This document shows positions 1 to 64,000 of a stretch of DNA of 64,000 bases, one piece after another. The position numbers were made by a program, and so were the translations under genes. The DNA is taken from the NCBI RefSeq assembly GCF_057098645.1, contig NZ_CM169472.1, one strand, 5' to 3'. How positions within the stretch are numbered: position 1 is the stretch's first letter; each line of letters starts with the position of its first letter. Under the pieces are notes generated by a model. It was not told where the DNA came from and made no database searches. It saw nothing but the letters and a program-made list of their open reading frames with translations.

Positions 1-389
1 AAGTTGAGCAGTGCTTCAAGGCGGCCCTGGGAGACTTCAGGTTGATACGGAGTATACGCGGTATACCAGCCCGGATTTTCCAGCATGTTACGCAGGATAA
101 CCGGCGGTAGCTGCACGGCGGTGTAACCCATGCCGATGTAAGACGTGAAGCGTTTATTGCGACTGGCAATAGCCTTGAGTTCCGCCAGCGCGGCGTATTC
201 GGTCGCCGGTGCGCCAACCTGCGGCGGGGTCGCAAGCTGAATATCTTTCGGCACAATCTGGCCGGTCAGCGCGTTTAACGATTGTGCACCAACGGCATTC
301 AGCATTTCTTGCTGTTGCGCGGCGTCCGGTCCGATATGGCGTTCAATAAAAGCGCCGCTATTTTCAAGCTGGCTTAACGTCTGTGTCAT
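1..389 (-). CDS. gcvP: glycine dehydrogenase (decarboxylating) GcvP, N-terminal coding part only; gene continues past window start
   Basis: minus-strand ATG at 387-389; translation [18 protein letters not shown] matches GcvP N-terminus; no stop inside window so not in ORF track. Confidence 0.85.
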
Positions 390-506
390 GAGCGATGGTT
401 CCTGAAACGTGCAGTGAATTGTGAACCTCTCTCCTTACGAAGAGAGTGAGGGTGAGGCGTAAATTTCCTCACCCTGATCCTCTCCCGCAGAAGAGGAATA
501 AAGCCG

Positions 507-896
507 TTACTCGTCTTCTAACAATGCTTCGTATGCGGTCGCATCCAGCAGTGATTCCAGTTCGCTTTCATCGCTGGCTTTGATTTTGAAAATCCAGCCG
601 CCTGCATACGGTTCGCTGTTCACCAGTTCCGGGGAATCGCTCAGTACGTCGTTTACCGCCACGATTTCACCGCTTACTGGCGCATAAATGTCTGACGCCG
701 CTTTTACCGATTCGGCAACCGCGCAGTCATCGCCCGCGCTAACCGTCGCGCCCACTTCCGGCAGGTCAACAAACACCATATCGCCCAACAACTCCTGAGC
801 GTGTTCGGTGATGCCAACGGTATAAGTGCCGTCGGCTTCTTTACGCAGCCATTCGTGTTCTTTGCTGTATTTCAGTTCTGCTGGTACGTTGCTCAT
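507..896 (-). CDS. gcvH: glycine cleavage system H protein (lipoyl carrier)
   Basis: ORF 507..899; [19 protein letters not shown]... 129 aa from second Met. Confidence 0.95.
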
Positions 897-919
897 CAAT
901 CAATCTCCAAAAAAGTAAA

Positions 920-2014
920 TCACGCGACGGCTTTGCCGTTACGCACAAAAACAGGTTTCGTCACTTTAACCGGCATTTCACGGTTGCGAATTTGCACAAT
1001 CGCTGTTTCACCAATACCTTCCGGCACGCGCGCCAGCGCAATGCTGTAACCCAGCGTCGGGGAGAAAGTCCCGCTGGTGATAATGCCTTCATGCTGGTTG
1101 CCCTGCGCATCGGTAAAACGTACCGGCAGTTCATTACGCAGCACACCTTTTTCGGTCATCACCAGACCAACCAGTTTTTCTGTACCATGCTCACGCTGCG
1201 CTTCCAGGGCTTCACGACCGATGAAGTCACGATCTGCCGGTTCCCAGGCGATAGTCCAGCCCATATTGGCGGCTAAAGGAGAAATAGTTTCGTCCATCTC
1301 CTGGCTATACAGATTCATGCCCGCTTCCAGACGCAGCGTGTCACGCGCCCCCAGGCCACATGGCTTAACGCCCGCTTCCACCAGCGCACGCCAGAAATCC
1401 GCCGCTTTTTCATTGGGCAGCGCAATTTCGTAGCCCGCTTCACCGGTGTAACCAGTGGTGGCAATAAACAGATCGCCCGCCTGCACGCCAAAGAACGGTT
1501 TCATCCCTTCCACCGCCTGACGCTGGGCGTCATTAAACAGTGTGGCAGCTTTTACCTGCGCATTCGGCCCTTGTACGGCAATCATGGAAAGGTCATCACG
1601 AACGGTAATTTCGATGCCGAAAGGTTCAGCGTGTTGGGTAATCCAGGAGAGGTCTTTTTCGCGGGTGGCGGAGTTAACAACGAGGCGGAAGAAATCTTCA
1701 GTAAAGTAGTAGACGATGAGATCATCTATCACACCGCCAGAGGCATTCAACATCCCCGAGTAAAGGGCTTTGCCGCTTTTGGTGAGCTTCGCCACATCGT
1801 TCGCCAGCAGATAACGCAGAAACTCCCGGGTGCGGCTGCCGCGAAGATCGACGATGGTCATATGTGACACATCAAACATTCCGGCATCGGTACGTACTGC
1901 ATGATGTTCGTCGATTTGCGAACCGTAATGCAGCGGCATCATCCAGCCGTGGAAATCCACCATGCGGGCGCCGCAAAGCGTGTGTTGTTCGTACAAAGGA
2001 GTCTGTTGTGCCAT
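920..2014 (-). CDS. gcvT: glycine cleavage system T protein (aminomethyltransferase)
   Basis: ORF 920..2137 trimmed to internal Met [24 protein letters not shown] (364 aa); upstream extension is ORF-caller artefact. Confidence 0.95.
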
Positions 2015-2461
2015 CTTGTCCTCATTGAATAAGCGGGGCTGACAACTTTTCCATGGTGAAATTATCACCACGAAACCCAGCATCGGAGCCACTCCCGGTC
2101 CCCAACGCAATCGTTCTCTTTTGCCTGAACTTACCACCGAAACAGACTGTTAACCATAAGGTAAAATTGATCATCACATTAGCTTATGGTTAAAAAATGC
2201 AAAAATCGCGACAGAATAAAAAACCAAAAAACACACCAGTTTCTATACAAAGATGATGTGATGAGAAAGTCAATTTGAATAAGACAATATTAAGAGCTAA
2301 AAAAATGTCAAAAAACACTAAATCAAAAAATCATGGCATTAGAAAATATAATGCGAAAACGGAGGTGAAATTAGTTTATTTCAAATGAGGAAAATCTCCC
2401 GGCGAAAAAACCGGGAGATGAAAGTGTGATGCGTATCAAATAAACAGCAGAAGAGAAATTT
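2015..2461 (-). promoter_or_regulatory. gcvTHP control region (AT-rich, expected GcvA/Lrp/PurR/CRP sites)
   Basis: about 450 bp AT-rich non-coding DNA upstream of gcvT; regulator sites assumed from established knowledge, not individually mapped. Confidence 0.5.
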
Positions 2462-3664
2462 TTAACGCAGCCATTCAGGCAAATCGTTTAATCCCATCGC
2501 CTGACGGATAAGTTGTGGCTTAACGCCAGGAAGCGTGTCGGCCAGTTTCAAACCAATATCACGCAGCAGTTTTTTCGCCGGATTGGTACCGGAAAACAGA
2601 TCGCGGAATCCCTGCATACCAGCCAGCATCAGCGCCGCGCTGTGCTTGCGGCTACGTTCATAGCGGCGCAGGTAAATGTACTGCCCGATGTCTTTACCCT
2701 GACGATGCAACCGTTTCAGTTCAGCAATCAGCTCTGCGGCGTCCATAAAGCCGAGATTAACGCCCTGCCCCGCCAGTGGGTGAATGGTATGCGCGGCGTC
2801 GCCCACCAGCGCCAGACGATGTGCGGCAAACTGGCGCGCATAACGCCCCGTCAGCGGGAACACCTGACGCTCGCTCTCAACCTTGCATAAGCCCAGGCGA
2901 TTATCAAAAGCGATATTTAACGCGCGATTAAATTCGTCTTCCCCTGCCTGCTGCATCCGCTGCGCTTCCTCTGGCGACAGCGACCAGACAATCGAGCAAA
3001 GATGCGGATCGCTAAGCGGTAAAAAGGCCAGAATGCCTTCGCCGTGGAAAACCTGCCGCGCCACCGCATCATGCGGTTCTTCCGTGCGTATGGTCGCTAC
3101 CAGCGCGTGATGCTGATAATCCCAGAAAGTCAGCGGAATATCGGCTTTGTTGCGCAACCAGGAATTAGCGCCGTCCGCGCCAATCACCAGACGCGCCGTT
3201 AACATACTGCCATCTTTCAGCGTCAGGAAGGTTTCGTTTTCTCCCCAGGCGACCTGCTGTAATTCTGCGGGGGCCAACAGAGTGATATCTGACGACTGCT
3301 GCGCTTTGTTCCACAGCGCGTAGTGAATCACTGAGTTTTCAACGATATGCCCAAGATGGCTATAGCCCATGCTTTGATCGTCAAACGAAATGTGACCAAA
3401 GCTGTCTTTGTCCCACACTTCCATACCGTGATAACAGCTGGCTCGGCGAGAGAGAATGTCCTGCCAGACGCCAAGACGGGTGAGTAATTTTTCGCTGGCG
3501 GCATTGATAGCCGAAACGCGCAGTTGTGGTGGTGCATCCGCCGCCAGAGGTTCCGGTACGCGCTGCTCCAGTACGGCAACGCGTAAGCCGCTACCCTGTA
3601 AGCCGCAGGCAACCGCCAGCCCCACCATGCCGCCGCCAACAATGGCTACATCAACACTTTGCAT
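2462..3664 (-). CDS. ubiI: 2-octaprenylphenol hydroxylase UbiI (VisC), FAD monooxygenase
   Basis: 400 aa; MQSVDVAIVGGGMVGLAVACGL Rossmann FAD motif. Confidence 0.93.
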   Translation of the reverse strand: MQSVDVAIVGGGMVGLAVACGLQGSGLRVAVLEQRVPEPLAADAPPQLRVSAINAASEKLLTRLGVWQDILSRRASCYHGMEVWDKDSFGHISFDDQSMGYSHLGHIVENSVIHYALWNKAQQSSDITLLAPAELQQVAWGENETFLTLKDGSMLTARLVIGADGANSWLRNKADIPLTFWDYQHHALVATIRTEEPHDAVARQVFHGEGILAFLPLSDPHLCSIVWSLSPEEAQRMQQAGEDEFNRALNIAFDNRLGLCKVESERQVFPLTGRYARQFAAHRLALVGDAAHTIHPLAGQGVNLGFMDAAELIAELKRLHRQGKDIGQYIYLRRYERSRKHSAALMLAGMQGFRDLFSGTNPAKKLLRDIGLKLADTLPGVKPQLIRQAMGLNDLPEWLR

Positions 3665-3686
3665 TGTTTATTCCTTAAAACCGCCT

Positions 3687-4865
3687 TCAACGCGCCACCC
3701 AACCGAGGGTGCGCTGCGCCAGCACATCGCGTGCCGGGGTGAATAATTCCATCGTCATCAGCCCGATGTTGCGCCCGACAACCAGCGGCGTCCAACGGTT
3801 GGCAAAAAGATGTACAAGGCTGTCCGTGACGCCAATGGTTGCTTCGCGATCGCTCTGTCGACGCTGCTGATAACGACACAATACGCCGTAATCACCCATG
3901 TCTTCTCCGCGCTCCTGCGCCTGAGTCAGGGTTTCCGCAAGACTCATGACATCTCGCATACCGAGGTTGAACCCTTGCCCGGCAATCGGGTGCAGGGTTT
4001 GCGCCGCATTGCCCACCAGCACGGTACGATGGGTAATAGATCTGGCGGCGTGGGTTAACGCCAGCGGATAAGCACTGCGTTTACCAGCGTGGGTAATTTT
4101 CCCAAGTCGCCAGCCAAAGGCCGACTGGAGTTCACGGCAAAACTTCTCGTCGCTCCACGACAGCACCTCTTCGCGCCGTTCCAGTGGATGACACCAGACC
4201 AGCGAACAGCGTCCGTCAGACATCGGCAACATCGCCAGCGGGCCATGTTGCGTAAAGCGTTCAAACGCGCGGCCTTCGTGCGCAACAGAAGTCGCAACGT
4301 TGGCAATCACTGCCAGTTGTTCGTAAGGCTCCTGCTGCCAGTCAACGCCGCACACAGTGGCTAACGCTGAATGGGTGCCATCAGCGGCTACCAGCACGCG
4401 GCCCGTCAGCGTCTCGCCACACTCCAGCGTCACTTCAACATGACTCTGAGTACGGGCAACGTTAGCCACGCGATCCGGGCAATGCAGCGTTACGCCAGGT
4501 GCTTTGCGCAGCAATGCAAACAGCCGTTGCCCGACATTGTGCAATTCGACAACCTGCCCCAGCGCCGCCAGTTGGTAATCTTCTGCGGCGAGGGTGACGA
4601 ATCCGGCATGACCACGATCGCTGACATGCACGGTAGTGATGGCGGTTGCGCAATCAGCCAGAGATTGCCAGACGCCGATGCGCGCCAGTTGCTGACAGGT
4701 CCCCGCCGCTAGAGCAATAGCTCGTCCATCAAAGCCCGGATGAGCATGTGACTCTGGCGCGGTCGCTTCAATCAAATGTACCGGCAGCGCTCCGTGACTT
4801 AACCGGGAAATAGCCAGCGCCAGCGTCGCGCCCGCCATGCCGCCACCGACGATGATTACGCTCAT
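3687..4865 (-). CDS. ubiH: 2-octaprenyl-6-methoxyphenol hydroxylase UbiH
   Basis: 392 aa; MSVIIVGGGMAGATLALAIS FAD motif. Confidence 0.93.
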   Translation of the reverse strand: MSVIIVGGGMAGATLALAISRLSHGALPVHLIEATAPESHAHPGFDGRAIALAAGTCQQLARIGVWQSLADCATAITTVHVSDRGHAGFVTLAAEDYQLAALGQVVELHNVGQRLFALLRKAPGVTLHCPDRVANVARTQSHVEVTLECGETLTGRVLVAADGTHSALATVCGVDWQQEPYEQLAVIANVATSVAHEGRAFERFTQHGPLAMLPMSDGRCSLVWCHPLERREEVLSWSDEKFCRELQSAFGWRLGKITHAGKRSAYPLALTHAARSITHRTVLVGNAAQTLHPIAGQGFNLGMRDVMSLAETLTQAQERGEDMGDYGVLCRYQQRRQSDREATIGVTDSLVHLFANRWTPLVVGRNIGLMTMELFTPARDVLAQRTLGWVAR

Positions 4866-6187
4866 TGCTTTCTCGCAGCTGCCATCAACGCTTCGATTTC
4901 TTCCGGCTTTTTCACCACGCTGGCGGTGAGGTTTTCGTTACCGGTTTCGGTAATCACAATGTCGTCTTCAATACGAATGCCGATACCGCGATATTGTTCT
5001 GGCACTTCTGCATCCGGCGCAATATACAGCCCTGGCTCTACGGTCAGTACCATGCCCGGTTCCAGAATGCGCGAGCGATCCTGACCATAAACACCCACGT
5101 CATGGACATCCAGTCCTAACCAGTGGCTAAGGCCATGCATAAAGAAAGGACGATGGGCGTTCTGAGCGATCAGTTCATCAACATCACCTTTCAGGATGCC
5201 GAGTTTTACCAGGCCGCTAACCATGATGCGCACCACTTCACCGGTGACTTCCTGAATGGAAGTTCCCGGACGATACAGGCGCAGGCTGGTTTCGAGAGAC
5301 TCCAGCACAATGTCGTAGATTTCACGCTGAGCCTGAGTGAATTTGCCGTTGACCGGGAAGGTGCGGGTAATATCGCCAGCGTAACCTTTGTATTCGCAAC
5401 CCGCGTCAATCAACACCAGATCGCCGTCGCGCAGTTCACACTCGTTTTCGGTGTAATGCAGAATGCAGCCGTTTTCACCGCTGCCGACAATGGTGTTATA
5501 GGAAGGATAGCGCGCGCCGTGGCGGTTAAATTCGTGGTGAATTTCGCCTTCCAGGTGGTACTCGAACATTCCCGGACGGCATTTTTCCATCGCCCGGGTA
5601 TGCGCCAGGGCGGTGATTTCACCCGCGCGGCGAAGTACGGCAATCTCTTCCGGCGATTTGAACAGGCGCATTTCATGAACAATGGGACGCCAGTCGATCA
5701 TCGTTGCCGGCGCGGTGAGATTTTGCCGCGAACCTTTACGCAGTTTCTCAAGCGCGCTGTTCACGATTTCATCAGCATATGCATATTCGCCCTGGGCGTG
5801 GTAAACCACATCCAGACCATTAAGTAGTTGATAAAGTTGCTGATTAATTTCGCTGAATGCCAGTGCGCGGTCAACGCCCAGTTTCTCTGGCGCGGCATCC
5901 TGACCTAAACGACGGCCAAACCAGATCTCCGCCGTCAGGTCGCGAACGCGGTTAAACAGAACGCTGTGGTTATGAGTGTCATCGCTTTTAATCAGCACCA
6001 GCACCGCTTCCGGTTCGTTAAAGCCGGTGAAGTACCAGAAGTCACTGTTCTGACGATAGGGGTATTCGCTGTCGGCGCTACGTGTTACTTCTGGTGCAGC
6101 AAAAATCAGCGCGGCGCTGCCGGGTTGCATTTGCTCCACCAGGGCCTGACGGCGACGCTGAAACTCTTGCCGGGATATCTCACTCAT
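4862..6187 (-). CDS. pepP: Xaa-Pro aminopeptidase (aminopeptidase P II)
   Basis: ORF 4862..6400 trimmed to MSEISRQEFQRRRQAL (441 aa); 4-bp overlap with ubiH start. Confidence 0.93.
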   Translation of the reverse strand: MSEISRQEFQRRRQALVEQMQPGSAALIFAAPEVTRSADSEYPYRQNSDFWYFTGFNEPEAVLVLIKSDDTHNHSVLFNRVRDLTAEIWFGRRLGQDAAPEKLGVDRALAFSEINQQLYQLLNGLDVVYHAQGEYAYADEIVNSALEKLRKGSRQNLTAPATMIDWRPIVHEMRLFKSPEEIAVLRRAGEITALAHTRAMEKCRPGMFEYHLEGEIHHEFNRHGARYPSYNTIVGSGENGCILHYTENECELRDGDLVLIDAGCEYKGYAGDITRTFPVNGKFTQAQREIYDIVLESLETSLRLYRPGTSIQEVTGEVVRIMVSGLVKLGILKGDVDELIAQNAHRPFFMHGLSHWLGLDVHDVGVYGQDRSRILEPGMVLTVEPGLYIAPDAEVPEQYRGIGIRIEDDIVITETGNENLTASVVKKPEEIEALMAAARKQ

Positions 6188-6212
6188 AACACTCTCCTTA
6201 CGTTTTTTGTTT

Positions 6213-6791
6213 TTAGTGTAGAGTCGGTTTTTGTACTTCTGGCGCGGTCGGTTGCGGATGAGTAAAGGTGTCGTGGCATAACAGCGCGGCAACACGGACG
6301 TACTCGATGATCTCTTCAAGCGACATTTCAAGCTCTTCCTGATCTTCGTCTTCGTCGTAGCCCAGCTGCGCGATGTTACGCAGATCGTCGATGGCTTCAC
6401 CGGTTTCTCCGGTCACTTTGTCCAGCTTCGGTTGCGTAACGCCAAGACCAAGCAGGAAGTGATTGACCCAACCTGCCAGTGCATCAGCCCGATCGAAAAC
6501 GCTGACATCATCGCCATCAGGCAGATAAAGCTGAAAAAGGAAGCCGTCATCCTGCAGGGCATCGCTGGTGGCAGAGTGCATTTTACGCAGTGCCTGTGCC
6601 AGCTCATGACCGAAAGCCATGCCTTCGTTCGTCAGGTCGTGAAGTAGCGGCAGCCATGAGCTGTCATCGTTACCGCCACATATCATCCCACTGATTAAAC
6701 CATGCATCTCAGCAGGGGTCAGACCCGTCCCTTGTTGGTTCAGATACTGGTTCATTTCGTTGTAACCAGGCATTTCGTTCTGTATAGACAT
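6213..6791 (-). CDS. ygfB: UPF0149 family protein YgfB
   Basis: ORF 6213..6797; [17 protein letters not shown]; acidic C-terminal region. Confidence 0.88.
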
Positions 6792-6892
6792 AAGCATTCG
6801 TCGTCAAAGGGAGGAATATTCATGATATGCTACCACTTTGGGCCCTGGTGGACCAGAAAAGGGCTTGTCTCTTCTCATCAGGGTAGCTATAG

Positions 6893-7288
<396 letters not shown>

Positions 7289-7329
7289 CACTTTTCGGTT
7301 TACTGTGGTAGAGTAACCGTGAAGACAAA

Positions 7330-7513
7330 ATTTCTCTGAGATGTTCGCAAGCGGGCCAGTCCCCTGAGCCGATATTTCATACCACAAGAATGTGGCGCTC
7401 CGCGGTTGGTGAGCATGCTCGGTCCGTCCGAGAAGCCTTAAAACTGCGACGACACATTCACCTTGAACCAAGGGTTCAAGGGTTACAGCCTGCGGCGGCA
7501 TCTCGGAGATTCC
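7330..7513 (+). ncRNA. ssrS: 6S RNA (RNA polymerase sigma70 holoenzyme regulator)
   Basis: sequence ATTTCTCTGAGATGTTCGCAAGCGGGCCAGTCCCCTGAGCC...CTCGGAGATTCCC recognised as 6S RNA, located between zapA and fau as in reference; ends approximate. Confidence 0.9.
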
Positions 7514-7587
7514 CTTCTTATCTGGCACCAGCCATGACGCATCTACCAGAACTCCCACTGATATTATCCCGACAAGAAATCCGCAAA

Positions 7588-8136
7588 ATGATTCGGCAAC
7601 GTCGTCGTGCGTTAACGCCGGAACAACAGCAGGAAATGGGTCAACAAGCCGCTACCCGGATGATGACTTATCCCCCGGTGGTGATGGCACATACGGTCGC
7701 TGTATTCCTCTCTTTTGATGGCGAACTCGACACCCAGCCACTCATAGAACAACTCTGGCGCGCCGGTAAGCGCGTATATCTTCCAGTTTTGCATCCCTTT
7801 AGTGCCGGTAATTTGCTGTTCCTGAATTACCATCCGCAAAGTGAACTGGTGATGAACAGGTTGAAGATCCATGAGCCAAAACTGGATGTGCGTGACGTGC
7901 TACCCCTTTCCCGATTAGACGTGTTGATCACACCGCTGGTCGCCTTTGATGAGTACGGTCAGCGCCTGGGAATGGGCGGAGGTTTTTATGATCGGACCTT
8001 ACAAAACTGGCAGCACTATAAAATGCAACCGGTGGGTTATGCGCATGATTGTCAGTTGGTGGAAAAACTCCCCGTTGAAGAGTGGGATATCCCTCTTCCT
8101 GCGGTGGTTACACCGTCGAAAATCTGGGAGTGGTGA
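7588..8136 (+). CDS. fau: 5-formyltetrahydrofolate cyclo-ligase
   Basis: ORF 7390..8136 trimmed to MIRQRRRALTPEQQQEMGQQ (182 aa); upstream part of ORF overlaps ssrS and is not coding. Confidence 0.88.
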   Translation: MIRQRRRALTPEQQQEMGQQAATRMMTYPPVVMAHTVAVFLSFDGELDTQPLIEQLWRAGKRVYLPVLHPFSAGNLLFLNYHPQSELVMNRLKIHEPKLDVRDVLPLSRLDVLITPLVAFDEYGQRLGMGGGFYDRTLQNWQHYKMQPVGYAHDCQLVEKLPVEEWDIPLPAVVTPSKIWEW

Positions 8137-8196
8137 GGGCGACACACCTGCATCGCCCTGATTGACATCGTTGATTCTTTAACCTAATTTAGTGAG

Positions 8197-8336
8197 TAAG
8201 GGTAAGGGAGGATTGCTCCTCCCCTGTGACTGACTGTTAATAAGCGCTGAAACTTATGAGTAACAGTACAATCAGTATGATGACAAGTCGCATCATAACC
8301 CTTCTCCTTCAAGCCCTCGCTTCGGTGAGGGCTTTA
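8197..8336 (+). ncRNA. sibC: Sib antitoxin sRNA, copy 1 (SibC-like)
   Basis: sigma70-like promoter TTGACA(8162-8167)-17 nt-TAATTT(8185-8190); GC hairpin GCCCTCGCTTCGGTGAGGGC plus TTTA at 8313-8336; fully antisense to ibs ORF; ends approximate. Confidence 0.7.
8237..8296 (-). CDS. ibsC: Ibs type I toxin peptide, copy 1 (19 aa, MMRLVIILIVLLLISFSAY)
   Basis: hand-translated minus-strand 20-codon ORF, hydrophobic, preceded by AGGAGA RBS; too short for ORF track. Confidence 0.8.
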   Translation of the reverse strand: MMRLVIILIVLLLISFSAY

Positions 8337-8588
8337 CCGTTACAGCCCCATGCTGCCCTGCTATCGTAAACTCTCTTTAAATAAGCACAACGCATTGATC
8401 TACCTTTAAATTTTTTCTTCGAGCGCACTCGTAAAACGTCATGTAAGACAGACACACATTGCAGGGATAAGGGATGAATTACGGCAGTAAACGTGGGCGA
8501 TGAAGTGTCTATCAAATGATCGGTTCAGGGCGATACATCCCGCATCGCCCTGATTGACATCGTTGATTCTTTGACCTAATTTAGTGAG

Positions 8589-8728
8589 TAAGGGTAAGGG
8601 AGGATGACTCCTCCCCTGAGACTGACTGTTAATAAGCTGGGAAACTTATGAGTAACAGTACAATCAGTATGATGACAAGTCGCATCATAACCCTTCTCCT
8701 TCAAGCCCTCGCTTCGGTGAGGGCTTTA
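8589..8728 (+). ncRNA. Sib antitoxin sRNA, copy 2
   Basis: same promoter and terminator architecture shifted by 392 bp. Confidence 0.65.
8629..8688 (-). CDS. Ibs type I toxin peptide, copy 2 (19 aa, MMRLVIILIVLLLISFPAY)
   Basis: hand-translated minus-strand ORF; differs from copy 1 at one residue (S to P). Confidence 0.75.
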   Translation of the reverse strand: MMRLVIILIVLLLISFPAY

Positions 8729-8916
8729 CCGTTACAGCCCTGTGCTGTCCTGCCATCGTAAATCCCCATTAAATAAACACAACGCATTGATCTGACTGTG
8801 ATTTATTTTCTGGAGCAGACTCGCAAAGTAGAATGCGCAACGCGGCAACGGTGTGGAGAAGGGATAAAAAAACGGGCAAGTCAGTGACCTGCCCGTTGAT
8901 TTTCAGAGAAGGGGAA

Positions 8917-10149
8917 TTAGTACAGCAGACGGGCGCGAATGGTACCCGGAATAGCTTTCATTGCCTGCAGCGCTTTTTCGGCAACGTCTTCGTCGGCTTC
9001 AATATCAATAACCACATAACCCATCTGGGCGGAAGTTTGTAGATATTGCGCGGCGATGTTGACGCCCTGCTCGGCGAAGATTTTGTTCAGCGCAGTTAGC
9101 ACGCCCGGACGGTTTTCGTGGATGTGCATCAGACGACGCCCACCGTGCAGTGGCAGCGAGACTTCCGGGAAGTTCACCGCAGAGAGCGTTGAGCCATTGT
9201 CAGAATACTTGATCAATTTACCCGCAACTTCCAGGCCGATATTCTCCTGCGCTTCCTGAGTCGAACCGCCAATGTGTGGCGTCAGAAGGACATTGTCGAA
9301 TTCACACAGCGGAGAGGTAAATGGATCGCTATTGGTCGCTGGTTCCGTCGGGAATACGTCGATTGCCGCCCCCGCCAGATGTTTGCTCGCCAGCGCATCA
9401 CACAGCGCCGGAATATCCACCACAGTACCGCGCGAGGCATTAATCAGCAGCGAGCCGGGCTTCATTAGTGAAATCTCTTTCGCACCCATCATATTTTTGG
9501 TGGACGGATTCTCTGGTACATGCAGACTCACCACATCGCTCATATTCAGCAGGTCAGAAAGATGCTGTACCTGAGTGGCGTTGCCCAGCGGCAGTTTATT
9601 TTCAATATCATAAAAGTAAACATACATTCCCAGCGATTCAGCCAGAATGCCCAATTGCGTACCAATATGACCGTAGCCGATGATACCCAGCTTTTTGCCG
9701 CGCGCTTCAAAAGACCCCGCCGCCAGTTTGTTCCACACGCCACGGTGCGCTTTAGCATTGGCTTCCGGCACGCCGCGCAATAGCAGCAGCAGTTCGCCAA
9801 TCACCAGCTCCGCAACAGAGCGCGTATTTGAGAACGGTGCGTTAAATACCGGGATCCCGCGCTTTGCCGCCGCATCCAGATCAACCTGGTTTGTTCCGAT
9901 ACAGAAACAGCCAATAGCGACCAGCTTTTCTGCGGCGTTGATCACGTCTTCAGTCAGATGGGTACGGGATCGCAGGCCGATGAAGTGGGCATCGCGGATG
10001 GATTCTTTTAATTGTTCATCATCCAGCGCGCCTTTGTGAAATTCGATGTTGGTGTAACCAGCTGCACGAAGGCTTTCCAGCGCCTTTTGGTGCACGCCTT
10101 CTACCAGCAGAAACTTAATCTTGTCTTTCTCCAGCGATACCTTTGCCAT
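8917..10149 (-). CDS. serA: D-3-phosphoglycerate dehydrogenase
   Basis: 410 aa; MAKVSLEKDKIKFLLVEGVHQKALESLRAAGYTNIEFHKGALDDEQLKESIRDAHFIGLRSRTHL. Confidence 0.97.
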   Translation of the reverse strand: MAKVSLEKDKIKFLLVEGVHQKALESLRAAGYTNIEFHKGALDDEQLKESIRDAHFIGLRSRTHLTEDVINAAEKLVAIGCFCIGTNQVDLDAAAKRGIPVFNAPFSNTRSVAELVIGELLLLLRGVPEANAKAHRGVWNKLAAGSFEARGKKLGIIGYGHIGTQLGILAESLGMYVYFYDIENKLPLGNATQVQHLSDLLNMSDVVSLHVPENPSTKNMMGAKEISLMKPGSLLINASRGTVVDIPALCDALASKHLAGAAIDVFPTEPATNSDPFTSPLCEFDNVLLTPHIGGSTQEAQENIGLEVAGKLIKYSDNGSTLSAVNFPEVSLPLHGGRRLMHIHENRPGVLTALNKIFAEQGVNIAAQYLQTSAQMGYVVIDIEADEDVAEKALQAMKAIPGTIRARLLY

Positions 10150-10404
10150 TTACCCAATCCTGTCTTTTGAAATGTTGTGTGCGGATTTGCGTCCGCCTTT
10201 CAACATATCAAAAAATAATATTGCGGCAATATGAACGTTTGCGTCGCGATGTTGAGGAAATATCACGCAAAGGCCATTCTTGGATGAATATGCTGGTTTA
10301 GAGGATTTATTTAGAGCAATCGACAATAGCCAGGTAAAAACGTGACACATGTCACCAAATTTAATGAAGAGAATTTTTTTAACGGGGGAGGTTCCCCCGT
10401 CAGA

Positions 10405-11064
10405 TCATTTCACAATGGTTTTGACACCGTCAGGTGTGCCAATCAGCGCAACGTCCGCGCCACGGTTAGCAAACAAGCCAACAGTCACCACGCCAGGAAT
10501 CGCATTTATGGCGTTTTCCATCGCTATCGGGTCAAGGATTTCCATGCCGTGGACGTCGAGGATCACGTTGCCATTATCGGTCACCACGCCCTGACGGTAT
10601 TCCGGACGACCGCCCAGTTTCACCAGCTGGCGCGCCACTGCACTACGTGCCATCGGAATAACTTCTACTGGCAGCGGGAATTTGCCCAGAATATCAACCT
10701 GCTTGGAGGCGTCGGCAATACAGATAAATTTTTCCGCAACCGAAGCAATGATTTTTTCACGGGTCAGCGCCGCGCCGCCGCCTTTGATCATTTGCATGTG
10801 GCCGTTGATTTCATCTGCGCCATCAACGTAGATGCCAAGGCTGTCGACTTCGTTGAGATCAAAAACGTGAATGCCGAGGCTTTTCAGTTTTTCAGTGGAA
10901 GCATCTGAACTGGAAACGGCCCCTTCAATCTGGCCTTTCATCGTGCCGAGCGCGTCAATAAAGTGTGCGGCGGTGGAACCTGTGCCTACACCAACAATGG
11001 TGCCGGGCTGAACATACTGAAGTGCCGCCCATCCTACTGCTTTTTTCAATTCATCCTGCGTCAT
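10405..11064 (-). CDS. rpiA: ribose-5-phosphate isomerase A
   Basis: ORF 10405..11136 trimmed to [35 protein letters not shown] (219 aa). Confidence 0.95.
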
Positions 11065-11119
11065 GATCGTTTCGCCTGTGGTATGAAATTTCACACGCAT
11101 TATATACAAAAAAAGCGAT

Positions 11120-21641: not shown

Positions 21642-22718
21642 ATGACGACCAATAAAATTACAGATGGAACTGAGATGACATTCAAACACTTTTTACTTTC
21701 TCTGGTATCAGGATTACTTCTGATATCTTCCCACAACGTTGCCGCTGAAAAAATTCTTCGTTATACAGACCATGAACCCTACGGGGGAATGCGTACACAA
21801 ATAATTAAAGAGATATTTTTTGCAGAAATTGAAAAAGAGTCGCAGGGGCGTTTGAAAATCGAACCACACTGGAACGGTGAAACCGCCATCAGCTATGACG
21901 CTCTGACGACAATAAGTGATGGTAGCAAAGCTGATATGGGTATAGTGGTACCGGAATACACAGCGAAACAATTACCGCTTCATCAAATCTTCAAGAGCTT
22001 TGCTATTGGCCCGGATCATGGAGCCAGTCAGGTAGAATTCTTTCGTCGCGTATATGCGGAAATTCCCGAATTTAACGCTGAACTTGAGCGTAACAATATC
22101 GTGAATTTACAGTTTTTCCTTGGCTACCCGGTAGGCTTTTTCTCTACCAGGCCCATTGATAAATTGACTGCACTTCAGGGAACCACCTGGCGAACAGCCA
22201 GTTTCTGGCATCGGGCTTATTTAACTCATACGGGGGCAAAAACCGTAACCTTACCGTGGAATGAGCAAATTACGACAGCACTCCGCGACGGACAACTCGA
22301 TGGCCTAATGGTCAATCTTGATAGCGGATATGACATCCATGCTGAACGTGCTGCGCCGAATGTGTTGCTCTCCCCTTCGCTCTGGCTTGGTCATGTTTAT
22401 CTGTTGGTAATGAATAAACAAACGTGGGAAAACCTTGATAACAGAGATCGTGAGGCTATTCAACGAGCGGCCATTACAACCGAGAAAGCGCTGGGCAAGG
22501 CATTAGATAACAACCTGATCAGCATGGTAAAAACGCTTGAGCAGGAAGGTGCACAGGTTCGCTATTTGAAAAAATCAGAGCTGGACGCCTGGCAGAAAGC
22601 GATTGGTTATCAGCAAGAGCAAACTCAGTGGGTAGAAAAGCAAAATAATGAAGGCGTGGAGAAAGCCGGGGGAGTCATGCAAAAAGTTGCCAATATACTT
22701 GATGAAACAATGCGTTAA
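21642..22718 (+). CDS. orphan TRAP-type (DctP family) periplasmic solute-binding protein; likely start at second in-frame Met 21675
   Basis: 358 aa; signal peptide MTFKHFLLSLVSGLLLISSHNVAAEK; DctP-like pattern incl. conserved Arg (TTWRTA) and RDGQLDG...NLD; no DctQ/DctM genes adjacent. Confidence 0.65.
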   Translation: MTTNKITDGTEMTFKHFLLSLVSGLLLISSHNVAAEKILRYTDHEPYGGMRTQIIKEIFFAEIEKESQGRLKIEPHWNGETAISYDALTTISDGSKADMGIVVPEYTAKQLPLHQIFKSFAIGPDHGASQVEFFRRVYAEIPEFNAELERNNIVNLQFFLGYPVGFFSTRPIDKLTALQGTTWRTASFWHRAYLTHTGAKTVTLPWNEQITTALRDGQLDGLMVNLDSGYDIHAERAAPNVLLSPSLWLGHVYLLVMNKQTWENLDNRDREAIQRAAITTEKALGKALDNNLISMVKTLEQEGAQVRYLKKSELDAWQKAIGYQQEQTQWVEKQNNEGVEKAGGVMQKVANILDETMR

Positions 22719-22728
22719 ATTGGTAGTG

Positions 22729-22752
22729 CGCCCATGAACTTCATGGGCGCTT
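22729..22752. terminator. perfect hairpin GCGCCCATGAACTTCATGGGCGC between convergent SBP gene and mscS
   Basis: 11-nt arms exactly complementary, located in 41-bp convergent gap. Confidence 0.6.
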
Positions 22753-22759
22753 TACATGA

Positions 22760-23635
<876 letters not shown>

Positions 23636-23776
23636 TCAATATTCCTTTTCAACTGACTCAAAATGGAGAAATACACTCCGCCGCCTTATGACGGGCAGTC
23701 TGACAAGGGTAAACAATAAAGCATAATTTTGCCAAATAGATCACAGATTTCTCATCTGCATCACCTTGCTTTTGGC

Positions 23777-23800
23777 GAAAAAAAGACCCGCAGAGCGGGC
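23777..23800 (-). terminator. fbaA rho-independent terminator
   Basis: minus-strand hairpin GGCCCGCTCTGCGGGTC followed by T7 run. Confidence 0.6.
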
Positions 23801-23825
23801 CTTGAGATAAGCAGAAAGGAATGAC

Positions 23826-24905
23826 TTACAGAACGTCGATCGCGTTCAGTTCCTGGAATGCTTTTTCCAGACGAGCGATCATCGAAGTCTGACCGGCACG
23901 CAGCCATACGCGCGGATCGTAGTATTTCTTGTTCGGCTGATCTTCGCCTTTCGGGTTACCCAGCTGACCCTGCAGATAAGCTTCGTTCGCTTTGTAGTAG
24001 TTCAGAACGCCTTCCCAGGTTGCCCATTGGGTATCGGTATCGATGTTCATTTTCACTACGCCGTAGCTTACGGAGTCTTTGATTTCCTGAGCAGTAGAAC
24101 CGGAACCACCGTGGAATACGAAGTTCAGGCTGTTGTGCGGCAGGTTGTGTTTCTTAGAAACATATTCCTGAGAATCACGCAGGATGGTCGGAGTCAGAAC
24201 CACGTTACCCGGCTTGTAAACACCGTGTACGTTACCGAAGGACGCTGCGATGGTGAAACGCGGGCTGATTTTGCTCAGCTCGGTGTATGCGTAATCAACG
24301 TCTTCCGGCTGGGTGTACAGTGCAGAAGCGTCCATGTGGCTGTTGTCCACGCCGTCTTCTTCACCACCGGTGCAACCCAGTTCGATTTCCAGAGTCATGC
24401 CGATTTTGGACATGCGCTCCAGGTATTTAGAGCAGATTTCGATGTTCTCTTGCAGAGATTCTTCAGACAGGTCGATCATGTGAGAAGAGAACAGCGGCTT
24501 GCCGGTAGCAGCGAAGTGTTTTTCACCCGCGTCCAGCAGACCGTCGATCCACGGCAGCAGTTTCTTCGCGCAGTGGTCAGTGTGCAGGATAACCGGAACA
24601 CCATAATGTTCAGCCATCTGGTGAACGTGATGCGCACCAGAGATCGCGCCCAGGATAGCAGCACCCTGCGGAACGTCAGATTTCACGCCTTTACCAGCGA
24701 TAAAAGAAGCACCACCGTTGGAGAACTGAACGATAACCGGCGCTTTAACTTTAGCAGCGGTTTCCAGTACGGCGTTGATGGAGTCAGTACCGACGCAGTT
24801 TACTGCTGGCAGTGCGAAGTTGTTTTCTTTTGCTACCTGGAAAACTTTCTGTACGTCATCACCAGTGATTACGCCAGGTTTTACGAAATCAAAAATCTTA
24901 GACAT
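23826..24905 (-). CDS. fbaA: fructose-bisphosphate aldolase class II
   Basis: ORF 23826..24989 trimmed to MSKIFDFVKPGVITGDDVQKVFQVAKENNFALPAVN (359 aa). Confidence 0.97.
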   Translation of the reverse strand: MSKIFDFVKPGVITGDDVQKVFQVAKENNFALPAVNCVGTDSINAVLETAAKVKAPVIVQFSNGGASFIAGKGVKSDVPQGAAILGAISGAHHVHQMAEHYGVPVILHTDHCAKKLLPWIDGLLDAGEKHFAATGKPLFSSHMIDLSEESLQENIEICSKYLERMSKIGMTLEIELGCTGGEEDGVDNSHMDASALYTQPEDVDYAYTELSKISPRFTIAASFGNVHGVYKPGNVVLTPTILRDSQEYVSKKHNLPHNSLNFVFHGGSGSTAQEIKDSVSYGVVKMNIDTDTQWATWEGVLNYYKANEAYLQGQLGNPKGEDQPNKKYYDPRVWLRAGQTSMIARLEKAFQELNAIDVL

Positions 24906-25119
24906 GTCTCTTGTCCTGTATCGTCGGGCCTTATACTCGTCATACTTCAAGTTGCATGTGCTGCGTCTGCGCTCGCTCACCCCAGTCACTTACTTATGTA
25001 AGCTCCTGGGGATTCACTCTCTTGTCGCCTTCCTGCAACTCGAATTATTTAGAGTATGAAAAAATGCGTGCTCTAAAAGCGCGCTGAAACAAGGGCAGGT
25101 TTCCCTGCCCTGTGATTTT

Positions 25120-26283
25120 TTACTTCTTAGCGCGCTCTTCGAGCATCGCTACTGCAGGCAGTACTTTACCTTCCACGAATTCGAGGAATGCGCCGCCGCC
25201 AGTGGAGATGTAGGAGATTTTGTCAGCAATGCCGAACAGGTCGATTGCTGCCAGAGTGTCGCCGCCGCCAGCGATGGAGAACGCTTCGCTGTCTGCGATA
25301 GCGTTAGCCACGATTTCAGTACCTTTGCGGAAGTTCGGGAATTCGAACACGCCAACCGGACCGTTCCACAGAATGGTTTTCGCATTCTTCAGGATTTCAG
25401 CCAGTTCCTGAGCGGAAGCATCACCGATATCCAGGATCTGCTCGTCAGCTTTCACATCGTTAACAGATTTCAGGGTAGCCGGTGCAGTTTCAGAGAACTC
25501 GGTTGCTACGCGAACATCAGACGGAACCGGGATGTTGCAGGTGGTCAGCAGACGTTTTGCTTCGTCAACCAGGTCAGCTTCGTACAGGGATTTACCCACA
25601 TCGTGGCCTTGTGCCGCGATAAAGGTGTTAGCGATACCACCACCAACAATCAGCTGGTCAGCGATTTTAGACAGGGAGTCCAGAACGGTCAGTTTGGTAG
25701 ATACTTTAGAACCACCAACGATAGCCACCATCGGGCGAGCAGGTTCTTTCAGTGCTTTACCCAGCGCGTCCAGTTCAGCTGCCAGCAGCGGGCCTGCGCA
25801 CGCAACGTCAGCGAATTTACCGATACCGTGAGTAGAAGCCTGCGCGCGGTGAGCAGTACCGAATGCGTCCATTACGAACACGTCACACAGTGCAGCGTAT
25901 TTTTTGGACAGGGTTTCGTCGTCTTTCTTCTCGCCTTTGTTGAAGCGAACGTTTTCCAGAACAACCAGTTCACCTTCAGCAACGTCAACGCCGTCGAGGT
26001 AATCTTTAACCAGACGAACCGGGTTAGACAGTTTGTCTTTCAGGTAGTTAACAACCGGCAGCAGAGAGAATTCTTCGTTGTACTCGCCTTCGGTAGGACG
26101 ACCCAGGTGGGAAGTTACCATCACTTTTGCGCCTTGTTTCAGGGCCAGTTCGATGGTCGGCAGAGAAGCACGGATACGCGCGTCGCTGGTTACTTTCCCG
26201 TCTTTTACTGGTACGTTCAGATCCGCACGGATAAATACACGTTTCCCAGCAAGATCCAGATCGGTCATCTTAATTACAGACAT
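25120..26283 (-). CDS. pgk: phosphoglycerate kinase
   Basis: ORF 25120..26346 trimmed to [26 protein letters not shown] (387 aa). Confidence 0.97.
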
Positions 26284-26332
26284 GGTGAATCCTCTCGTTG
26301 ATTCTAAAAGTTTTGCAGACGCTGCTTGCGTC

Positions 26333-27352
26333 TTACCTGAAAGCAACAGTAGCCATAGCTAACGTCGTGTCGAGCATTCGGTTAGCAAAGCCCCATTCGT
26401 TATCGCACCAGACCAACGTTTTGATCAGGTGTGCGCCACTGACCCGGGTTTGGGTGCCATCGACAATGGCACTGTGCGGATCGTGGTTAAAATCTACAGA
26501 GACCAACGGCAATTCCGTATAGTCAACTATACCATGAAATGCACCTTGTGCTGCTTTTTGCAGCAACAGGTTGACTTCATTGGCTTTTACAGGTTTCTTC
26601 ACCGTCACGCTTAAATCGATTGCCGTCACATTTATGGTTGGCACACGTACCGCAATCGCTTCAAAGCGATCGTTAAATTGCGGAAAAAATCGTGTGATAC
26701 CGGCGGCCAGTTTAGTATCGACCGGAATGATCGACTGGCTGGCTGCCCGGGTGCGACGCAGGTCAGGATGGTATGCATCAATAACCTGTTGATCGTGCAT
26801 GGCGGAGTGAATTGTGGTCACAGTGCCGGACTCAATACCGTACGCATCATCTAACAATTTGATGACGGGAATTATGCAATTCGTGGTACAGGAAGCGTTA
26901 GAAACGATGCGGTGTTCCGCACGAAGTTGATCCTGATTGACGCCGTAAACAACGGTCGCGTCGAGATCGTTACTGCCAGGATGTGAAAAGAGCACTTTTT
27001 TGGCCCCGGCGGCAATATGCGCTTCGCCATGCTCGCGGGAGCCATATACGCCGGTGCAGTCGAGTACTACATCAACGCCAAGTTCACGCCAGGGGAGCGA
27101 TTGCAGTGAACGTTCATGCAATACGCGGATGGCGTCATCACCGACAAAAAGTTGATCGCGTTCCTGTCGTACTTCCCATGCAAAACGGCCATGGCTGGTG
27201 TCATATTTCAACAAATGCGCCATGCCCGCAGCATCCGCCAGTTCGTTGATTGCCACCACGGTAATTTCCGCCCGGCGTCCGGATTCATACAAAGCACGAA
27301 CCACATTACGCCCGATGCGACCGAAGCCATTTATCGCTACGCGTACGGTCAT
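26333..27352 (-). CDS. epd: D-erythrose-4-phosphate dehydrogenase
   Basis: ORF 26333..27436 trimmed to [37 protein letters not shown] (339 aa). Confidence 0.95.
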
Positions 27353-27579
27353 AGATCTCCTGCAAGGTTTTCCCTGAGCAAATTTGCCAGACAGAGTAAT
27401 CCAGCAAATCGTCCGGGGAAACCTTACCTGTCGCAAACTGCGACTGATTGGTTAATTGTCGAACATTTAATCGACTGAAACGCTTCAGCTAGGATAAGCG
27501 AAACGTGGAATAAAAGGAATGATTGTCCAGTCAAAGAAAACAATTATCTGACTTACGTCACGTTTTCAGCCCCGCCCCT

Positions 27580-27595
27580 GTGGAATTTATTCCAC
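27580..27595. promoter_or_regulatory. perfect 16-bp palindrome GTGGAATTTATTCCAC, candidate operator upstream of PPC/ECF operon
   Basis: 7-bp perfect inverted arms, 2-bp spacer; half-site GTGGAAT recurs at about 27505; about 130 bp upstream of first operon gene. Confidence 0.4.
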
Positions 27596-27723
27596 TTTGC
27601 AGAATCACGAATAAGCGTAGCAAAATCTTTTCGTTGTGCCGTCACAAACCCTGACTTATATCAGAATATGACTGATGCAGCGTCGATATTATCCGCAATA
27701 CGTCCGAGTTTCGGAGTACTCCA

Positions 27724-28155
27724 ATGATGACATTGCCCTACCCATATTCTTCCTCCGCACGCTTTTACGCACTGCGCCTCCTCCCCGGGCAGGAAGTTTT
27801 TTCCCAGCTACACGCTTTTGCACAGCAGCAGCAACTTCATGCCGCCTGGATTGCAGGCTGTACCGGTAGCCTGACTGACATCGCCTTGCGCTATGCCGGG
27901 CAAGAAGGCACCACGCTCCTGAACGGTACATTCGAAGTGATCTCACTAAACGGCACGTTGGAACAGAGTGGTGAGCATCTTCATCTCTGCGTTTCCGATC
28001 CACACGGCACGATGCTTGGCGGTCATATGATGCCCGGCTGTACCGTGCGGACCACGCTTGAACTGGTGATCGGTAGCCTTGAGGAACTGGCGTTTAGCCG
28101 CCAACCTTGCGCGCTTTCTGGTTACGACGAGTTGCATATTTCCCCCGTTAAATAA
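27724..28155 (+). CDS. PPC (DUF296) domain protein, first gene of ECF-transporter operon
   Basis: 143 aa; FEVISLNGTL...HLHLCVSDPHGTMLGGHMMPG...LELVIGSL matches PPC/DUF296 core pattern; GGAG RBS. Confidence 0.7.
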   Translation: MMTLPYPYSSSARFYALRLLPGQEVFSQLHAFAQQQQLHAAWIAGCTGSLTDIALRYAGQEGTTLLNGTFEVISLNGTLEQSGEHLHLCVSDPHGTMLGGHMMPGCTVRTTLELVIGSLEELAFSRQPCALSGYDELHISPVK

Positions 28156-28177
28156 CTACTTTCAGAGAGGTTTTCTT

Positions 28178-28756
28178 ATGGCGCGTAGCCACTTTTCCAG
28201 TCAGGCACTGGTGTTGATCGTTATATCTATCGCCATCAATATGATCGGCGGGCAACTGGCCAGCATGGTCAAATTACCTATATTTCTCGACTCCATCGGC
28301 ACACTTATTAGCGCGGTACTGCTTGGTCCGGTGATCGGAATGCTGACCGGCTTACTGACCAATTTACTCTGGGGATTGCTGACCGACCCGATCGCCGCCG
28401 CATTTGCACCCGTCGCGATGGTCATCGGCCTGGTCGCCGGTTGGCTGGCGCGAGCGGGTTGGTTTCGCACCCTGCCAAAAGTCGTTGTCAGCGGCGTGAT
28501 TATTACGCTTGCGGTAACGGTCGTCGCTGTACCGCTGCGTACTGCGCTGTTCGGCGGTGTCACCGGTAGCGGAGCCGATTTGTTCGTTGCCTGGATGCAC
28601 TCTATGGGGCAAAACCTGGTGGAGTCGGTGGCGATTACGGTGATAGGCGCAAACCTGGTCGATAAAATTCTTACAGCGGTGATTGTCTGGCTTTTACTGC
28701 GCCAGCTGCCGATTCGCACCACGCGCCATTTTCCGGCAATGGCTGCCGTGCGCTAA
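28178..28756 (+). CDS. ECF transporter substrate-specific (S) component, substrate unknown
   Basis: ORF 28079..28756 trimmed to MARSHFSSQALVLIVISIAINMIGG (192 aa), about 6 TM helices; AGAGAGG RBS 7 nt upstream; 22 nt after PPC gene stop. Confidence 0.7.
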   Translation: MARSHFSSQALVLIVISIAINMIGGQLASMVKLPIFLDSIGTLISAVLLGPVIGMLTGLLTNLLWGLLTDPIAAAFAPVAMVIGLVAGWLARAGWFRTLPKVVVSGVIITLAVTVVAVPLRTALFGGVTGSGADLFVAWMHSMGQNLVESVAITVIGANLVDKILTAVIVWLLLRQLPIRTTRHFPAMAAVR

Positions 28757-29464
28757 ATGCATCCGTTTACATCCTTAACGCTGTGGGCGCTGGCGGCCTG
28801 CACCACGCTTATCCTGCCCGCGCAGACCATTTTGCCGATCTATAGCGCGGCGACCTTTTTTTGCCTTATTGCGCTAAAGGCCACGCGGCGGCGGGCAAAA
28901 TATGTCGTCTGGCTGATGTTCTCGCTGGGAGCCGGGCTGTGGCTGGTACACGGTGGCTGGCTGACAGAATGGCTAAGCGGCACGCCACGCTCGCCTGAAC
29001 GGTGGACGCATGCTATTACGCTCTGGTTGCGCATTCTGGCTATCGTTTCAACCTCACAGTTGTGGATGCAGTACGTCCCCGTACAGCGCTTTATCCGCGC
29101 CCTGTTCGCCTCCCGCCTGCCGCCGGGCGTCGCTTATCTGTTTGCCGGGCCGTTATTGGTCGTTGAGCAATTAAAACGGCAATTAGCGATTATTCATGAA
29201 GCACAGCGTGCGCGCGGCGTGCCGCTGGATGAGGGCTGGTATCAGCGTTTACGTGCGATGCCCGCGTTAATTATTCCGCTAACACACAATGCGCTAAACG
29301 ATCTTGCTGTCCGCGGTGCGGCGCTGGATATGCGGGCATTTCGGATCCACAACCGACGAACAACGTTGTGGGCACCAGCCGATAGCACCCTACAACGCGT
29401 AGCGCGTTACACCATTATCTTGCTGATGCTGACAGAATTCGGAGCGTGGATATGGTTACGTTAG
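28757..29464 (+). CDS. ECF transporter transmembrane (T) component (EcfT/CbiQ family)
   Basis: 235 aa multi-TM; start codon immediately follows S-gene stop (TAAATG). Confidence 0.7.
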   Translation: MHPFTSLTLWALAACTTLILPAQTILPIYSAATFFCLIALKATRRRAKYVVWLMFSLGAGLWLVHGGWLTEWLSGTPRSPERWTHAITLWLRILAIVSTSQLWMQYVPVQRFIRALFASRLPPGVAYLFAGPLLVVEQLKRQLAIIHEAQRARGVPLDEGWYQRLRAMPALIIPLTHNALNDLAVRGAALDMRAFRIHNRRTTLWAPADSTLQRVARYTIILLMLTEFGAWIWLR

Positions 29465-30129
29465 AACAGTTCCGTTATTGCCCGACACACTCAACGCATC
29501 CTCCGTTCTGTTATGACTTTCACTATGTCAAACCGGGGATGGTCGCCATCTTTGGTGACAACGGCAGTGGCAAAAGTACGCTGGCACAGCTGATGGCGGG
29601 CTGGTATCCGGACTTTCTGCCAGGAGAGATAACAGGCACGGGGACGCTCCTCGGTACGCCCATTGGGCATCTCCCGCTTAATGAACAATCCGCCACCATC
29701 CAGCTCGTCCAGCAATCGCCCTATTTGCAGCTCTCCGGCTGTACCTTTAGCGTGGAAGAAGAAGTTGCCTTTGGGCCAGAAAATCTGTGTCTTGCTGAAA
29801 AAGAGATTATGGCGAGGATTGATGCCGCCCTGACTCTGACCGAGTGCCAGCCGTTGCGCCATCGTCACCCGGCAACACTCTCTGGTGGAGAGACACAGCG
29901 CGTGGTCATCGCCTGCGCCATCGCGATGCAGCCAAAACTATTAATTCTTGATGAAGCCTTTAGCCGCCTGACGCCGCAGGCCAGCGAAATGCTGTTGCAG
30001 CGCTTACAACACTGGGCGTTTGAACGTGGTTCGCTGATTATTCTTTTTGAACGTCATCGCACACCTTTCCTGAACTACTGCCAGCAAGCGTGGCAATTGC
30101 AAAACGGAGCGCTCCAGCCACTATGTTAA
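29452..30129 (+). CDS. ECF/ABC transporter ATPase 1 (canonical motifs)
   Basis: ORF 29446..30129; Walker A GDNGSGKST, Q-loop, signature LSGGETQRV, Walker B LLILDEA; overlaps T gene end. Confidence 0.8.
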   Translation: MVTLEQFRYCPTHSTHPPFCYDFHYVKPGMVAIFGDNGSGKSTLAQLMAGWYPDFLPGEITGTGTLLGTPIGHLPLNEQSATIQLVQQSPYLQLSGCTFSVEEEVAFGPENLCLAEKEIMARIDAALTLTECQPLRHRHPATLSGGETQRVVIACAIAMQPKLLILDEAFSRLTPQASEMLLQRLQHWAFERGSLIILFERHRTPFLNYCQQAWQLQNGALQPLC

Positions 30130-30800
30130 CGTTAAATCAGATATCTTATCGCTGGCCTGGCGCGGCAACGGATTGTCTTTGCGACATTTCTCTGCAACTC
30201 AAACAAGGTGAATGGTTGGCGTTGACCGGTGACAATGGCGCAGGGAAATCGACGCTGTTACGAGTAATGGCAGGTCTTCTTACGCCCACAGCCGGTACGG
30301 TTATGCTGCAACAACAGGCGATGAAAAACCTGAAAAACCGCCAGCGCGCGGCAAAGATTGGCGTACTGTTTCAGGAAGCGGAAAACCAACTTTTTCACAG
30401 CACCGTCGCTGACGAGATCGCATTTGGTTTGAAACTGCAAAAATGCCCGGCGGATGAAATCACTCAACGTACCCATGCTGCCCTACAATGTTGTCAGTTA
30501 GCAGACACTGCCAGCGCGCACCCGTTGGATCTGCATAGTGCGCAGCGACGGATGGTCGCCGTCGCCTGCCTGGAAGCACTCTCTCCGCCACTATTGCTGC
30601 TGGACGAGCCGAGTCGGGATTTTGACGAAAATTGGTTGAGCGTGTTTGAAAACTGGCTGGAGAAGTGCCGCCAGCGAGGCACGAGCGTCGTAGCAATCAG
30701 TCATGACGCCGCATTTACCCGGCGTCATTTCTCTCGTGTGGTGCGACTGGAAGATGGTCTAATCAGGATCATTAATCCACCAGACGATATTCACCCGTAG
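30123..30800 (+). CDS. ECF/ABC transporter ATPase 2 (degenerate signature motif)
   Basis: ORF 30090..30800 trimmed to MLTLNQISYRWPG; Walker A TGDNGAGKST, Walker B LLLLDEP, H-loop ISHD, signature replaced by LHSAQRR; ATGTTAA start/stop overlap with ATPase 1. Confidence 0.8.
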   Translation: MLTLNQISYRWPGAATDCLCDISLQLKQGEWLALTGDNGAGKSTLLRVMAGLLTPTAGTVMLQQQAMKNLKNRQRAAKIGVLFQEAENQLFHSTVADEIAFGLKLQKCPADEITQRTHAALQCCQLADTASAHPLDLHSAQRRMVAVACLEALSPPLLLLDEPSRDFDENWLSVFENWLEKCRQRGTSVVAISHDAAFTRRHFSRVVRLEDGLIRIINPPDDIHP

Positions 30801-31485
30801 CGGTCATCATTAAGGTCAAATTTGCAGGCAGACTCTCTTCCAGCACCCGGCGAACATTCGGCCCGTCGGTACGGTCATAAAAAGCTTCTGCGTCTGCCAG
30901 CGATAACCCTCCCGCCAGCTTGCGCCCCACCAGTCGTTCCCGCAACGCAGTAGCTGGCGCATTGATAAAGATCGAGAAATCACAAAATTGCGCAAGCTGG
31001 CACCACTTCTCGTCGTCCAGCAACAACCAGTTTCCTTCAACGATGACGAGTGGTGCGGTAACGTGCAACGCATCTTCAACAGGATCATGCTTTTGTCGAT
31101 CATACTGCGGCCACGTACAATCCCCTTCCACGACCTGGCGCAGATTTTCCGCCAGTTTCGCTACGTCAAATGTCTCTGGTGCGCCTTTGAAGGGGCGCAA
31201 TTGATGCGCATCCAGCCAGCTATTGTAATGGTGAAAACCATCCATCGGCAGCGTCTGAATAGCGGGCAGTTCCGGGTCTTGTTGCGCGAGATATTCCCAG
31301 AAGGTGGTTAGGGTAGATTTACCCGTCCCCGGCGGAGCGCAAAGAAAAACCACGGTTCGGCGCTGCGGATTTACCGTCTGTAAGGCCGCCAGCATACGCA
31401 GCAACGGTTTATGCACGCGTTCTATCTCTTCATCATGGTACTGCGCTTGCACGTTCAGCCCATTCACCGTTAATTCAATTTTCAC
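30772..31485 (-). CDS. yggC: P-loop NTPase YggC (uridine kinase-like)
   Basis: 237 aa; MKIELTVNGLNVQAQYHDEEIERVHKPLLRMLAAL...FLCAPPGTGKSTL. Confidence 0.9.
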   Translation of the reverse strand: MKIELTVNGLNVQAQYHDEEIERVHKPLLRMLAALQTVNPQRRTVVFLCAPPGTGKSTLTTFWEYLAQQDPELPAIQTLPMDGFHHYNSWLDAHQLRPFKGAPETFDVAKLAENLRQVVEGDCTWPQYDRQKHDPVEDALHVTAPLVIVEGNWLLLDDEKWCQLAQFCDFSIFINAPATALRERLVGRKLAGGLSLADAEAFYDRTDGPNVRRVLEESLPANLTLMMTATGEYRLVD

Positions 31486-31991
31486 GGCGTTAATTCCTTT
31501 AAGGTGGTCGTTACTGCCAGCGTCAGCGCCGTTTTGACCATTCCGCTAAAACGCGCCTCTGACCAGACGGCGAAATCGGCGAACTTCATCGCTTTCAACG
31601 CGTCATAGAGCATCGCATTGCGGGTTATGCTATTGACGTTGCTGATAAAATCCCAGGTCATGTCATCGGCAAATCCGGGCGCTTCATCCTGTTCGTTCAG
31701 GTAATGCCAGAACTGGGAAAAATGAGTGATATCGGCGTACAGCCATTTATCCATTTTCCCCAGCGCATAAATCAAACGCAGCGCAACATCAATATCGTCA
31801 AGCGGGCCGCTTTGGGCAAGTAACGGCTTCACTGCATATTCCACGATCTCTTCATCGTTATCGACAAACAGCGACGGCAGAAACTGGCGTATTCCCTGGA
31901 GCAAAATAGAATGCGCAGTTTTCATAAATGAAAATAAATTGTCCTGTGCATCCAGTTGCTCAAGCACATCATCTTCTGTCAGCGTCGCCAT
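31482..31991 (-). CDS. yggD: MtlR-like putative regulator YggD
   Basis: 169 aa; MATLTEDDVLEQLDAQDNLFSFMKTAHSILLQG. Confidence 0.88.
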   Translation of the reverse strand: MATLTEDDVLEQLDAQDNLFSFMKTAHSILLQGIRQFLPSLFVDNDEEIVEYAVKPLLAQSGPLDDIDVALRLIYALGKMDKWLYADITHFSQFWHYLNEQDEAPGFADDMTWDFISNVNSITRNAMLYDALKAMKFADFAVWSEARFSGMVKTALTLAVTTTLKELTP

Positions 31992-32012
31992 TGGTCTTCC
32001 GATAGATCACCA

Positions 32013-32978
32013 TCAATGCAGGGAGTCTATTATATTACACGTTTGGTCCGCGCCGCCGATCAGTAATGTCTGCGTCCGCACCCCATTCGCCGTCTGTTGG
32101 ATACCGTTCACCAGCTCGCCGCCCGTGACGCCCGTAGCGCTAAAGAGGATATCGTTCCCCCTCACCAGTTCGTCGAGCGAGTACACACGGTTAACGTCAA
32201 CGCCCATTGCCTTGCAACGCTTGCGCTCCTGCTCTGCAATCTGCCGATTTTCCGTGTAATCCCCTTTAGCCTGACAAAAATCGATTAATTCCGCCTGCAT
32301 ATCTCCGCCTAACGCTTTGACTGCACAGGCAGAAATCACGCCTTCCGGCGCGCCGCCGATGGTGTACATCACGTCGTAAGGATTATCCTGCCAGCAGGTC
32401 AGCACGCTGGCGGCGACATCGCCATCCGGCAGGGCAAAAACTTTCACCCCCAGCTGTGTTGCTTCCTCAATCGCGGCACTCAGGCGCGGTTTATCCAGCG
32501 TAACCATGCGCAGCTTGTCCAGCGGTTTACCTAACGCCCGCGCCACGTTACGCAAGTTGTCCGCCAGAGGCAAAGACAGATCAATCGCCCCGGCAGCCAG
32601 TCGATTAACAACCAGCTTTTTCATATACATATCGGGCGCATGTAACAGGCTATCTCGAGGGGCGAAAGCCATGACCGCCAGCGCATTGCTCTGCCCCATC
32701 GCCACCATCCGCGTGCCTTCAATGGGATCAACCGCGATATCGACTTCTGGCCCATCGCCTTTGCCCACCTCTTCGCCAATCCACAGCATCGGCGCATGGT
32801 CAATTTCTCCTTCGCCGATAACCACTCGTCCACGAAAAGCGACGTCGTTTAATGCCTGGCGCATCGCGGTGACCGCCAGGCCATCAATTTTATTTTTGTC
32901 GCCACATCCGGTTTGCGGCCAGGCAGCCAACGCTGCCTGTTCCGTAACGCGAAATAATGGCCACGCCAGGGACATCAT
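32013..32978 (-). CDS. yggF: fructose-1,6-bisphosphatase class II paralogue (GlpX-like)
   Basis: 321 aa; MMSLAWPLFRVTEQAALAAWPQTGCGDKNKIDGLAVTAMRQ. Confidence 0.9.
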   Translation of the reverse strand: MMSLAWPLFRVTEQAALAAWPQTGCGDKNKIDGLAVTAMRQALNDVAFRGRVVIGEGEIDHAPMLWIGEEVGKGDGPEVDIAVDPIEGTRMVAMGQSNALAVMAFAPRDSLLHAPDMYMKKLVVNRLAAGAIDLSLPLADNLRNVARALGKPLDKLRMVTLDKPRLSAAIEEATQLGVKVFALPDGDVAASVLTCWQDNPYDVMYTIGGAPEGVISACAVKALGGDMQAELIDFCQAKGDYTENRQIAEQERKRCKAMGVDVNRVYSLDELVRGNDILFSATGVTGGELVNGIQQTANGVRTQTLLIGGADQTCNIIDSLH

Positions 32979-34252
32979 TGCGCGGCCTCCCCGATATCAA
33001 CGCCAAATTGTGCCAGCAGATATTTCTCGGCCTGTTCATTCCAGATGCCGTGCGTTTCCTCAACCAGCCGCGCCAACTCTTTAAACAGCGGATCGGTTTT
33101 GCCTTTTTCGGCAAAATCGGCAATGGCAGTGAGCGGCATGGTCACGCCGTTATAAATGAGTTTTTTACCGCCAGGGATATCCGGCAGATTGAGCACGGTT
33201 TCTGGCACCGCATCCAGGCCACCGATATGGGTCACCATAAACGACGGCTGTAACTGCCCAGTGGCGCTAAGGGCAATCGCCTCTTTCATGTCGTCCGTTG
33301 AACCGCCGGATGTACCGACGACGTGCGTGCTGTTGTAATGAACGTTGTAGAAATTAAACGGCACTTTGAAGTTTTTATCCGTCGGCCCGGCAAAGAAGTT
33401 CAGACAGCCATCTTCCGCCAGTAATTCATCAGCCATCTCAACGACAGCAGGCACCGCCGCATAAACAAAAATGTCATCGAACCCGGCATCTCCTGTCAGC
33501 GCCCGCAGCATCTGGACAGGATCGCTCATCCCTTTGGTATTCACATACACCAGCTCAATGCCTTTACTGGCCGCCAGTTCCACCGGCAGCAGCTTCTGTA
33601 CCTGCGCCAGACGTTTGTCGTCGATATCGACCACCACCACCCGCGACGGTTGTATGCCGCCGTTAATGGCGTAATCGATAGCGCCAATGCCCATCGGACC
33701 TGCACACGCCAGCAGTGCAATATTGCCGCCAGGTTTGACGCCCATGCGATGCTCATAAACATATTGCGTGGTGTGATAATTGGCATGATAAGCACCAATA
33801 ATGCAGCACATAGGCTCTGCCAGCGACGCCGCAGCAAAATAAGAGCCGTGATACGGTAATACGCAGCCCAAATTAATGGCGATTTCGGGAATAATCATAT
33901 AAGTGGCATTGCCGCCAAAATATTCGTAGCTGTAGCCCGCTGAATATCCGCTTGGTAACCCCATCGCCGGTTGCAATACAAAACGCTGGCCTTTTTTATA
34001 TTTGCCAGTGAGATTTTTACCCACTTCGACAATAACCCCGGCACATTCATGCCCGGTAATGACCGGATGATTTTCTAAATCGTCGGGTACGCGTTTATGT
34101 TCACTACCGAGTAACGCCGCTTTCCAGGTGGATAAACAGACGCTGTCAGAAATCACACTCACCAGTAATTCATTATCGGTAATTTCTGGCAGTTCAAATT
34201 CGCGCAGACGGACATCCCGCTTGCCATAAATAGCAACAACTTTGGTTTTCAT
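32975..34252 (-). CDS. yggP: zinc-type alcohol dehydrogenase-like protein YggP
   Basis: 425 aa; MKTKVVAIYGKRDVRLREFELPEITDNELLVSVISDSVCLSTWKAALLG. Confidence 0.88.
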   Translation of the reverse strand: MKTKVVAIYGKRDVRLREFELPEITDNELLVSVISDSVCLSTWKAALLGSEHKRVPDDLENHPVITGHECAGVIVEVGKNLTGKYKKGQRFVLQPAMGLPSGYSAGYSYEYFGGNATYMIIPEIAINLGCVLPYHGSYFAAASLAEPMCCIIGAYHANYHTTQYVYEHRMGVKPGGNIALLACAGPMGIGAIDYAINGGIQPSRVVVVDIDDKRLAQVQKLLPVELAASKGIELVYVNTKGMSDPVQMLRALTGDAGFDDIFVYAAVPAVVEMADELLAEDGCLNFFAGPTDKNFKVPFNFYNVHYNSTHVVGTSGGSTDDMKEAIALSATGQLQPSFMVTHIGGLDAVPETVLNLPDIPGGKKLIYNGVTMPLTAIADFAEKGKTDPLFKELARLVEETHGIWNEQAEKYLLAQFGVDIGEAAQ

Positions 34253-34266
34253 TTTTACCTCTGTAA

Positions 34267-35655
34267 TCAGTGTTTATGTTCGGCGGTTAATTGATTAAAT
34301 AAAGTGTCGAGTTTTGGATCGCCAATATAGTTATTAATCAATATCAGTGGTTTATCCGTCACACGTTTCACGCGCCCTTCCAGACTGGCGTGAGTGACGA
34401 CAATATCCGCATCCGCAGGCACGTTTTCTATAGCGTAATGTTTAACCTCTATTGCCAGCCCGGCTTTTTCCAGACGTTTGCGGAAGGTGGTCGCGCCCAT
34501 CGCACTCGATCCCATCCCCGCATCGCAAACAAAGGCAATACGCTTAACCCTGCTTAACGAGAATGCACCTTCTTGTTTCATCGCCTTAACCGCATTGGCT
34601 GACTGAGCAAACTCATCTTCGCTCTCCGTTTCCACCGTTTTTTCCATCTTCAGTATCAGCGAAGTAATAGCAAAGGACACCAGGGTACCTACCGTAACAC
34701 CGGCAATTGTCGCCAGGAACGAGCCTTTCGGCGTCAGTGCCAGGTAAGCAAAGATAGACCCCGGACTTGGGCCAGCCACCAGACCACCGTCCAGTAAGTT
34801 AAACATCCAGGTGCCAGACATACCGCCCGCAATCATGGCAATAATAGTCAGCGGCTTCATCAGCACATATGGGAAATACAGTTCGTGGATCCCACCGAGG
34901 AAGTGAATAATCATCGCCCCGGGCGCAGAACGTTTACTCATCCCTTTACCAAACAAGGTAAACGCCAGCAGCAGCCCCAGGCCCGGACCTGGGTTAGAGG
35001 CCACCATAAAGAAGATGGATTTACCGTTAACCGAAGCCTGTTGCATTCCCAGCGGATAATAGACGCCCTGATCGATCGCATTATTAAGGAAAAGCACTTT
35101 CGCCGGTTCATTGATGACTGACAGCAGAGGCAGATAACCCGCATGTACCAGCGCCTCAATACACTCTTTGACGAAAGTATTGGCAATTAACACCGCCGGG
35201 CCGATCACTTCAAAACCCAGCAGACAAAGGAGCATCCCCGCGATACCTAATGAGAAGTTATTGATAACCATCTCAAAACCGGCAGGTATGCGTTTTTCCA
35301 GTGCCTTATCAACATATTTTATGACCAGCCCACCGAGCGGCCCCATAATCATTGAGCCAAGGAACATCGGGATCTCTGCGCCGACGATCACACCAATAGT
35401 ACCTATTCCGCCCATGACCGCGCCGCGTTTACCGCCGACCAGATGACCACCGGTAGAACCAATCATCACGGGCAATAAATAGGTAATCATCGGGCCGACA
35501 ATTTTGGCGAAATGTTCGTTAGGCAGCCAACCGGTGGGAATAAATAACGCAGTAATAAAACCCCAGGCAATAAAAGCACCAATATTGGGGATGACCATTG
35601 CAGTCAAAAAGCCCCCAAAAGCCTGGACCTTTGCACGAGCAGACTTGTTTTCCAT
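34267..35655 (-). CDS. cmtA: cryptic mannitol-type PTS EIICB component
   Basis: 462 aa; multi-TM EIIC plus C-terminal EIIB (VCDAGMGSSAMG). Confidence 0.9.
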   Translation of the reverse strand: MENKSARAKVQAFGGFLTAMVIPNIGAFIAWGFITALFIPTGWLPNEHFAKIVGPMITYLLPVMIGSTGGHLVGGKRGAVMGGIGTIGVIVGAEIPMFLGSMIMGPLGGLVIKYVDKALEKRIPAGFEMVINNFSLGIAGMLLCLLGFEVIGPAVLIANTFVKECIEALVHAGYLPLLSVINEPAKVLFLNNAIDQGVYYPLGMQQASVNGKSIFFMVASNPGPGLGLLLAFTLFGKGMSKRSAPGAMIIHFLGGIHELYFPYVLMKPLTIIAMIAGGMSGTWMFNLLDGGLVAGPSPGSIFAYLALTPKGSFLATIAGVTVGTLVSFAITSLILKMEKTVETESEDEFAQSANAVKAMKQEGAFSLSRVKRIAFVCDAGMGSSAMGATTFRKRLEKAGLAIEVKHYAIENVPADADIVVTHASLEGRVKRVTDKPLILINNYIGDPKLDTLFNQLTAEHKH

Positions 35656-35682
35656 AATATTATCCTATAGAGGAGAGAGTAA

Positions 35683-36126
35683 TTATCCGCGGCTGATAAT
35701 GTCCGCTAATTGTTTTTCTGATGATGCTGTTAAGAGTTGTTCGAGTATTTCTTCTTCGCACAGTAATTCACTTAACGCCTGAATAGCGCCAATGTGCGAA
35801 TCGGCATCGGCAGCAGAGAGTCCGATGAGTAATTTAATTGGTTCGTCATTCCCCGGAAAATAAACACCTTGTTCAAGTAATGTCAAAGACATCCCGGTTT
35901 TAAGCGCCCCACATTCCGGTCGCGCATGAGGCATTGCCACGCCTGGTGCGAGAATATAATAAGGGCCATTGTTAATGGTGGAATCTTTAATTGCCTGAAT
36001 GTAATTCTCGCTGATGTTGTTTTTATCCAGCAATGATACCATCGAGAAATCGATAGCTTCCTGCCAATCTTTTGCTGAATGTATAACTGAGATTGATGAT
36101 TCTGGAAAATAATCACTAAGCCGCAT
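35683..36126 (-). CDS. cmtB: cryptic mannitol-type PTS EIIA component
   Basis: 147 aa; MRLSDYFPESSISVIHSAKDWQEAIDFSMVSLL. Confidence 0.9.
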   Translation of the reverse strand: MRLSDYFPESSISVIHSAKDWQEAIDFSMVSLLDKNNISENYIQAIKDSTINNGPYYILAPGVAMPHARPECGALKTGMSLTLLEQGVYFPGNDEPIKLLIGLSAADADSHIGAIQALSELLCEEEILEQLLTASSEKQLADIISRG

Positions 36127-36550
36127 AAATTATCCTTATTTTTAGGGTACCGTCCGGCGGTAAAAATAAAATACTCGTGCGGTTTAATGAAAGCAATTGG
36201 GTACGCGAGAAGAAAAACCCCATAAACCAAAATAATAAAACCTTAAATAACAACAATATGAAATTGATATTTTTAAAGTCAACTTTGTATTTGTTATGTT
36301 TATCACAAAATCAACATTTTGTTTGTTATTGTATTTGTGATGCATATCTCTATTTATTTATTGAATGTTCGAAAACATACTTTTCTAATACAATGTTTTT
36401 TCGCTATACCCCTTTATAGATTCTGAATTCTCACCTGTCGGCTGTTTTCTCCTCATCTCATGTGACATATTCCCACACTTTACTCAAGGAAGATTGTCAT
36501 GAAAGCACTGAACCGCCCCGGGTTTCCTGGAGAGTATTTTATCTGTGAAC

Positions 36551-37438
36551 TCAGGCTGCCAGATCATTATTTCCGATGGAAGCATAATAAGCTTTTTCTG
36601 CTTCTGCCGGAGGAATATGGCCCAGCCTTTCCAGCAATCGTCGATTGTTATACCAGTCCACCCACGTGAGTGTGGCCAGTTCCACTTCTGCACGGTTTTT
36701 CCAGCTCTTACGGTGTATTACCTCCGCTTTGTAAAGACCATTGATGCTCTCCGCCATCGCGTTGTCATACGAGTCGCCAGTACTCCCTGTTGATGCCAGT
36801 AATCCGGCTTCCTTAAGCCGCTGCGTGTAGGCCAGCGATACATACTGAGAACCTTTATCACTGTGATGGATTGTGCCGGACGGCCGACGGGCCCACAACG
36901 CCTGCTCCAGTGCATCCAGCACGAATGTTGTTTCCATGGATGATGAGACCTGCCATCCCACGATGTATCCGGCGAACACATCAATGATGAACGCCACATA
37001 AACGAAGCCCCGCCATGTGCTGACGTAAGTAAAATCAGCCACCCACAGCTGGTCAGGTCGTTCTGCCACGAACTGACGGTTTACGCGGTCGCCTGCGGCA
37101 ACGGCTTTCCGGCTGATGGTCGTACGGACCTTTTTACCCCGGAGAACACCGGCAAGTCCCATAACCGCCATGAGACGTGCCACAGTGCATCTGGCCACTC
37201 TGATACCTTCCCGTAACAACTGACGCCAGACTTTACGCACACCGTATACCTTGTGATTTTCATCGTATACGCGCTGTATCTCTCTCTTCAGCCAGTCATC
37301 GCGCTGAGCACGGGCACTGCGTTTATCAGGATGATGTCGCTGTTGCTGACAGTGGTAATACGTTGACGGGGCAATATGCAGTTCACTGCATACCGGTCCG
37401 ACCCCGTACTGCTCACGCAGCTTATCCAGCAGCGGCAT
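36551..37438 (-). CDS. IS629 transposase OrfB (DDE catalytic part; expressed as OrfAB via -1 frameshift at A-run)
   Basis: 295 aa; DDE-type integrase core; orfA stop and orfB ATG share one nucleotide (TAATG) next to AAAAAA slippery run. Confidence 0.9.
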   Translation of the reverse strand: MPLLDKLREQYGVGPVCSELHIAPSTYYHCQQQRHHPDKRSARAQRDDWLKREIQRVYDENHKVYGVRKVWRQLLREGIRVARCTVARLMAVMGLAGVLRGKKVRTTISRKAVAAGDRVNRQFVAERPDQLWVADFTYVSTWRGFVYVAFIIDVFAGYIVGWQVSSSMETTFVLDALEQALWARRPSGTIHHSDKGSQYVSLAYTQRLKEAGLLASTGSTGDSYDNAMAESINGLYKAEVIHRKSWKNRAEVELATLTWVDWYNNRRLLERLGHIPPAEAEKAYYASIGNNDLAA

Positions 37439-37764
37439 TATTTTTTCCAGAGGCGGTCGAACTCCGCCTTCGCAAAATAAGCGGAAGCCTGGCGAAGGAT
37501 ATCGTTACTGCGGCGCAGTTCACGATTTTCACGTTCCAGCTCTTTCAGACGCTGACGTTCAGCGGTGGTGAGTCCACCATCACCACTCCCGGTATCCCGC
37601 TCATGCTGGCGAACCCAGACACGCAGAGTCTCCGGCGTACAGCCAATCTTTGGGGCAATGGAACAAATTGCCGCCCACTGTGAGTCATATTCATCCTGAC
37701 TTTCCAGAACCATACGAATCGCCCGCTGACGGACTTCGGGGGAAAAACGAGTATTTTTAGTCAT
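37438..37764 (-). CDS. IS629 transposase OrfA (HTH part)
   Basis: 108 aa; [57 protein letters not shown]. Confidence 0.9.
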
Positions 37765-38719
37765 CCTGTTTACCTCTTTCTCAGGGAGTTTAGTCTCCAG
37801 GATTTCCGGGGCGGTTCACACCTGTTTCATTAACCTCATTTCGCCCACAAAAATCTCTTGCTATCGCCATTGGCGTGCTTGCCGTGGTTGTGCTGCCATT
37901 TCTCTCGTATTACACCGTTAATGAAGGTGAACGCGGCATTTTGCTGCGCTACGGAAAAATCGTAAAAGTTGCCGAGCCGGGTCTGGGTTTTAAGATCCCG
38001 TTTATGGAAAGCGTGGAGAAAATTTCCACGCGTAATCAGGCTGTGGTCTATCAGGGATTACAGGCCTACAGCCGCGACCAGCAACCGGCACAAATGACAG
38101 TATCAGTCAGCTTCCACATTAAACCTTCAGAAGCAGGCGCGGTTTATACCACCTACAACACCATTGAAGCATTAAAAGATCGTCTGATTGTCCGTCAGTT
38201 GCCAACTCAACTGGAGAACGTTTTCGGCCAATATACCGCCATCAGCGCTGTACAGGATCGTACAAAACTGGTTCAGGATCTGCAAAATGCCATGCGCAAA
38301 GCCGTTGTTGGGCCAGTGGTAATTGACGGGGTCCAGATTGAAAATATTGATTTTTCTGACGCTTATGAAAAGTCGATTGAAGACCGAATGAAAGCAGAAG
38401 TCGCCATTGCCACGCGTAAGCAAAATCTGGAAACAGAGAAAATCCAGGCGCAAATAGCGGTAACTCAGGCCCAGGCAGAAGCAGACAGTAAACTGGCGGC
38501 AGCCAAAGCAGAAGCGGAAACTATTCGCGTAAGAGGCGCGGCAGAGGCTGAAACTATTCGTTTAAAAAGTGCGGCTGAAGCAGAAGCAATCCGCCTGCGC
38601 GGTGAAGCTCTGCGGGATAATCCCGGACTTGTAGCCCTCACCACTGCCGAACGTTGGGACGGTAAACTGCCCGATACCATGATCCCCGGCAGCACAGTTC
38701 CGTTTATCTCTACTAAGTA

Positions 38720-38748
38720 AAAAAAGGGCCGCTTTCGCGGCCCTTGAG
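38720..38748 (+). terminator. rho-independent-like hairpin after SPFH gene (AAAAAGGGCCGCTTTCGCGGCCCTT)
   Basis: GC hairpin directly after stop codon; same 21-nt hairpin recurs at 38897-38925. Confidence 0.55.
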
Positions 38749-38756
38749 AGTGATGG

Positions 38757-38890
<134 letters not shown>

Positions 38891-38896
38891 TAATCT

Positions 38897-38925
38897 AAAG
38901 GGCCGCTTTCGCGGCCCTTCTCACA
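38897..38925 (-). terminator. tktA terminator hairpin (AAGGGCCGCTTTCGCGGCCCTT)
   Basis: hairpin immediately downstream of tktA stop; bidirectional. Confidence 0.6.
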
Positions 38926-38939
38926 AAACGTCTTACTGA

Positions 38940-40931
38940 TTACAGCAGCGCTTTTGCTTTCGCAACAACGTTGTCAACGGTGAAGCCGAACTCTTCGAAC
39001 AGCAACTCTGCCGGAGCTGACTCACCGAAGGTGGTCATACCGATGATAGCGCCATTCAGGCCAACATACTTGTACCAGTAGTCAGCAATACCCGCTTCCA
39101 CCGCAACGCGTGCAGTAACAGCTTTCGGCAGGACAGACTCACGGTAAGCCGCGTCCTGCTTGTCGAATGCGTCGGTAGACGGCATGGAAACCACGCGCGC
39201 TTTCACGCCTTCGGCAGTCAGTTTTTCGTATGCAGCGACAGCCAGTTCAACTTCAGAACCAGTAGCGATGAAGATCAGTTCCGGCTGGCCGGCACAGTCT
39301 TTCAGCACATAACCACCGCGCGCGATGTTTGCCAGTTGCTCTTCAGTACGCTCCTGCTGCGCCAGGTTCTGACGGGAGAGGATCAGCGCGGTCGGACCGT
39401 CCTGACGCTCAACACCGTATTTCCACGCGACCGCGGATTCAACCTGGTCACACGGACGCCATGTAGACATGTTCGGGGTCACGCGCAGAGAAGCGACCTG
39501 CTCAACCGGCTGGTGAGTCGGGCCGTCTTCGCCCAGACCGATGGAGTCGTGGGTGTAAACCATCACCTGACGCTGTTTCATCAGCGCAGCCATACGTACG
39601 GCGTTACGTGCGTATTCCACGAACATCAGGAAGGTGGAGGTGTACGGCAGGAAGCCACCGTGCAGGGAGATACCGTTAGCAATCGCGGTCATACCGAACT
39701 CGCGAACACCGTAGTGGATGTAGTTACCCGCAGCATCTTCGTTGATTGCTTTAGAACCAGACCACAGGGTCAGGTTAGACGGTGCCAGGTCAGCGGAGCC
39801 GCCGAGGAATTCCGGCAACAGCGGGCCGAACGCTTCGATAGCATTCTGCGACGCTTTACGGCTGGCGATTTTCGCCGGATTAGCCTGCAGTTTAGCGATA
39901 AACTCTTTCGCTTTGGCGTCGAAGTCAGACGGCATTTCGCCTTTCATACGGCGGGTAAATTCAGCTGCTTCCTGCGGATAAGCTTTCGCGTAAGCCGCAA
40001 ACTTCTCATTCCATGCAGATTCTTTCGCCTGGCCTGCTTCTTTCGCATCCCACTGAGCATAGATTTCAGACGGGATTTCGAACGGTGCGTATTTCCAGCC
40101 CAGCTGTTCGCGGGTCAGAGCGATTTCTGCATCACCCAGCGGCGCACCGTGGGAGTCGTGAGTACCGGCTTTGTTCGGGGAACCGAAACCGATGATGGTT
40201 TTGCACATCAGCAGGGACGGTTTGTCAGTCACTGCGCGCGCTTCTTCTACTGCGCGTTTGATGGATGCTGCGTCATGACCGTCGATGTCGCGAATAACGT
40301 GCCAGCCGTAAGCTTCGAAACGCATTGCGGTGTCGTCGGTGAACCAGCCTTCAACGTGACCATCAATAGAGATACCGTTGTCATCGTAGAACGCAATCAG
40401 TTTACCCAGCTTCAGCGTACCCGCCAGAGAGCAAACTTCGTGGGAGATGCCTTCCATCATGCAGCCGTCGCCCATGAAGGCGTAGGTGTAGTGGTCGACA
40501 ATGTCGTGGCCCGGACGGTTAAACTGCGCCGCCAGCGTTTTTTCTGCAATCGCCATACCTACTGCGTTGGCAATACCCTGCCCCAGCGGACCGGTGGTGG
40601 TTTCCACACCAGCGGTGTAACCCACTTCCGGGTGGCCCGGAGTTTTAGAGTGCAGCTGACGGAAGTTTTTCAGTTCTTCCATCGGCAGATCGTAACCGGT
40701 GAGGTGCAGCAGGCTGTAGATCAGCATGGAGCCGTGGCCGTTGGACAGCACGAAGCGGTCACGGTCAGCCCAGGACGGATTCTGCGGGTTGTGTTTCAGG
40801 AAATCACGCCACAGGACTTCGGCAATGTCAGCCATACCCATAGGGGCACCAGGGTGACCGGATTTGGCTTTCTGTACTGCGTCCATGCTCAGCGCACGAA
40901 TAGCATTGGCAAGCTCTTTACGTGAGGACAT
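38940..40931 (-). CDS. tktA: transketolase 1
   Basis: ORF 38940..40961 trimmed to [41 protein letters not shown] (663 aa). Confidence 0.97.
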
Positions 40932-41208
40932 TTTGACTCCAGATCGGATGATGAAGGGCACGCCCTTAACGACTTGACGACAGCGCGTTTTGGGCTACGC
41001 CGGAAAATTTGCCAACAATTTACCGCAAGCCGCGCGTCATGTACATGGAACATCCTTTTGCTGCTTCAGAAATCTCTGGATCATGCTCGCATGTTGCGCA
41101 ATCTACTCGCCCGTCCGCTGCGCTTTTCCTTATACTGAGACTGAGCGTCGGTTCACCTGCAAACGGCGCATTTTTAGAATAATCCTGACCTTGTGCGGAA
41201 GAAAAAAC

Positions 41209-41967
41209 ATGAAAATTCGCGCCTTATTGGTAGCAATGAGCGTGGCAACGGTACTGACCGGTTGCCAGAATATGGACTCCAACGGACTGCTCTCATCAGG
41301 AGCGGAGGCTTTTCAGGCTTACAGTTTGAGTGATGCGCAGGTGAAAACCCTGAGCGATCAGGCATGTCAGGAGATGGACAGCAAGGCGACGATTGCGCCA
41401 GCCAATAGCGAATACGCTAAACGTCTGACAACTATTGCCAATGCGCTAGGCAACAATATCAACGGTCAGCCGGTAAATTACAAAGTGTATATGGCGAAGG
41501 ATGTGAACGCCTTTGCAATGGCTAACGGCTGTATCCGCGTCTATAGCGGGCTGATGGATATGATGACGGATAACGAAGTCGAAGCGGTGATCGGTCACGA
41601 AATGGGGCACGTGGCGTTAGGCCATGTGAAGAAAGGGATGCAGGTGGCACTTGGTACAAATGCCGTGCGAGTAGCTGCGGCCTCTGCGGGCGGGATTGTC
41701 GGCAGTTTATCTCAATCACAACTCGGTGATCTGGGCGAGAAATTAGTTAATTCGCAATTCTCCCAGCGCCAGGAAGCAGAAGCCGATGATTATTCTTACG
41801 ATCTTCTGCGCCAACGCGGCATCAGCCCGGCAGGTCTTGCCACCAGCTTTGAAAAACTGGCGAAACTGGAAGAAGGCCGCCAAAGCTCAATGTTTGACGA
41901 CCATCCGGCATCCGCCGAACGCGCCCAGCATATTCGCGATCGTATGAGCGCGGACGGGATTAAGTAA
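41209..41967 (+). CDS. loiP: M48-family metalloprotease LoiP (YggG), lipoprotein
   Basis: ORF 40990..41967 trimmed to MKIRALLVAMSVATVLTGCQNMDS (252 aa); HEMGH zinc motif. Confidence 0.92.
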   Translation: MKIRALLVAMSVATVLTGCQNMDSNGLLSSGAEAFQAYSLSDAQVKTLSDQACQEMDSKATIAPANSEYAKRLTTIANALGNNINGQPVNYKVYMAKDVNAFAMANGCIRVYSGLMDMMTDNEVEAVIGHEMGHVALGHVKKGMQVALGTNAVRVAAASAGGIVGSLSQSQLGDLGEKLVNSQFSQRQEAEADDYSYDLLRQRGISPAGLATSFEKLAKLEEGRQSSMFDDHPASAERAQHIRDRMSADGIK

Positions 41968-41974
41968 GGCATGG

Positions 41975-42275
<301 letters not shown>

Positions 42276-42285
42276 CATCCGGCGC

Positions 42286-43206
42286 TTACTCGCCCTTTTT
42301 CGCCGCCTGAATATACAGCATTTCCAGCGCCAGCGTTGCCGCTGCCAGAGCAGTGATTTCCGACTGATCGTATGCCGGAGCCACTTCCACTACGTCCATC
42401 CCAACGATGTTGAGATCTTTCAGGCCGCGTACCAGTTTAATAGCGCGATCGGAGGTCAGGCCGCCAATTACCGGGGTACCGGTGCCTGGTGCAAAAGCAG
42501 GATCCAGGCAGTCGATATCAAAGGTCAGGTAAACCGGCATATCACCCACAATTTGTTTCACCTGGGCGATAACGTCATCCACGCTGCGATCGTTCACCTG
42601 GCAGGCGTCCAGCACGGTAAAGCCGTTGTCTTTATCGAACTCAGTACGAATACCAATCTGCACGGAATGATTCGGGTCGATCAGACCTTCTTTCGGCGCG
42701 GTATAGAACATGGTGCCGTGGTCAAATTCACAACCGTTCGCGTAGGTATCGGTGTGGGCGTCAAAGTGTACCAGCGCCATTTTGCCGAAATGCTTCGCAT
42801 GAGCACGCAGCAGCGGCAGCGTAACAAAGTGGTCACCACCGAAGGAGAGCATACGCTTACCGGCAGCCAGCAGCTTCTCGGCGTGTGCCTGCAGTTTTTC
42901 GCTCATCTCACGGGCATCGCCGAAGGCATATACCAGATCGCCGCAGTCCACCACGTTCAGACGCTCGCGCATGTCGAAATTCCACGGGAAGCGGTTGTGT
43001 TCCCAGGCCAGGTTAGTCGAAACCTGGCGAATCGCCGCCGGGCCGTGACGACCACCGGCACGGCCAGAGGTGGCCATGTCGAACGGCACGCCGGTGATCA
43101 CCCAGTCGGCATCGCTGTCATACGGCTGGAAGTTCATCGGCAGGCGTAAAAAACCAAAGGCGTTGGAAACCAGTGAATTATCGTATTGATGACCTAAGGT
43201 GCTCAT
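42286..43206 (-). CDS. speB: agmatinase
   Basis: 306 aa; [56 protein letters not shown]. Confidence 0.97.
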
Positions 43207-43341
43207 GGATGGACTCCTATTACAAAGTCGATATAAAAAAACCCTTCCGCGTCGTTAGGCCCGACGAGGAAGGGTTGGATTTGCGAAACACAAGTTTGTG
43301 CTAATTATCGCCTTAAATGGGCGAGGCATCAAGCGAGGTTG

Positions 43342-44073
43342 CTATTTCCGACACGGTGGCGGCGCATAGCCATTGTTATCTGCCGGAAAGGCTTGTCCAG
43401 AGCACGGTGGCAGCGCGTTTTGCGCCTGGCCTTGTAATTCAAAGGCGGCAAAGCCTATTACACCGGTATTACGCACATCGCCTTGCGCCGAATTGGCTGC
43501 GTAGGAATCAGCAACGTTGGCGAACTGAAAAGCCGCTTCGGTATGTTTATCTTTGCGGAATCCTTTAATCGCTAACGAATCTCCGGCATTCACAATATAG
43601 CCGTTGTTATTCAGCGAACCTTGCTTGCCGTTCAGCACATCCAGGCCATCAACCGTAGCAACGATCTCGTAGTTGGTGTTACGACTGTAATTACGGACAT
43701 ATAATTGATAATTCATTCCGACTCTGGCATGGACAATATAGCGTGGTTCATTATTGGATGAATCATAAACACGCGTAATAGGTAGAGAATTAAAATTACC
43801 ATCGCGAATAGCATATTCCAGTTCGTTAATACGAATGCTATAAACGCGGTCGTAGCCGGAAGGAACATTAGTCGAATAACTAATAACGATCATCTCCGCC
43901 GGATCGCGCCAGGCTCGCTCAGCAGATACGCCCTGAACCGTTGAGTGCACATCCCCACCCCAGGCGGTGCCGACATTGCCCGATGCACTGCTATTATACT
44001 GCGCATTACTGGAACAACCGGCCAGCAGCACGATTAATGCCACCAACGCGCTACGTACTTTCCATTTTTTCAT
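43342..44073 (-). CDS. hypothetical lipoprotein, 243 aa, inserted between speB and speA
   Basis: signal peptide MKKWKVRSALVALIVLLAGC with lipobox LAGC; strong GAGGGA RBS; Asn/Ser/Tyr/Gly-rich mature part. Confidence 0.7.
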   Translation of the reverse strand: MKKWKVRSALVALIVLLAGCSSNAQYNSSASGNVGTAWGGDVHSTVQGVSAERAWRDPAEMIVISYSTNVPSGYDRVYSIRINELEYAIRDGNFNSLPITRVYDSSNNEPRYIVHARVGMNYQLYVRNYSRNTNYEIVATVDGLDVLNGKQGSLNNNGYIVNAGDSLAIKGFRKDKHTEAAFQFANVADSYAANSAQGDVRNTGVIGFAAFELQGQAQNALPPCSGQAFPADNNGYAPPPCRK

Positions 44074-44218
44074 AACCGTTCCCTCTGCATTTAATTAATG
44101 CAGCGATTGTAGGGAGATTATTTAATAAGAAAAGCAGCTAAATTATTTTTAAGAATATATAAAAAGAAAGCGGACCGATTTACGTAAATAAATCGACCCG
44201 CCAGCAGAATAATCTTAA

Positions 44219-46195
44219 TTATTCATCTTCAAGATAGGTATAACCGTACAAACCTGCCTCGAACTCTTCAAGGAACTGTTGTTGCAGTTCAGCATCAAGA
44301 TCGGTTTTCTTCACTTGATCACGGAACTGAGTTAACAGCGTTTTCGGATCGAGCTGTACATATTGCAGCATGTCCGCCACGGTATCGCCTTCGTCAGACA
44401 GTTCCACTTCTACACTACCGTCAGGGAAGACGAACACGTCAACCGCTTCGGTATCACCGAACAGGTTGTGCATGTTGCCGAGGATCTCCTGATATGCGCC
44501 GACCATAAAGAAACCGAGCATCGGCGGATTCTCTGGATCGTACTCCGGCATAGGCATTGTCGTGGCAATACCATCACCATCGATATAGTGGTCGATAGCA
44601 CCGTCAGAGTCACAGGTAATATCCAGCAGCACAGCGCGGCGTTCCGGCACTTGATCCAGCCCTTCCAGCGGCAGAACCGGGAACAACTGGTCGATCCCCC
44701 ACGCATCCGGCATCGACTGGAACAGCGAGAAGTTGACGTACATTTTGTCCGCCATACGTTCCTGCAGCTCGTCGATAATCGGACGATGAGCACGGTTTTG
44801 CGGATCCAGCTGCTTTTGCACTTCATGGCACATGCTCAAATAAAGCTGCTCAGCCCATGCACGTTCTTGCAGGCTAAAGGTGCCGGAAGAGTAGCCGATA
44901 TGAATGTCGTGCAGATCCATCTGGCTGTCGTGTAACCATTCACGCAGAGAACGGCGAGTTCCCGGTTCGTGCATCTCCTGCCAGGTTTCCCACATGCTTT
45001 GCAGCGCGCGCGGCGCATCTTCTGCAGGCGCGGTCGGCACCGTGTATTCGTTACGTTCCACGCCGATGATATTAGACACCAGCACGGTGTGATGCGCAGT
45101 CACTGCACGACCCGATTCAGTGATTACCGTCGGATGCGGCAGACTGTTTTCTTCACACGCATCACCAATCGCCCAGATGATGTTGTTGGCATATTCATTG
45201 AGGCCGTAGTTTACCGAACAGTCGGACTGCGAACGAGTACCTTCATAATCCACGCCCAGACCGCCGCCGACGTCGAAGCACTGAATATTGACGCCCAGCT
45301 TGTGCAGTTCCACATAGAAACGCGCCGATTCACGAACGCCTGTGGCGATATCGCGAATATTCGCCATCTGCGAACCGAGGTGGAAGTGCAGTAGTTGCAG
45401 GCTGTCGAGACGCCCGGCTTCACGCAGGGTTTCAACCAGTTGCAGTACCTGAGTCGCAGCCAGGCCGAACTTCGATTTTTCCCCGCCGGAGGACTGCCAT
45501 TTACCCGAGCCCTGCGAAGCCAGACGTGCACGCACGCCCAGACGAGGAACGACATTCAGACGTTCTGCTTCATCCAGCACAATGGCGATTTCTGACATCT
45601 TCTCAATGACCAGATAGACCTTGTGCCCCATCTTCTCGCCAATTAATGCCAGGCGGATATATTCGCGGTCTTTATAACCGTTGCAAACGATGACGCTACG
45701 GGTCATGCCAGCATGTGCCAGCACTGCCATCAACTCGGCTTTGGAACCGGCTTCCAGACCCAGCGGTTCGCCCGAATGAATCAGGGACTCAATCACGCGA
45801 CGGTGCTGGTTAACTTTGATCGGATAAACAAGGAAGTAATCGCCGTTATAGCCGTAGGATTCCCGCGCACGTTTGAACGCGGCGTTAATGGAACGCAAAC
45901 GGTGCTGCAGGATCTGCGGGAAACAGAACAGTGCAGGCAGACGCTGACCCTGTGCTTCACGAGTTTTCACTAACTGCGCGAGATCGACGCGAGCTTCCGG
46001 GACGTCCGGGTCCGGGCACACGCTGATGTGGCCCAGCTCGTTAACGTCATAGTAGTTATTGCCCCACCAGGCAATATTGTAAGTACGCAGCATCTTGCTG
46101 GCTTCCTGGGAGCTCATTGCAACCTCCTGCATGGAGCGTAGTACACCGTGTTCGCCCGCTGACGAAGGCAAACCCATAGACATGTCGTCAGACAT
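44219..46195 (-). CDS. speA: biosynthetic arginine decarboxylase
   Basis: ORF 44219..46207 trimmed to [51 protein letters not shown] (658 aa). Confidence 0.97.
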
Positions 46196-46203
46196 AGCGA
46201 ACC

Positions 46204-46335
46204 TCAAATTATTTTATTAAGTGTAAAACAGTTAACGACTATCGCAGCCTGGAACTGCGATAACAACCCATAAGCACATGGATTTTCCAGCAGTGAATGC
46301 TGACGCTCCAACTGCGCAACCGGTTTCTTTTTCAT
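46204..46335 (-). CDS. yqgB: small protein YqgB (43 aa) upstream of speA
   Basis: hand translation [43 protein letters not shown]; too short for ORF track. Confidence 0.75.
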
Positions 46336-46470
46336 AACATTATTAAGCACATAACCGAACGTAAGTGTGACAGTTCGGCGAAACCACGAGAAAACTCTTG
46401 TTTTTACAAGAGCGCCCTTGTTCAGTCCTCAGTAACTGTAACCAGCTCTTGAATCCTGAGAAGCGCCGAG

Positions 46471-46686
46471 ATGGGTATAACATCGGCAGGTATGCAAAGC
46501 AGAGATGCAGAGTGCGGGGAACGAATCTTCACCAGAACGGTGAGACAGGTTAAGCAGCAGACAACGGTTCATTATTTCGTATCACCTCCACGGCCGCCTG
46601 TTAAGACGAACCCACAAGCCAAAACTCTGATTTCAACCCGGCTGGAAGTGGCAACACGAAAGAAACGTCGTGTGCTTTTTATTTAA
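46471..46686 (+). CDS. yqgC: small protein YqgC-like (71 aa)
   Basis: [38 protein letters not shown]... at position of K-12 yqgC; coding status not independently supported. Confidence 0.4.
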
Positions 46687-46949
46687 GCCGCGCGCCGCGT
46701 TTTATACCCCACAATGGCAGAAAATTGCAAAAGATAAATACGCAGAATGCCGGCATTGTCAGGAAAAATTTCCAGCCACGTTTTTAACAGAATGAGACAC
46801 GATTCAAAAAAAAGTGGAAATCGGGTGAAGAATTGACCTAAAATAGCCATCCAGATGTTAATCCATCCATACCGATTAACACTCAGACTGCCAGTGTTTT
46901 TAACCTGCAGAGTCGTGGTAGGATCCGCTACCACAGAAAATCCACACAA
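46683..46949 (-). CDS. yqgD: possible small protein YqgD-like in metK upstream region
   Basis: 88-aa ORF in position of K-12 yqgD; weak support. Confidence 0.3.
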
Positions 46950-46989
46950 CAGTTTGAGCTAACCAAATTCTCTTTAGGTGATATTAAAT

Positions 46990-48144
46990 ATGGCAAAACA
47001 CCTTTTTACGTCCGAGTCCGTCTCTGAAGGGCATCCTGACAAAATTGCTGACCAAATCTCTGATGCCGTTTTAGACGCGATCCTCGAACAGGATCCGAAA
47101 GCACGCGTTGCTTGCGAAACCTACGTAAAAACCGGCATGGTTTTAGTTGGCGGCGAAATCACCACCAGCGCCTGGGTAGACATCGAAGAGATCACCCGTA
47201 ACACCGTTCGCGAAATTGGCTATGTGCATTCCGACATGGGCTTTGACGCTAACTCCTGTGCGGTTCTGAGCGCTATCGGCAAACAGTCTCCTGACATCAA
47301 CCAGGGCGTTGACCGTGCCGATCCGCTGGAACAGGGCGCGGGTGACCAGGGTCTGATGTTTGGCTACGCAACTAATGAAACCGACGTGCTGATGCCAGCA
47401 CCTATCACCTATGCACACCGTCTGGTACAGCGTCAGGCTGAAGTGCGTAAAAATGGCACTCTGCCGTGGCTGCGCCCGGACGCGAAAAGCCAGGTGACTT
47501 TCCAGTATGACGACGGCAAAATCGTTGGTATTGATGCTGTCGTGCTTTCCACTCAGCACTCTGAAGAGATCGACCAGAAATCGCTGCAAGAAGCGGTAAT
47601 GGAAGAGATCATCAAGCCAATTCTGCCCGCTGAATGGCTGACTTCTGCCACCAAATTCTTCATCAACCCGACCGGTCGTTTCGTTATCGGTGGCCCAATG
47701 GGTGACTGCGGTCTGACTGGTCGTAAAATTATCGTTGATACCTACGGCGGCATGGCACGTCACGGTGGCGGAGCATTCTCTGGTAAAGATCCATCAAAAG
47801 TGGACCGTTCCGCTGCGTACGCAGCACGTTATGTTGCAAAAAACATCGTTGCTGCTGGCCTGGCCGATCGTTGTGAAATTCAGGTTTCCTACGCAATCGG
47901 CGTGGCTGAACCGACTTCCATCATGGTAGAAACTTTCGGTACTGAGAAAGTGCCTTCTGAACAACTGACTCTGCTGGTACGTGAGTTCTTCGACCTGCGC
48001 CCATACGGTCTGATTCAGATGCTGGATCTGCTGCACCCGATCTACAAAGAAACCGCAGCATACGGTCACTTTGGTCGTGAACATTTCCCGTGGGAAAAAA
48101 CCGACAAAGCGCAGCTGCTGCGCGATGCTGCCGGTCTGAAGTAA
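46990..48144 (+). CDS. metK: S-adenosylmethionine synthetase
   Basis: ORF 46978..48144 trimmed to [45 protein letters not shown] (384 aa). Confidence 0.97.
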
Positions 48145-48164
48145 TCTTTCTTCACCTGCGTTCA

Positions 48165-48195
48165 AAGGCCAGCCTCGCGCTGGCCTTTTTCTTTT
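48165..48195 (+). terminator. metK rho-independent terminator
   Basis: hairpin GGCCAGCCTCGCGCTGGCC followed by TTTTTCTTTT. Confidence 0.7.
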
Positions 48196-48245
48196 ACCTC
48201 ACCGCGGTGGATAGGCGTTCACGCCGCATCCGGCAAAAAAACTGC
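48196..48245. repeat. REP element
   Basis: GGATAGGCGTTCACGCCGCATCCGGCA motif. Confidence 0.7.
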
Positions 48246-48580
48246 CCGCACAATAACATCATTCTTCCTGATCACGTTTCACCGCAAATTATCATCACAA
48301 CTGAAACCGATTACACCAACCACAACAGACAAAGATTTGTAATATTTTCATATTATTATTCGGTTTTCACAGTTGTTACATTTCTTTTCAGTAAAGTCTT
48401 AATTGCAGATAACAGCGTTTAATCTATGATGATATAACTCAATTATTTTCATGCACTTAAATCATAACTAAGATAAATGTTAGTGTAAGCGATTACACTG
48501 ATGTGATTTGCTTCACATCTTTTTATGTCGTACTCACCTATCTTAATTCACAATAAAAAATAACCATATTGGAGGGCATC

Positions 48581-49975
48581 ATGCCTGACGCTAAAAAACA
48601 GGGGCGGTCAAACAAGGCAATGACGTTTTTCGTCTGCTTCCTTGCCGCTCTGGCGGGATTACTCTTTGGCCTGGATATCGGTGTAATTGCTGGCGCACTG
48701 CCGTTTATTGCAGATGAATTCCAGATTACTTCGCACACGCAAGAATGGGTCGTAAGCTCCATGATGTTCGGTGCGGCAGTCGGTGCGGTGGGCAGCGGCT
48801 GGCTCTCCTTTAAACTCGGACGCAAAAAGAGCCTGATGATCGGCGCAATTTTGTTTGTTGCCGGTTCGCTGTTCTCTGCGGCTGCGCCAAACGTTGAAGT
48901 ACTGATTCTTTCCCGCGTTCTGCTGGGGCTGGCGGTGGGTGTGGCCTCTTATACCGCACCACTGTACCTCTCTGAAATTGCGCCGGAAAAAATTCGCGGC
49001 AGTATGATCTCGATGTATCAGTTGATGATCACTATCGGGATCCTCGGTGCTTATCTTTCTGATACCGCCTTCAGCTACACCGGTGCATGGCGCTGGATGC
49101 TGGGTGTGATTATCATCCCGGCAATTTTGCTGCTGATTGGTGTCTTCTTCCTGCCAGACAGCCCACGTTGGTTTGCCGCCAAACGCCGTTTTGTTGATGC
49201 CGAACGCGTGCTGCTACGCCTGCGTGACACCAGCGCGGAAGCGAAACGCGAACTGGATGAAATCCGTGAAAGTTTGCAGGTTAAACAGAGTGGCTGGGCG
49301 CTGTTTAAAGAGAATAGCAACTTCCGCCGCGCGGTGTTCCTTGGCGTACTGTTACAGGTAATGCAGCAATTCACCGGGATGAACGTCATCATGTATTACG
49401 CGCCGAAAATCTTCGAACTGGCGGGTTATACCAACACTACCGAGCAAATGTGGGGGACAGTGATTGTCGGCCTGACCAACGTACTTGCCACCTTTATCGC
49501 AATCGGCCTTGTTGACCGCTGGGGACGTAAACCAACGCTAACGCTGGGCTTCCTGGTGATGGCTGCTGGTATGGGCGTACTCGGTACAATGATGCATATC
49601 GGTATCCACTCTCCGTCGGCGCAGTATTTCGCCATCGCCATGCTGCTGATGTTTATTGTCGGTTTTGCCATGAGTGCCGGTCCGCTGATTTGGGTACTGT
49701 GCTCCGAAATTCAGCCGCTGAAAGGCCGCGATTTTGGCATCACCTGCTCCACCGCCACCAACTGGATTGCCAACATGATCGTTGGCGCAACGTTCCTGAC
49801 CATGCTCAACACGCTGGGTAACGCCAACACCTTCTGGGTGTACGCGGCTCTGAACGTACTGTTTATCCTGCTGACATTGTGGCTGGTACCGGAAACCAAA
49901 CACGTTTCGCTGGAACATATTGAACGTAATCTGATGAAAGGTCGTAAACTGCGCGAAATCGGCGCTCACGATTAA
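48581..49975 (+). CDS. galP: galactose:H+ symporter (MFS sugar porter)
   Basis: ORF 48569..49975 trimmed to [43 protein letters not shown] (464 aa). Confidence 0.97.
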
Positions 49976-50051
49976 TCTCCTCAGGCTTCCTCCCGTCGCG
50001 GAGGAAGCCGCCTCTTGCAGTCATCTTTTCTTCGCTCTATCCTCTGCCGCT

Positions 50052-50549
50052 ATGAAAACATCCCGTCTCCCTATCGCCATCCAACAGGCCGTTATGCGTC
50101 GCCTGCGGGAAAAACTCGCCCAGGCTAACCTGAAATTGGGGCGTAACTACCCGGAGCCAAAACTCTCTTACACCCAGCGCGGCACCTCCGCCGGAACAGC
50201 CTGGCTGGAAAGCTATGAAATCCGCCTCAATCCCGTTTTGCTGTTGGAAAACAGTGAAGCCTTTATTGAAGAAGTGGTGCCGCACGAACTGGCACATTTG
50301 CTGGTATGGAAACATTTCGGCCGCGTAGCACCACATGGCAAAGAGTGGAAGTGGATGATGGAAAACGTGCTGGGTGTTCCCGCCCGTCGTACGCATCAGT
50401 TCGAACTGCAATCCGTGCGTCGCAACACCTTCCCCTACCGCTGCAAGTGCCAGGAGCATCAGCTTACCGTACGCCGCCATAATCGCGTAGTTCGTGGCGA
50501 AGCCGTCTATCGCTGTGTTCACTGCGGCGAACAACTGGTTGCGAAATAA
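50052..50549 (+). CDS. sprT: SprT-like zinc metalloprotein
   Basis: 165 aa; HELAHL motif and CxxC zinc ribbon. Confidence 0.9.
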
Positions 50550-50643
50550 CCACCTGAACTATCAGGAACTTTCCTGATCTGGCTGATTGCATACCAAAAC
50601 AACTTTCGCTACGTTGCTGGCTCGTTTTAACACGGAGTAAGTG

Positions 50644-51351
50644 ATGTACCGTTATTTGTCTATTGCTGCGGTGGTACTGAGCGCAGCATTTTCCGGCCCG
50701 GCGTTGGCCGAAGGTATCAATAGTTTTTCTCAGGCGAAAGCCGCGGCGGTAAAAGTCCACGCTGACGCGCCCGGTACGTTTTATTGCGGATGTAAAATTA
50801 ACTGGCAGGGCAAAAAAGGCGTTGTTGATCTGCAATCGTGCGGCTATCAGGTGCGCAAAAATGAAAACCGCGCCAGCCGCGTAGAGTGGGAACACGTCGT
50901 TCCCGCCTGGCAATTCGGTCACCAGCGCCAGTGCTGGCAGGACGGTGGACGTAAAAACTGCGCTAAAGATCCGGTCTATCGCAAGATGGAAAGCGATATG
51001 CATAACCTGCAGCCGTCAGTCGGCGAGGTGAATGGCGATCGCGGCAACTTTATGTACAGCCAGTGGAATGGCGGCGAAGGCCAGTACGGTCAATGCGTCA
51101 TGAAGGTTGATTTCAAAGAAAAAGCTGCCGAACCACCAGCGCGTGCACGCGGTGCCATTGCGCGCACCTACTTCTATATGCGCGACCAATACAACCTGAC
51201 ACTCTCTCGCCAGCAAACGCAGCTGTTCAACGCATGGAACAAGATGTATCCGGTTACCGACTGGGAGTGCGAGCGCGATGAACGCATCGCGAAGGTGCAG
51301 GGCAATCATAACCCGTATGTGCAACGCGCTTGCCAGGCGCGAAAGAGCTAA
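50644..51351 (+). CDS. endA: periplasmic endonuclease I
   Basis: ORF 50641..51351; [50 protein letters not shown] (235 aa). Confidence 0.93.
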
Positions 51352-51430
51352 CCTACACTAGCGGGATTCTTTTTGTTAACCCCTACCCCACGCGAACAAC
51401 CGCGTGGGGAGACGACGCGGATTTTTAACT

Positions 51431-52162
51431 ATGCGTATCCCCCGCATTTATCATCCTGAACCACTGACCAGCCATTCTCACATCGCGCTTTGCGAAGATG
51501 CCGCCAACCATATCGGGCGCGTACTGCGCATGGGGCCGGGGCAGGCGTTGCAATTGTTTGACGGTAGCAACCAGGTCTTTGACGCCGAAATTACCAGCGC
51601 CAGCAAAAAAAGCGTGGAAGTGAAGGTGCTGGAAGGCCAGATCGACGATCGCGAATCTCCGCTGCATATTCACCTCGGTCAGGTGATGTCGCGTGGTGAA
51701 AAAATGGAATTTACGATCCAGAAATCGATCGAACTCGGTGTAAGCCTCATTACGCCACTTTTTTCTGAGCGCTGCGGCGTTAAACTGGATAGTGAACGTC
51801 TGAACAAGAAGCTCCAGCAGTGGCAGAAGATTGCAATTGCTGCCTGTGAGCAGTGTGGTCGTAACCGGGTGCCGGAAATCCGTCCAGCGATGGATCTGGA
51901 AGCCTGGTGTGCAGAGCAGGATGAAGGACTGAAACTGAATCTTCACCCGCGCGCCAGTAACAGCATCAATACGTTGCCTTTACCGGTTGAACGCGTCCGC
52001 CTGCTGATTGGCCCGGAAGGCGGTTTATCGGCAGATGAAATTGCCATGACTGCCCGCTATCAATTTACTGATATCCTGTTGGGACCTCGCGTTTTGCGTA
52101 CAGAGACAACTGCGCTCACCGCCATTACCGCGCTACAAGTACGATTTGGCGATTTGGGCTAA
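51431..52162 (+). CDS. rsmE: 16S rRNA m3U1498 methyltransferase
   Basis: ORF 51404..52162 trimmed to [34 protein letters not shown] (243 aa). Confidence 0.92.
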
Positions 52163-52174
52163 CGGAGAAGAATA

Positions 52175-53125
52175 ATGATCAAGCTCGGCATCGTGATGGA
52201 CCCCATCGCAAACATCAACATCAAGAAAGATTCCAGTTTCGCTATGTTGCTGGAAGCACAGCGTCGTGGTTACGAACTTCACTATATGGAGATGGGCGAT
52301 CTGTATCTGAGCAATGGCGAAGCCCGCGCCCATACCCGCACGCTGAACGTGAAGCAGAACTACGAAGAGTGGTTTTCATTCGTCGGTGAACAGGATCTGC
52401 CGCTGGCCGATCTCGATGTGATCCTGATGCGTAAAGACCCGCCGTTTGATACCGAGTTTATCTACGCGACCTATATTCTGGAACGTGCCGAAGAGAAAGG
52501 GACGCTGATCGTTAACAAGCCGCAGAGCCTGCGCGACTGTAACGAGAAACTGTTTACCGCCTGGTTCTCTGACTTAACGCCAGAAACGCTGGTTACGCGC
52601 AATAAAGCGCAGCTAAAAGCGTTCTGGGAGAAACACAGCGACATCATTCTTAAGCCGCTGGACGGTATGGGCGGCGCGTCGATTTTCCGCGTGAAAGAAG
52701 GCGATCCAAACCTCGGTGTGATTGCCGAAACCCTGACTGAGCATGGCACTCGCTACTGCATGGCACAAAATTACCTGCCAGCCATTAAAGATGGCGACAA
52801 ACGCGTGCTGGTGGTGGATGGCGAGCCGGTACCGTACTGCCTGGCGCGTATTCCGCAGGGGGGCGAAACCCGTGGTAATCTGGCTGCCGGTGGTCGCGGT
52901 GAACCTCGTCCGCTGACGGAAAGTGACTGGAAAATCGCCCGTCAGATCGGGCCGACGCTGAAAGAAAAAGGGCTGATTTTTGTTGGTCTGGATATCATCG
53001 GCGACCGTCTGACTGAAATTAACGTCACCAGCCCAACCTGTATTCGTGAGATTGAAGCAGAGTTTCCGGTGTCGATCACCGGAATGTTAATGGATGCCAT
53101 CGAAGCACGTTTACAGCAGCAGTAA
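52175..53125 (+). CDS. gshB: glutathione synthetase
   Basis: 316 aa; MIKLGIVMDPIANINIKKDSSFAMLLEAQRRGYELHYMEMGDLYL. Confidence 0.97.
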   Translation: MIKLGIVMDPIANINIKKDSSFAMLLEAQRRGYELHYMEMGDLYLSNGEARAHTRTLNVKQNYEEWFSFVGEQDLPLADLDVILMRKDPPFDTEFIYATYILERAEEKGTLIVNKPQSLRDCNEKLFTAWFSDLTPETLVTRNKAQLKAFWEKHSDIILKPLDGMGGASIFRVKEGDPNLGVIAETLTEHGTRYCMAQNYLPAIKDGDKRVLVVDGEPVPYCLARIPQGGETRGNLAAGGRGEPRPLTESDWKIARQIGPTLKEKGLIFVGLDIIGDRLTEINVTSPTCIREIEAEFPVSITGMLMDAIEARLQQQ

Positions 53126-53233
53126 CCCACCTTAGCGAGAAGGATCTCGTTGAGACTCTGAGTGACAGCGCCCTTCTTTCCACGCATACTGGGCGCTGTT
53201 GCTTTTTTGAACCAGGAAACAGAACCTCTGACA

Positions 53234-53797
53234 ATGAATTTACAGCATCACTTTCTTATTGCCATGCCTGCTCTCCAGGATCCGATTTTCCGTCGTTCCG
53301 TGGTCTACATTTGCGAACATAATACCAATGGTGCAATGGGGATCATCGTCAACAAGCCGCTGGAAAATCTCAAAATTGAAGGGATTCTGGAAAAGCTGAA
53401 GATCACGCCGGAGCCGCGTGATGAATCAATCCGTCTGGATAAACCGGTTATGCTCGGCGGCCCACTGGCTGAAGATCGCGGGTTTATTTTGCATACTCCG
53501 CCCTCTAATTTTGCTTCCAGCATTCGCATTTCAGACAACACAGTGATGACCACTTCCCGCGATGTGCTGGAAACGCTCGGCACCGATAAACAACCGTCTG
53601 ACGTATTGGTGGCTCTGGGTTATGCCTCCTGGGAGAAAGGTCAACTGGAACAAGAAATTCTCGATAACGCGTGGCTAACGGCCCCGGCAGATCTGAATAT
53701 TCTGTTCAAAACGCCGATTGCCGACCGCTGGCGCGAGGCGGCAAAACTGATTGGTGTGGATATTCTCACCATGCCTGGCGTTGCGGGGCACGCCTGA
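53234..53797 (+). CDS. yqgE: UPF0301 protein YqgE
   Basis: ORF 53162..53797 trimmed to [30 protein letters not shown] (187 aa). Confidence 0.9.
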
Positions 53798-54213
53798 TGA
53801 GTGGAACCTTACTCGCCTTCGACTTCGGCACCAAAAGCATTGGCGTAGCGGTCGGCCAACGCATTACCGGCACCGCTCGCCCTTTGCCTGCAATTAAAGC
53901 ACAGGACGGTACGCCGGACTGGAACCTCATCGAACGTTTACTGAAAGAGTGGCAGCCGGACGAAATCATCGTCGGTTTGCCGCTGAATATGGACGGTACC
54001 GAGCAACCATTGACTGCCAGAGCGCGTAAATTTGCCAACCGTATTCATGGTCGTTTCGGTGTTGAAGTAAAGCTCCATGACGAACGTCTTAGCACCGTGG
54101 AAGCCCGTTCCGGTCTGTTTGAACAGGGCGGCTATCGGGCGCTCAACAAAGGCAAAGTCGACTCTGCCTCTGCGGTTATTATTCTCGAAAGCTATTTCGA
54201 GCAGGGATATTAA
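53797..54213 (+). CDS. ruvX: Holliday-junction resolvase-like pre-16S rRNA nuclease YqgF/RuvX
   Basis: ORF 53671..54213 trimmed to [21 protein letters not shown] (138 aa); start overlaps yqgE stop by 1 nt (TGATG). Confidence 0.92.
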
Positions 54214-54219
54214 GGCGAT

Positions 54220-54395
54220 TTAAACGCCTGCTGGAGTGTAAATAATATCATCGCGCCTTACGCCTTATTGCCGGATGCGGCGTGAACGCCTTATCCGGCC
54301 TACATGTGGCAGCGGTTGTAGGTCTGATAAGACGCGCAAGCGTCGCATCAGACGTTTATTGCCTTTGTAGGCCCGATAAGCTTGCACATCGGGCA
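54220..54395. repeat. REP element cluster
   Basis: GCCGGATGCGGCGTGAACGCCTTATCCGGCCTACA and related motifs. Confidence 0.8.
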
Positions 54396-54403
54396 TGGCA
54401 ACG

Positions 54404-55384
54404 TCACAAACGCCCTTCCCCCACCCGCTGCTGATAACTCTGCTGAAACGTTATCATCCCCACCTGCTGCCCGGTTTGAATAACATGCGGTAACTGGTGG
54501 GTTTTCCCTTCGCGAATCAAATTCCCCACCGCGGGTGTGTTAATCAGCAATTCAAACAGCGCCACGCGTCCTTCCTGTTTATCCACTTCCAGCTTTTGTG
54601 ACAACACTGCCCGTAAACTACCTGCCAGTTGATTACGTACGGGATCTTTTTCCTGCGCCGGAAATGAATCCACCAGCCGCTTAACTGCCTGCGCCGCACC
54701 ACGCGTATGTAATGTTGCCAGCACCAAATGCCCGGTTTCTGCCGCCGTCAGCGCCAGACGGATTGTCTCGCTGTCACGCAGCTCTCCGAGCAAAATCACA
54801 TCAGGATCTTCCCGCAATGCGGCCCGCAATCCCGATGCGAACGTCATACAATTCAAACCGATTTCCCGCTGCTGGATCAAACATCGCTGGCTGGCATAGA
54901 GATATTCAACAGGATCTTCCAGCGTCAGAATATGCGCATCGGCATGTTGATTGAGATAGCCAACCATTGCCGCCAGCGTGGTGGATTTACCACTCCCCGT
55001 CGCCCCCGTCACCAGAATCAGGCCATTCTCGCTCTTGAGTAATTCCGGCAATACCGGTGGTGCGCCAAGCTGTTCGAGCTGCGGGCAGCACGAAGGTAAC
55101 AACCGTAACGCCAGAGAAATACCTTGCCGTTGTGCGAACGCACTGCCGCGCAATCGCTGGTTTTCCGCCAGCGACACGGCAAAATCCAGCTGACCATTCT
55201 TCAGCAATATTGCCCGCTGATCGTCATCCAGCCACTCCCGCAGTAGCTCTTCGACGTCCGGCGCATCAAACGGTGCAGCTTCCATTAGCCCGCGAATGCG
55301 CCATCGTGCGGGCCAGGCGCTGCACAGGTGTAGATCCGAGACGTTATGCTTTACACTAAGGGCCACAATTTCTTCCATATTCAT
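54404..55384 (-). CDS. yggR: PilT-like type IV pilus retraction ATPase homologue YggR
   Basis: ORF 54404..55459 trimmed to MNMEEIVALSVKHNVSDLHL (326 aa); Walker A GATGSGKST. Confidence 0.9.
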   Translation of the reverse strand: MNMEEIVALSVKHNVSDLHLCSAWPARWRIRGLMEAAPFDAPDVEELLREWLDDDQRAILLKNGQLDFAVSLAENQRLRGSAFAQRQGISLALRLLPSCCPQLEQLGAPPVLPELLKSENGLILVTGATGSGKSTTLAAMVGYLNQHADAHILTLEDPVEYLYASQRCLIQQREIGLNCMTFASGLRAALREDPDVILLGELRDSETIRLALTAAETGHLVLATLHTRGAAQAVKRLVDSFPAQEKDPVRNQLAGSLRAVLSQKLEVDKQEGRVALFELLINTPAVGNLIREGKTHQLPHVIQTGQQVGMITFQQSYQQRVGEGRL

Positions 55385-55401
55385 ACTAAGATCCTCGGAA
55401 A

Positions 55402-56106
55402 ATGAACGATATTGCGCATAACCTGGCACAGGTCCGGGACAAAATCTCAGCGGCTGCAACGCGTTGCGGCCGTTCTCCAGAAGAAATTACGCTGCTTGCA
55501 GTCAGTAAAACAAAACCTGCGAGCGCCATCGCAGAAGCCATTGATGCCGGGCAGCGTCAATTTGGTGAAAACTACGTTCAGGAAGGGGTAGATAAAATTC
55601 GCCACTTTCAGGAACTGGGCGTAACAGGATTAGAATGGCATTTTATTGGCCCGTTGCAGTCTAATAAAAGCCGCCTGGTGGCAGAGCATTTCGACTGGTG
55701 TCATACCATCGACCGTTTGCGCATCGCTACCCGCCTCAACGATCAGCGCCCGGCAGAACTTCCCCCTCTTAACGTGCTGATTCAAATTAATATTAGTGAT
55801 GAAAACAGTAAGTCCGGGATTCAACTGGCAGAACTGGACGAGCTGGCAGCTGCGGTCGCTGAACTACCGCGTTTACGTCTGCGCGGGCTGATGGCAATCC
55901 CTGCGCCTGAGTCAGAATATGTAAGGCAGTTTGAAGTTGCACGCCAAATGGCTGTAGCATTTGCCGGACTGAAAACGCGCTACCCGCATATCGACACGCT
56001 CTCTCTGGGAATGTCGGACGATATGGAAGCCGCCATTGCGGCAGGTAGCACGATGGTTCGTATCGGCACTGCAATTTTTGGTGCGCGTGATTACTCTAAA
56101 AAATAA
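55402..56106 (+). CDS. yggS: PLP-homeostasis protein (YggS/PROSC family)
   Basis: 234 aa; MNDIAHNLAQVRDKISAAATRCGRSPEEITLLAVSKTKP. Confidence 0.95.
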   Translation: MNDIAHNLAQVRDKISAAATRCGRSPEEITLLAVSKTKPASAIAEAIDAGQRQFGENYVQEGVDKIRHFQELGVTGLEWHFIGPLQSNKSRLVAEHFDWCHTIDRLRIATRLNDQRPAELPPLNVLIQINISDENSKSGIQLAELDELAAAVAELPRLRLRGLMAIPAPESEYVRQFEVARQMAVAFAGLKTRYPHIDTLSLGMSDDMEAAIAAGSTMVRIGTAIFGARDYSKK

Positions 56107-56123
56107 GGAATTAAAGGAACGCC

Positions 56124-56690
56124 ATGAATACGTTGACTTTCCTGCTTTCAACGGTCATTGAGCTGTATACCATGGTGCTGTTATTACGCATCTGGATGCA
56201 GTGGGCTCATTGTGATTTTTACAACCCCTTCTCACAGTTTGTAGTGAAGGTAACACAGCCAATTATCGGGCCACTGCGCCGCGTTATTCCGGCAATGGGA
56301 CCCATTGACAGCGCCTCGCTGCTGGTTGCCTATATTCTCAGTTTTATCAAAGCCATTGTGCTGTTTAAAGTGGTGACCTTCCTGCCAATCATCTGGATTG
56401 CCGGTTTACTGATTCTGCTGAAAACCATCGGCCTGCTGATTTTCTGGGTCCTGCTGGTGATGGCGATTATGAGCTGGGTAAGCCAGGGTCGTAGCCCGAT
56501 TGAATACGTGCTGATTCAGCTGGCCGATCCGCTGCTGCGCCCGATTCGCCGCCTGCTACCAGCAATGGGTGGGATTGATTTCTCGCCGATGATCCTCGTT
56601 CTGCTGCTGTATGTCATCAATATGGGTGTCGCAGAAGTATTACAGGCAACCGGAAACATGCTGCTGCCGGGGCTGTGGATGGCGTTATGA
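56124..56690 (+). CDS. yggT: YggT-family inner membrane protein
   Basis: 188 aa; two internal repeats, multi-TM. Confidence 0.9.
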
Positions 56691-56977
56691 GTGCCGTAAC
56701 AGTTAATGATGACGGTCTGGTTTTACGGCTCTATATTCAGCCGAAAGCCAGCCGTGATTCTATTGTCGGTTTACATGGCGACGAGGTAAAAGTCGCCATT
56801 ACCGCGCCACCGGTTGACGGTCAGGCCAACAGCCATCTGGTGAAGTTTCTCGGTAAGCAATTCCGGGTTGCCAAAAGCCTGGTGGTGATTGAAAAAGGCG
56901 AACTTGGCCGCCACAAACAAATTAAAATCATTAATCCGCAACAAATCCCGCCAGAAATCGCGGCGTTAATTAATTAG
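56687..56977 (+). CDS. yggU: UPF0235 protein YggU
   Basis: ORF 56675..56977 trimmed to [24 protein letters not shown] (96 aa); ATGA overlap with yggT. Confidence 0.9.
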
Positions 56978-56984
56978 GTATCCT

Positions 56985-57578
56985 ATGCAAAAAGTTGTCC
57001 TCGCAACCGGCAATGCCGGTAAAGTGCGTGAGCTGGCGTCGCTGCTTAGCGACTTCGGTCTTGATATCGTGGCCCAAACAGACCTCGGCGTAGATTCCGC
57101 TGAAGAAACCGGCCTGACCTTTATCGAAAACGCGATTCTGAAAGCGCGCCATGCGGCAAAAGTGACCGGTTTACCGGCAATTGCCGACGACTCCGGTCTG
57201 GCGGTAGATGTACTTGGCGGTGCGCCGGGGATTTACTCCGCGCGTTATTCCGGTGAAGACGCGACCGATCAAAAGAATCTGCAAAAACTGCTGGAAACAC
57301 TGAAAGACGTACCGGACGACCAACGTCAGGCGCGTTTCCACTGCGTGCTGGTATATCTGCGTCACGCGGAAGATCCGACTCCGCTGGTGTGCCACGGTAG
57401 TTGGCCGGGCATGATTACTCGTGAACCAGCGGGTACTGGCGGCTTTGGTTATGATCCAATCTTCTTCGTACCTTCCGAAGGGAAAACCGCTGCCGAACTG
57501 ACCCGCGAAGAAAAGAGCGCCATTTCCCACCGTGGTCAGGCATTGAAACTGCTGCTGGACGCTTTACGTAATGGTTAA
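56985..57578 (+). CDS. rdgB: dITP/XTP pyrophosphatase
   Basis: 197 aa; [43 protein letters not shown]. Confidence 0.95.
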
Positions 57579-58707
57579 ATTACCGCCGCTGAGTCTCTAC
57601 ATTCACATCCCGTGGTGCGTGCAGAAATGCCCGTACTGCGATTTCAACTCTCACGCGTTGAAAGGAGAAGTGCCGCACGACGATTATGTTCAGCATCTGC
57701 TTTGCGATCTGGACAATGATGTGGCTTACGCTCAGGGCCGTGAAGTAAAGACAATCTTTATTGGCGGTGGTACGCCGAGCCTGCTTTCCGGCCCGGCGAT
57801 GCAAACGCTGCTGGACGGCGTGCGTGCGCGTTTGCCGCTGGCAGCGGATGCAGAAATTACTATGGAAGCGAACCCAGGCACGGTAGAAGCGGATCGCTTT
57901 GTCGATTATCAGCGTGCTGGTGTGAACCGCATCTCTATTGGTGTGCAGAGTTTTAGCGAAGAAAAGCTGAAACGACTTGGGCGTATTCATGGCCCGCAAG
58001 AAGCGAATCGAGCGGCAAAGCTGGCGAGCGGGCTGGGGCTGCGTAGCTTTAACCTTGATTTGATGCATGGGCTGCCGGATCAATCACTGGAAGAGGCGCT
58101 TGGCGATCTACGCCAGGCCATTGAACTGAATCCGCCGCATCTTTCCTGGTATCAACTGACCATCGAACCCAATACGCTGTTTGGTTCGCGACCACCGGTG
58201 CTGCCGGACGATGACGCGCTGTGGGATATTTTCGAACAGGGGCATCAGTTATTAACCGCAGCGGGTTATCAGCAATATGAAACTTCCGCTTACGCCAAAC
58301 CCGGTTATCAGTGCCAGCACAATCTCAACTACTGGCGATTTGGTGACTACATCGGTATTGGCTGCGGCGCGCACGGCAAAGTCACCTTCCCGGATGGTCG
58401 CATTCTGCGTACCACCAAAACGCGTCATCCGCGTGGTTTTATGCAAGGAAGGTATCTGGAAAGCCAGCGTGATGTCGAAGCCGCAGATAAGCCGTTTGAG
58501 TTCTTTATGAATCGCTTCCGTCTGCTGGAGGCCGCGCCGCGCATGGAGTTTAGCCAGTATACTGGCCTTTCTGAAGAAGTTATTCGCCCACAGTTAGAAG
58601 AGGCTATCGCTCAGGGTTATCTCACAGAATGTGCGGATTACTGGCAAATAACGGAACATGGGAAGCTGTTTTTAAATTCGCTGCTGGAGCTTTTTCTGGC
58701 GGAGTAA
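57571..58707 (+). CDS. hemW: radical-SAM haem chaperone HemW
   Basis: 378 aa; [10 protein letters not shown] radical-SAM cysteine motif. Confidence 0.93.
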
Positions 58708-58711
58708 ATTT

Positions 58712-58772
58712 GTATTGCCGGATGCGGCGTGCGTGTACGCAGCATCCGGCCACAACTCATGCGTTATCGCAA
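58712..58772. repeat. REP element
   Basis: TTGCCGGATGCGGCGTGCGTGTACGCAGCATCCGGCCA palindrome. Confidence 0.7.
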
Positions 58773-58775
58773 AAA

Positions 58776-59783
58776 TTACTTAATCACCCCATTGCGCCGC
58801 AGTTGTTCGGTATCTTTTTTCCAGCGTTCATTAGCCTGGTTGATATCGTCAATTTTCATCAAAATCGCGACTTTTTTACTGTTTATTTCTGAAACTTTCA
58901 TCGTTAAAGGATATTGCCCTTTTTCGAGCGTTATCCAGTCATCCTGCAATTTACGGCTAAGTTTTTGTGATTGCAGAAAAGTCTGTCGCCGTTGTTCGTT
59001 GATATCGAAATCTCGCTTCTGCTGAATCGGCACTTCATAACACTCTTCACTCTGTTTATGACATGCCGCAATCGCCGGTTGATAAACCTCTTTGTCATAT
59101 TTAACCGCGAACGCCTCGCTATCATTCTGTTTATTAAACTCATCACGCTGTTGGTGAATTTTTTTAAAGGCGTCTTCGCGGGTCATTTGCTTACCGTTTG
59201 CATCTTTTCCCCAATATGCATCCGCTGCTTTCTGCGCCGCCACCATTTGCTTATCAAGCGCTTTCACTTCCTTTTCCAGCGCAGGAATCGAGTTCTTCTG
59301 GGTATTCAACGCAGACTCAAGCTGACTAAAGCGATAATTGAAATCTTCGCTATTCACGATCAGATATTTATTATTCGTTTTGATATCGTCGACCACCCGC
59401 CCACGATCGCTGGCTGCCGCCTGAAAAGAGTAAAAGTTCACCGACCAGCCAGACGCGGGCGTTCCTTTACTGGTTAACATCGCCGAGAATTTTACCGGTT
59501 TATCTTTCGTCCAGGTCTGTTCGAGCAGTTCGTAATCTGCCAACTGACCGACCCAGGTATAGAGATCGTCACTGGAAGAGACATCGCCTTCCGCTGACCA
59601 GGTGGCCTGATTACCCTTAGCATCAAGATTTTTTAAGGTGATGGCATCAAGCTTGAGAATGCCGTGATACTGCTTTTTGAATTGAGCTTTTAAGATATTT
59701 TCAGTTGGCGGTTCGCCATCTGCCCAGACATTACCAGTCATCAACACAAGCAGCGCCGTGCCAACAATCCATTGCTTTTTCAC
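58776..59783 (-). CDS. yggM: DUF1202 family periplasmic protein YggM
   Basis: 335 aa; signal peptide MKKQWIVGTALLVLMTGNVWA. Confidence 0.88.
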   Translation of the reverse strand: MKKQWIVGTALLVLMTGNVWADGEPPTENILKAQFKKQYHGILKLDAITLKNLDAKGNQATWSAEGDVSSSDDLYTWVGQLADYELLEQTWTKDKPVKFSAMLTSKGTPASGWSVNFYSFQAAASDRGRVVDDIKTNNKYLIVNSEDFNYRFSQLESALNTQKNSIPALEKEVKALDKQMVAAQKAADAYWGKDANGKQMTREDAFKKIHQQRDEFNKQNDSEAFAVKYDKEVYQPAIAACHKQSEECYEVPIQQKRDFDINEQRRQTFLQSQKLSRKLQDDWITLEKGQYPLTMKVSEINSKKVAILMKIDDINQANERWKKDTEQLRRNGVIK

Positions 59784-59899
59784 CCGAAAACCCTCGCGCG
59801 GAATAATTTATTCCGGTGATTATCATCAGGGTAATAAAAATTGGCAATGGACGTAAGTCTGAAGTGTAAAAGCCCCGGCACGATACCGGGGCGAGGTGG

Positions 59900-60946
59900 T
59901 TAGTACTGATTGAAGATCTGCTGGATCTGCTGCGGATCTTTGGTTTGCGTCAGAGCCAGTTGCAGCAGAACGCGCGCTTTTTGCGGGTTCAACGTGCCAG
60001 AGGCGACGAAGCCGTATTTCGCATCATCCACTTCGGCATCCTGAGTGGTAGCGCCCGTCGGTACGCGGGAAGAACGCACGACTGCAGTGCCGTTTTTCGC
60101 GGCGGTCGCCAGAGTGTCAAATACGGTTTTATACAGGTTGCCGTTACCCACACCAGCGCTAACGATGCCATCATAGCCCGCATCTACCAGTGCTTTAGCC
60201 GGAAGATCGGATGCGTTAGCGTAGTTATAAACAATGCCGACTTTCGGCAGTTCATTCAGCTTAGAGACATCGAACGGCGTGTCGCTGGTGTGCTTACGTG
60301 CCGGGGTACGTTGGTAGTCAATCTTACCGTTGTGAATGTAACCCAGAGGACCGTAGTTAACAGACTTGAAGGTCGCTACGTCGGTGGTGTTGGTTTTGGT
60401 GACATCCCGCCCATCCAGTACGGTGTCGTTCATCACCACCAGCACGCCACGATTAGCGGAGGCTTTATCAGCTGCAGTCACTACCGCGTTATACAGGTTG
60501 AATGGACCGTCTGCGCTCATGGACGTGGACGGGCGCATTGCGCCGACCATCACCACCGGTTTGTCGCATTTCACCGTCAGGTCGAGGAAGTAAGCGGTTT
60601 CTTCCATCGTGTCGGTACCGTGAGTAATGACGAAACCGTCGGTTTTATCGCAGTCGGTGTTAATTTTTTTCGCCAGTGTCAGCCAGACATCATCGTTCAT
60701 GTTCTGGGAGCCGATATTCACTACCTGCTCGCCTTTAACGTTCGCAATGTCCTTCAGTTGCGGCACCGCATTAACCAGATTTTCTACGCCAACTTTACCC
60801 GCTGTGTAGTTAGATTTGGTTGCGGAGTCACCACCACCGGCAATGGTCCCGCCGGTTGCTAAAATGGTGATATTGGGTAATGCCAATGCTGCACCACTAA
60901 AACCCATAACCAGTGCGGCAAGTGCCGTCTTTTTGAAAAACTCCAT
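59900..60946 (-). CDS. ansB: periplasmic L-asparaginase II
   Basis: 348 aa; MEFFKKTALAALVMGFSGAALALPNITILATGGTIAGGGDS. Confidence 0.97.
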   Translation of the reverse strand: MEFFKKTALAALVMGFSGAALALPNITILATGGTIAGGGDSATKSNYTAGKVGVENLVNAVPQLKDIANVKGEQVVNIGSQNMNDDVWLTLAKKINTDCDKTDGFVITHGTDTMEETAYFLDLTVKCDKPVVMVGAMRPSTSMSADGPFNLYNAVVTAADKASANRGVLVVMNDTVLDGRDVTKTNTTDVATFKSVNYGPLGYIHNGKIDYQRTPARKHTSDTPFDVSKLNELPKVGIVYNYANASDLPAKALVDAGYDGIVSAGVGNGNLYKTVFDTLATAAKNGTAVVRSSRVPTGATTQDAEVDDAKYGFVASGTLNPQKARVLLQLALTQTKDPQQIQQIFNQY

Positions 60947-61121
60947 TTCATTCCTCCAGTTACGTGAACGCTACGCATTATCCCTTAGCTTTGCATGGGA
61001 AATTTGACGTTAAACAATTTACAACGTGAATATATTTTGGAGATCTACAAAGTTAGAGGCAGGTAACAAAACGAAGAATTAAACGGCATAAAAAAGTATT
61101 ATACCGTCTTAAAATAGAGGA

Positions 61122-61841
61122 TTATTTTAAATTCCCGACCAGGGCTTTGCGGCTATCTTCCAGAGTCACAACGCGGCTACAAACATCTTTGCCAAACTGC
61201 TGGAAATCTTTTTCCTGCTTTTTCCACTCGGTTTGGATTGAGGATTGCAGACCGCCCAGACTTCCCAGCACATTCTGTAATGGGTTGCCGCCGCTTTTCA
61301 GCACCGCTTTCGCGCCCATTTCATTAATGCTGTCCTGTAAAATTCCGCCCATTGCCTGATTCACTAATTGCTGGCCTTCAGCGCGAACCTGATCAATGGC
61401 TTTATAGTGGAACGTCAGGCCATCGCTGCGCGTTTCGATAATACGGTTCATCTGCTCTTTCAGCTGCGCATCAAGTTTGGTCAGACGGCTGCGCATTTTG
61501 CTGCTTTCGCCCATCTCCTGAACGATAATTTTATCCAGAGCAATACGGGCTTTCTCGACGCGGCTTTTCGCGCCTTCATCAATCCACGGCAGCGTGCTAC
61601 GTAGTTCAGCCTGATAATCCTTCGCCTGCTCGCGCTGGGCGGCATTCAGGGAATATTGCTTACCGTTATACATCACGTTGCCGTCTGGCGTGATCACCAG
61701 ATTGCCGTTTTCGCCCTTCACCTGCACGGTTTGCGGGCTGACAATCACATCGTCACGCGGCGTGACGCTGCACTGGTAGTCGGCGTGAGCGGTCATTGCC
61801 GTCACTGAAAGTGCTGCCGCCAGCAGCATTTTGCGCATCAT
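61122..61841 (-). CDS. yggN: DUF2884 family periplasmic protein YggN
   Basis: 239 aa; signal peptide MMRKMLLAAALSVTAMTAHA. Confidence 0.88.
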   Translation of the reverse strand: MMRKMLLAAALSVTAMTAHADYQCSVTPRDDVIVSPQTVQVKGENGNLVITPDGNVMYNGKQYSLNAAQREQAKDYQAELRSTLPWIDEGAKSRVEKARIALDKIIVQEMGESSKMRSRLTKLDAQLKEQMNRIIETRSDGLTFHYKAIDQVRAEGQQLVNQAMGGILQDSINEMGAKAVLKSGGNPLQNVLGSLGGLQSSIQTEWKKQEKDFQQFGKDVCSRVVTLEDSRKALVGNLK

Positions 61842-61894
61842 AGTCTTCCCTCAAGAACAAATCAGGCCAGCATTTGCTGGCCCCAGATTGATAA

Positions 61895-62010
61895 CAAAGT
61901 ACGCGTTTTCCATGCCGGATGCGGCGTAAACGCCTTATCCCGCCTACTCGATCGTGCATCTTTGTAGGCATGATAAGCGTAGCGCATCAGGCAGTTTTGC
62001 ATTTGTCATC
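61895..62010. repeat. REP elements
   Basis: ATGCCGGATGCGGCGTAAACGCCTTATCC and TGATAAGCGTAGCGCATCAGGCA motifs. Confidence 0.75.
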
Positions 62011-62024
62011 GCCCGTATGCTTTC

Positions 62025-62351
62025 TTAGTCCCACCAAACGTCGAAAAGTTCGCTGGTGCGTACCTCATCCAGTTTGCGCTCTTCCAGCCACTTACGCACA
62101 ATCGCCTGATGTTCTTCGGTGCATTTGCCGATTTCCTGCATGCAGATCAGACCTTCCCAGGCCAGATAACCGCTGCCGTCAAAGGCCAGTTTGTTCGGTT
62201 CGATAACCTCATTAATAAAATCATCAACGGTTTTATCAATCTGTTCTTCCGATGTACCTTCCGGGAATCGCCATGCCACCGAAAATCCTAATTCCTGGAA
62301 TTCGTCGATGTGCATTTTTTTACGCAGACGACGGCTACGGTTCTTTGCCAT
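62025..62351 (-). CDS. yggL: DUF469 protein YggL
   Basis: ORF 62025..62381 trimmed to [29 protein letters not shown] (108 aa). Confidence 0.9.
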   Translation of the reverse strand: MAKNRSRRLRKKMHIDEFQELGFSVAWRFPEGTSEEQIDKTVDDFINEVIEPNKLAFDGSGYLAWEGLICMQEIGKCTEEHQAIVRKWLEERKLDEVRTSELFDVWWD

Positions 62352-63070
62352 TATTTCACCCTCTCGAACATTAAGTCCCATACTCCGTGACCAAGACGAT
62401 GACCACGTTGTTCAAATTTCGTCACCGGACGTGATGCCGGACGCGGTACGTAATCATTGCTCTCTGACAGGTTTTTATAACCGTCAATAGAAGACATCAC
62501 TTCAAGCATATGTTCCGCATAAGGTTCCCAGTCGGTCGCCATATGGAATACGCCCCCCAGCTGCAGTTTGCTTTTTACCAGTTCGGCAAACGGCACCTGA
62601 ACGATACGGCGTTTATTATGGCGCGCTTTGTGCCACGGGTCAGGGAAAAAGAGCTGCACCATGCGCAATGAATTGTCAGGAATCATTTTATGCAGCACTT
62701 CAACCGCATCGTGACACATCACGCGCAGGTTGCTTAAGCCCTCTTCATGCGCAGAAGCCAGGCACGCACCAACGCCCGGTGAATGCACTTCAATGCCGAA
62801 GAAGTCCTGCTCGGGGCGATCTTTAGCCATTGCCACCAGCGACGCCCCCATGCCAAAACCAATCTCAAGCGTCACCGGCGCTTCACGGCCAAAAAGCGCG
62901 GGGAAATCCAGCATATCTTCGCTGAACTCAACGCCCATCACCGGCCAGTAGTTTTCCAGCGCATGTTCCTGGCCTTTGGTCAGTCGCCCCTGGCGGCGCA
63001 CAAAACTACGGATACGGCGCAGTGGGCGGCCGTTTTCATCAAATTCCGGTGAAATGACGTCGTTTTTCAT
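62351..63070 (-). CDS. trmB: tRNA (guanine46-N7)-methyltransferase
   Basis: 239 aa; [43 protein letters not shown]. Confidence 0.95.
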
Positions 63071-63230
63071 AAAGATTTAGTCGCTTGTGAAAGTGTTCTG
63101 AAAACGGGCATTATCCAAAGTTAGTTGCCGGATGCAAGCATGATAAGGCCGTGGCTGCGGAAAGTTCCGGTTTACACCCTGCCGTCGCTGTGCTGCAATC
63201 TGGCCCCCAACAACAGTGAATTCGGTGACC

Positions 63231-64000
63231 ATGCAAGCGTCGCAATTTTCAGCCCAGGTTCTGGACTGGTACGATAAATACGGGCGAAAAACTCTGCCCT
63301 GGCAAATTGACAAGACGCCCTACAAAGTATGGCTATCAGAAGTGATGTTGCAACAAACTCAGGTTGCGACCGTTATCCCCTATTTTGAACGCTTTATGGC
63401 GCGCTTCCCGACGGTGACCGATCTCGCCAATGCGCCGCTCGACGAAGTTCTCCACTTGTGGACCGGGCTTGGCTATTACGCCCGCGCGCGCAATCTGCAT
63501 AAAGCGGCACAACAAGTGGCGACCTTACACGGCGGTAAATTCCCGGAAACCTTTGAGGAAGTTGCAGCACTGCCGGGCGTCGGGCGTTCCACCGCAGGCG
63601 CGATTCTCTCGCTTTCTCTGGGTAAGCACTTTCCGATTCTCGACGGTAACGTCAAACGGGTGCTGGCGCGCTGCTATGCTGTAAGCGGCTGGTCTGGGAA
63701 AAAAGAGGTCGAGAATAAATTATGGAGTTTGAGCGAGCAGGTGACGCCCGCGGTCGGCGTGGAACGGTTTAATCAGGCGATGATGGATTTGGGCGCGATG
63801 ATTTGCACGCGTTCGAAGCCGAAATGTTCGCTCTGTCCGCTACAAAACGGATGTATTGCCGCCACCAACAATAGCTGGTCGCTTTATCCGGGCAAAAAAC
63901 CGAAACAGACGCTGCCGGAGCGCACCGGCTACTTTCTCCTGTTACAGCACGAAGATGAAGTATTGCTGGCGCAGCGTCCGCCGAGCGGATTGTGGGGCGG
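63231..64000 (+). CDS. mutY: adenine DNA glycosylase MutY, N-terminal part; gene continues past window end
   Basis: hand translation [59 protein letters not shown]; track shows only out-of-frame ORFs here because no in-frame stop occurs before window end. Confidence 0.88.

Follow-up and report, generated by a model that had tools for sequence, protein, structure and literature searches.

The intergenic region between fau and serA in the window (the whole 64,000-nt stretch of contig NZ_CM169472.1, RefSeq assembly GCF_057098645.1, that was analyzed here) very probably carries two intact tandem type I toxin-antitoxin modules of the sibC/ibsC type, a common and already annotated polymorphism in which each Sib RNA is predicted to repress the ibs mRNAs of both modules. 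For this reading, our analysis supplies the sequence identity, the family membership, the gene layout, and the frequency in the population; toxicity, the repression mechanism, and the roles of TRD1 and TRD2 are taken from published work in K-12.

Organization of the fau-serA region

An earlier note on this sequence had proposed two Sib/Ibs type I modules between fau and serA, 392 bp apart, and described a single sibC/ibsC module at this locus in K-12, with tandem pairs at two other loci; all of these points held. With the Rfam SIB_RNA model (RF00113), two plus-strand matches were obtained: 8162-8312 (134.6 bits, E = 1.6e-27) and 8554-8704 (137.6 bits, E = 2.9e-28). Both matches cover model positions 1-147 of 147 and exceed the gathering score of 56, which places both in the Sib RNA family, and two 19-codon ORFs accompany them. 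A repeat finder detected a direct repeat of 289 nt, whose two arms (8147-8435 and 8539-8827) share 90% identity and are spaced by 392 nt. The coordinates of all features are given in Table 1.

The K-12 MG1655 annotation lists one sibC/ibsC unit (b4446/b4665) between fau and serA and the pairs sibA/sibB and sibD/sibE. We looked in MG1655 for the same two copies at fau-serA and it has one, so the proposed copy-number difference from K-12 is real; the locus, the orientation, and the 141-nt Sib RNA are shared with the window. The segment between the two window copies is 31% identical, without gaps, to the serA-proximal segment. The repeat finder revealed neither flanking inverted repeats nor signs of a mobile element around the fau-serA duplication, and the terminator of serA was the sole call in a terminator scan of 8100-8950.

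The 6S RNA gene ssrS lies directly upstream of fau, at 7330-7513. The lengths given for the fau product, 200 aa in the O145 record and 182 aa in K-12, reflect a different choice of start codon.

Table 1. Features of the fau-serA region (positions in the window)
Feature	Position	Strand	Description	Basis
fau	7534-8136			RefSeq annotation of 99.9% identical genome
serA	8917-10149	minus		RefSeq annotation of 99.9% identical genome
Repeat unit 1 (fau-proximal)	8137-8435		begins directly 3' of fau stop codon	direct repeat and alignment
Inter-copy segment	8436-8528		without counterpart in single-copy strains; diagnostic for two-copy state	
Repeat unit 2 (serA-proximal)	8529-8827			direct repeat and alignment
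serA intrinsic terminator	8871-8897	minus	12-bp stem followed by TTTTT; in the flank, outside both modules	terminator scan
Sib-1 promoter	8162-8190	plus	-35 TTGACA 8162-8167; 17-nt spacer; -10 TAATTT 8185-8190	read from sequence
Sib-1 antitoxin RNA	8198-8338	plus	SibC type, 141 nt	Rfam and homology to annotated K-12 sibC
Sib-1 TRD1	8243-8265		GCU at 8246-8248	
Sib-1 TRD2	8296-8312			
Sib-1 terminator hairpin	8311-8334			
ibs-1 toxin ORF	8237-8296	minus	MMRLVIILIVLLLISFSAY	translation; RefSeq WP_010723220.1 'IbsC'
ibs-1 RBS	8303-8308	minus	AGGAGA, 6 nt before ATG	read from sequence
Putative ibs-1 promoter	8363-8390	minus	-35 TTGTGC 8390-8385; 16-nt spacer; -10 TACGAT 8368-8363	
Sib-2 promoter	8554-8582	plus	-35 TTGACA 8554-8559; 17-nt spacer; -10 TAATTT 8577-8582	sequence and alignment
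Sib-2 antitoxin RNA	8590-8730	plus	SibC type, 141 nt	Rfam, fold, alignment to K-12 sibC
Sib-2 TRD1	8635-8657		UGG at 8638-8640	
Sib-2 TRD2	8688-8704		identical to Sib-1	
ibs-2 toxin ORF	8629-8688	minus	MMRLVIILIVLLLISFPAY (S17P)	translation; RefSeq WP_071525914.1 'IbsC'
ibs-2 RBS	8695-8700	minus	AGGAGA, 6 nt before ATG	read from sequence
Putative ibs-2 promoter	8755-8782	minus	-35 TTGTGT 8782-8777; 16-nt spacer; -10 TACGAT 8760-8755	homology with unit 1

Sib RNAs, ibs ORFs, and their promoters

The first base of each SIB_RNA match lies in the promoter, at the -35 hexamer, 36 nt ahead of the Sib +1 annotated in K-12, and the matches end 26 nt short of the annotated Sib 3' end. The Rfam coordinates are therefore unsuitable as transcript ends, and we set the ends of both window RNAs by homology to the annotated 141-nt sibC of K-12. 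The resulting extents agree with the plus-strand RNA of about 140 nt that had been described as fully covering each ibs ORF: both ORFs lie inside the corresponding Sib gene, and each Sib RNA spans the whole ORF and its RBS.

Alignment with K-12 sibC gave identities of 99.3% for Sib-1, which has a single difference at +30, and about 97% for Sib-2. In TRD2 (CUCCUUC) and in the stem of the terminator, both RNAs cluster with SibC and apart from SibA, B, D, and E; judged by sequence, both window copies at the fau-serA locus are of the sibC subtype. In the closest RefSeq record (O145 RM9872), the ibs ORFs are annotated and the Sib RNAs are not.

The predicted folds have energies of -53.9 kcal/mol (z = -5.8) for Sib-1 and -55.3 kcal/mol (z = -4.9) for Sib-2. 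In both minimum free energy structures, positions 1-6 pair with 101-106 (P1), +47 to +54 form a loop (P5), +107 to +113 are unpaired, and a 10-bp terminator follows. The published architecture of SibC consists of the P1 closing stem, the P5 hairpin loop (TRD1), the single-stranded J1/7 (TRD2), and the terminator P7 (PMC2943612), and the folds predicted for both copies match it. The stem of the terminator hairpin is GC-rich, as the earlier note had described, and the U-tract that follows is short (UUUACC).

Both copies also have the features of an Ibs type I toxin, that is, a hydrophobic ORF of 18-19 aa that is preceded by an SD sequence and lies antisense to a Sib gene, wholly inside it; the minus-strand orientation, the 19 codons, and the AGGAGA RBS noted previously were found for each. 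The ibs-1 ORF aligned with K-12 ibsC with zero nucleotide differences. Unit 2 carries UGG in place of GCU at +49 to +51 (Ibs S17P) and a P2 loop different from that of K-12 sibC/ibsC. The toxicity of K-12 IbsC has been published (PMC2943612, PMC8309996), and the Pro17 variant of copy 2 is a predicted toxin.

The Sib promoter hexamers and the +1 context in the window are those of annotated K-12 sibC. The assignment of these promoters rests on this identity, since a generic sigma-70 promoter scan of 8100-8950 called no site, neither for the Sib RNAs nor for ibs. The thresholds of the scan also miss the real K-12 sibC promoter; therefore, the null result was not counted against transcription. The description of the Sib promoter as near-consensus was thus correct for the -35 TTGACA but not for the -10 TAATTT, which agrees with TATAAT at 3 of 6 positions.

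Transcription of ibs-1 would start near 8355, about 7 nt downstream of the -10 element. The mRNA would then run to the Sib +1 and measure roughly 159 nt, in agreement with the length of the ibsC mRNA that Han et al. employed (159 nt; PMC2943612). Sib transcription start sites have been detected in O157:H7 EDL933 and agree with those of K-12 (PMC10469882). We infer that both modules are expressed in the window strain.

Differences between the two copies and predicted cross-repression

Sib-1 and Sib-2 differ at 6 of 141 positions, namely +17 and +18 (P2 loop), +30, and +49 to +51. The last three lie in the P5 loop and read GCU in Sib-1 and UGG in Sib-2; Ibs codon 17, to which they are complementary, changes from AGC (Ser) to CCA (Pro). 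The copies had been described as diverging outside the toxin-antitoxin core. This is true of the 97 nt downstream (78% identical), but the core itself also differs, at the six positions above, including the TRD1 triplet.

In the scheme of Han et al. (2010), TRD1 extends from +46 to +68 and TRD2 from +99 to +115 (PMC2943612). The window copies differ at 3 of the 23 positions of TRD1 and at none of the 17 of TRD2; the whole of +52 to +141 is identical, TRD2 included, so that the longest perfect non-cognate Sib-ibs duplex is 90 bp and spans the RBS and start codon. The computed duplex energy of TRD2 (+99 to +115) is -28.2 kcal/mol in all four pairings, cognate and non-cognate, whereas that of the P5 loop (+45 to +56) is -19 to -20 kcal/mol for cognate and -8.5 to -9.5 kcal/mol for non-cognate pairings.

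These comparisons can be set in the mechanism proposed for each module. The minus-strand mRNA would encode the 19-aa hydrophobic membrane toxin Ibs, and the 141-nt plus-strand Sib RNA, fully complementary to the ibs mRNA, would pair with it through TRD1 in the P5 loop, which lies within the ORF, and through TRD2 in the single-stranded J1/7, which lies over the RBS and start codon. Pairing would block Ibs synthesis and set off decay of the mRNA. The two antitoxins would then back each other up through the shared TRD2 rather than form two insulated systems.

Since TRD2 and the remainder of +52 to +141 are identical, Sib-1 is predicted to repress ibs-2, and Sib-2 to repress ibs-1. By analogy with the K-12 mutants, we consider it probable that each window Sib also represses the other ibs mRNA; TRD2 is the likeliest route because SibC with either TRD swapped to the SibD type still represses ibsC, and only the double swap abolishes repression (PMC2943612). 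The prediction is an extrapolation from the engineered TRD1-swap mutant of SibC, and the Sibs of K-12 are generally cognate-specific.

The alternative that the modules are mutually insulated, with each Sib repressing its own ibs mRNA only and the TRD1 triplet sufficing for discrimination, seems unlikely to us, although it has several points in its favor. The three contiguous differences fall in the P5 loop, the presumed start point of pairing, and non-cognate pairing of this loop is about 10 kcal/mol weaker. To provide SibC with the TRD1 of SibD, Han et al. mutated precisely G49-C50-U51, the same triplet being used to switch the specificity of SibC to ibsD, and they found no cross-reaction among the K-12 Sibs except on ibsA, repression of its own target only being reported for most of the five pairs (PMC2943612). 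Moreover, among about 1860 two-copy genomes, hardly any has the same triplet in both copies. On the other hand, TRD2 and 90 contiguous nucleotides are identical between the window copies, TRD2 alone is enough for a TRD1-swapped SibC to repress ibsC, and the K-12 pairs that do discriminate differ in both TRDs.

The pairs sibA/sibB and sibD/sibE of K-12 resemble the window pair in being arranged head to tail within one intergenic region, 335-376 bp apart, but their partners differ in TRD1, TRD2, and the terminator stem, whereas TRD1 is the only TRD that differs between the window copies. The window pair thus lacks the K-12-like combination of differences in both TRDs between co-resident copies, and predicted cross-repression remains our preferred reading.

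The ldr/rdl and zor/orz systems likewise combine a small hydrophobic toxin with an antisense RNA, duplicated in one spacer with a copy number that varies among strains (PMC2887945). Their sequences are unrelated to sib/ibs, and their antitoxin RNAs overlap the mRNA in part only, unlike Sib, which covers the entire ORF and the translation initiation region (PMC2943612).

Distribution and alleles of the two-copy arrangement

Of 5426 complete E. coli genomes searched, 1857 (34%) contain the 121-nt junction 8425-8545, which cannot occur in single-copy strains. Probes covering the repeat matched at two places in about 1870 genomes and at three in none; a third copy was sought with a 205-nt probe, and no genome among the 5426 had more than two places. 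The closest complete genome to the window is that of E. coli O145 RM9872 (99.9% identical over 1251 nt), whose RefSeq annotation reads fau, ibsC (WP_010723220.1), ibsC (WP_071525914.1), serA, with positions that map exactly onto the window ORFs. The haplotype of the window itself is rarer than the two-copy state: segment 8236-8440 was matched at >=99% identity in 52 of the 5426 genomes, many of them O145:H28, with scattered others; all 52 have two annotated ibsC genes. Published gene counts of Ibs also vary, with six in O157:H7 EDL933 and seven in Sakai (Fozo et al. 2010, PMC2887945); another study gave five copies in K-12 and listed four in strain NRG857c. The two-copy state at fau-serA is already known and not new, because the junction is present in 1857 of 5426 genomes, both ibs genes are annotated in RefSeq, and the published Ibs counts are strain-variable.

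Tandem repeats carry a general risk of misassembly, and nothing beyond that risk points to an assembly artefact; the copies can be told apart at many positions and by the sequence that follows each of them downstream, and the same structure recurs in the 1857 independent complete genomes. We regard an artefactual origin of the duplication as next to impossible.

To count alleles at Sib +49 to +51, we used short probes centered on the triplet, so that the 28-base exact seed of megablast must include it. UGG (Ibs Pro17) is the commonest allele in E. coli, with 3240 genomes, followed by GCU (Ser17; 2166 genomes) and UCC (Gly17; 1847 genomes); together, the three account for 7257 of 7294 detected copies. 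The triplet-probe search found zero genomes with two UGG copies. Two GCU places occurred in three genomes only, with one place on a plasmid, and two UCC places in one genome.

These frequencies bear on whether one of the copies is a decaying, non-functional duplicate. Copy 2 carries Ser17Pro within residues 6-19 of IbsC, the region reported necessary for toxicity (PMC8309996), and copy 1 has an A in place of a G in the promoter spacer. Nevertheless, both copies have kept their promoter hexamers, RBS, start codon, stop codon, terminator, and predicted fold intact; Pro17/UGG is the commonest allele in E. coli and is also that of two other Escherichia species; and segment 8236-8440 is 100% identical in the first 34 of the genomes listed. 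Decay of one copy is therefore very improbable, and we retain the reading of two intact modules.

In a scan of one genome per species with an exact 19-base pattern, which is too strict for non-matches to mean absence, the fau-serA module was recovered twice in E. coli and once in each of two further Escherichia species (strains E1V33 and MOD1-EC7003), where the single copy at the locus is of the UGG type. No match at the locus was obtained for E. albertii, Salmonella, or Citrobacter with this exact pattern, which is not readable as absence. Tentatively, the single UGG copy may be ancestral.

The two-copy arrangement seen in O157:H7 and in numerous further E. coli strains, annotated in RefSeq as 'Ibs family toxin' and ibsC, has units about 392 bp apart, as in the window, and the same inter-copy segment (82-92% identical). 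The order of the alleles differs: JL05, O157:H7, and an E. coli collection representative carry UGG (Pro17) and then UCC (Gly17), whereas the window carries GCU (Ser17) and then UGG (Pro17). In these three, the second copy has one TRD2 change (+113 U), in contrast to the identical TRD2s of the window.

Strain background of the window

After argO, RM9872 carries a segment of approximately 12.5 kb (L039 20922-33482) that is absent from the window, at about 20921-20925; therefore, the window comes from a related but different strain. The extra segment is P4-like and encodes a primase-helicase, an Icd-like protein, an ogr/Delta-like zinc-finger protein, a phage polarity suppression protein, an integrase, and an IS3 transposase.

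An IS3-family insertion sequence occupies 36509-37818 on the minus strand of the window, with a programmed-frameshift pseudoknot (Rfam ALIL, 37367-37483). It lies where RM9872 has the intergenic region between cmtB and a prohibitin-family gene and is 96.6% identical to an IS3 copy elsewhere in that genome. Just past the end of the element and a short stretch of resumed homology with RM9872, Rfam matched the sRNA ES036 (CssrF) at 38791-38833 on the minus strand, scoring 53.5 bits (gathering score, 37.6). For the region corresponding to 12588-18849 of the window, the 99.99% identical RM9872 record lists scpA (frameshifted), meaB, and srsR (internal stops) as pseudogenes; going by this annotation, the methylmalonyl-CoA (scp) operon may be decaying in this lineage.

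Implications for Sib-ibs recognition

The discovery value of the locus is small, in that the family, the mechanism, and the variation in copy number among strains are published and both ibs genes are in RefSeq. For annotation, the Sib RNAs themselves can be added, as they are absent from the closest RefSeq record. Beyond this, our analysis adds only the observation of a haplotype with two SibC-type modules that differ in TRD1 and not in TRD2.

The scarcity of genomes with the same triplet twice fits selection for distinct TRD1 loops but is just as compatible with inheritance from a small number of ancestral haplotypes. Since shared descent may explain the pattern equally well, we drew no conclusion about selection from it. 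In E. coli, variation among the fau-serA modules concentrates on one triplet, and selection could keep co-resident copies partly distinguishable at TRD1; the changes in residue 17 of the toxin would then be a by-product of recognition between the RNAs, and the shared TRD2 would preserve cross-protection; we offer this as a conjecture that is more doubtful than probable. If it were true, the Ser-then-Pro order of the window would represent a second, independently assembled pairing, possibly produced by gene conversion. Co-resident SibC-type modules with different TRD1 and shared TRD2 could serve, in place of engineered mutants, as a natural test case for the two-domain model of recognition put forward by Han et al. 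(2010).

Follow-up and report, generated by a model that had tools for sequence, protein, structure and literature searches.

Whether an importer whose second ATPase lacks the ABC signature LSGGQ works with two equal ATP sites, or with one hydrolytic and one degenerate site, is the question raised by a transporter locus in the window studied here, i.e. the whole 64,000-nt stretch of DNA that was analysed (NCBI RefSeq assembly GCF_057098645.1, contig NZ_CM169472.1). A genome sequence search revealed that the window is from the chromosome of Escherichia coli O145:H28, bases 27500-30900 being 100% identical to several O145 genomes. An initial annotation had described canonical Walker A, Q-loop, signature and Walker B motifs in the first ATPase (here A1), had found the signature of the second (A2) degenerate, and had predicted from this a heterodimer with unequal nucleotide sites.

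Gene layout and ECF class membership

RefSeq annotation of the identical stretch places five same-strand genes in the order lmiA(PPC/DUF296)-S-T-A1-A2 between epd, which lies on the minus strand and ends near 27352, and yggC (30772-31485, minus), which is convergent with A2. The first gene, lmiA (z4267; 27724..28155, plus strand, as are all features given below), encodes a PPC/DUF296-domain DNA-binding protein according to RefSeq and Pfam (PF03479, E 3.5e-28), and its product matched PDB entries 2HX0/2NMU with E 7e-75. It is followed by the genes for an ECF S component (z4268; 28178..28756; PF12822; RefSeq 'ECF transporter S component'), an ECF T component (z4269; 28757..29464; Pfam CbiQ; RefSeq 'energy-coupling factor transporter transmembrane component T'), A1 (z4270; 29452..30129; PF00005, E 2e-21) and, last, the 225-aa A2 (z4271; 30123..30800; PF00005, E 2.2e-27). 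The A2 frame is an exact match to the coding sequence of WP_000956884.1, named 'ABC transporter ATP-binding protein' by RefSeq, in the identical O145:H28 genomes. The published PhoP box motif of the lmiA promoter, GACTTACGTCACGTTTT, occurs at 27550..27566 as the single exact match in the window, where 0 would be expected by chance.

O island 119 of EHEC (z4267-z4271) is this same locus, with all five genes flanked by epd and yggC and the PhoP box present as well. In EHEC O157:H7, lmiA of this island is a PhoP-activated activator of the LEE that is induced by low Mg2+, and both the PhoP box motif and PhoP binding have been reported for its promoter (PMC7667037). The same study listed z4268 and z4269 as hypothetical and z4270 and z4271 as putative ABC ATP-binding proteins, found adherence and LEE expression unchanged by z4268-z4271 deletions, and neither recognized an ECF transporter nor commented on the ATPase motifs (PMC7667037). 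Four transporter genes adjoining a virulence regulator have hitherto been treated as unknowns in EHEC.

The transporter genes are closely packed. S begins after a gap of 22 nt from lmiA, S and T abut, 13 nt are common to T and A1, and A2 starts within the end of A1, the A2 ATG (30123) lying inside ATGTTAA and the A1 TAA at 30127-30129, which gives a 7-nt overlap; at its other end A2 runs 29 nt into the convergent yggC. The transporter genes are separate and form a closely coupled operon. This agrees with the earlier view of A1 and A2 as separate, translationally coupled genes rather than a frameshifted fusion, since they are two coding sequences with a 7-nt overlap, whereas the relatives in which A1 and A2 are fused have a linker of about 60 aa.

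The S component scored 35.3 bits against PF12822 (cut-off 30.7), and its nearest NCBIfam model was 'CD3073 family putative S component' with 136 bits, under the equivalog cut-off of 180. A PDB sequence search returned no relatives of it, a homolog search returned only close Enterobacteriaceae orthologs (80-99% identity) that gave no clue to the substrate, and a riboswitch search upstream of the operon found nothing and hence gave no hint of a vitamin. The T component matched CbiQ with 22.7 bits (E 8.5e-5), just under the Pfam gathering cut-off of 25, and had no NCBIfam match; its translation contains two XRG motifs, ARG (aa 152-154; 29210-29218) and VRG (aa 185-187; 29309-29317). For both A1 and A2, the best NCBIfam models were ECF_ATPase_1, ECF_ATPase_2 and cbiO (107-150 bits). 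A Q-helix-like motif as defined for CbiO/EcfA-type ATPases (PMC6828968) follows the Q-loop of A2 (QEAENQLF), and its counterpart in A1 is QQSPYLQL, with Tyr at the acidic position. The cluster most probably encodes a dedicated ECF-type (type III) ABC importer of the composition S-T-A1-A2.

Outside the eukaryotic chains, the PDB sequences that A1 and A2 matched best were EcfA1/EcfA2 (E 1e-29 and 2e-24). These belong to the group II energizing module EcfA/EcfA'/EcfT, with structures from L. brevis, L. delbrueckii and T. maritima (4HUQ, 5JSZ, 4HLU), which shares with the E. coli proteins the Q-helix-like motif (in A2), the two XRG motifs of T and the presence of two different ATPase genes. Nevertheless, the E. 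coli pair lies outside the group II EcfA1/EcfA2 equivalogs (TIGR04520/TIGR04521), scoring 121-150 bits where the cut-offs require 315 and 330, and the matches stop at about profile position 223-231 of 269-279. Unlike the group II proteins, A1 and A2 are only about 225 aa long, without the C-terminal extension of some 50 residues, and the S gene lies within the operon, a dedicated layout that resembles group I.

Motifs of the two ATPases

A2 matched PF00005 with 96.8 bits (cut-off 25), and its motifs stand in canonical order and spacing, only the signature deviating. The Walker A motif GDNGAGKST (30228-30254), Walker B LLLLDE (30591-30608) and the H-loop VAISHDA with His194 (30690-30710), all three of which A2 had been said to keep, were located in the translation, as were the Q-loop Q84 (30372-30374) and the D-loop SRDFD (30612-30626). 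Where the ABC signature LSGGQ is expected, A2 carries LHSAQ (30531-30545, within HPLDLHSAQRRMVAVA, 30519-30566), in the local context HPLDL-LHSAQ-RRMVAVA and 20 residues before Walker B. In a phmmer search of the PDB chains, each residue of LHSAQRRMVAVA of A2 was paired with the corresponding residue of LSGGQKQRIAIA of ABCB4/ABCB1. LHSAQ also fell in the LSGGQ column when 285 nucleotide-binding domains (NBDs), and separately a curated 16, were aligned with MAFFT. Because all of these alignments give the same columns, the motif is not mis-assigned, and the degenerate signature first noted from the letters alone is borne out.

For A1, the earlier statements on its motifs hold, but the protein is not fully canonical, as they had implied it to be. 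The Walker A motif GDNGSGKST (29554-29580), the signature LSGGE (29878-29892) and Walker B LLILDE with Glu168 (29938-29955) are as described, and A1 keeps the A-loop Tyr, the Walker A Lys, the Walker B Asp-Glu and the Q-loop Gln. The H-loop and D-loop are non-canonical. The D-loop FSRLT (29959-29973) is without its Asp, and in the H-loop region IILFERH (30037-30057) it is Arg201 that occupies the column of the switch His, with His202 one residue further on; both MAFFT alignments (285 and 16 NBDs) agree on this. A pairwise HMMER alignment can put His202 on the switch His by means of a two-residue insertion.

The orthologs help to assign the residues of this loop. In 120 A1 ortholog clusters, 'LFER' is near-invariant, just as LSGGE is conserved, and 'LDEAFSRL' is invariant, showing that the Walker B Glu168 is kept and the D-loop Asp absent throughout. 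The residue after LFER is free: Asn is commonest, followed by Arg, His, Thr, Asp, Lys, Gln and others, and Asn replaces His202 in A1 of Citrobacter and Providencia. Since this position varies across the clusters, His202 of Escherichia A1 is not a conserved catalytic residue, although it may have some role, or support residual catalysis, in E. coli itself. In the first NBD of tandem ECF-type ATPases, the spacing from the Walker B Asp to the His is 33 or 34 residues (39 proteins each) and 'EH' is the commonest context of the His; A1 Glu200-Arg201 fits the spacing-34 'EH' class, with Arg instead of His.

Conservation and relatives

We found the A1-A2 stretch at 95-100% identity in 3326 of 5426 complete E. 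coli genomes, and 3317 E. coli genomes carry at least 80% of it. Thus 61% of the complete genomes carry an ECF system at this locus, while K-12, which has no ECF transporter there, and 39% of the complete genomes are without the operon. The DNA of the locus is at least 99% identical in 29 genomes (100% in the 15 listed) and 95-99% identical in 3318 more, and A1 and A2 are two coding sequences in all listed annotation examples among the carriers. A canonical LSGGQ in the second gene was encountered in none of the representatives of 120 A2 ortholog clusters drawn from Escherichia, Salmonella, Citrobacter, Klebsiella, Atlantibacter and Leclercia; every intact representative has LH[S/T/A]AQ. Truncated A2 variants exist in the databases, for example one of 194 aa (P0009).

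The pattern of conservation around the motif is unusual. The four signature positions that vary in this family are normally the most conserved of an NBD. Six family members with 45-58% identity have unchanged flanks, H133-P-L-D-L137 and R142-R-M-V-A146, and between these the four positions read H/N, S/A, A/G and Q/E. The genes themselves are well maintained: against E. marmotae, dN/dS was 0.16 for A2, 0.10 for A1, 0.11 for T and 0.05 for S, and comparison with an E. coli allele of 97% identity gave 0.14 for A2 and 0.13 for A1. These two references were used in place of Citrobacter, for which dN/dS was uninformative owing to saturated dS (>1; not computable for A1). Both ATPases are under purifying selection.

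Among the 50%-identity representatives searched, there were two single-NBD relatives (55-58% identity), both with LHAGQ, and nearly all of the closest ones were fused two-NBD proteins of the ECF type, some of them with a T domain in addition. One 503-aa protein (P0243) is an A1-A2 fusion with LSGGE/FERH in its first half and LHAGQ/SHD in its second, and two others (P0255 and P0263) are T-A1-A2 fusions with LSGGE/LER[N/T] followed by LNSAE/[S/T]HD. The gene order PPC-S-T-A-A recurs in two metagenomic loci, one with the fused ATPase P0243 (L002) and one with split genes (L005), as well as in Citrobacter (L006, beside yggC), Providencia (L008) and E. marmotae (L088). The ATPases of Providencia and of the split metagenomic locus have a C-terminal extension that is absent from both E. 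coli ATPases. In these relatives, the A2-type signature reads LH[STA]AQ or LN[SA][AG][QE], and both defects occur together in Citrobacter, Providencia, the two metagenomic loci, the A1-A2 fusion and the T-A1-A2 fusions. Since the fused relatives carry the same two deviations in one chain, A1 and A2 are expected to pair 1:1.

The asymmetry extends well beyond the closest relatives. In 136 tandem ECF-type ATPases from which both domains could be extracted, the signature is non-canonical in 101 second NBDs (74%) and in 11 first NBDs, the switch His is missing from 34 first and 2 second NBDs, and the Walker B Glu is missing from 10 first NBDs and 1 second NBD. Of the 37 tandem proteins whose first NBD has a catalytic defect, 35 have a degenerate second signature too. 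Among relatives with a degenerate second signature, the first Walker B has changed to D-Q in P0248 and to D-A in P0251. By its sequence, the E. coli A1/A2 pair is one member of a broad, consistently lopsided ECF-type group, and the proportion among these nearest tandem ATPases suggests a common design rather than an oddity.

A proposed model with two unequal ATP sites

In an ABC dimer, each ATP site is made up of the Walker A and B motifs, Q-loop and H-loop of one NBD and the signature of the other. Such composite head-to-tail sites have been shown for ECF modules (PMC10368641). Because the NBDs dimerize head to tail, the loss of the switch His in A1 and the LHSAQ of A2 would fall in one and the same site, which strengthens the earlier prediction, made from the A2 signature, of one competent and one degenerate site. 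The A1-A2 heterodimer therewith has a non-consensus signature (A2) facing a deviation on the catalytic side of its partner (Arg201 of A1), and it keeps the Walker B Glu. Loss of the catalytic Walker B Glu has been named a hallmark of degenerate sites, and the degenerate side typically lacks it in the classic examples (PMC7544095). We take the heterodimer geometry from established ABC and ECF structures and infer the catalytic consequence. Judged on these motifs, it is fairly likely that the heterodimer has one hydrolytic site and one site that binds ATP and is impaired in hydrolysis.

In the model that we propose, A1 and A2 would sit on the T subunit as a 1:1 head-to-tail pair with two unequal ATP sites. 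Site II, composed of the A2 Walker A/B motifs, Q-loop and His194 together with the LSGGE of A1, would have the full consensus catalytic set and be hydrolytic. Site I, composed of the A1 Walker A/B motifs and Q-loop together with the LHSAQ of A2, would keep the ATP-binding residues and lack both the switch histidine and the signature Ser-Gly-Gly that clamps the gamma-phosphate. It most likely binds ATP, with hydrolysis slow or nil, and may play a structural or regulatory role, so that one ATP would be turned over per cycle, at site II. Several observations speak against a model of this kind, the main one being that Glu168 of A1 is retained. In addition, His202 of Escherichia A1 lies close to the switch-His column, LHSAQ keeps a Ser and a Gln and might still contact ATP, the A1 D-loop lacking Asp faces the supposedly competent site II, and mutants deleted for z4270 and z4271 were without phenotype in the one study found (PMC7667037).

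The alternative that best survives is that both sites are catalytically active, with LHSAQ and the FER-H loop as functional lineage-specific variants and two ATP used per cycle as in the model group II ECF transporters; Ser139 and the backbone of Ala140 would then contact the gamma-phosphate, and His202 or Arg201 would replace the switch His. In favour of this are the A1 Walker A Lys, Walker B Asp-Glu, Q-loop Gln and A-loop Tyr, all kept and the Glu invariant, the position of His202 beside the canonical column in Escherichia, and the requirement of the L. delbrueckii ECF transporter for both Walker B glutamates (PMC10368641). Nevertheless, we regard it as unlikely, given that His202 is Asn in Citrobacter and Providencia and Arg, Thr, Asp, Lys or Gln elsewhere, that the variable positions of the A2 family are just those signature positions normally held most constant, and that relatives with a degenerate second signature have also lost the Glu (P0248, P0251) or the His of the first NBD. 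Such losses suggest that catalytic constraint has been relaxed at precisely this site.

A second alternative, that A2 or the whole transporter is a dispensable remnant in decay whose signature is drifting toward that of a pseudogene, would fit with the absence of the operon from K-12 and from 39% of the complete E. coli genomes, the deletions of z4268-z4271 without an adherence or LEE phenotype (PMC7667037), the truncated A2 variants such as the 194-aa one, and the missing C-terminal extensions. It is very improbable in view of an A2 dN/dS of 0.14-0.16, similar to that of A1 and T, a full-length A2 frame 95-100% identical in 3317 genomes, and the persistence of the motif and its invariant flanks across a range that extends from Escherichia to Providencia and to metagenomic relatives with 45-58% identity. 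That LHSAQ is mis-assigned, or that a sequencing or assembly artefact hides an LSGGQ or an A1-A2 fusion, can be dismissed almost entirely: fused relatives do exist (P0243), but they have a long linker in place of the 7-nt overlap, three independent alignment methods match LHSAQ with LSGGQ at a point 20 residues ahead of Walker B, and the DNA is at least 99% identical in 29 genomes and 95-99% identical in 3318 more. A frameshifted fusion, a mis-assigned motif, a sequencing error and a pseudogene were accordingly rejected on alignment, cross-genome identity and dN/dS.

The proposed arrangement of one hydrolytic and one impaired site has close parallels. TAP2 has the signature LAAGQ, CFTR has LSHGH, and the switch His of TAP1 is replaced by Gln. 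In asymmetric ABC transporters (TM287/288, TAP1/TAP2, BmrCD, EfrCD, CFTR and Pdr5, and the fused importers RbsA and NupO), two non-identical NBDs likewise combine a signature defect of one with an H-loop-side defect of the other in one composite site, the second site being consensus and the pattern being held by purifying selection; the E. coli pair differs from them in that its host is an ECF-type (type III) importer and the Walker B Glu is retained. Degenerate sites have been described generally, being frequent in exporters (PMC3971661), and RbsA and NupO are fused importer ATPases for which they have also been reported (PMC11466899). We found no description of a degenerate site in an ECF transporter in the open-access literature, although one may exist elsewhere. 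The degenerate-site heterodimer is therefore textbook among ABC transporters, and it is the ECF host that we have not found described before. The phenomenon being known in kind, the gain is incremental, but the feature is real and conserved and can be interpreted in terms of mechanism.

Mechanistic studies of ECF transporters have relied on group II systems, in which both sites are consensus, both subunits have LSGGQ and both Walker B glutamates are required (PMC10368641), whereas one signature and one H-loop are non-canonical in the E. coli pair. The fused 'duplicated ATPase' ECF proteins (YkoD-type, Bacillus ykoEDC) are comparable, since in the fused relatives of the E. coli pair the second signature is degenerate and the first H-loop often so as well, although the E. 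coli NBDs are split between overlapping genes. YkoD has been described only as two fused ATPase domains (PMC5037267). We suggest tentatively, from the sequence comparisons, that a large ECF-type clade, comprising the split A1/A2 of Enterobacterales and most fused duplicated-ATPase modules, could have a built-in degenerate site and a single hydrolytic one. If the model holds, the O island 119 system would be a natural, genetically tractable single-site ECF transporter, unlike those of group II, and its function may be linked to the co-conserved PPC/DUF296 protein LmiA. An asymmetric ECF module in the easily manipulated E. coli would permit a test of how much ATP is used per cycle of S-component toppling, and of the role of a non-hydrolytic site.

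A profile scan of genome contigs with the A2-family alignment drew mostly generic ABC ATPases through the Walker A and Q-loop patterns, and the informative ones among the matches listed came only from Citrobacter (L006), Providencia (L008) and Arthrobacter (L007), while the others were used as controls. One control, a pair of adjacent Firmicutes ATPase genes (L010), putatively EcfA/EcfA', has LSGGQ/LSGGQ and His/His. Control pairs with LivG/LivF-like motifs have LPxGx signatures beside 'EQ' H-loops, an analogous co-degenerate site, suggesting that the phenomenon is also general among heterodimeric importer ATPases.

Distribution and age of the lmiA-transporter locus

The whole lmiA-S-T-A1-A2 operon is missing from E. 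coli K-12 (window 27562-30840 versus positions 4902-5045 of the K-12 locus, L086), where 144 unrelated bases stand in its place. Homology with K-12 ends on the left at 27561, within the published PhoP box of the lmiA promoter, and picks up again on the right at 30841. The operon is carried by 61% of complete E. coli genomes.

In the literature, lmiA is described as a LEE regulator gained by horizontal transfer (PMC7667037). In the window, lmiA (27724-28155) lies directly 5' of the gene for the ECF S component, and a PPC/DUF296 gene holds the same place in E. marmotae (L088), Citrobacter (L006), Providencia (L008) and two metagenomic loci (L002 and L005), with the Citrobacter locus occupying the same epd/yggC position as in E. 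coli. Given that this adjacency is common to all of these loci, the data suggest an old functional link between lmiA and the transporter, and suggest that the locus is ancestral and was later lost in K-12-like lineages rather than being a recent EHEC acquisition.

Architecture of the ATPases in relatives

In E. coli and Citrobacter, both A1 and A2 are approximately 225 aa in length and end straight after the core of the nucleotide-binding domain (window 29452-30800), while their orthologs in Providencia (L008 3657-5334) and the metagenomic locus L005 (4157-5819) reach approximately 270-285 aa and carry some 50 additional residues at the C-terminus, resembling the extensions of EcfA/EcfA'. A C-terminal domain seems to have been lost from both ATPases in the Escherichia/Citrobacter lineage.

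Some relatives have the T component fused N-terminally to a tandem ATPase (T-A1-A2, 650-680 aa); in others (~790-860 aa) it is apparently at the C-terminus. These fusion relatives include P0255 and P0263 (loci L003 and L004), P0246 and others, and in them the whole ECF energising module is a single polypeptide.

Adjacent ABC ATPase pairs with an LPxGx or LxxGx signature in one member and 'EQ' for the H-loop His in the partner were also observed (loci L025, L064, L067, L069, L076, L078 and L081). These look like putative LivG/LivF pairs and show the same one-site co-degeneration as A1/A2 in what would be a different importer family.

The downstream flank

The 3' ends of A2 and the convergent yggC overlap by 29 nt (30772-30800), and each stop codon is therefore embedded in the coding sequence of the other gene; no terminator-like structure was found between the two stop codons in this interval. 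The window and K-12 versions of yggC differ in the final ~23 codons. Divergence between the two YggC proteins is far greater in the C-terminal third than in the remainder.

A class II fructose-bisphosphatase gene (yggF/glpX homolog) is unbroken in the window (32013-32978). In E. coli FDAARGOS_1256, where it sits downstream of fumE, the gene is annotated as broken into two pieces, one a short CDS and the other a pseudogene fragment (L087 5162-5477).

Follow-up and report, generated by a model that had tools for sequence, protein, structure and literature searches.

Transcripts that run towards each other have to be ended in little space, and bidirectional intrinsic terminators between convergent genes are pervasive in E. 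coli. Convergent genes may also share their last codons. In E. coli K-12, 75 convergent overlapping pairs have been described and ascribed to stop-codon movement (Huvet & Stumpf 2014, PMC4161906); it is in the convergent orientation that long genuine overlaps are tolerated (Palleja et al., PMC2478687), and conserved tail-to-tail overlapping pairs are on record for prokaryotes (Rogozin et al. 2002, cited in PMC2478687).

The pair analyzed here lies in a window of 64 kb (the whole stretch of 64,000 nucleotides from contig NZ_CM169472.1, assembly GCF_057098645.1), in which the gene of an ECF-type ATPase (ATPase 2) and yggC meet tail to tail. Like the described pairs (PMC4161906), it consists of two real genes on opposite strands that share their last codons, and it also resembles them in the origin by stop-codon movement, the conservation across species and the tens of bases that are tolerated (PMC4161906, PMC2478687). 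Nothing essential differs from these pairs; here, the overlap is kept over several genera, its length varies, and the ATPase tail is unconstrained. The pair is annotated, but we found no discussion of it in the searchable literature, and a literature search yielded no paper on yggC together with energy-coupling factor.

RESULTS

Genes at the locus

The ECF cluster and its convergent neighbor comprise the following genes.

27724-28155, plus strand: PPC-domain protein (family match, RefSeq)
28178-28756, plus strand: ECF S component (Pfam ECF_trnsprt)
28757-29464, plus strand: ECF T component (Pfam CbiQ)
29452-30129, plus strand: ECF ATPase 1 (Pfam ABC_tran)
30123-30800, plus strand: ECF-type ABC ATPase 2, 225 aa (ABC_tran, 2e-27; ECF ATPase models)
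30772-31485, minus strand: yggC-type nucleoside/nucleotide kinase, 237 aa (NF006742, RefSeq)

The cluster (27724-30800) is divergent from epd and convergent with yggC, which is the final gene of the minus-strand string cmtB-cmtA-yggP-glpX-fumE-yggC; the start of yggC and the stop of fumE share 4 bp. For YggC, NF006742 gave a full-length match of 524 bits (cut-off, 402). The cluster has the same S-T-A-A' content and order as dedicated (group I) ECF operons, here preceded by the PPC-domain gene. In contrast to those operons, its ATPases are short (about 225 aa each) and score far below the EcfA equivalog cut-offs. The matches of both stop at about position 223 to 231 of EcfA models with 269 to 279 positions (29452-30800), so that both are without the usual C-terminal domain, and the scores against the EcfA/EcfA' equivalogs TIGR04520 and TIGR04521 were 150 and 145 bits (cut-offs, 330 and 315). 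The nearest model to the S component was the CD3073 family, with 136 bits, below the cut-off of 180. An Rfam scan of 27300-31600 at E ≤ 1 gave no match and thus no riboswitch or known sRNA.

Alkalibacterium loci had suggested that YggC-type kinases and ECF ATPases might be functionally linked. This was rejected: the locus there is the standard rplQ-ecfA-ecfA'-ecfT-truA housekeeping string, to which the kinase gene is merely adjacent. In E. coli A16, yggC is frameshifted, and in ABU 83972 the neighboring glpX-type gene is broken; these genomes suggest that the cmt-ygg string may be dispensable in some strains.

Coordinates and frequency of the overlap

The 3' ends of ATPase 2 and yggC share 29 bp.

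30772-30800, both strands: tail-to-tail overlap including both stops (ORF list, sequence, RefSeq annotation)

ATPase 2 ends with TAG at 30798-30800 on the plus strand, and yggC ends with TAA, read from 30774 to 30772 on the minus strand, with 23 nt between (30775-30797) that read as sense in either frame. The genes face each other with codon position 1 against codon position 1, and the wobble position of each lies opposite the partner's position 2. The RefSeq CDS ends agree (30123-30800, plus, "ABC transporter ATP-binding protein"; 30772-31485, minus, "nucleoside/nucleotide kinase family protein"). Thus, the 29-bp convergent coding overlap proposed in the initial annotation was confirmed by the ORF list, the sequence and the RefSeq ends. 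An earlier in-frame stop in either gene, which that annotation had considered, was not seen, and the ends were identical across thousands of independent assemblies.

From 27400 to 31600, the sequence matches the chromosome of E. coli O145 RM9872 with 100% identity. A 241-bp junction was found, with an identity of ≥95%, in 3,318 of the 5,426 complete E. coli genomes searched. In ABU 83972 (B2), which has the most divergent junction examined, the 29-bp overlap is unchanged. Among thousands of sequences, the dominant protein clusters have 225 aa (ATPase 2) and 237 aa (YggC). The two genes therefore have what defines a convergent overlapping pair: they lie on opposite strands, both are real, and the overlap is kept in other genomes. 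Two of the nine convergent pairs in the 64-kb window overlap, the second being scpC/srsR (4 bp, 5395-5398). The overlap is statistically unremarkable and an ordinary case of a common class.

Conservation across genera

One genome per species was scanned with YggC, followed by tblastn of all cluster proteins, and loci of Salmonella enterica and Atlantibacter were added from contigs encoding ATPase 2 homologues. The cluster was found at the same place and in the same orientation in E. albertii, E. whittamii, six Citrobacter species of the freundii group and C. koseri, as well as in Silvania, two Superficieibacter species, the Enterobacteriaceae MAG UBA5654 and Phytobacter. In every such locus examined (about 18 loci in at least seven genera), it lies between epd and yggC and overlaps yggC. 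With each gene extended to its stop, the overlap ranged from 11 to 92 bp, as follows.

Escherichia: 29 bp
C. freundii group: 44 bp
Atlantibacter: 44 bp
Silvania: 26 bp
Salmonella: 32 bp
Superficieibacter: 41 bp
C. koseri: 68 bp
UBA5654: 92 bp
Phytobacter: 11 bp

The distance from the start of ATPase 2 to the start of yggC is nearly constant across these taxa. The proteins of the cluster are 86 to 92% (S), 71 to 84% (T) and 67 to 73% (ATPase 2) identical to those of the window across genera, and the neighboring YggC (66 to 78%) and FumE (74 to 87%) have identities of the same order. As judged from this comparison, the arrangement is older than the split of Escherichia, Salmonella, Citrobacter and their relatives. 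The fact that the overlap never resolves to a gap in about 18 loci could mean that it is selected rather than merely tolerated, with the related lineages of the survey amounting to few independent observations.

A 4.5-kb contig labelled as Citrobacter sp. MAG (DXKH01000034.1) carries a version with 94 to 99% protein identity to that of Escherichia, and the same MAG holds a second, Citrobacter-like yggC locus; bin contamination is the likely reason.

Constraint within the shared bases

The alignment of ATPase 2 is strongly conserved up to ...ISHDAAFT(R/Q)RHFSRVVRL (about position 30750) and has no similarity beyond, the final 16 or so residues being not conserved. The YggC motif ...(E/M)MT..GEYR... 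is retained in all species, whether the cluster is present or not. The sole recurring motif in the ATPase tail, D-I/M-H/P-P ("DIHP"), sits exactly opposite the conserved GEYR of YggC, of which it is therefore an antisense shadow. The constraint on the shared bases comes from YggC, with none from the ATPase tail. In Escherichia, the TAG stop is the complement of the YggC codon junction GCT-ACG (Ala-Thr), and since this residue pair is lineage specific, the stop is placed elsewhere in other genera.

A free-ended ATPase 2 gene in Klebsiella

In Klebsiella pasteurii, the ECF cluster comes after epd, but the entire cmtBA-yggP-glpX-fumE-yggC string is absent and the next gene is the convergent tkt. 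No yggC remnant was found in the spacer. ATPase 2 of this species has 218 aa and ends with ...RVVRLEKGRLLSIS, without DIHP, its stop lying 7 codons earlier. Only 5 nt past this stop is a G+C-rich hairpin of 11 pairs, preceded by an A-tract and followed by a T-tract (z = -4.3 on either strand). The free-ended gene therefore stops earlier and has a bidirectional terminator. The problem of ending two converging transcripts in little space is the same in both arrangements, and the Klebsiella version solves it with a terminator of the kind that is widespread in E. coli, whereas in the window there is no space between the two genes and no element of A-tract, hairpin and U-tract at or near their overlap.

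The ECF cluster in Escherichia

The initial annotation regarded the cluster as an islet abutting the 3' end of yggC. This was not upheld by the comparison: the same overlapping arrangement occurs in at least seven genera with a divergence like that of the flanking genes, the break relative to islet-free Escherichia lies not at the yggC stop but about 230 bp inside yggC, and the segment bears no marks of an inserted islet. In detail, neither a mobility gene nor a tRNA, flanking direct repeats or a GC anomaly was found at the cluster, whose GC content is like that of the flanks. Two features are relevant here.

27574-27600, no strand assigned: left limit of the segment that is absent in K-12-type genomes, in the epd upstream region (genome comparison)
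30772-31002, minus strand: 3' part of yggC that travels with the ECF cluster, about 76 codons plus stop (comparison of islet-bearing and islet-free genomes)

The cluster occurs in 3,317 of the 5,426 E. coli genomes, and K-12 is without it. Escherichia shows three states, i.e., cluster present, internal deletion and K-12 type. Escherichia sp. MOD1-EC7003 is without about 27747-30552 of the window and Escherichia sp. E1V33 without about 27811-30562. The two deletions (about 2.8 kb) are independent and differ in their endpoints. Both spare the initial bases of the PPC gene and, of ATPase 2, about 240 bp at the 3' end, a stub that still overlaps an O145-type yggC.

In K-12-type genomes, 99% homology with the window extends from epd to about 27573-27600 and resumes inside yggC. 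The break in yggC is at nucleotide 483 or so (window, about 31003; about codon 161): nucleotides 1 to 480 are 87 to 100% identical to those of the window and nucleotides 481 to 714 are 47 to 67% identical (47 to 72% for the 231 nt downstream of the break), and the proteins are 95.6% identical before the break and 63.3% after it. In all islet-free Escherichia examined, 30772-31002 is replaced by a divergent allele (about 65 to 70% identical); the same breakpoint without the cluster was seen in K-12, A16, ET896, the E. coli species representative, E. fergusonii and one E. albertii. Both yggC haplotypes occur within E. coli and also within E. albertii. The crossover maps to the EGNWLLLDDEKW codons, where YggC is most conserved.

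The proportion of differing synonymous sites (pS) between the window and the K-12 type is 0.18 upstream of the break and 0.80 downstream, which exceeds the 0.67 to 0.71 found between Escherichia and Citrobacter. At a pS of 0.80, the segment is therefore deeply divergent DNA rather than a fast-evolving local copy, and fast evolution of the K-12-type segment in situ was ruled out, the synonymous sites being saturated. Which of the two alleles is the aberrant one is indicated by their relatives: the cluster-linked YggC segment is 72 to 78% identical to Citrobacter, like the N-terminal part, and the K-12-type segment is at most 65% identical to every non-Escherichia YggC found. The cluster-linked segment thus behaves as the vertical one. 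A search for the donor of the K-12-type segment with a 79-aa query gave fragments only, and in a full-length search the allele was confined to Escherichia, with a best outside match of 65%. In Citrobacter, the break coincides with the overlap: between C. braakii, without the cluster, and C. freundii, with it, identity is 78 to 92% through yggC nucleotide 660, and the last 50 or so nucleotides diverge. Taken together, the comparisons indicate that the ECF cluster is ancestral rather than inserted and that its loss is secondary, through internal deletions or through foreign DNA taking its place.

A 14-nt inverted repeat (30594-30607/31013-31026, 93% complementary) adjoins the yggC breakpoint. 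It consists of the codons for the Walker-B-type motifs LLLLDE (ATPase 2) and LLLDDE (YggC) on opposite strands and is probably coincidental; it was dropped as a rearrangement substrate, since the conserved EGNWLLLDDEKW patch accounts for the crossover site.

Transcript ends

The initial annotation had further stated that the overlap leaves no intergenic room for a terminator, and in fact, a terminator and promoter scan found no promoter near the overlap and no terminator-like site at or beside it or within about 400 nt of it. The numbers of sites did not exceed those expected from shuffling; terminator-like sites in 27300-32100 numbered 4, compared to a mean of 6.0 in shuffled sequence. The overlap itself does not fold unusually on either strand relative to shuffled sequence (z = -0.7 and -0.9). 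Transcription of both operons would necessarily give complementary 3' ends.

C-rich, G-poor untranslated RNA has the composition preferred by Rho. Past each stop, within 60 to 180 nt, 78-nt windows contain 36 to 41% C with a C/G ratio of 1.5 to 2.15, and two stretches may be hinted at as Rho loading sites by this composition.

30861-30978, plus strand: C-rich, G-poor stretch past the ATPase 2 stop, C/G 1.5 to 1.8
30594-30711, minus strand: C-rich, G-poor stretch past the yggC stop, C/G 1.6 to 2.15

As in the Rho-dependent suppression of antisense and untranslated read-through in E. coli, the RNA past the stops is untranslated and C-rich here too; relative to mapped Rho systems, the likeness is one of composition. 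Given this composition, read-through is probably terminated in a Rho-dependent manner.

A hairpin within ATPase 2

One structure close to the overlap was more stable than expected, the sole strong hairpin there, and it lies within the ATPase 2 codons.

30703-30728, no strand assigned: perfect 9-bp inverted repeat with an 8-nt loop in the codons for HDAAFTRRH of ATPase 2 (sequence)

The hairpin lies 44 nt past the yggC stop on the yggC strand and has UUUCUCU after it on the ATPase strand. It has -15.6 kcal/mol in 42 nt, with a z score of about -3 on both strands. Synonymous recodings that folded as well made up 0.5% in Escherichia, 1.3% in C. freundii, 0.5% in C. werkmanii and 3% in Atlantibacter; the range over five Citrobacter, Silvania and Atlantibacter sequences was 0.5 to 5%, and Salmonella had 9%. 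No equivalent was found in C. koseri, UBA5654, Superficieibacter, Phytobacter and Klebsiella. Covariation is weak, covering one or two pairs, one of which occurs as C-G, U-A and G-C, and the conserved peptide fixes 4 of the 9 pairs. The stability relative to recodings hints that some RNA-level feature near the overlap may be selected.

DISCUSSION

We consider it likely that the overlap is an old, passively maintained tail-to-tail arrangement of two real genes without a spacer. The functional core of ATPase 2 would end almost exactly where yggC ends, and the ATPase frame would then continue into the antisense of the conserved last codons of yggC until a chance stop is met. This stop would have moved repeatedly in evolution, and it is because of this movement that the overlap would range from 11 to 92 bp. 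Each transcript would read, untranslated, into the antisense of the partner gene, and Rho would be the main factor that ends it. The hairpin within the ATPase 2 codons (30703-30728) may help in termination or shield the 3' end. With the two operons active together, pairing of the two mRNAs or collision of the polymerases would be an unavoidable but unselected side effect. The overlap is neither a bidirectional terminator site nor an island junction nor a demonstrated antisense regulator.

Could the overlap be produced by the data or by an insertion rather than inherited? Loss of a stop codon with extension of the 3' end is a frequent source of spurious convergent overlaps (PMC2478687), and one of the two stops might be wrong in the annotation or the sequence, so that the genes do not truly overlap. 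The chance of this is negligible, with identical ends in thousands of independent assemblies, dominant protein lengths of 225 and 237 aa that match these ends, and an arrangement on which the choice of start codon has no bearing. That a horizontally acquired ECF islet landed at the 3' end of yggC and left the overlap as its scar would agree with the lack of the cluster in about 39% of E. coli genomes, including K-12. Nevertheless, such an event is very improbable: at least seven genera have the same arrangement, diverged like its flanks; integrase, tRNA, direct repeat and GC anomaly are missing; the islet-free break falls within yggC at about codon 161, with the islet-free 3' segment being the aberrant one; and the internal deletions leave stubs.

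Two further possibilities concern a function in RNA synthesis. The hairpin might be a selected terminator or 3'-end-protecting element that replaces an intergenic terminator. On the yggC strand, it would stop or stabilize transcripts 44 to 70 nt past the yggC stop. This is consistent with its stability (-15.6 kcal/mol; z = -3), with the 99.5% of Escherichia synonymous recodings that it beats and the significant values in several Citrobacter and in Atlantibacter, with the pair that varies between C-G, U-A and G-C, and with its absence from Klebsiella, where a canonical terminator follows the stop. We still regard such a role as rather unlikely, since covariation is weak and limited to one or two pairs, Superficieibacter, Phytobacter, C. 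koseri and UBA5654 have the overlap but no hairpin, the lineages with the hairpin are close relatives, 4 of 9 pairs are fixed by the conserved peptide, and the yggC strand lacks a U-tract. On the ATPase strand, the U-rich tail would permit a ribosome-gated terminator that halts only untranslated ECF transcripts before they enter yggC; this version is unlikely, too, as ribosomes are expected to suppress terminators inside a translated ORF, and terminators within reach of a translating ribosome are reportedly repressed, according to one published study. The initial annotation had also predicted transcriptional interference or antisense pairing. As a selected, excludon-like device, the convergent ECF and cmt-ygg operons would repress each other, an idea that fits with an overlap never lost in about 18 loci of at least seven genera and with the lack of a canonical terminator between the genes. 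Collision at convergent pairs is also a documented termination mechanism; a 2022 bioRxiv study is said to describe polymerase collisions at convergent gene pairs in this role. We nevertheless think a selected device of this kind, acting by polymerase collision or by pairing of the complementary 3' ends, improbable: neither the length (11 to 92 bp) nor the sequence of the overlap is conserved, the K-12 type, C. braakii and Raoultella do without the ECF cluster and Klebsiella without the ygg genes, and folding of the overlap region is no stronger than that of shuffled sequence (z = -0.7 to -0.9). The sequence comparison can be explained without transcriptional interference or antisense regulation.

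The overlap as such matters little, being one more well-documented example of a common class. The locus is of use as a natural experiment, in which the same ATPase gene occurs with an overlap of 11 to 92 bp, as a deletion stub, and free-ended with a canonical terminator. The comparative series shows directly how drifting stop codons create and alter such overlaps, and also how the tail of one partner becomes the antisense shadow of a conserved motif of the other. It also corrects the picture of a variable E. coli locus, where the ECF cluster is ancestral and K-12-type strains carry a mosaic yggC with its last third from a deeply divergent source.

Other features of the window

A P4-like satellite followed by an IS3 transposase occupies 8853-20756 between argO and mscS, where K-12 has nothing; its genes include those for a primase-helicase, an Icd-like protein, ogr/Delta, a polarity suppression protein, a DEAD-box helicase and an integrase (18278-19441). 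Two more extra genes, for a hypothetical protein and a TRAP substrate-binding protein, are found at 20916-22718. Between cmtB and tkt, there is an extra segment relative to K-12 (about 36199-38936) with a prohibitin-family gene at 36499-37407, and the short repeats that flank this segment match K-12 sequence near 38757-38885. The methylmalonyl-CoA pathway region (30-6291) is in decay in this strain, as seen from a frameshift in scpA and internal stop codons in meaB and srsR.

Follow-up and report, generated by a model that had tools for sequence, protein, structure and literature searches.

An IS629/IS1203-group element in an accessory SPFH gene of an O145:H28-lineage Escherichia coli

The window, i.e. 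the whole stretch of 64,000 nucleotides analysed here, contains an accessory gene of the SPFH superfamily that is split by an insertion sequence (IS) of the IS629/IS1203 group. It is considered very probable that an intact element was recently inserted at nucleotide 10 of this gene in an O145:H28-lineage E. coli, and that the outcome is a simple loss of function. In this reading, the locus hit by the transposition lies between cmtB and tkt and consists of one accessory gene, and the target CAC would have been duplicated upon insertion. The promoter, the ribosome-binding site and the first three codons would have been displaced by 1.3 kb from the rest of the gene, and the native start would now drive only a chimeric open reading frame (ORF) of 56 codons. 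This type of event is thoroughly known; what is new is restricted to the present allele and to the mosaic composition of its IS.

Anatomy of the element and of the split gene

The features of the interrupted locus are as follows:

36486-36508, + strand: 5' end of the prohibitin-family (SPFH) gene, cut off from the gene body and comprising the Shine-Dalgarno motif AAGGAAG, the ATG and the first 10 coding bases
36499-36669, + strand: chimeric 56-codon ORF created by the insertion, running from the native start into the IS, antisense to the orfB end
36506-36508, unstranded: target-site duplication CAC, left copy, 3 bp
36509-37818, - strand: complete IS3-family element of the IS629/IS1203 group, 1310 bp, apparent mosaic of three natural isoforms
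36509-36536, unstranded: terminal inverted repeat at the orfB end (IRR)
36551-37438, - strand: orfB, coding for the catalytic portion of the transposase (295 aa), read in frame -1 with respect to orfA
37367-37483, - strand: ALIL frameshift-stimulating pseudoknot (RF01497), full-length Rfam match, model positions 1-117 of 117
37438-37764, - strand: orfA, coding for the N-terminal portion of the transposase (108 aa; ORF list, profile search)
37440-37446, - strand: slippery A6 run AAAAAAT, site of the programmed -1 frameshift, at the orfA stop and orfB start
37791-37818, unstranded: terminal inverted repeat at the orfA end (IRL), pairing with IRR
37819-37821, unstranded: target-site duplication CAC, right copy, 3 bp
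37822-38720, + strand: displaced body of the SPFH gene, from position 2 of codon 4 to the stop
38724-38745, unstranded: G+C-rich hairpin directly 3' of the SPFH stop, scored as a terminator on the - strand only

Read directly, the left edge of the element is TGAACCGCCCCGG and the right edge is CCGGGGCGGTTCA. The right end corresponds to the reverse complement of TGAACCGCCCCGG, and the element begins and ends with TG...CA. Computed over the terminal inverted repeats, all of the 13 outermost bases match, as do 24 of 28 bases overall. The 13-mer of the termini occurs twice in the 64-kb window, both times at the IS ends and in inverted orientation, compared to 0.05 occurrences expected by chance. 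Directly adjacent to the ends are the two copies of the CAC repeat, and target duplications of 3-4 bp are described for IS629 (PMC3271280).

The coding part is likewise complete. OrfA showed no difference to the annotated copy on plasmid pZ1323HEC0422-4, and its stop overlaps with the start of orfB in the motif AAAAAATAATG. OrfB reached 315.3 bits against the NCBIfam model NF033516 (transpos_IS3; cut-off 160) at model positions 93-369 of 369, and OrfA and OrfB jointly span positions 1-369, so that the assignment to the IS3-type (DDE) transposases is based on a profile score against the whole model. The ALIL pseudoknot was found with 120.9 bits (Rfam gathering score 50, E 3.6e-32). The length of about 1.3 kb, the TG...CA ends, the frameshifted ORFs, the 3-bp duplication and the identity to known isoforms place the element in the IS3 family, IS629/IS1203 group. 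Altogether, the complete 1310-bp IS629-like element with CAC direct repeats, intact inverted repeats and an intact orfA/orfB frameshift arrangement, as proposed in a preliminary description of this DNA, was confirmed in each of these points by the ends, the ORFs, the profile search and an identity of 98.7% to annotated copies.

IS629, IS1203 and IS3411, the dominant IS of enterohaemorrhagic E. coli (EHEC) O157:H7 and O145:H28, share with the present element the 1310 bp, the TG...CA ends, the -1 frameshift between orfA and orfB, the ALIL pseudoknot and the 3-bp duplication. In O145:H28, IS629 is the most prevalent IS (PMC3893438). Since both ends, orfA, orfB, the slip site and the pseudoknot are present, the element appears structurally complete for further movement, and judged from these intact parts it is probably active.

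On the side of the gene, AAGGAAG at 36486-36492 precedes the ATG at 36499 at a distance of eight bases, in line with the good ribosome-binding site described before, and the orphaned 5' end is identical to the start of the intact coding sequence annotated by PGAP in the O145:H28 strain RM12761. Removal of the IS and one CAC copy joins 36499-36508 to 37822-38720 and yields an open frame of 302 codons (909 nt). Compared to the 'prohibitin family protein' gene of RM12761 (WP_000646940.1), this restored gene comprises no mismatch in 909 positions, and the 372-bp spacer upstream, toward cmtB, is also identical (0/372 differences). The preliminary description had predicted a restored SPFH protein of 302 aa and had proposed a comparison with genomes carrying the uninterrupted gene; both the identity to a natural allele and the Band_7 match of the product (E 5.6e-32) agree with the prediction. 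It had further placed the split after codon 3. The split itself holds true, while its exact point has to be corrected, as the break lies after nucleotide 10, inside codon 4. The exact sequence of the 56-aa product of the chimeric ORF was not found on record elsewhere.

These data also bear on the question whether the whole insertion could be an artefact, either a contig mis-join at a repeat or an in-silico construct. Flanks identical to published genomes in the parts compared, combined with a junction unique to the window, would be expected in such a case. However, a mis-join would not leave exact IS ends next to a faultless target duplication of 3 bp, and the pair of flanks re-joins to a natural allele without any mismatch in 909 positions. 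An artefact of this kind is therefore hardly credible.

Age of the insertion and mosaic make-up of the IS

The region from 38000 to 62000 of the window is 100% identical to the O145:H28 strains RM12761 and RM13516 and nearly so to many other O145 genomes. On the other side of the element, the region from 11600 to 36508 is found as one piece with 100% identity in C325, Z1323HEC0422 and Z1323HEC0399. The uninterrupted gene is present in RM12761, RM13516, Z1323HEC0422, Z1323HEC0399 and many other O145 genomes. With 161 bp spanning the left junction as query, no place with a coverage of 80% or more was found in 5426 complete genomes. The junction is known from a single sequence (n=1). As sisters with identical flanks carry the intact gene and the junction occurs in none of these complete genomes, the insertion is recent and strain-specific. 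It postdates the separation of strains that cannot be told apart in the approximately 49 kb of flank compared. The split gene has acquired no secondary mutation (0/909 compared to RM12761), and together with the intact sisters this supports the recent insertion suggested by the preliminary description.

The junction represents a clean and apparently unique marker for one strain or sub-clone of the O145:H28 lineage, with little import beyond strain typing. In addition, it extends the list of gene losses caused by IS629 in EHEC. Knock-out of genes by insertion of IS629 is documented, for example for O-rough O157 strains (PMC3271280).

In many O145 genomes (RM9872, RM12367-C1, RM11626-C1 and others), the region from 11600 to 36508 of the window matches in two pieces over about 36-37.5 kb. 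These genomes therefore contain an extra element of about 11-12.5 kb, which carries genes for a primase-helicase and a DEAD/DEAH helicase and is absent from the window, C325, Z1323HEC0422 and Z1323HEC0399.

Among 5426 complete E. coli genomes and 72,556 plasmids, the nearest full-length IS copies showed an identity of 98.6-98.7%, and no copy exceeded 98.7% over the full length. These nearest copies are annotated as 'IS3 family transposase, programmed frameshift, AL1L pseudoknot', and further matches are labelled as IS1203 or IS629 family. For the exact OrfB, no record was found in the searches. The IS629 sub-types are 4-5% apart, with IS1203 as one isoform (PMC3271280). Along the element, positions 1-690 correspond to the copy on plasmid pZ1323HEC0422-4 and positions 818-1310 to the chromosomal copy of O103:H2 strain 12009. 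In the segment between them (695-808), all 12 differences from the nearest copy are states of the classical 'IS629 family' isoform, and this segment was matched with at least 99% in 1545 records. The differences from the nearest copy are clustered and not scattered, each represents the state of another natural isoform, and no private substitution was found in the comparison with the natural isoforms. This argues against a decayed copy, and a randomly mutated IS can be ruled out on the same grounds. The element thus appears as a natural mosaic of three blocks, a pattern expected from recombination between co-resident isoforms. Compared to the known IS629 copies, a mosaic of these three isoforms as such is absent from all genomes and plasmids searched.

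The three blocks of different isoform origin and the lack of an identical full-length copy or OrfB in the collections searched would also be observed if the insertion were real and only the internal IS sequence were a consensus chimera, generated by the assembler or polisher from collapsed reads of several IS629 isoforms. However, recombination and gene conversion among co-resident copies yield the same pattern naturally. Moreover, the blocks are contiguous, both reading frames are open and the pseudoknot is at full strength. A chimera is consequently regarded as unlikely, and the natural mosaic is preferred. In either case, the junctions and the target duplication are independent of the internal IS sequence.

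Consequences for expression

In a consensus scan, the + strand showed no promoter-like site close to the junction of IS and gene, and neither IS end had an outward one. The longest remaining ORF of the displaced body comprises 281 aa and starts with the GTG at 37875. This is the first in-frame restart, at codon 22, and lies within the membrane helix of residues 15-33, so that the downstream fragment retains only half of the helix. Neither GTG 37875 nor any other in-frame start up to codon 130 is preceded by a Shine-Dalgarno motif. The promoter and Shine-Dalgarno scans thus revealed no outward promoter or restart site for the downstream fragment, and judged from these consensus scans the fragment would be silent. 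Since it has neither a promoter-like site nor a ribosome-binding site and encodes only half of the helix, the insertion allele is most likely a null, i.e. a loss-of-function allele.

It was considered whether the insertion does more than this, either because minus-strand transcription from the orfB end alters expression of the mannitol PTS operon cmtB-cmtA, located at a distance of 382 bp, or because translation from GTG 37875 yields a shortened SPFH protein. The transposase and cmtBA share their orientation, the minus strand showed no terminator-like site from 36509 to 36126, and the 281-aa ORF is still open. Against this, both IS ends lack an outward promoter-like site, and transposase transcription in the IS3 family is normally weak. 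Likewise, GTG 37875 is not preceded by a Shine-Dalgarno motif and its product would lack half of the anchor. Such additional effects are judged to be quite improbable. Read-through from the IS into cmtBA is conceivable but unsupported. Still more improbable is that such read-through switches on an otherwise cryptic cmtBA operon, or that the loss of the accessory SPFH protein was selected in an O145:H28 sub-lineage. The preferred reading thus remains that of a simple knock-out. Since the gene is interrupted here and intact in the relatives, the strain would represent a natural null mutant beside isogenic wild-type relatives and could aid studies on bacterial prohibitin-like proteins.

A search for the 281-aa truncated product gave 22 index entries. 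Eight contigs were listed. In four of them, IS1-type ends lie within the first 70 nt of the gene, each time at another position; two carried nonsense codons (TCA to TAA) and one had lost the start codon (ATG to ATA). The index comprises 20,866 blocks for the intact product compared to 22 for the truncated one (about 0.1%). An IS hot spot or an adaptive recurrent loss at the 5' end was rejected, since the truncated product makes up only this small fraction of the occurrences and the query itself selects such cases. The 5'-end knock-outs found elsewhere are ordinary pseudogenisation of a dispensable accessory gene.

The interrupted gene, its relatives and its locus

The restored protein matched Band_7 (PF01145) at model positions 2-176 of 176 in the Pfam search and accordingly belongs to the SPFH superfamily. 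It comprises a single hydrophobic helix (residues 15-33, hydropathy peak 2.33) and an Ala/Glu-rich C-terminal tail with three 11-residue AEAExIRxxx repeats at residues 233-264. Judged from hydropathy and repeats, this represents the SPFH layout of an N-terminal anchor and a helical, coiled-coil-like tail, as it had been anticipated in the preliminary description.

Among characterised proteins in the PDB, the closest relatives were HflC (E 2.4e-13) and HflK (E 9e-11), followed by QmcA (E 9e-7) and prohibitin (E 3.6e-5). HflC and HflK, the SPFH3 modulators of the FtsH protease, resemble the restored protein in the N-terminal anchor, the Band_7 domain, the Ala/Glu-rich helical tail and the lack of an NfeD partner. 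In contrast to the hflK-hflC pair, the present gene is single, and it is accessory instead of core. The scores against the NCBIfam equivalog models were well below the cut-offs, with 60.5 compared to 134.4 for HflC and 37.4 compared to 159.4 for HflK. Consequently, the restored protein is neither HflC nor HflK.

By its NCBI name, 'prohibitin family protein', the intact protein points to the prokaryotic prohibitins (SPFH4). The occurrence as a single gene without NfeD fits to the description of this subfamily (Hinderhofer et al. 2009, PMC2636767), of which the protein is a candidate member. Eukaryotic prohibitins are matched weakly, yet significantly (E 3.6e-5). To our knowledge, no function is known for any bacterial prohibitin-like (SPFH4) member. 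With the stomatin- and flotillin-like SPFH proteins of K-12, which have NfeD-type partners (QmcA/YbbJ and YqiK/YqiJ), the restored protein shares the Band_7 domain and the membrane anchor, whereas the similarity is weaker (QmcA E 9e-7) and the present locus comprises no NfeD-type gene.

Indeed, no NfeD-type gene was found at the locus. In intact loci the SPFH gene is the sole gene between cmtB and tkt, and at the locus in the window no other substantial ORF exists besides those of the IS. The NfeD-associated subfamilies SPFH1, SPFH2 and SPFH5 thus do not match the present case. The preliminary description had remarked that the usual NfeD partner was missing. The absence is correct, but it is no anomaly, since the protein is closest to HflC and HflK, and Hinderhofer et al. 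2009 (PMC2636767) describe NfeD partners for SPFH1, 2 and 5 alone, with none in the HflK/C-like and the prohibitin-like subfamily. A role of the SPFH protein in anti-phage defence was dismissed, as no PADLOC family matched at E <= 0.01.

Of 5426 complete E. coli genomes, 1830 carry the gene, and in 1818 of these a single place covers 80% or more of the query. In every locus inspected, the gene sits between cmtB and tkt. The insertion therefore concerns a poorly studied fifth SPFH protein that occurs in about one third of E. coli and is lacking from K-12. In K-12, cmtB is directly followed by tktA and the SPFH gene is absent, as had been suspected from the window alone. Compared to positions 36200-38935 of the window, an unrelated AT-rich segment of 231 bp (positions 2910-3140 of the K-12 locus, L002) replaces the 1.4-kb segment carrying the gene. 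The cmtB-tkt spacer accordingly exists with two alternative, non-homologous fillings, the K-12 type and the SPFH-gene type, and a simple deletion of the gene in K-12 is ruled out by the unrelated segment in its place.

In the spacer between cmtB and the SPFH gene, the sole sigma-70-like match is located at 36282-36253 on the - strand (TTGACT-16-CATATT) and points toward cmtB. It is a candidate for the cmtBA promoter and is untouched by the insertion.

Between the SPFH stop and tkt, the window comprises a REP-containing segment of 174 bp (38746-38920), which is flanked by two copies of the hairpin GGGCCGCTTTCGCGGCCC at 38726-38743 and 38900-38917. Other lineages (e.g. L014) show one hairpin only, and tkt ends 46 nt past the SPFH stop. 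This looks like a REP/BIME insertion that duplicated a shared hairpin. Inside the REP-containing segment, a match to the sRNA ES036 (CssrF) was found at 38791-38833 on the - strand (53.5 bits, Rfam gathering score 37.6), which may be mere repeat sequence.

Follow-up and report, generated by a model that had tools for sequence, protein, structure and literature searches.

The AT-rich spacer between cmtB and an SPFH gene of Escherichia coli: an ordinary cmtBA control region and an ancestral, SPFH-linked allele of a known CRP target

Does the AT-rich spacer between cmtB and an SPFH gene of Escherichia coli represent H-NS-silenced promoter DNA in front of a cryptic operon, or is it a control region of a more ordinary kind? 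A preliminary description of the window, i.e., of the whole 64-kb stretch of DNA analyzed here, had placed the spacer at positions 36127 to 36498. These coordinates proved to be exact and span the gap between the start of cmtB and the ATG of the SPFH gene (Table 1). The window belongs to E. coli, and its positions 36000 to 36508 are 100% identical to the O145 strain RM9872. For that strain, RefSeq lets a "prohibitin family protein" of 302 aa, which contains a Pfam Band_7/SPFH domain, begin at the ATG at 36499. The feature is real, correctly placed, and ordinary in kind; it is an AT-rich cmtBA control region that is already known as a CRP target and is found here as the ancestral allele linked to the SPFH gene. 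With a probability of roughly 70%, we read it as an ancestral Escherichia control region common to the leftward cmtBA(-yggP...) PTS operon and the rightward SPFH gene, in which cmtB would be activated by CRP.

Table 1. Coordinates of the features in and around the cmtB-SPFH spacer (positions of the window; ".", no strand assigned)
Feature	Position	Strand	Remarks
cmtA	34267-35655	minus	
cmtB, PTS EIIA	35683-36126	minus	Pfam PTS_EIIA_2
AT-rich cmtB-SPFH spacer	36127-36498	.	372 nt; GC 30.9%
cmtB-proximal segment, probable 5' leader	36127-36199	minus	SD TAAGGA (36138 to 36133)
Spurious ORF	36177-36419	plus	80 aa; GTG start
AT-rich core	36200-36392 (right end ~36392)	.	GC 24%; hypervariable but indel-free; homolog of the region upstream of cmtB in K-12
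Conserved island TAACAA	36248-36253	.	site of the crossover in the mosaic allele of O157:H7 TR01
Candidate -10 hexamer CATATT of the cmtB promoter	36255-36260	minus	weak; CATGTT in most alleles; predicted
Candidate -35 hexamer TTGACT	36277-36282	minus	invariant in 11/11 SPFH-type alleles; TTGACA in K-12 type
CRP-box candidate 1, TGTTATGTTTATCACA	36292-36307	.	15.4 bits; rank 3 of 63,985 positions; in register with K-12-type CGTGATGCATATTACA
CRP-box candidate 2, TGTGATGCATATCTCT	36336-36351	.	12.3 bits; rank 4 of 63,985 positions; in register with K-12-type TGTGATCTACAACACG
Conserved island TATTGAATGTTCGAAAAC	36359-36376	.	in all Escherichia alleles; recognizable in K-12 type as TATTGCTTGTCCGCAAAC
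SPFH-specific 5' region	36393-36498	plus	absent from K-12-type genomes
Conserved block CTTTATAGATTCTGAATT	36412-36429		in the SPFH-specific 5' region
Extended -10-like TGACATATT	36463-36471		in the SPFH-specific 5' region; putative promoter element
SD AAGGAAG	36486-36492		in the SPFH-specific 5' region; conserved
First 10 nt of the SPFH (prohibitin-family) gene	36499-36508	plus	severed by the insertion sequence
IS629/IS1203-like IS3-family element	36509-37818	minus	1,310 bp; orfA 37438-37764, orfB 36551-37438, frameshift pseudoknot
Rest of the SPFH gene (Band_7 domain)	37819-38720	plus	

The GC profile bears out that the spacer is strongly AT-rich, and it is in fact the most AT-rich stretch of the window. 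Its GC content of 30.9%, compared with 51.6% for the window as a whole, is matched by only 0.19% of all 372-nt windows of the 64 kb, all of which overlap the spacer, and the 200-nt GC minimum of the 64 kb (22%, beginning at 36222) lies inside it. An AT content far above the average across at least 200 bp, as found here (GC of 22 to 31% versus 51.6%), is the composition expected of H-NS regions. The "long A/T runs" reported previously are present as four A/T-only runs of 11 to 13 nt, but the wording was an overstatement, since the longest homopolymer is T6. The direct repeats that had been named do exist and exceed chance in dinucleotide shuffles: TTGTTAT occurs at 36291 and 36323, a duplication found in 1.1% of the shuffles, with ATAACAA at 36247 in addition, and copies of ATTTGT are located at 36289 and 36333. 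Both motifs lie within a direct repeat with 17 identical positions out of 20 (36285 to 36304 and 36329 to 36348, 44 nt apart), and a repeat of this type was reached by 0.6% of the dinucleotide shuffles.

The two copies of this repeat, ATTTGTTATGTTTATCACA and ATTTGTGATGCATATCTCT, resemble the CRP consensus TGTGA-N6-TCACA. Candidate sites were scored with a symmetric weight matrix derived from 106 CRP ChIP-seq sites (Table 1 of Haycocks et al., PMC4287617), with the cmtB site left out; the interquartile range of the training sites is 10.7 to 15.0 bits. Sites matching the consensus of the CRP regulon were detected in the spacer, and the TTGTTAT/ATTTGT repeats turned out to be the left halves of two CRP-box candidates that are 44 bp apart. 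What had been taken for repeats of the H-NS type is thus better described as a pair of strong CRP-box candidates (15.4 and 12.3 bits), which are in register with the boxes of the K-12-type allele. In 5,000 dinucleotide shuffles of the spacer, a site of at least 15.4 bits was obtained in a fraction of 0.0006, and two sites of at least 12.25 bits were never obtained (0/5,000). Rank 1 in the window is held by the known CRP site of galP (48502) and rank 2 by a site in the gcvT-ubiI spacer; both gcvT and ubiI are on the CRP SELEX target list. As a side observation, AT-rich troughs and CRP-regulated promoters of the window fall together, the other two troughs being the gcvT-ubiI(visC) spacer (2126 to 2460), with a 16.0-bit CRP-box candidate at 2425 to 2440, and the region upstream of galP (48271 to 48582), with the known CRP site at 48502 to 48517.

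In the K-12-type allele, the boxes are likewise 44 bp apart and score 13.2 bits (CGTGATGCATATTACA) and 13.9 bits (TGTGATCTACAACACG). In ETEC H10407, TGTGATCTACAACACG is the site under the ChIP-seq peak of CRP that was attributed to cmtB (Haycocks et al. 2015, PMC4287617), and it is also a genomic-SELEX CRP site between cmtBA-yggPFDC and tktA of K-12, where a crp mutant showed reduced cmtB promoter activity in a promoter fusion (Shimada et al. 2011, PMC3105977). Expression of cmtB in E. coli O157:H7 EDL933, which carries a K-12-type allele, has been published to be 4- to 8-fold higher in bovine gut contents than in glucose medium. Since the K-12-type allele is occupied by CRP and cmtB is induced, "cryptic" is not the same as silent; read in the sense of silent, the term is contradicted for K-12-type alleles by the published CRP-dependent promoter activity and the induction in gut contents. 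The published occupancy and dependence concern an allele whose core is ~51% identical to the present one, on which we infer a corresponding action of CRP. Box 2 is retained in all seven E. coli alleles that were scored (at least 11.1 bits), its right half being weak (TCTCT), and box 1 is degraded in the B2/ST131 alleles (4.3 bits). The half-sites persist across 11 SPFH-type alleles and the central 6 nt vary, a pattern that was also found in the cryptic Escherichia clade. The corresponding boxes are TGTGATAATGAACACA and TGTGATTTGCATCACT in E. albertii and TGTTATATACATCACA and TGTGATAAATATCACT in E. whittamii.

The spacer is tripartite and consists of 73 nt proximal to cmtB, the AT-rich core, and ~90 to 105 nt of the SPFH gene. 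The cmtB-proximal segment is present across all E. coli, is nearly identical in K-12-type and SPFH-type genomes, and includes a small palindrome, TACCGTCCGGCGGTA; in the mechanism proposed here it would be the cmtB leader with its ribosome-binding site. Just upstream of this site (36136 to 36140), one copy of a tandem TTATT is missing in the O145 allele and in E. albertii (5-nt deletion), and both copies are present in the other alleles. Because of this deletion, the distance between the center of box 1 and the ATG of cmtB, which is 178.5 bp in both allele types, amounts to 173.5 bp in the present O145 allele. A BLAST comparison with a K-12-type genome produced a match that ends at 36199 and restarts at the tktA stop codon, as if everything beyond 36199 were an insertion relative to K-12. 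This interpretation was overturned by a MAFFT alignment, in which the cmtB-tktA spacer of K-12 aligns gaplessly up to ~36392 with an identity of ~51% and with the shared islands in register. The homology of the K-12 spacer up to ~36392 reduces the supposed foreign islet to the SPFH gene and ~105 nt of its 5' region. The final ~90 nt of the spacer align with the region upstream of the SPFH gene in Pseudocitrobacter, where the gene adjoins tktA and the cmt operon is absent. Three further candidates were rejected, i.e., Cra or NagC/Mlc sites at the island 36359 to 36376, which were unconvincing when inspected by eye, a conserved hairpin at the same island, where the palindromes of different alleles are in different registers, and a sigma-E promoter for the conserved TCTGAA block, for which no GGAACTT-like -35 was seen by eye.

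The cmtB promoter region of K-12 and ETEC H10407 (PMC3105977, PMC4287617) represents the orthologous locus with the same cmtB leader and a collinear, gapless core. Common to both are the two CRP boxes 44 bp apart, their distance to the cmtB ATG (allowing for the TTATT deletion), the hexamer TTGAC(T/A), and the island TATTG...CG.AAAC. The K-12-type core is AT-rich, too (30% GC compared with 24% here, at ~51% identity), but neither the SPFH gene nor its 5' region is present in the K-12 type, which continues directly into the tktA terminator. In the SPFH-tktA spacer of the window (38721 to 38939), two REP-like units were observed, with matches to Rfam ES036/CssrF (38791 to 38833, minus strand) and, partially, to naRNA4 (38837 to 38873); the terminator hairpin AAGGGCCGCTTTCGCGGCCCTT recurs on either side of them as a perfect direct repeat of 23 nt (38723 to 38745 and 38897 to 38919).

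The sole promoter match of a consensus scan is located on the minus strand and consists of TTGACT (36282 to 36277) and CATATT (36260 to 36255), which are separated by 16 nt. Among the minus-strand promoter candidates, the one with TTGACT ranks first in the window and in 6 of the 10 other alleles, and it is among the top four in all alleles except that of E. albertii; the -10 candidates are poor and variable between alleles. From the predicted cmtB start at ~36248, the box centers would be located at about -51 (-51.5) and -95 (-95.5), which is near but off the class I positions, the canonical CRP positions being -41.5, -61.5, -71.5, -82.5, and -92.5. The Cappable-seq supplements contain no entry for cmtB. 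A class II CRP promoter at box 1 was rejected, because no conserved -10 is found 30 to 35 bp downstream of the box. According to the proposed mechanism, the core from 36200 to ~36392 would belong to cmtB, with the -35-like TTGACT, the weak -10, and the two CRP boxes upstream, whose distance of 44 bp would correspond to about four helical turns. In the absence of preferred sugars, cAMP-CRP would bind both boxes and activate the intrinsically weak cmtB promoter. The remaining part (~36393 to 36498) would provide the SPFH gene with a short promoter and leader of its own; its core promoter may be the CTTTATAGATTCTGAATT or the TGACATATT block, both of which are candidates.

The preliminary description had interpreted the spacer as the divergent promoter region of the cmt operon and the SPFH gene. 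A genuine control region that is AT-rich, noncoding, and divergent does exist here, but an insertion sequence interrupts the SPFH gene of the window, and two intact divergent genes are instead found in RM9872 and in the ~1,750 of 5,426 complete genomes in which the spacer is joined to the SPFH start. The insertion was located by alignment to RM9872 and is bordered by a 3-bp duplication (CAC at 36506 to 36508 and 37819 to 37821). The element ends in imperfect terminal inverted repeats (TGAACCGCCCCGG...) and harbors two overlapping transposase frames on the minus strand, which read toward the spacer and cmtB, as well as the frameshift pseudoknot of the IS3 family (Rfam ALIL, 120.9 bits). It is up to 98.7% identical to IS3-family copies in complete E. 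coli genomes, the ends of which match elements annotated as "IS3-like element IS1203 family." The size of ~1.3 kb, the inverted repeats, the 3-bp duplication, and orfA/orfB with a -1 frameshift signal identify it as a member of the IS629-IS1203 group of the IS3 family. The same insertion site or junction was found in none of the 5,426 complete RefSeq genomes of E. coli. A chimeric ORF of 56 aa (36499 to 36669) runs from the SPFH start into the element. The SPFH gene of the window, split 10 nt past its ATG, is therefore a pseudogene. Its rightward promoter can drive only a stub, and only the cmtB half of the control region is still meaningful here.

The order cmtA-cmtB, AT-rich spacer (29 to 31% GC), SPFH gene, and tktA recurs in E. 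albertii, E. whittamii, and the cryptic Escherichia clade, and the SPFH-type arrangement is present in ~1,750 of 5,426 complete E. coli genomes (about one third). The occurrence of the same order with an AT-rich spacer in three other Escherichia lineages indicates that the arrangement is ancestral to the genus and that the DNA was not recently imported. Judging from these comparisons, K-12-like genomes have lost the SPFH gene, and their arrangement is the derived one.

The alleles of the core have strongly diverged. The present one is 72% identical to the ST131 allele, the flanking genes of which are 96 to 98.5% identical, and ~51% identical to the K-12 type, and the identity to E. albertii is 50 to 58%, depending on the alignment. 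In complete genomes, the core found matches of at least 99% identity in 184 cases, of 95 to 99% in 124, of 90 to 95% in 1,037, of 80 to 90% in 12, and of 60 to 80% in 471, the K-12-type core being too diverged for detection with blastn. All alleles align gaplessly without any indel over ~265 bp, and the GC content of the core is 24 to 30% in all nine alleles. Since AT-richness was kept despite the sequence turnover and at a fixed length, constraints appear to act on the spacing and the physical properties of the DNA; binding of a nucleoid protein such as H-NS would fit such constraints. O157:H7 strain TR01 harbors a mosaic, which is identical to the O145-type core up to 36253 in the TAACAA island and of the K-12 type further on, indicating that the diverged alleles recombine in register. 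In the same strain (2911 to 3245, corresponding to 36115 to 36400 of the window), the SPFH gene is absent and the junction on the tktA side is unlike that of K-12. From the alignments, these sequences are most plainly described as old, recombining alleles of one regulatory module with a fixed geometry. At the protein level, CmtB diverges faster between Escherichia species (86 to 95% identity) than CmtA (97 to 99%) or TktA (99%).

Comparison with other known systems helps to place this module. The mtlADR region of E. coli likewise comprises a mannitol-family PTS operon, a paralog of cmt, that is preceded by an AT-rich region with tandem CRP boxes. Five CRP sites were reportedly described for the mtl control region by Ramseier and Saier in 1995. 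The mtl operon has a dedicated repressor, MtlR, and we know of no specific regulator for cmt. Two CRP sites of mtlA are listed in Table 1 of PMC4287617. The cmtB alleles also invite a comparison with regulatory switching, as deeply diverged promoter alleles, one of them a mosaic (O157:H7 TR01), are located between well-conserved genes. Such switching of regulatory regions between E. coli strains by transfer of noncoding DNA is said to have been described by Oren et al. in 2014. Unlike in regulatory switching, the cmtB alleles are collinear, of equal length, and have retained the same sites, and they look like the outcome of old allelic divergence and recombination rather than of a replacement by unrelated DNA.

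Among the alternative explanations, the one that survives best is that the spacer is chiefly H-NS-silenced promoter DNA, on which H-NS filaments along the AT-rich tract keep the cmt operon, and with it the SPFH gene, switched off; we rate this somewhat below even odds. H-NS prefers AT-rich tracts of such a kind, and the spacer not only is the lowest-GC tract of the window (22 to 31%) but also preserved 24 to 30% GC in all alleles despite a sequence turnover of ~50%, although with ~200 to 300 bp the tract is short. The typical context of horizontally acquired, lineage-specific DNA is missing, as the region is ancestral rather than foreign and its core has a homolog even in K-12. The cmt operon is traditionally called cryptic, and the -10 of cmtB is weak, which would suit a silenced promoter, but CRP binds the K-12-type allele in vivo (ETEC) and cmtB is induced 4- to 8-fold, so this promoter is not permanently shut. 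The high-affinity motif of Lang (TCGATAAATT), which is not obligatory for H-NS binding, is not enriched in the spacer, where a single 8/10 match was found (36355 to 36364); the whole window contains 70 such matches compared with 62 ± 8 expected ones. No relevant report of cmtA or cmtB in connection with H-NS was retrieved in a full-text literature search. Binding of H-NS to the spacer is plausible from its composition, and it would not compete with the preferred reading of a CRP-activated control region. The bgl operon, a cryptic PTS operon that is activated by insertion sequences, is both CRP dependent and silenced by H-NS. Silencing by H-NS and activation by CRP can thus coexist, as they do at bgl, and the two explanations are complementary rather than exclusive. 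The cmt locus resembles bgl in that a PTS operon called cryptic is preceded by AT-rich DNA with one or more CRP boxes, a weak promoter, and a nearby insertion sequence. It differs from bgl by the location of the insertion in a neighboring gene instead of the silencer and by the lack of a BglG-type antiterminator.

A more far-reaching version, which we regard as unlikely, would be that the spacer is a module with a fixed architecture and a free sequence, whose at least four diverged core alleles (~51 to 93% identical) might be maintained by balancing or diversifying selection on a switch formed by CRP and a nucleoid protein; the adjacent IS629 might then alter silencing as at bgl. It is likewise unlikely that the operon is dispensable, that the core preceding it is AT-rich DNA in decay without a function, and that the CRP-like words are by-products of its composition. 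The divergence of the core is indeed extreme (72% and ~51% identity) compared with the flanking genes (96 to 98.5%), and cmtB itself evolves faster than cmtA. The conserved islands are nevertheless kept in register in every allele and species, ~265 bp are free of indels, composition-matched shuffles fail to reproduce the scores of the CRP boxes, and for the K-12-type allele both the binding of CRP and the activity of the promoter are on record in the literature.

We consider it very unlikely that the IS629 insertion rewired the locus, either by breaking the silencing tract or by a read-through of transposase transcription toward cmtB that would raise the expression of cmtBA. The element lies 158 bp past CRP box 2 with its transposase genes directed at cmtB, and this insertion is absent from all 5,426 complete E. 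coli genomes, but the idea is purely an analogy to the activation of bgl by insertion sequences. The insertion is situated within the SPFH coding sequence, ~260 bp away from the predicted cmtB start, it left the spacer whole, and an outward promoter is not evident at the end of the element.

It is extremely improbable that the spacer encodes a structured small RNA or a small protein, be it the product of the 80-aa ORF or of an ORF on the minus strand. The ORFs of 80, 53, 46, and 35 aa that are open in the present allele and the indel-free alignment across alleles are outweighed by early stops or the loss of start codons in several alleles, nonconservative substitutions, and the lack of support from Pfam, Rfam, RefSeq annotation, and RNAalifold covariation. 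The ORF at 36177 to 36419 had been regarded as a composition artifact, and rightly so, as its codon 30 is a stop in three of seven E. coli alleles, its GTG reads GTA in the B2 alleles, and it matches no family. It is not the only ORF of the spacer, as had been stated, and others of at least 30 aa are located at 36184 to 36345 (minus strand), 36116 to 36256 (minus strand), and 36319 to 36426 (plus strand). The minus-strand ORFs are likewise broken in the comparison of alleles, and, altogether, stops or lost starts were found in three to four of seven alleles. Searches of the spacer ORFs against Pfam gave no match, and the spacer had no Rfam match at an E value of up to 1. The fold of the leader is no better than that of shuffled sequences (z = 0.04), and RNAalifold revealed no supporting covariation (covariation term of +1.11; compensatory change in 3 of 63 pairs). 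In RefSeq, no feature is annotated in the spacer, neither in the nine genomes that were inspected nor in any of the 24 matches listed. Between cmtB and the SPFH gene, the numbering of the RefSeq locus tags has a gap of one (RS18870 to RS18880 in RM9872; RS04805 to RS04795 in Ecol_244), which suggests a former gene prediction in the spacer that has since been removed.

Beyond a correct annotation, the spacer itself is of little significance. It exemplifies that AT-richness in combination with short repeats is no signature of H-NS when the repeats are the boxes of a transcription factor. The so-called cryptic cmt operon gains a concrete and testable control architecture, i.e., two candidate CRP boxes and a conserved -35, in about one third of E. 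coli genomes. In addition, the extreme divergence of its alleles at constant length represents a small, clean case of promoter evolution under spacing constraints.
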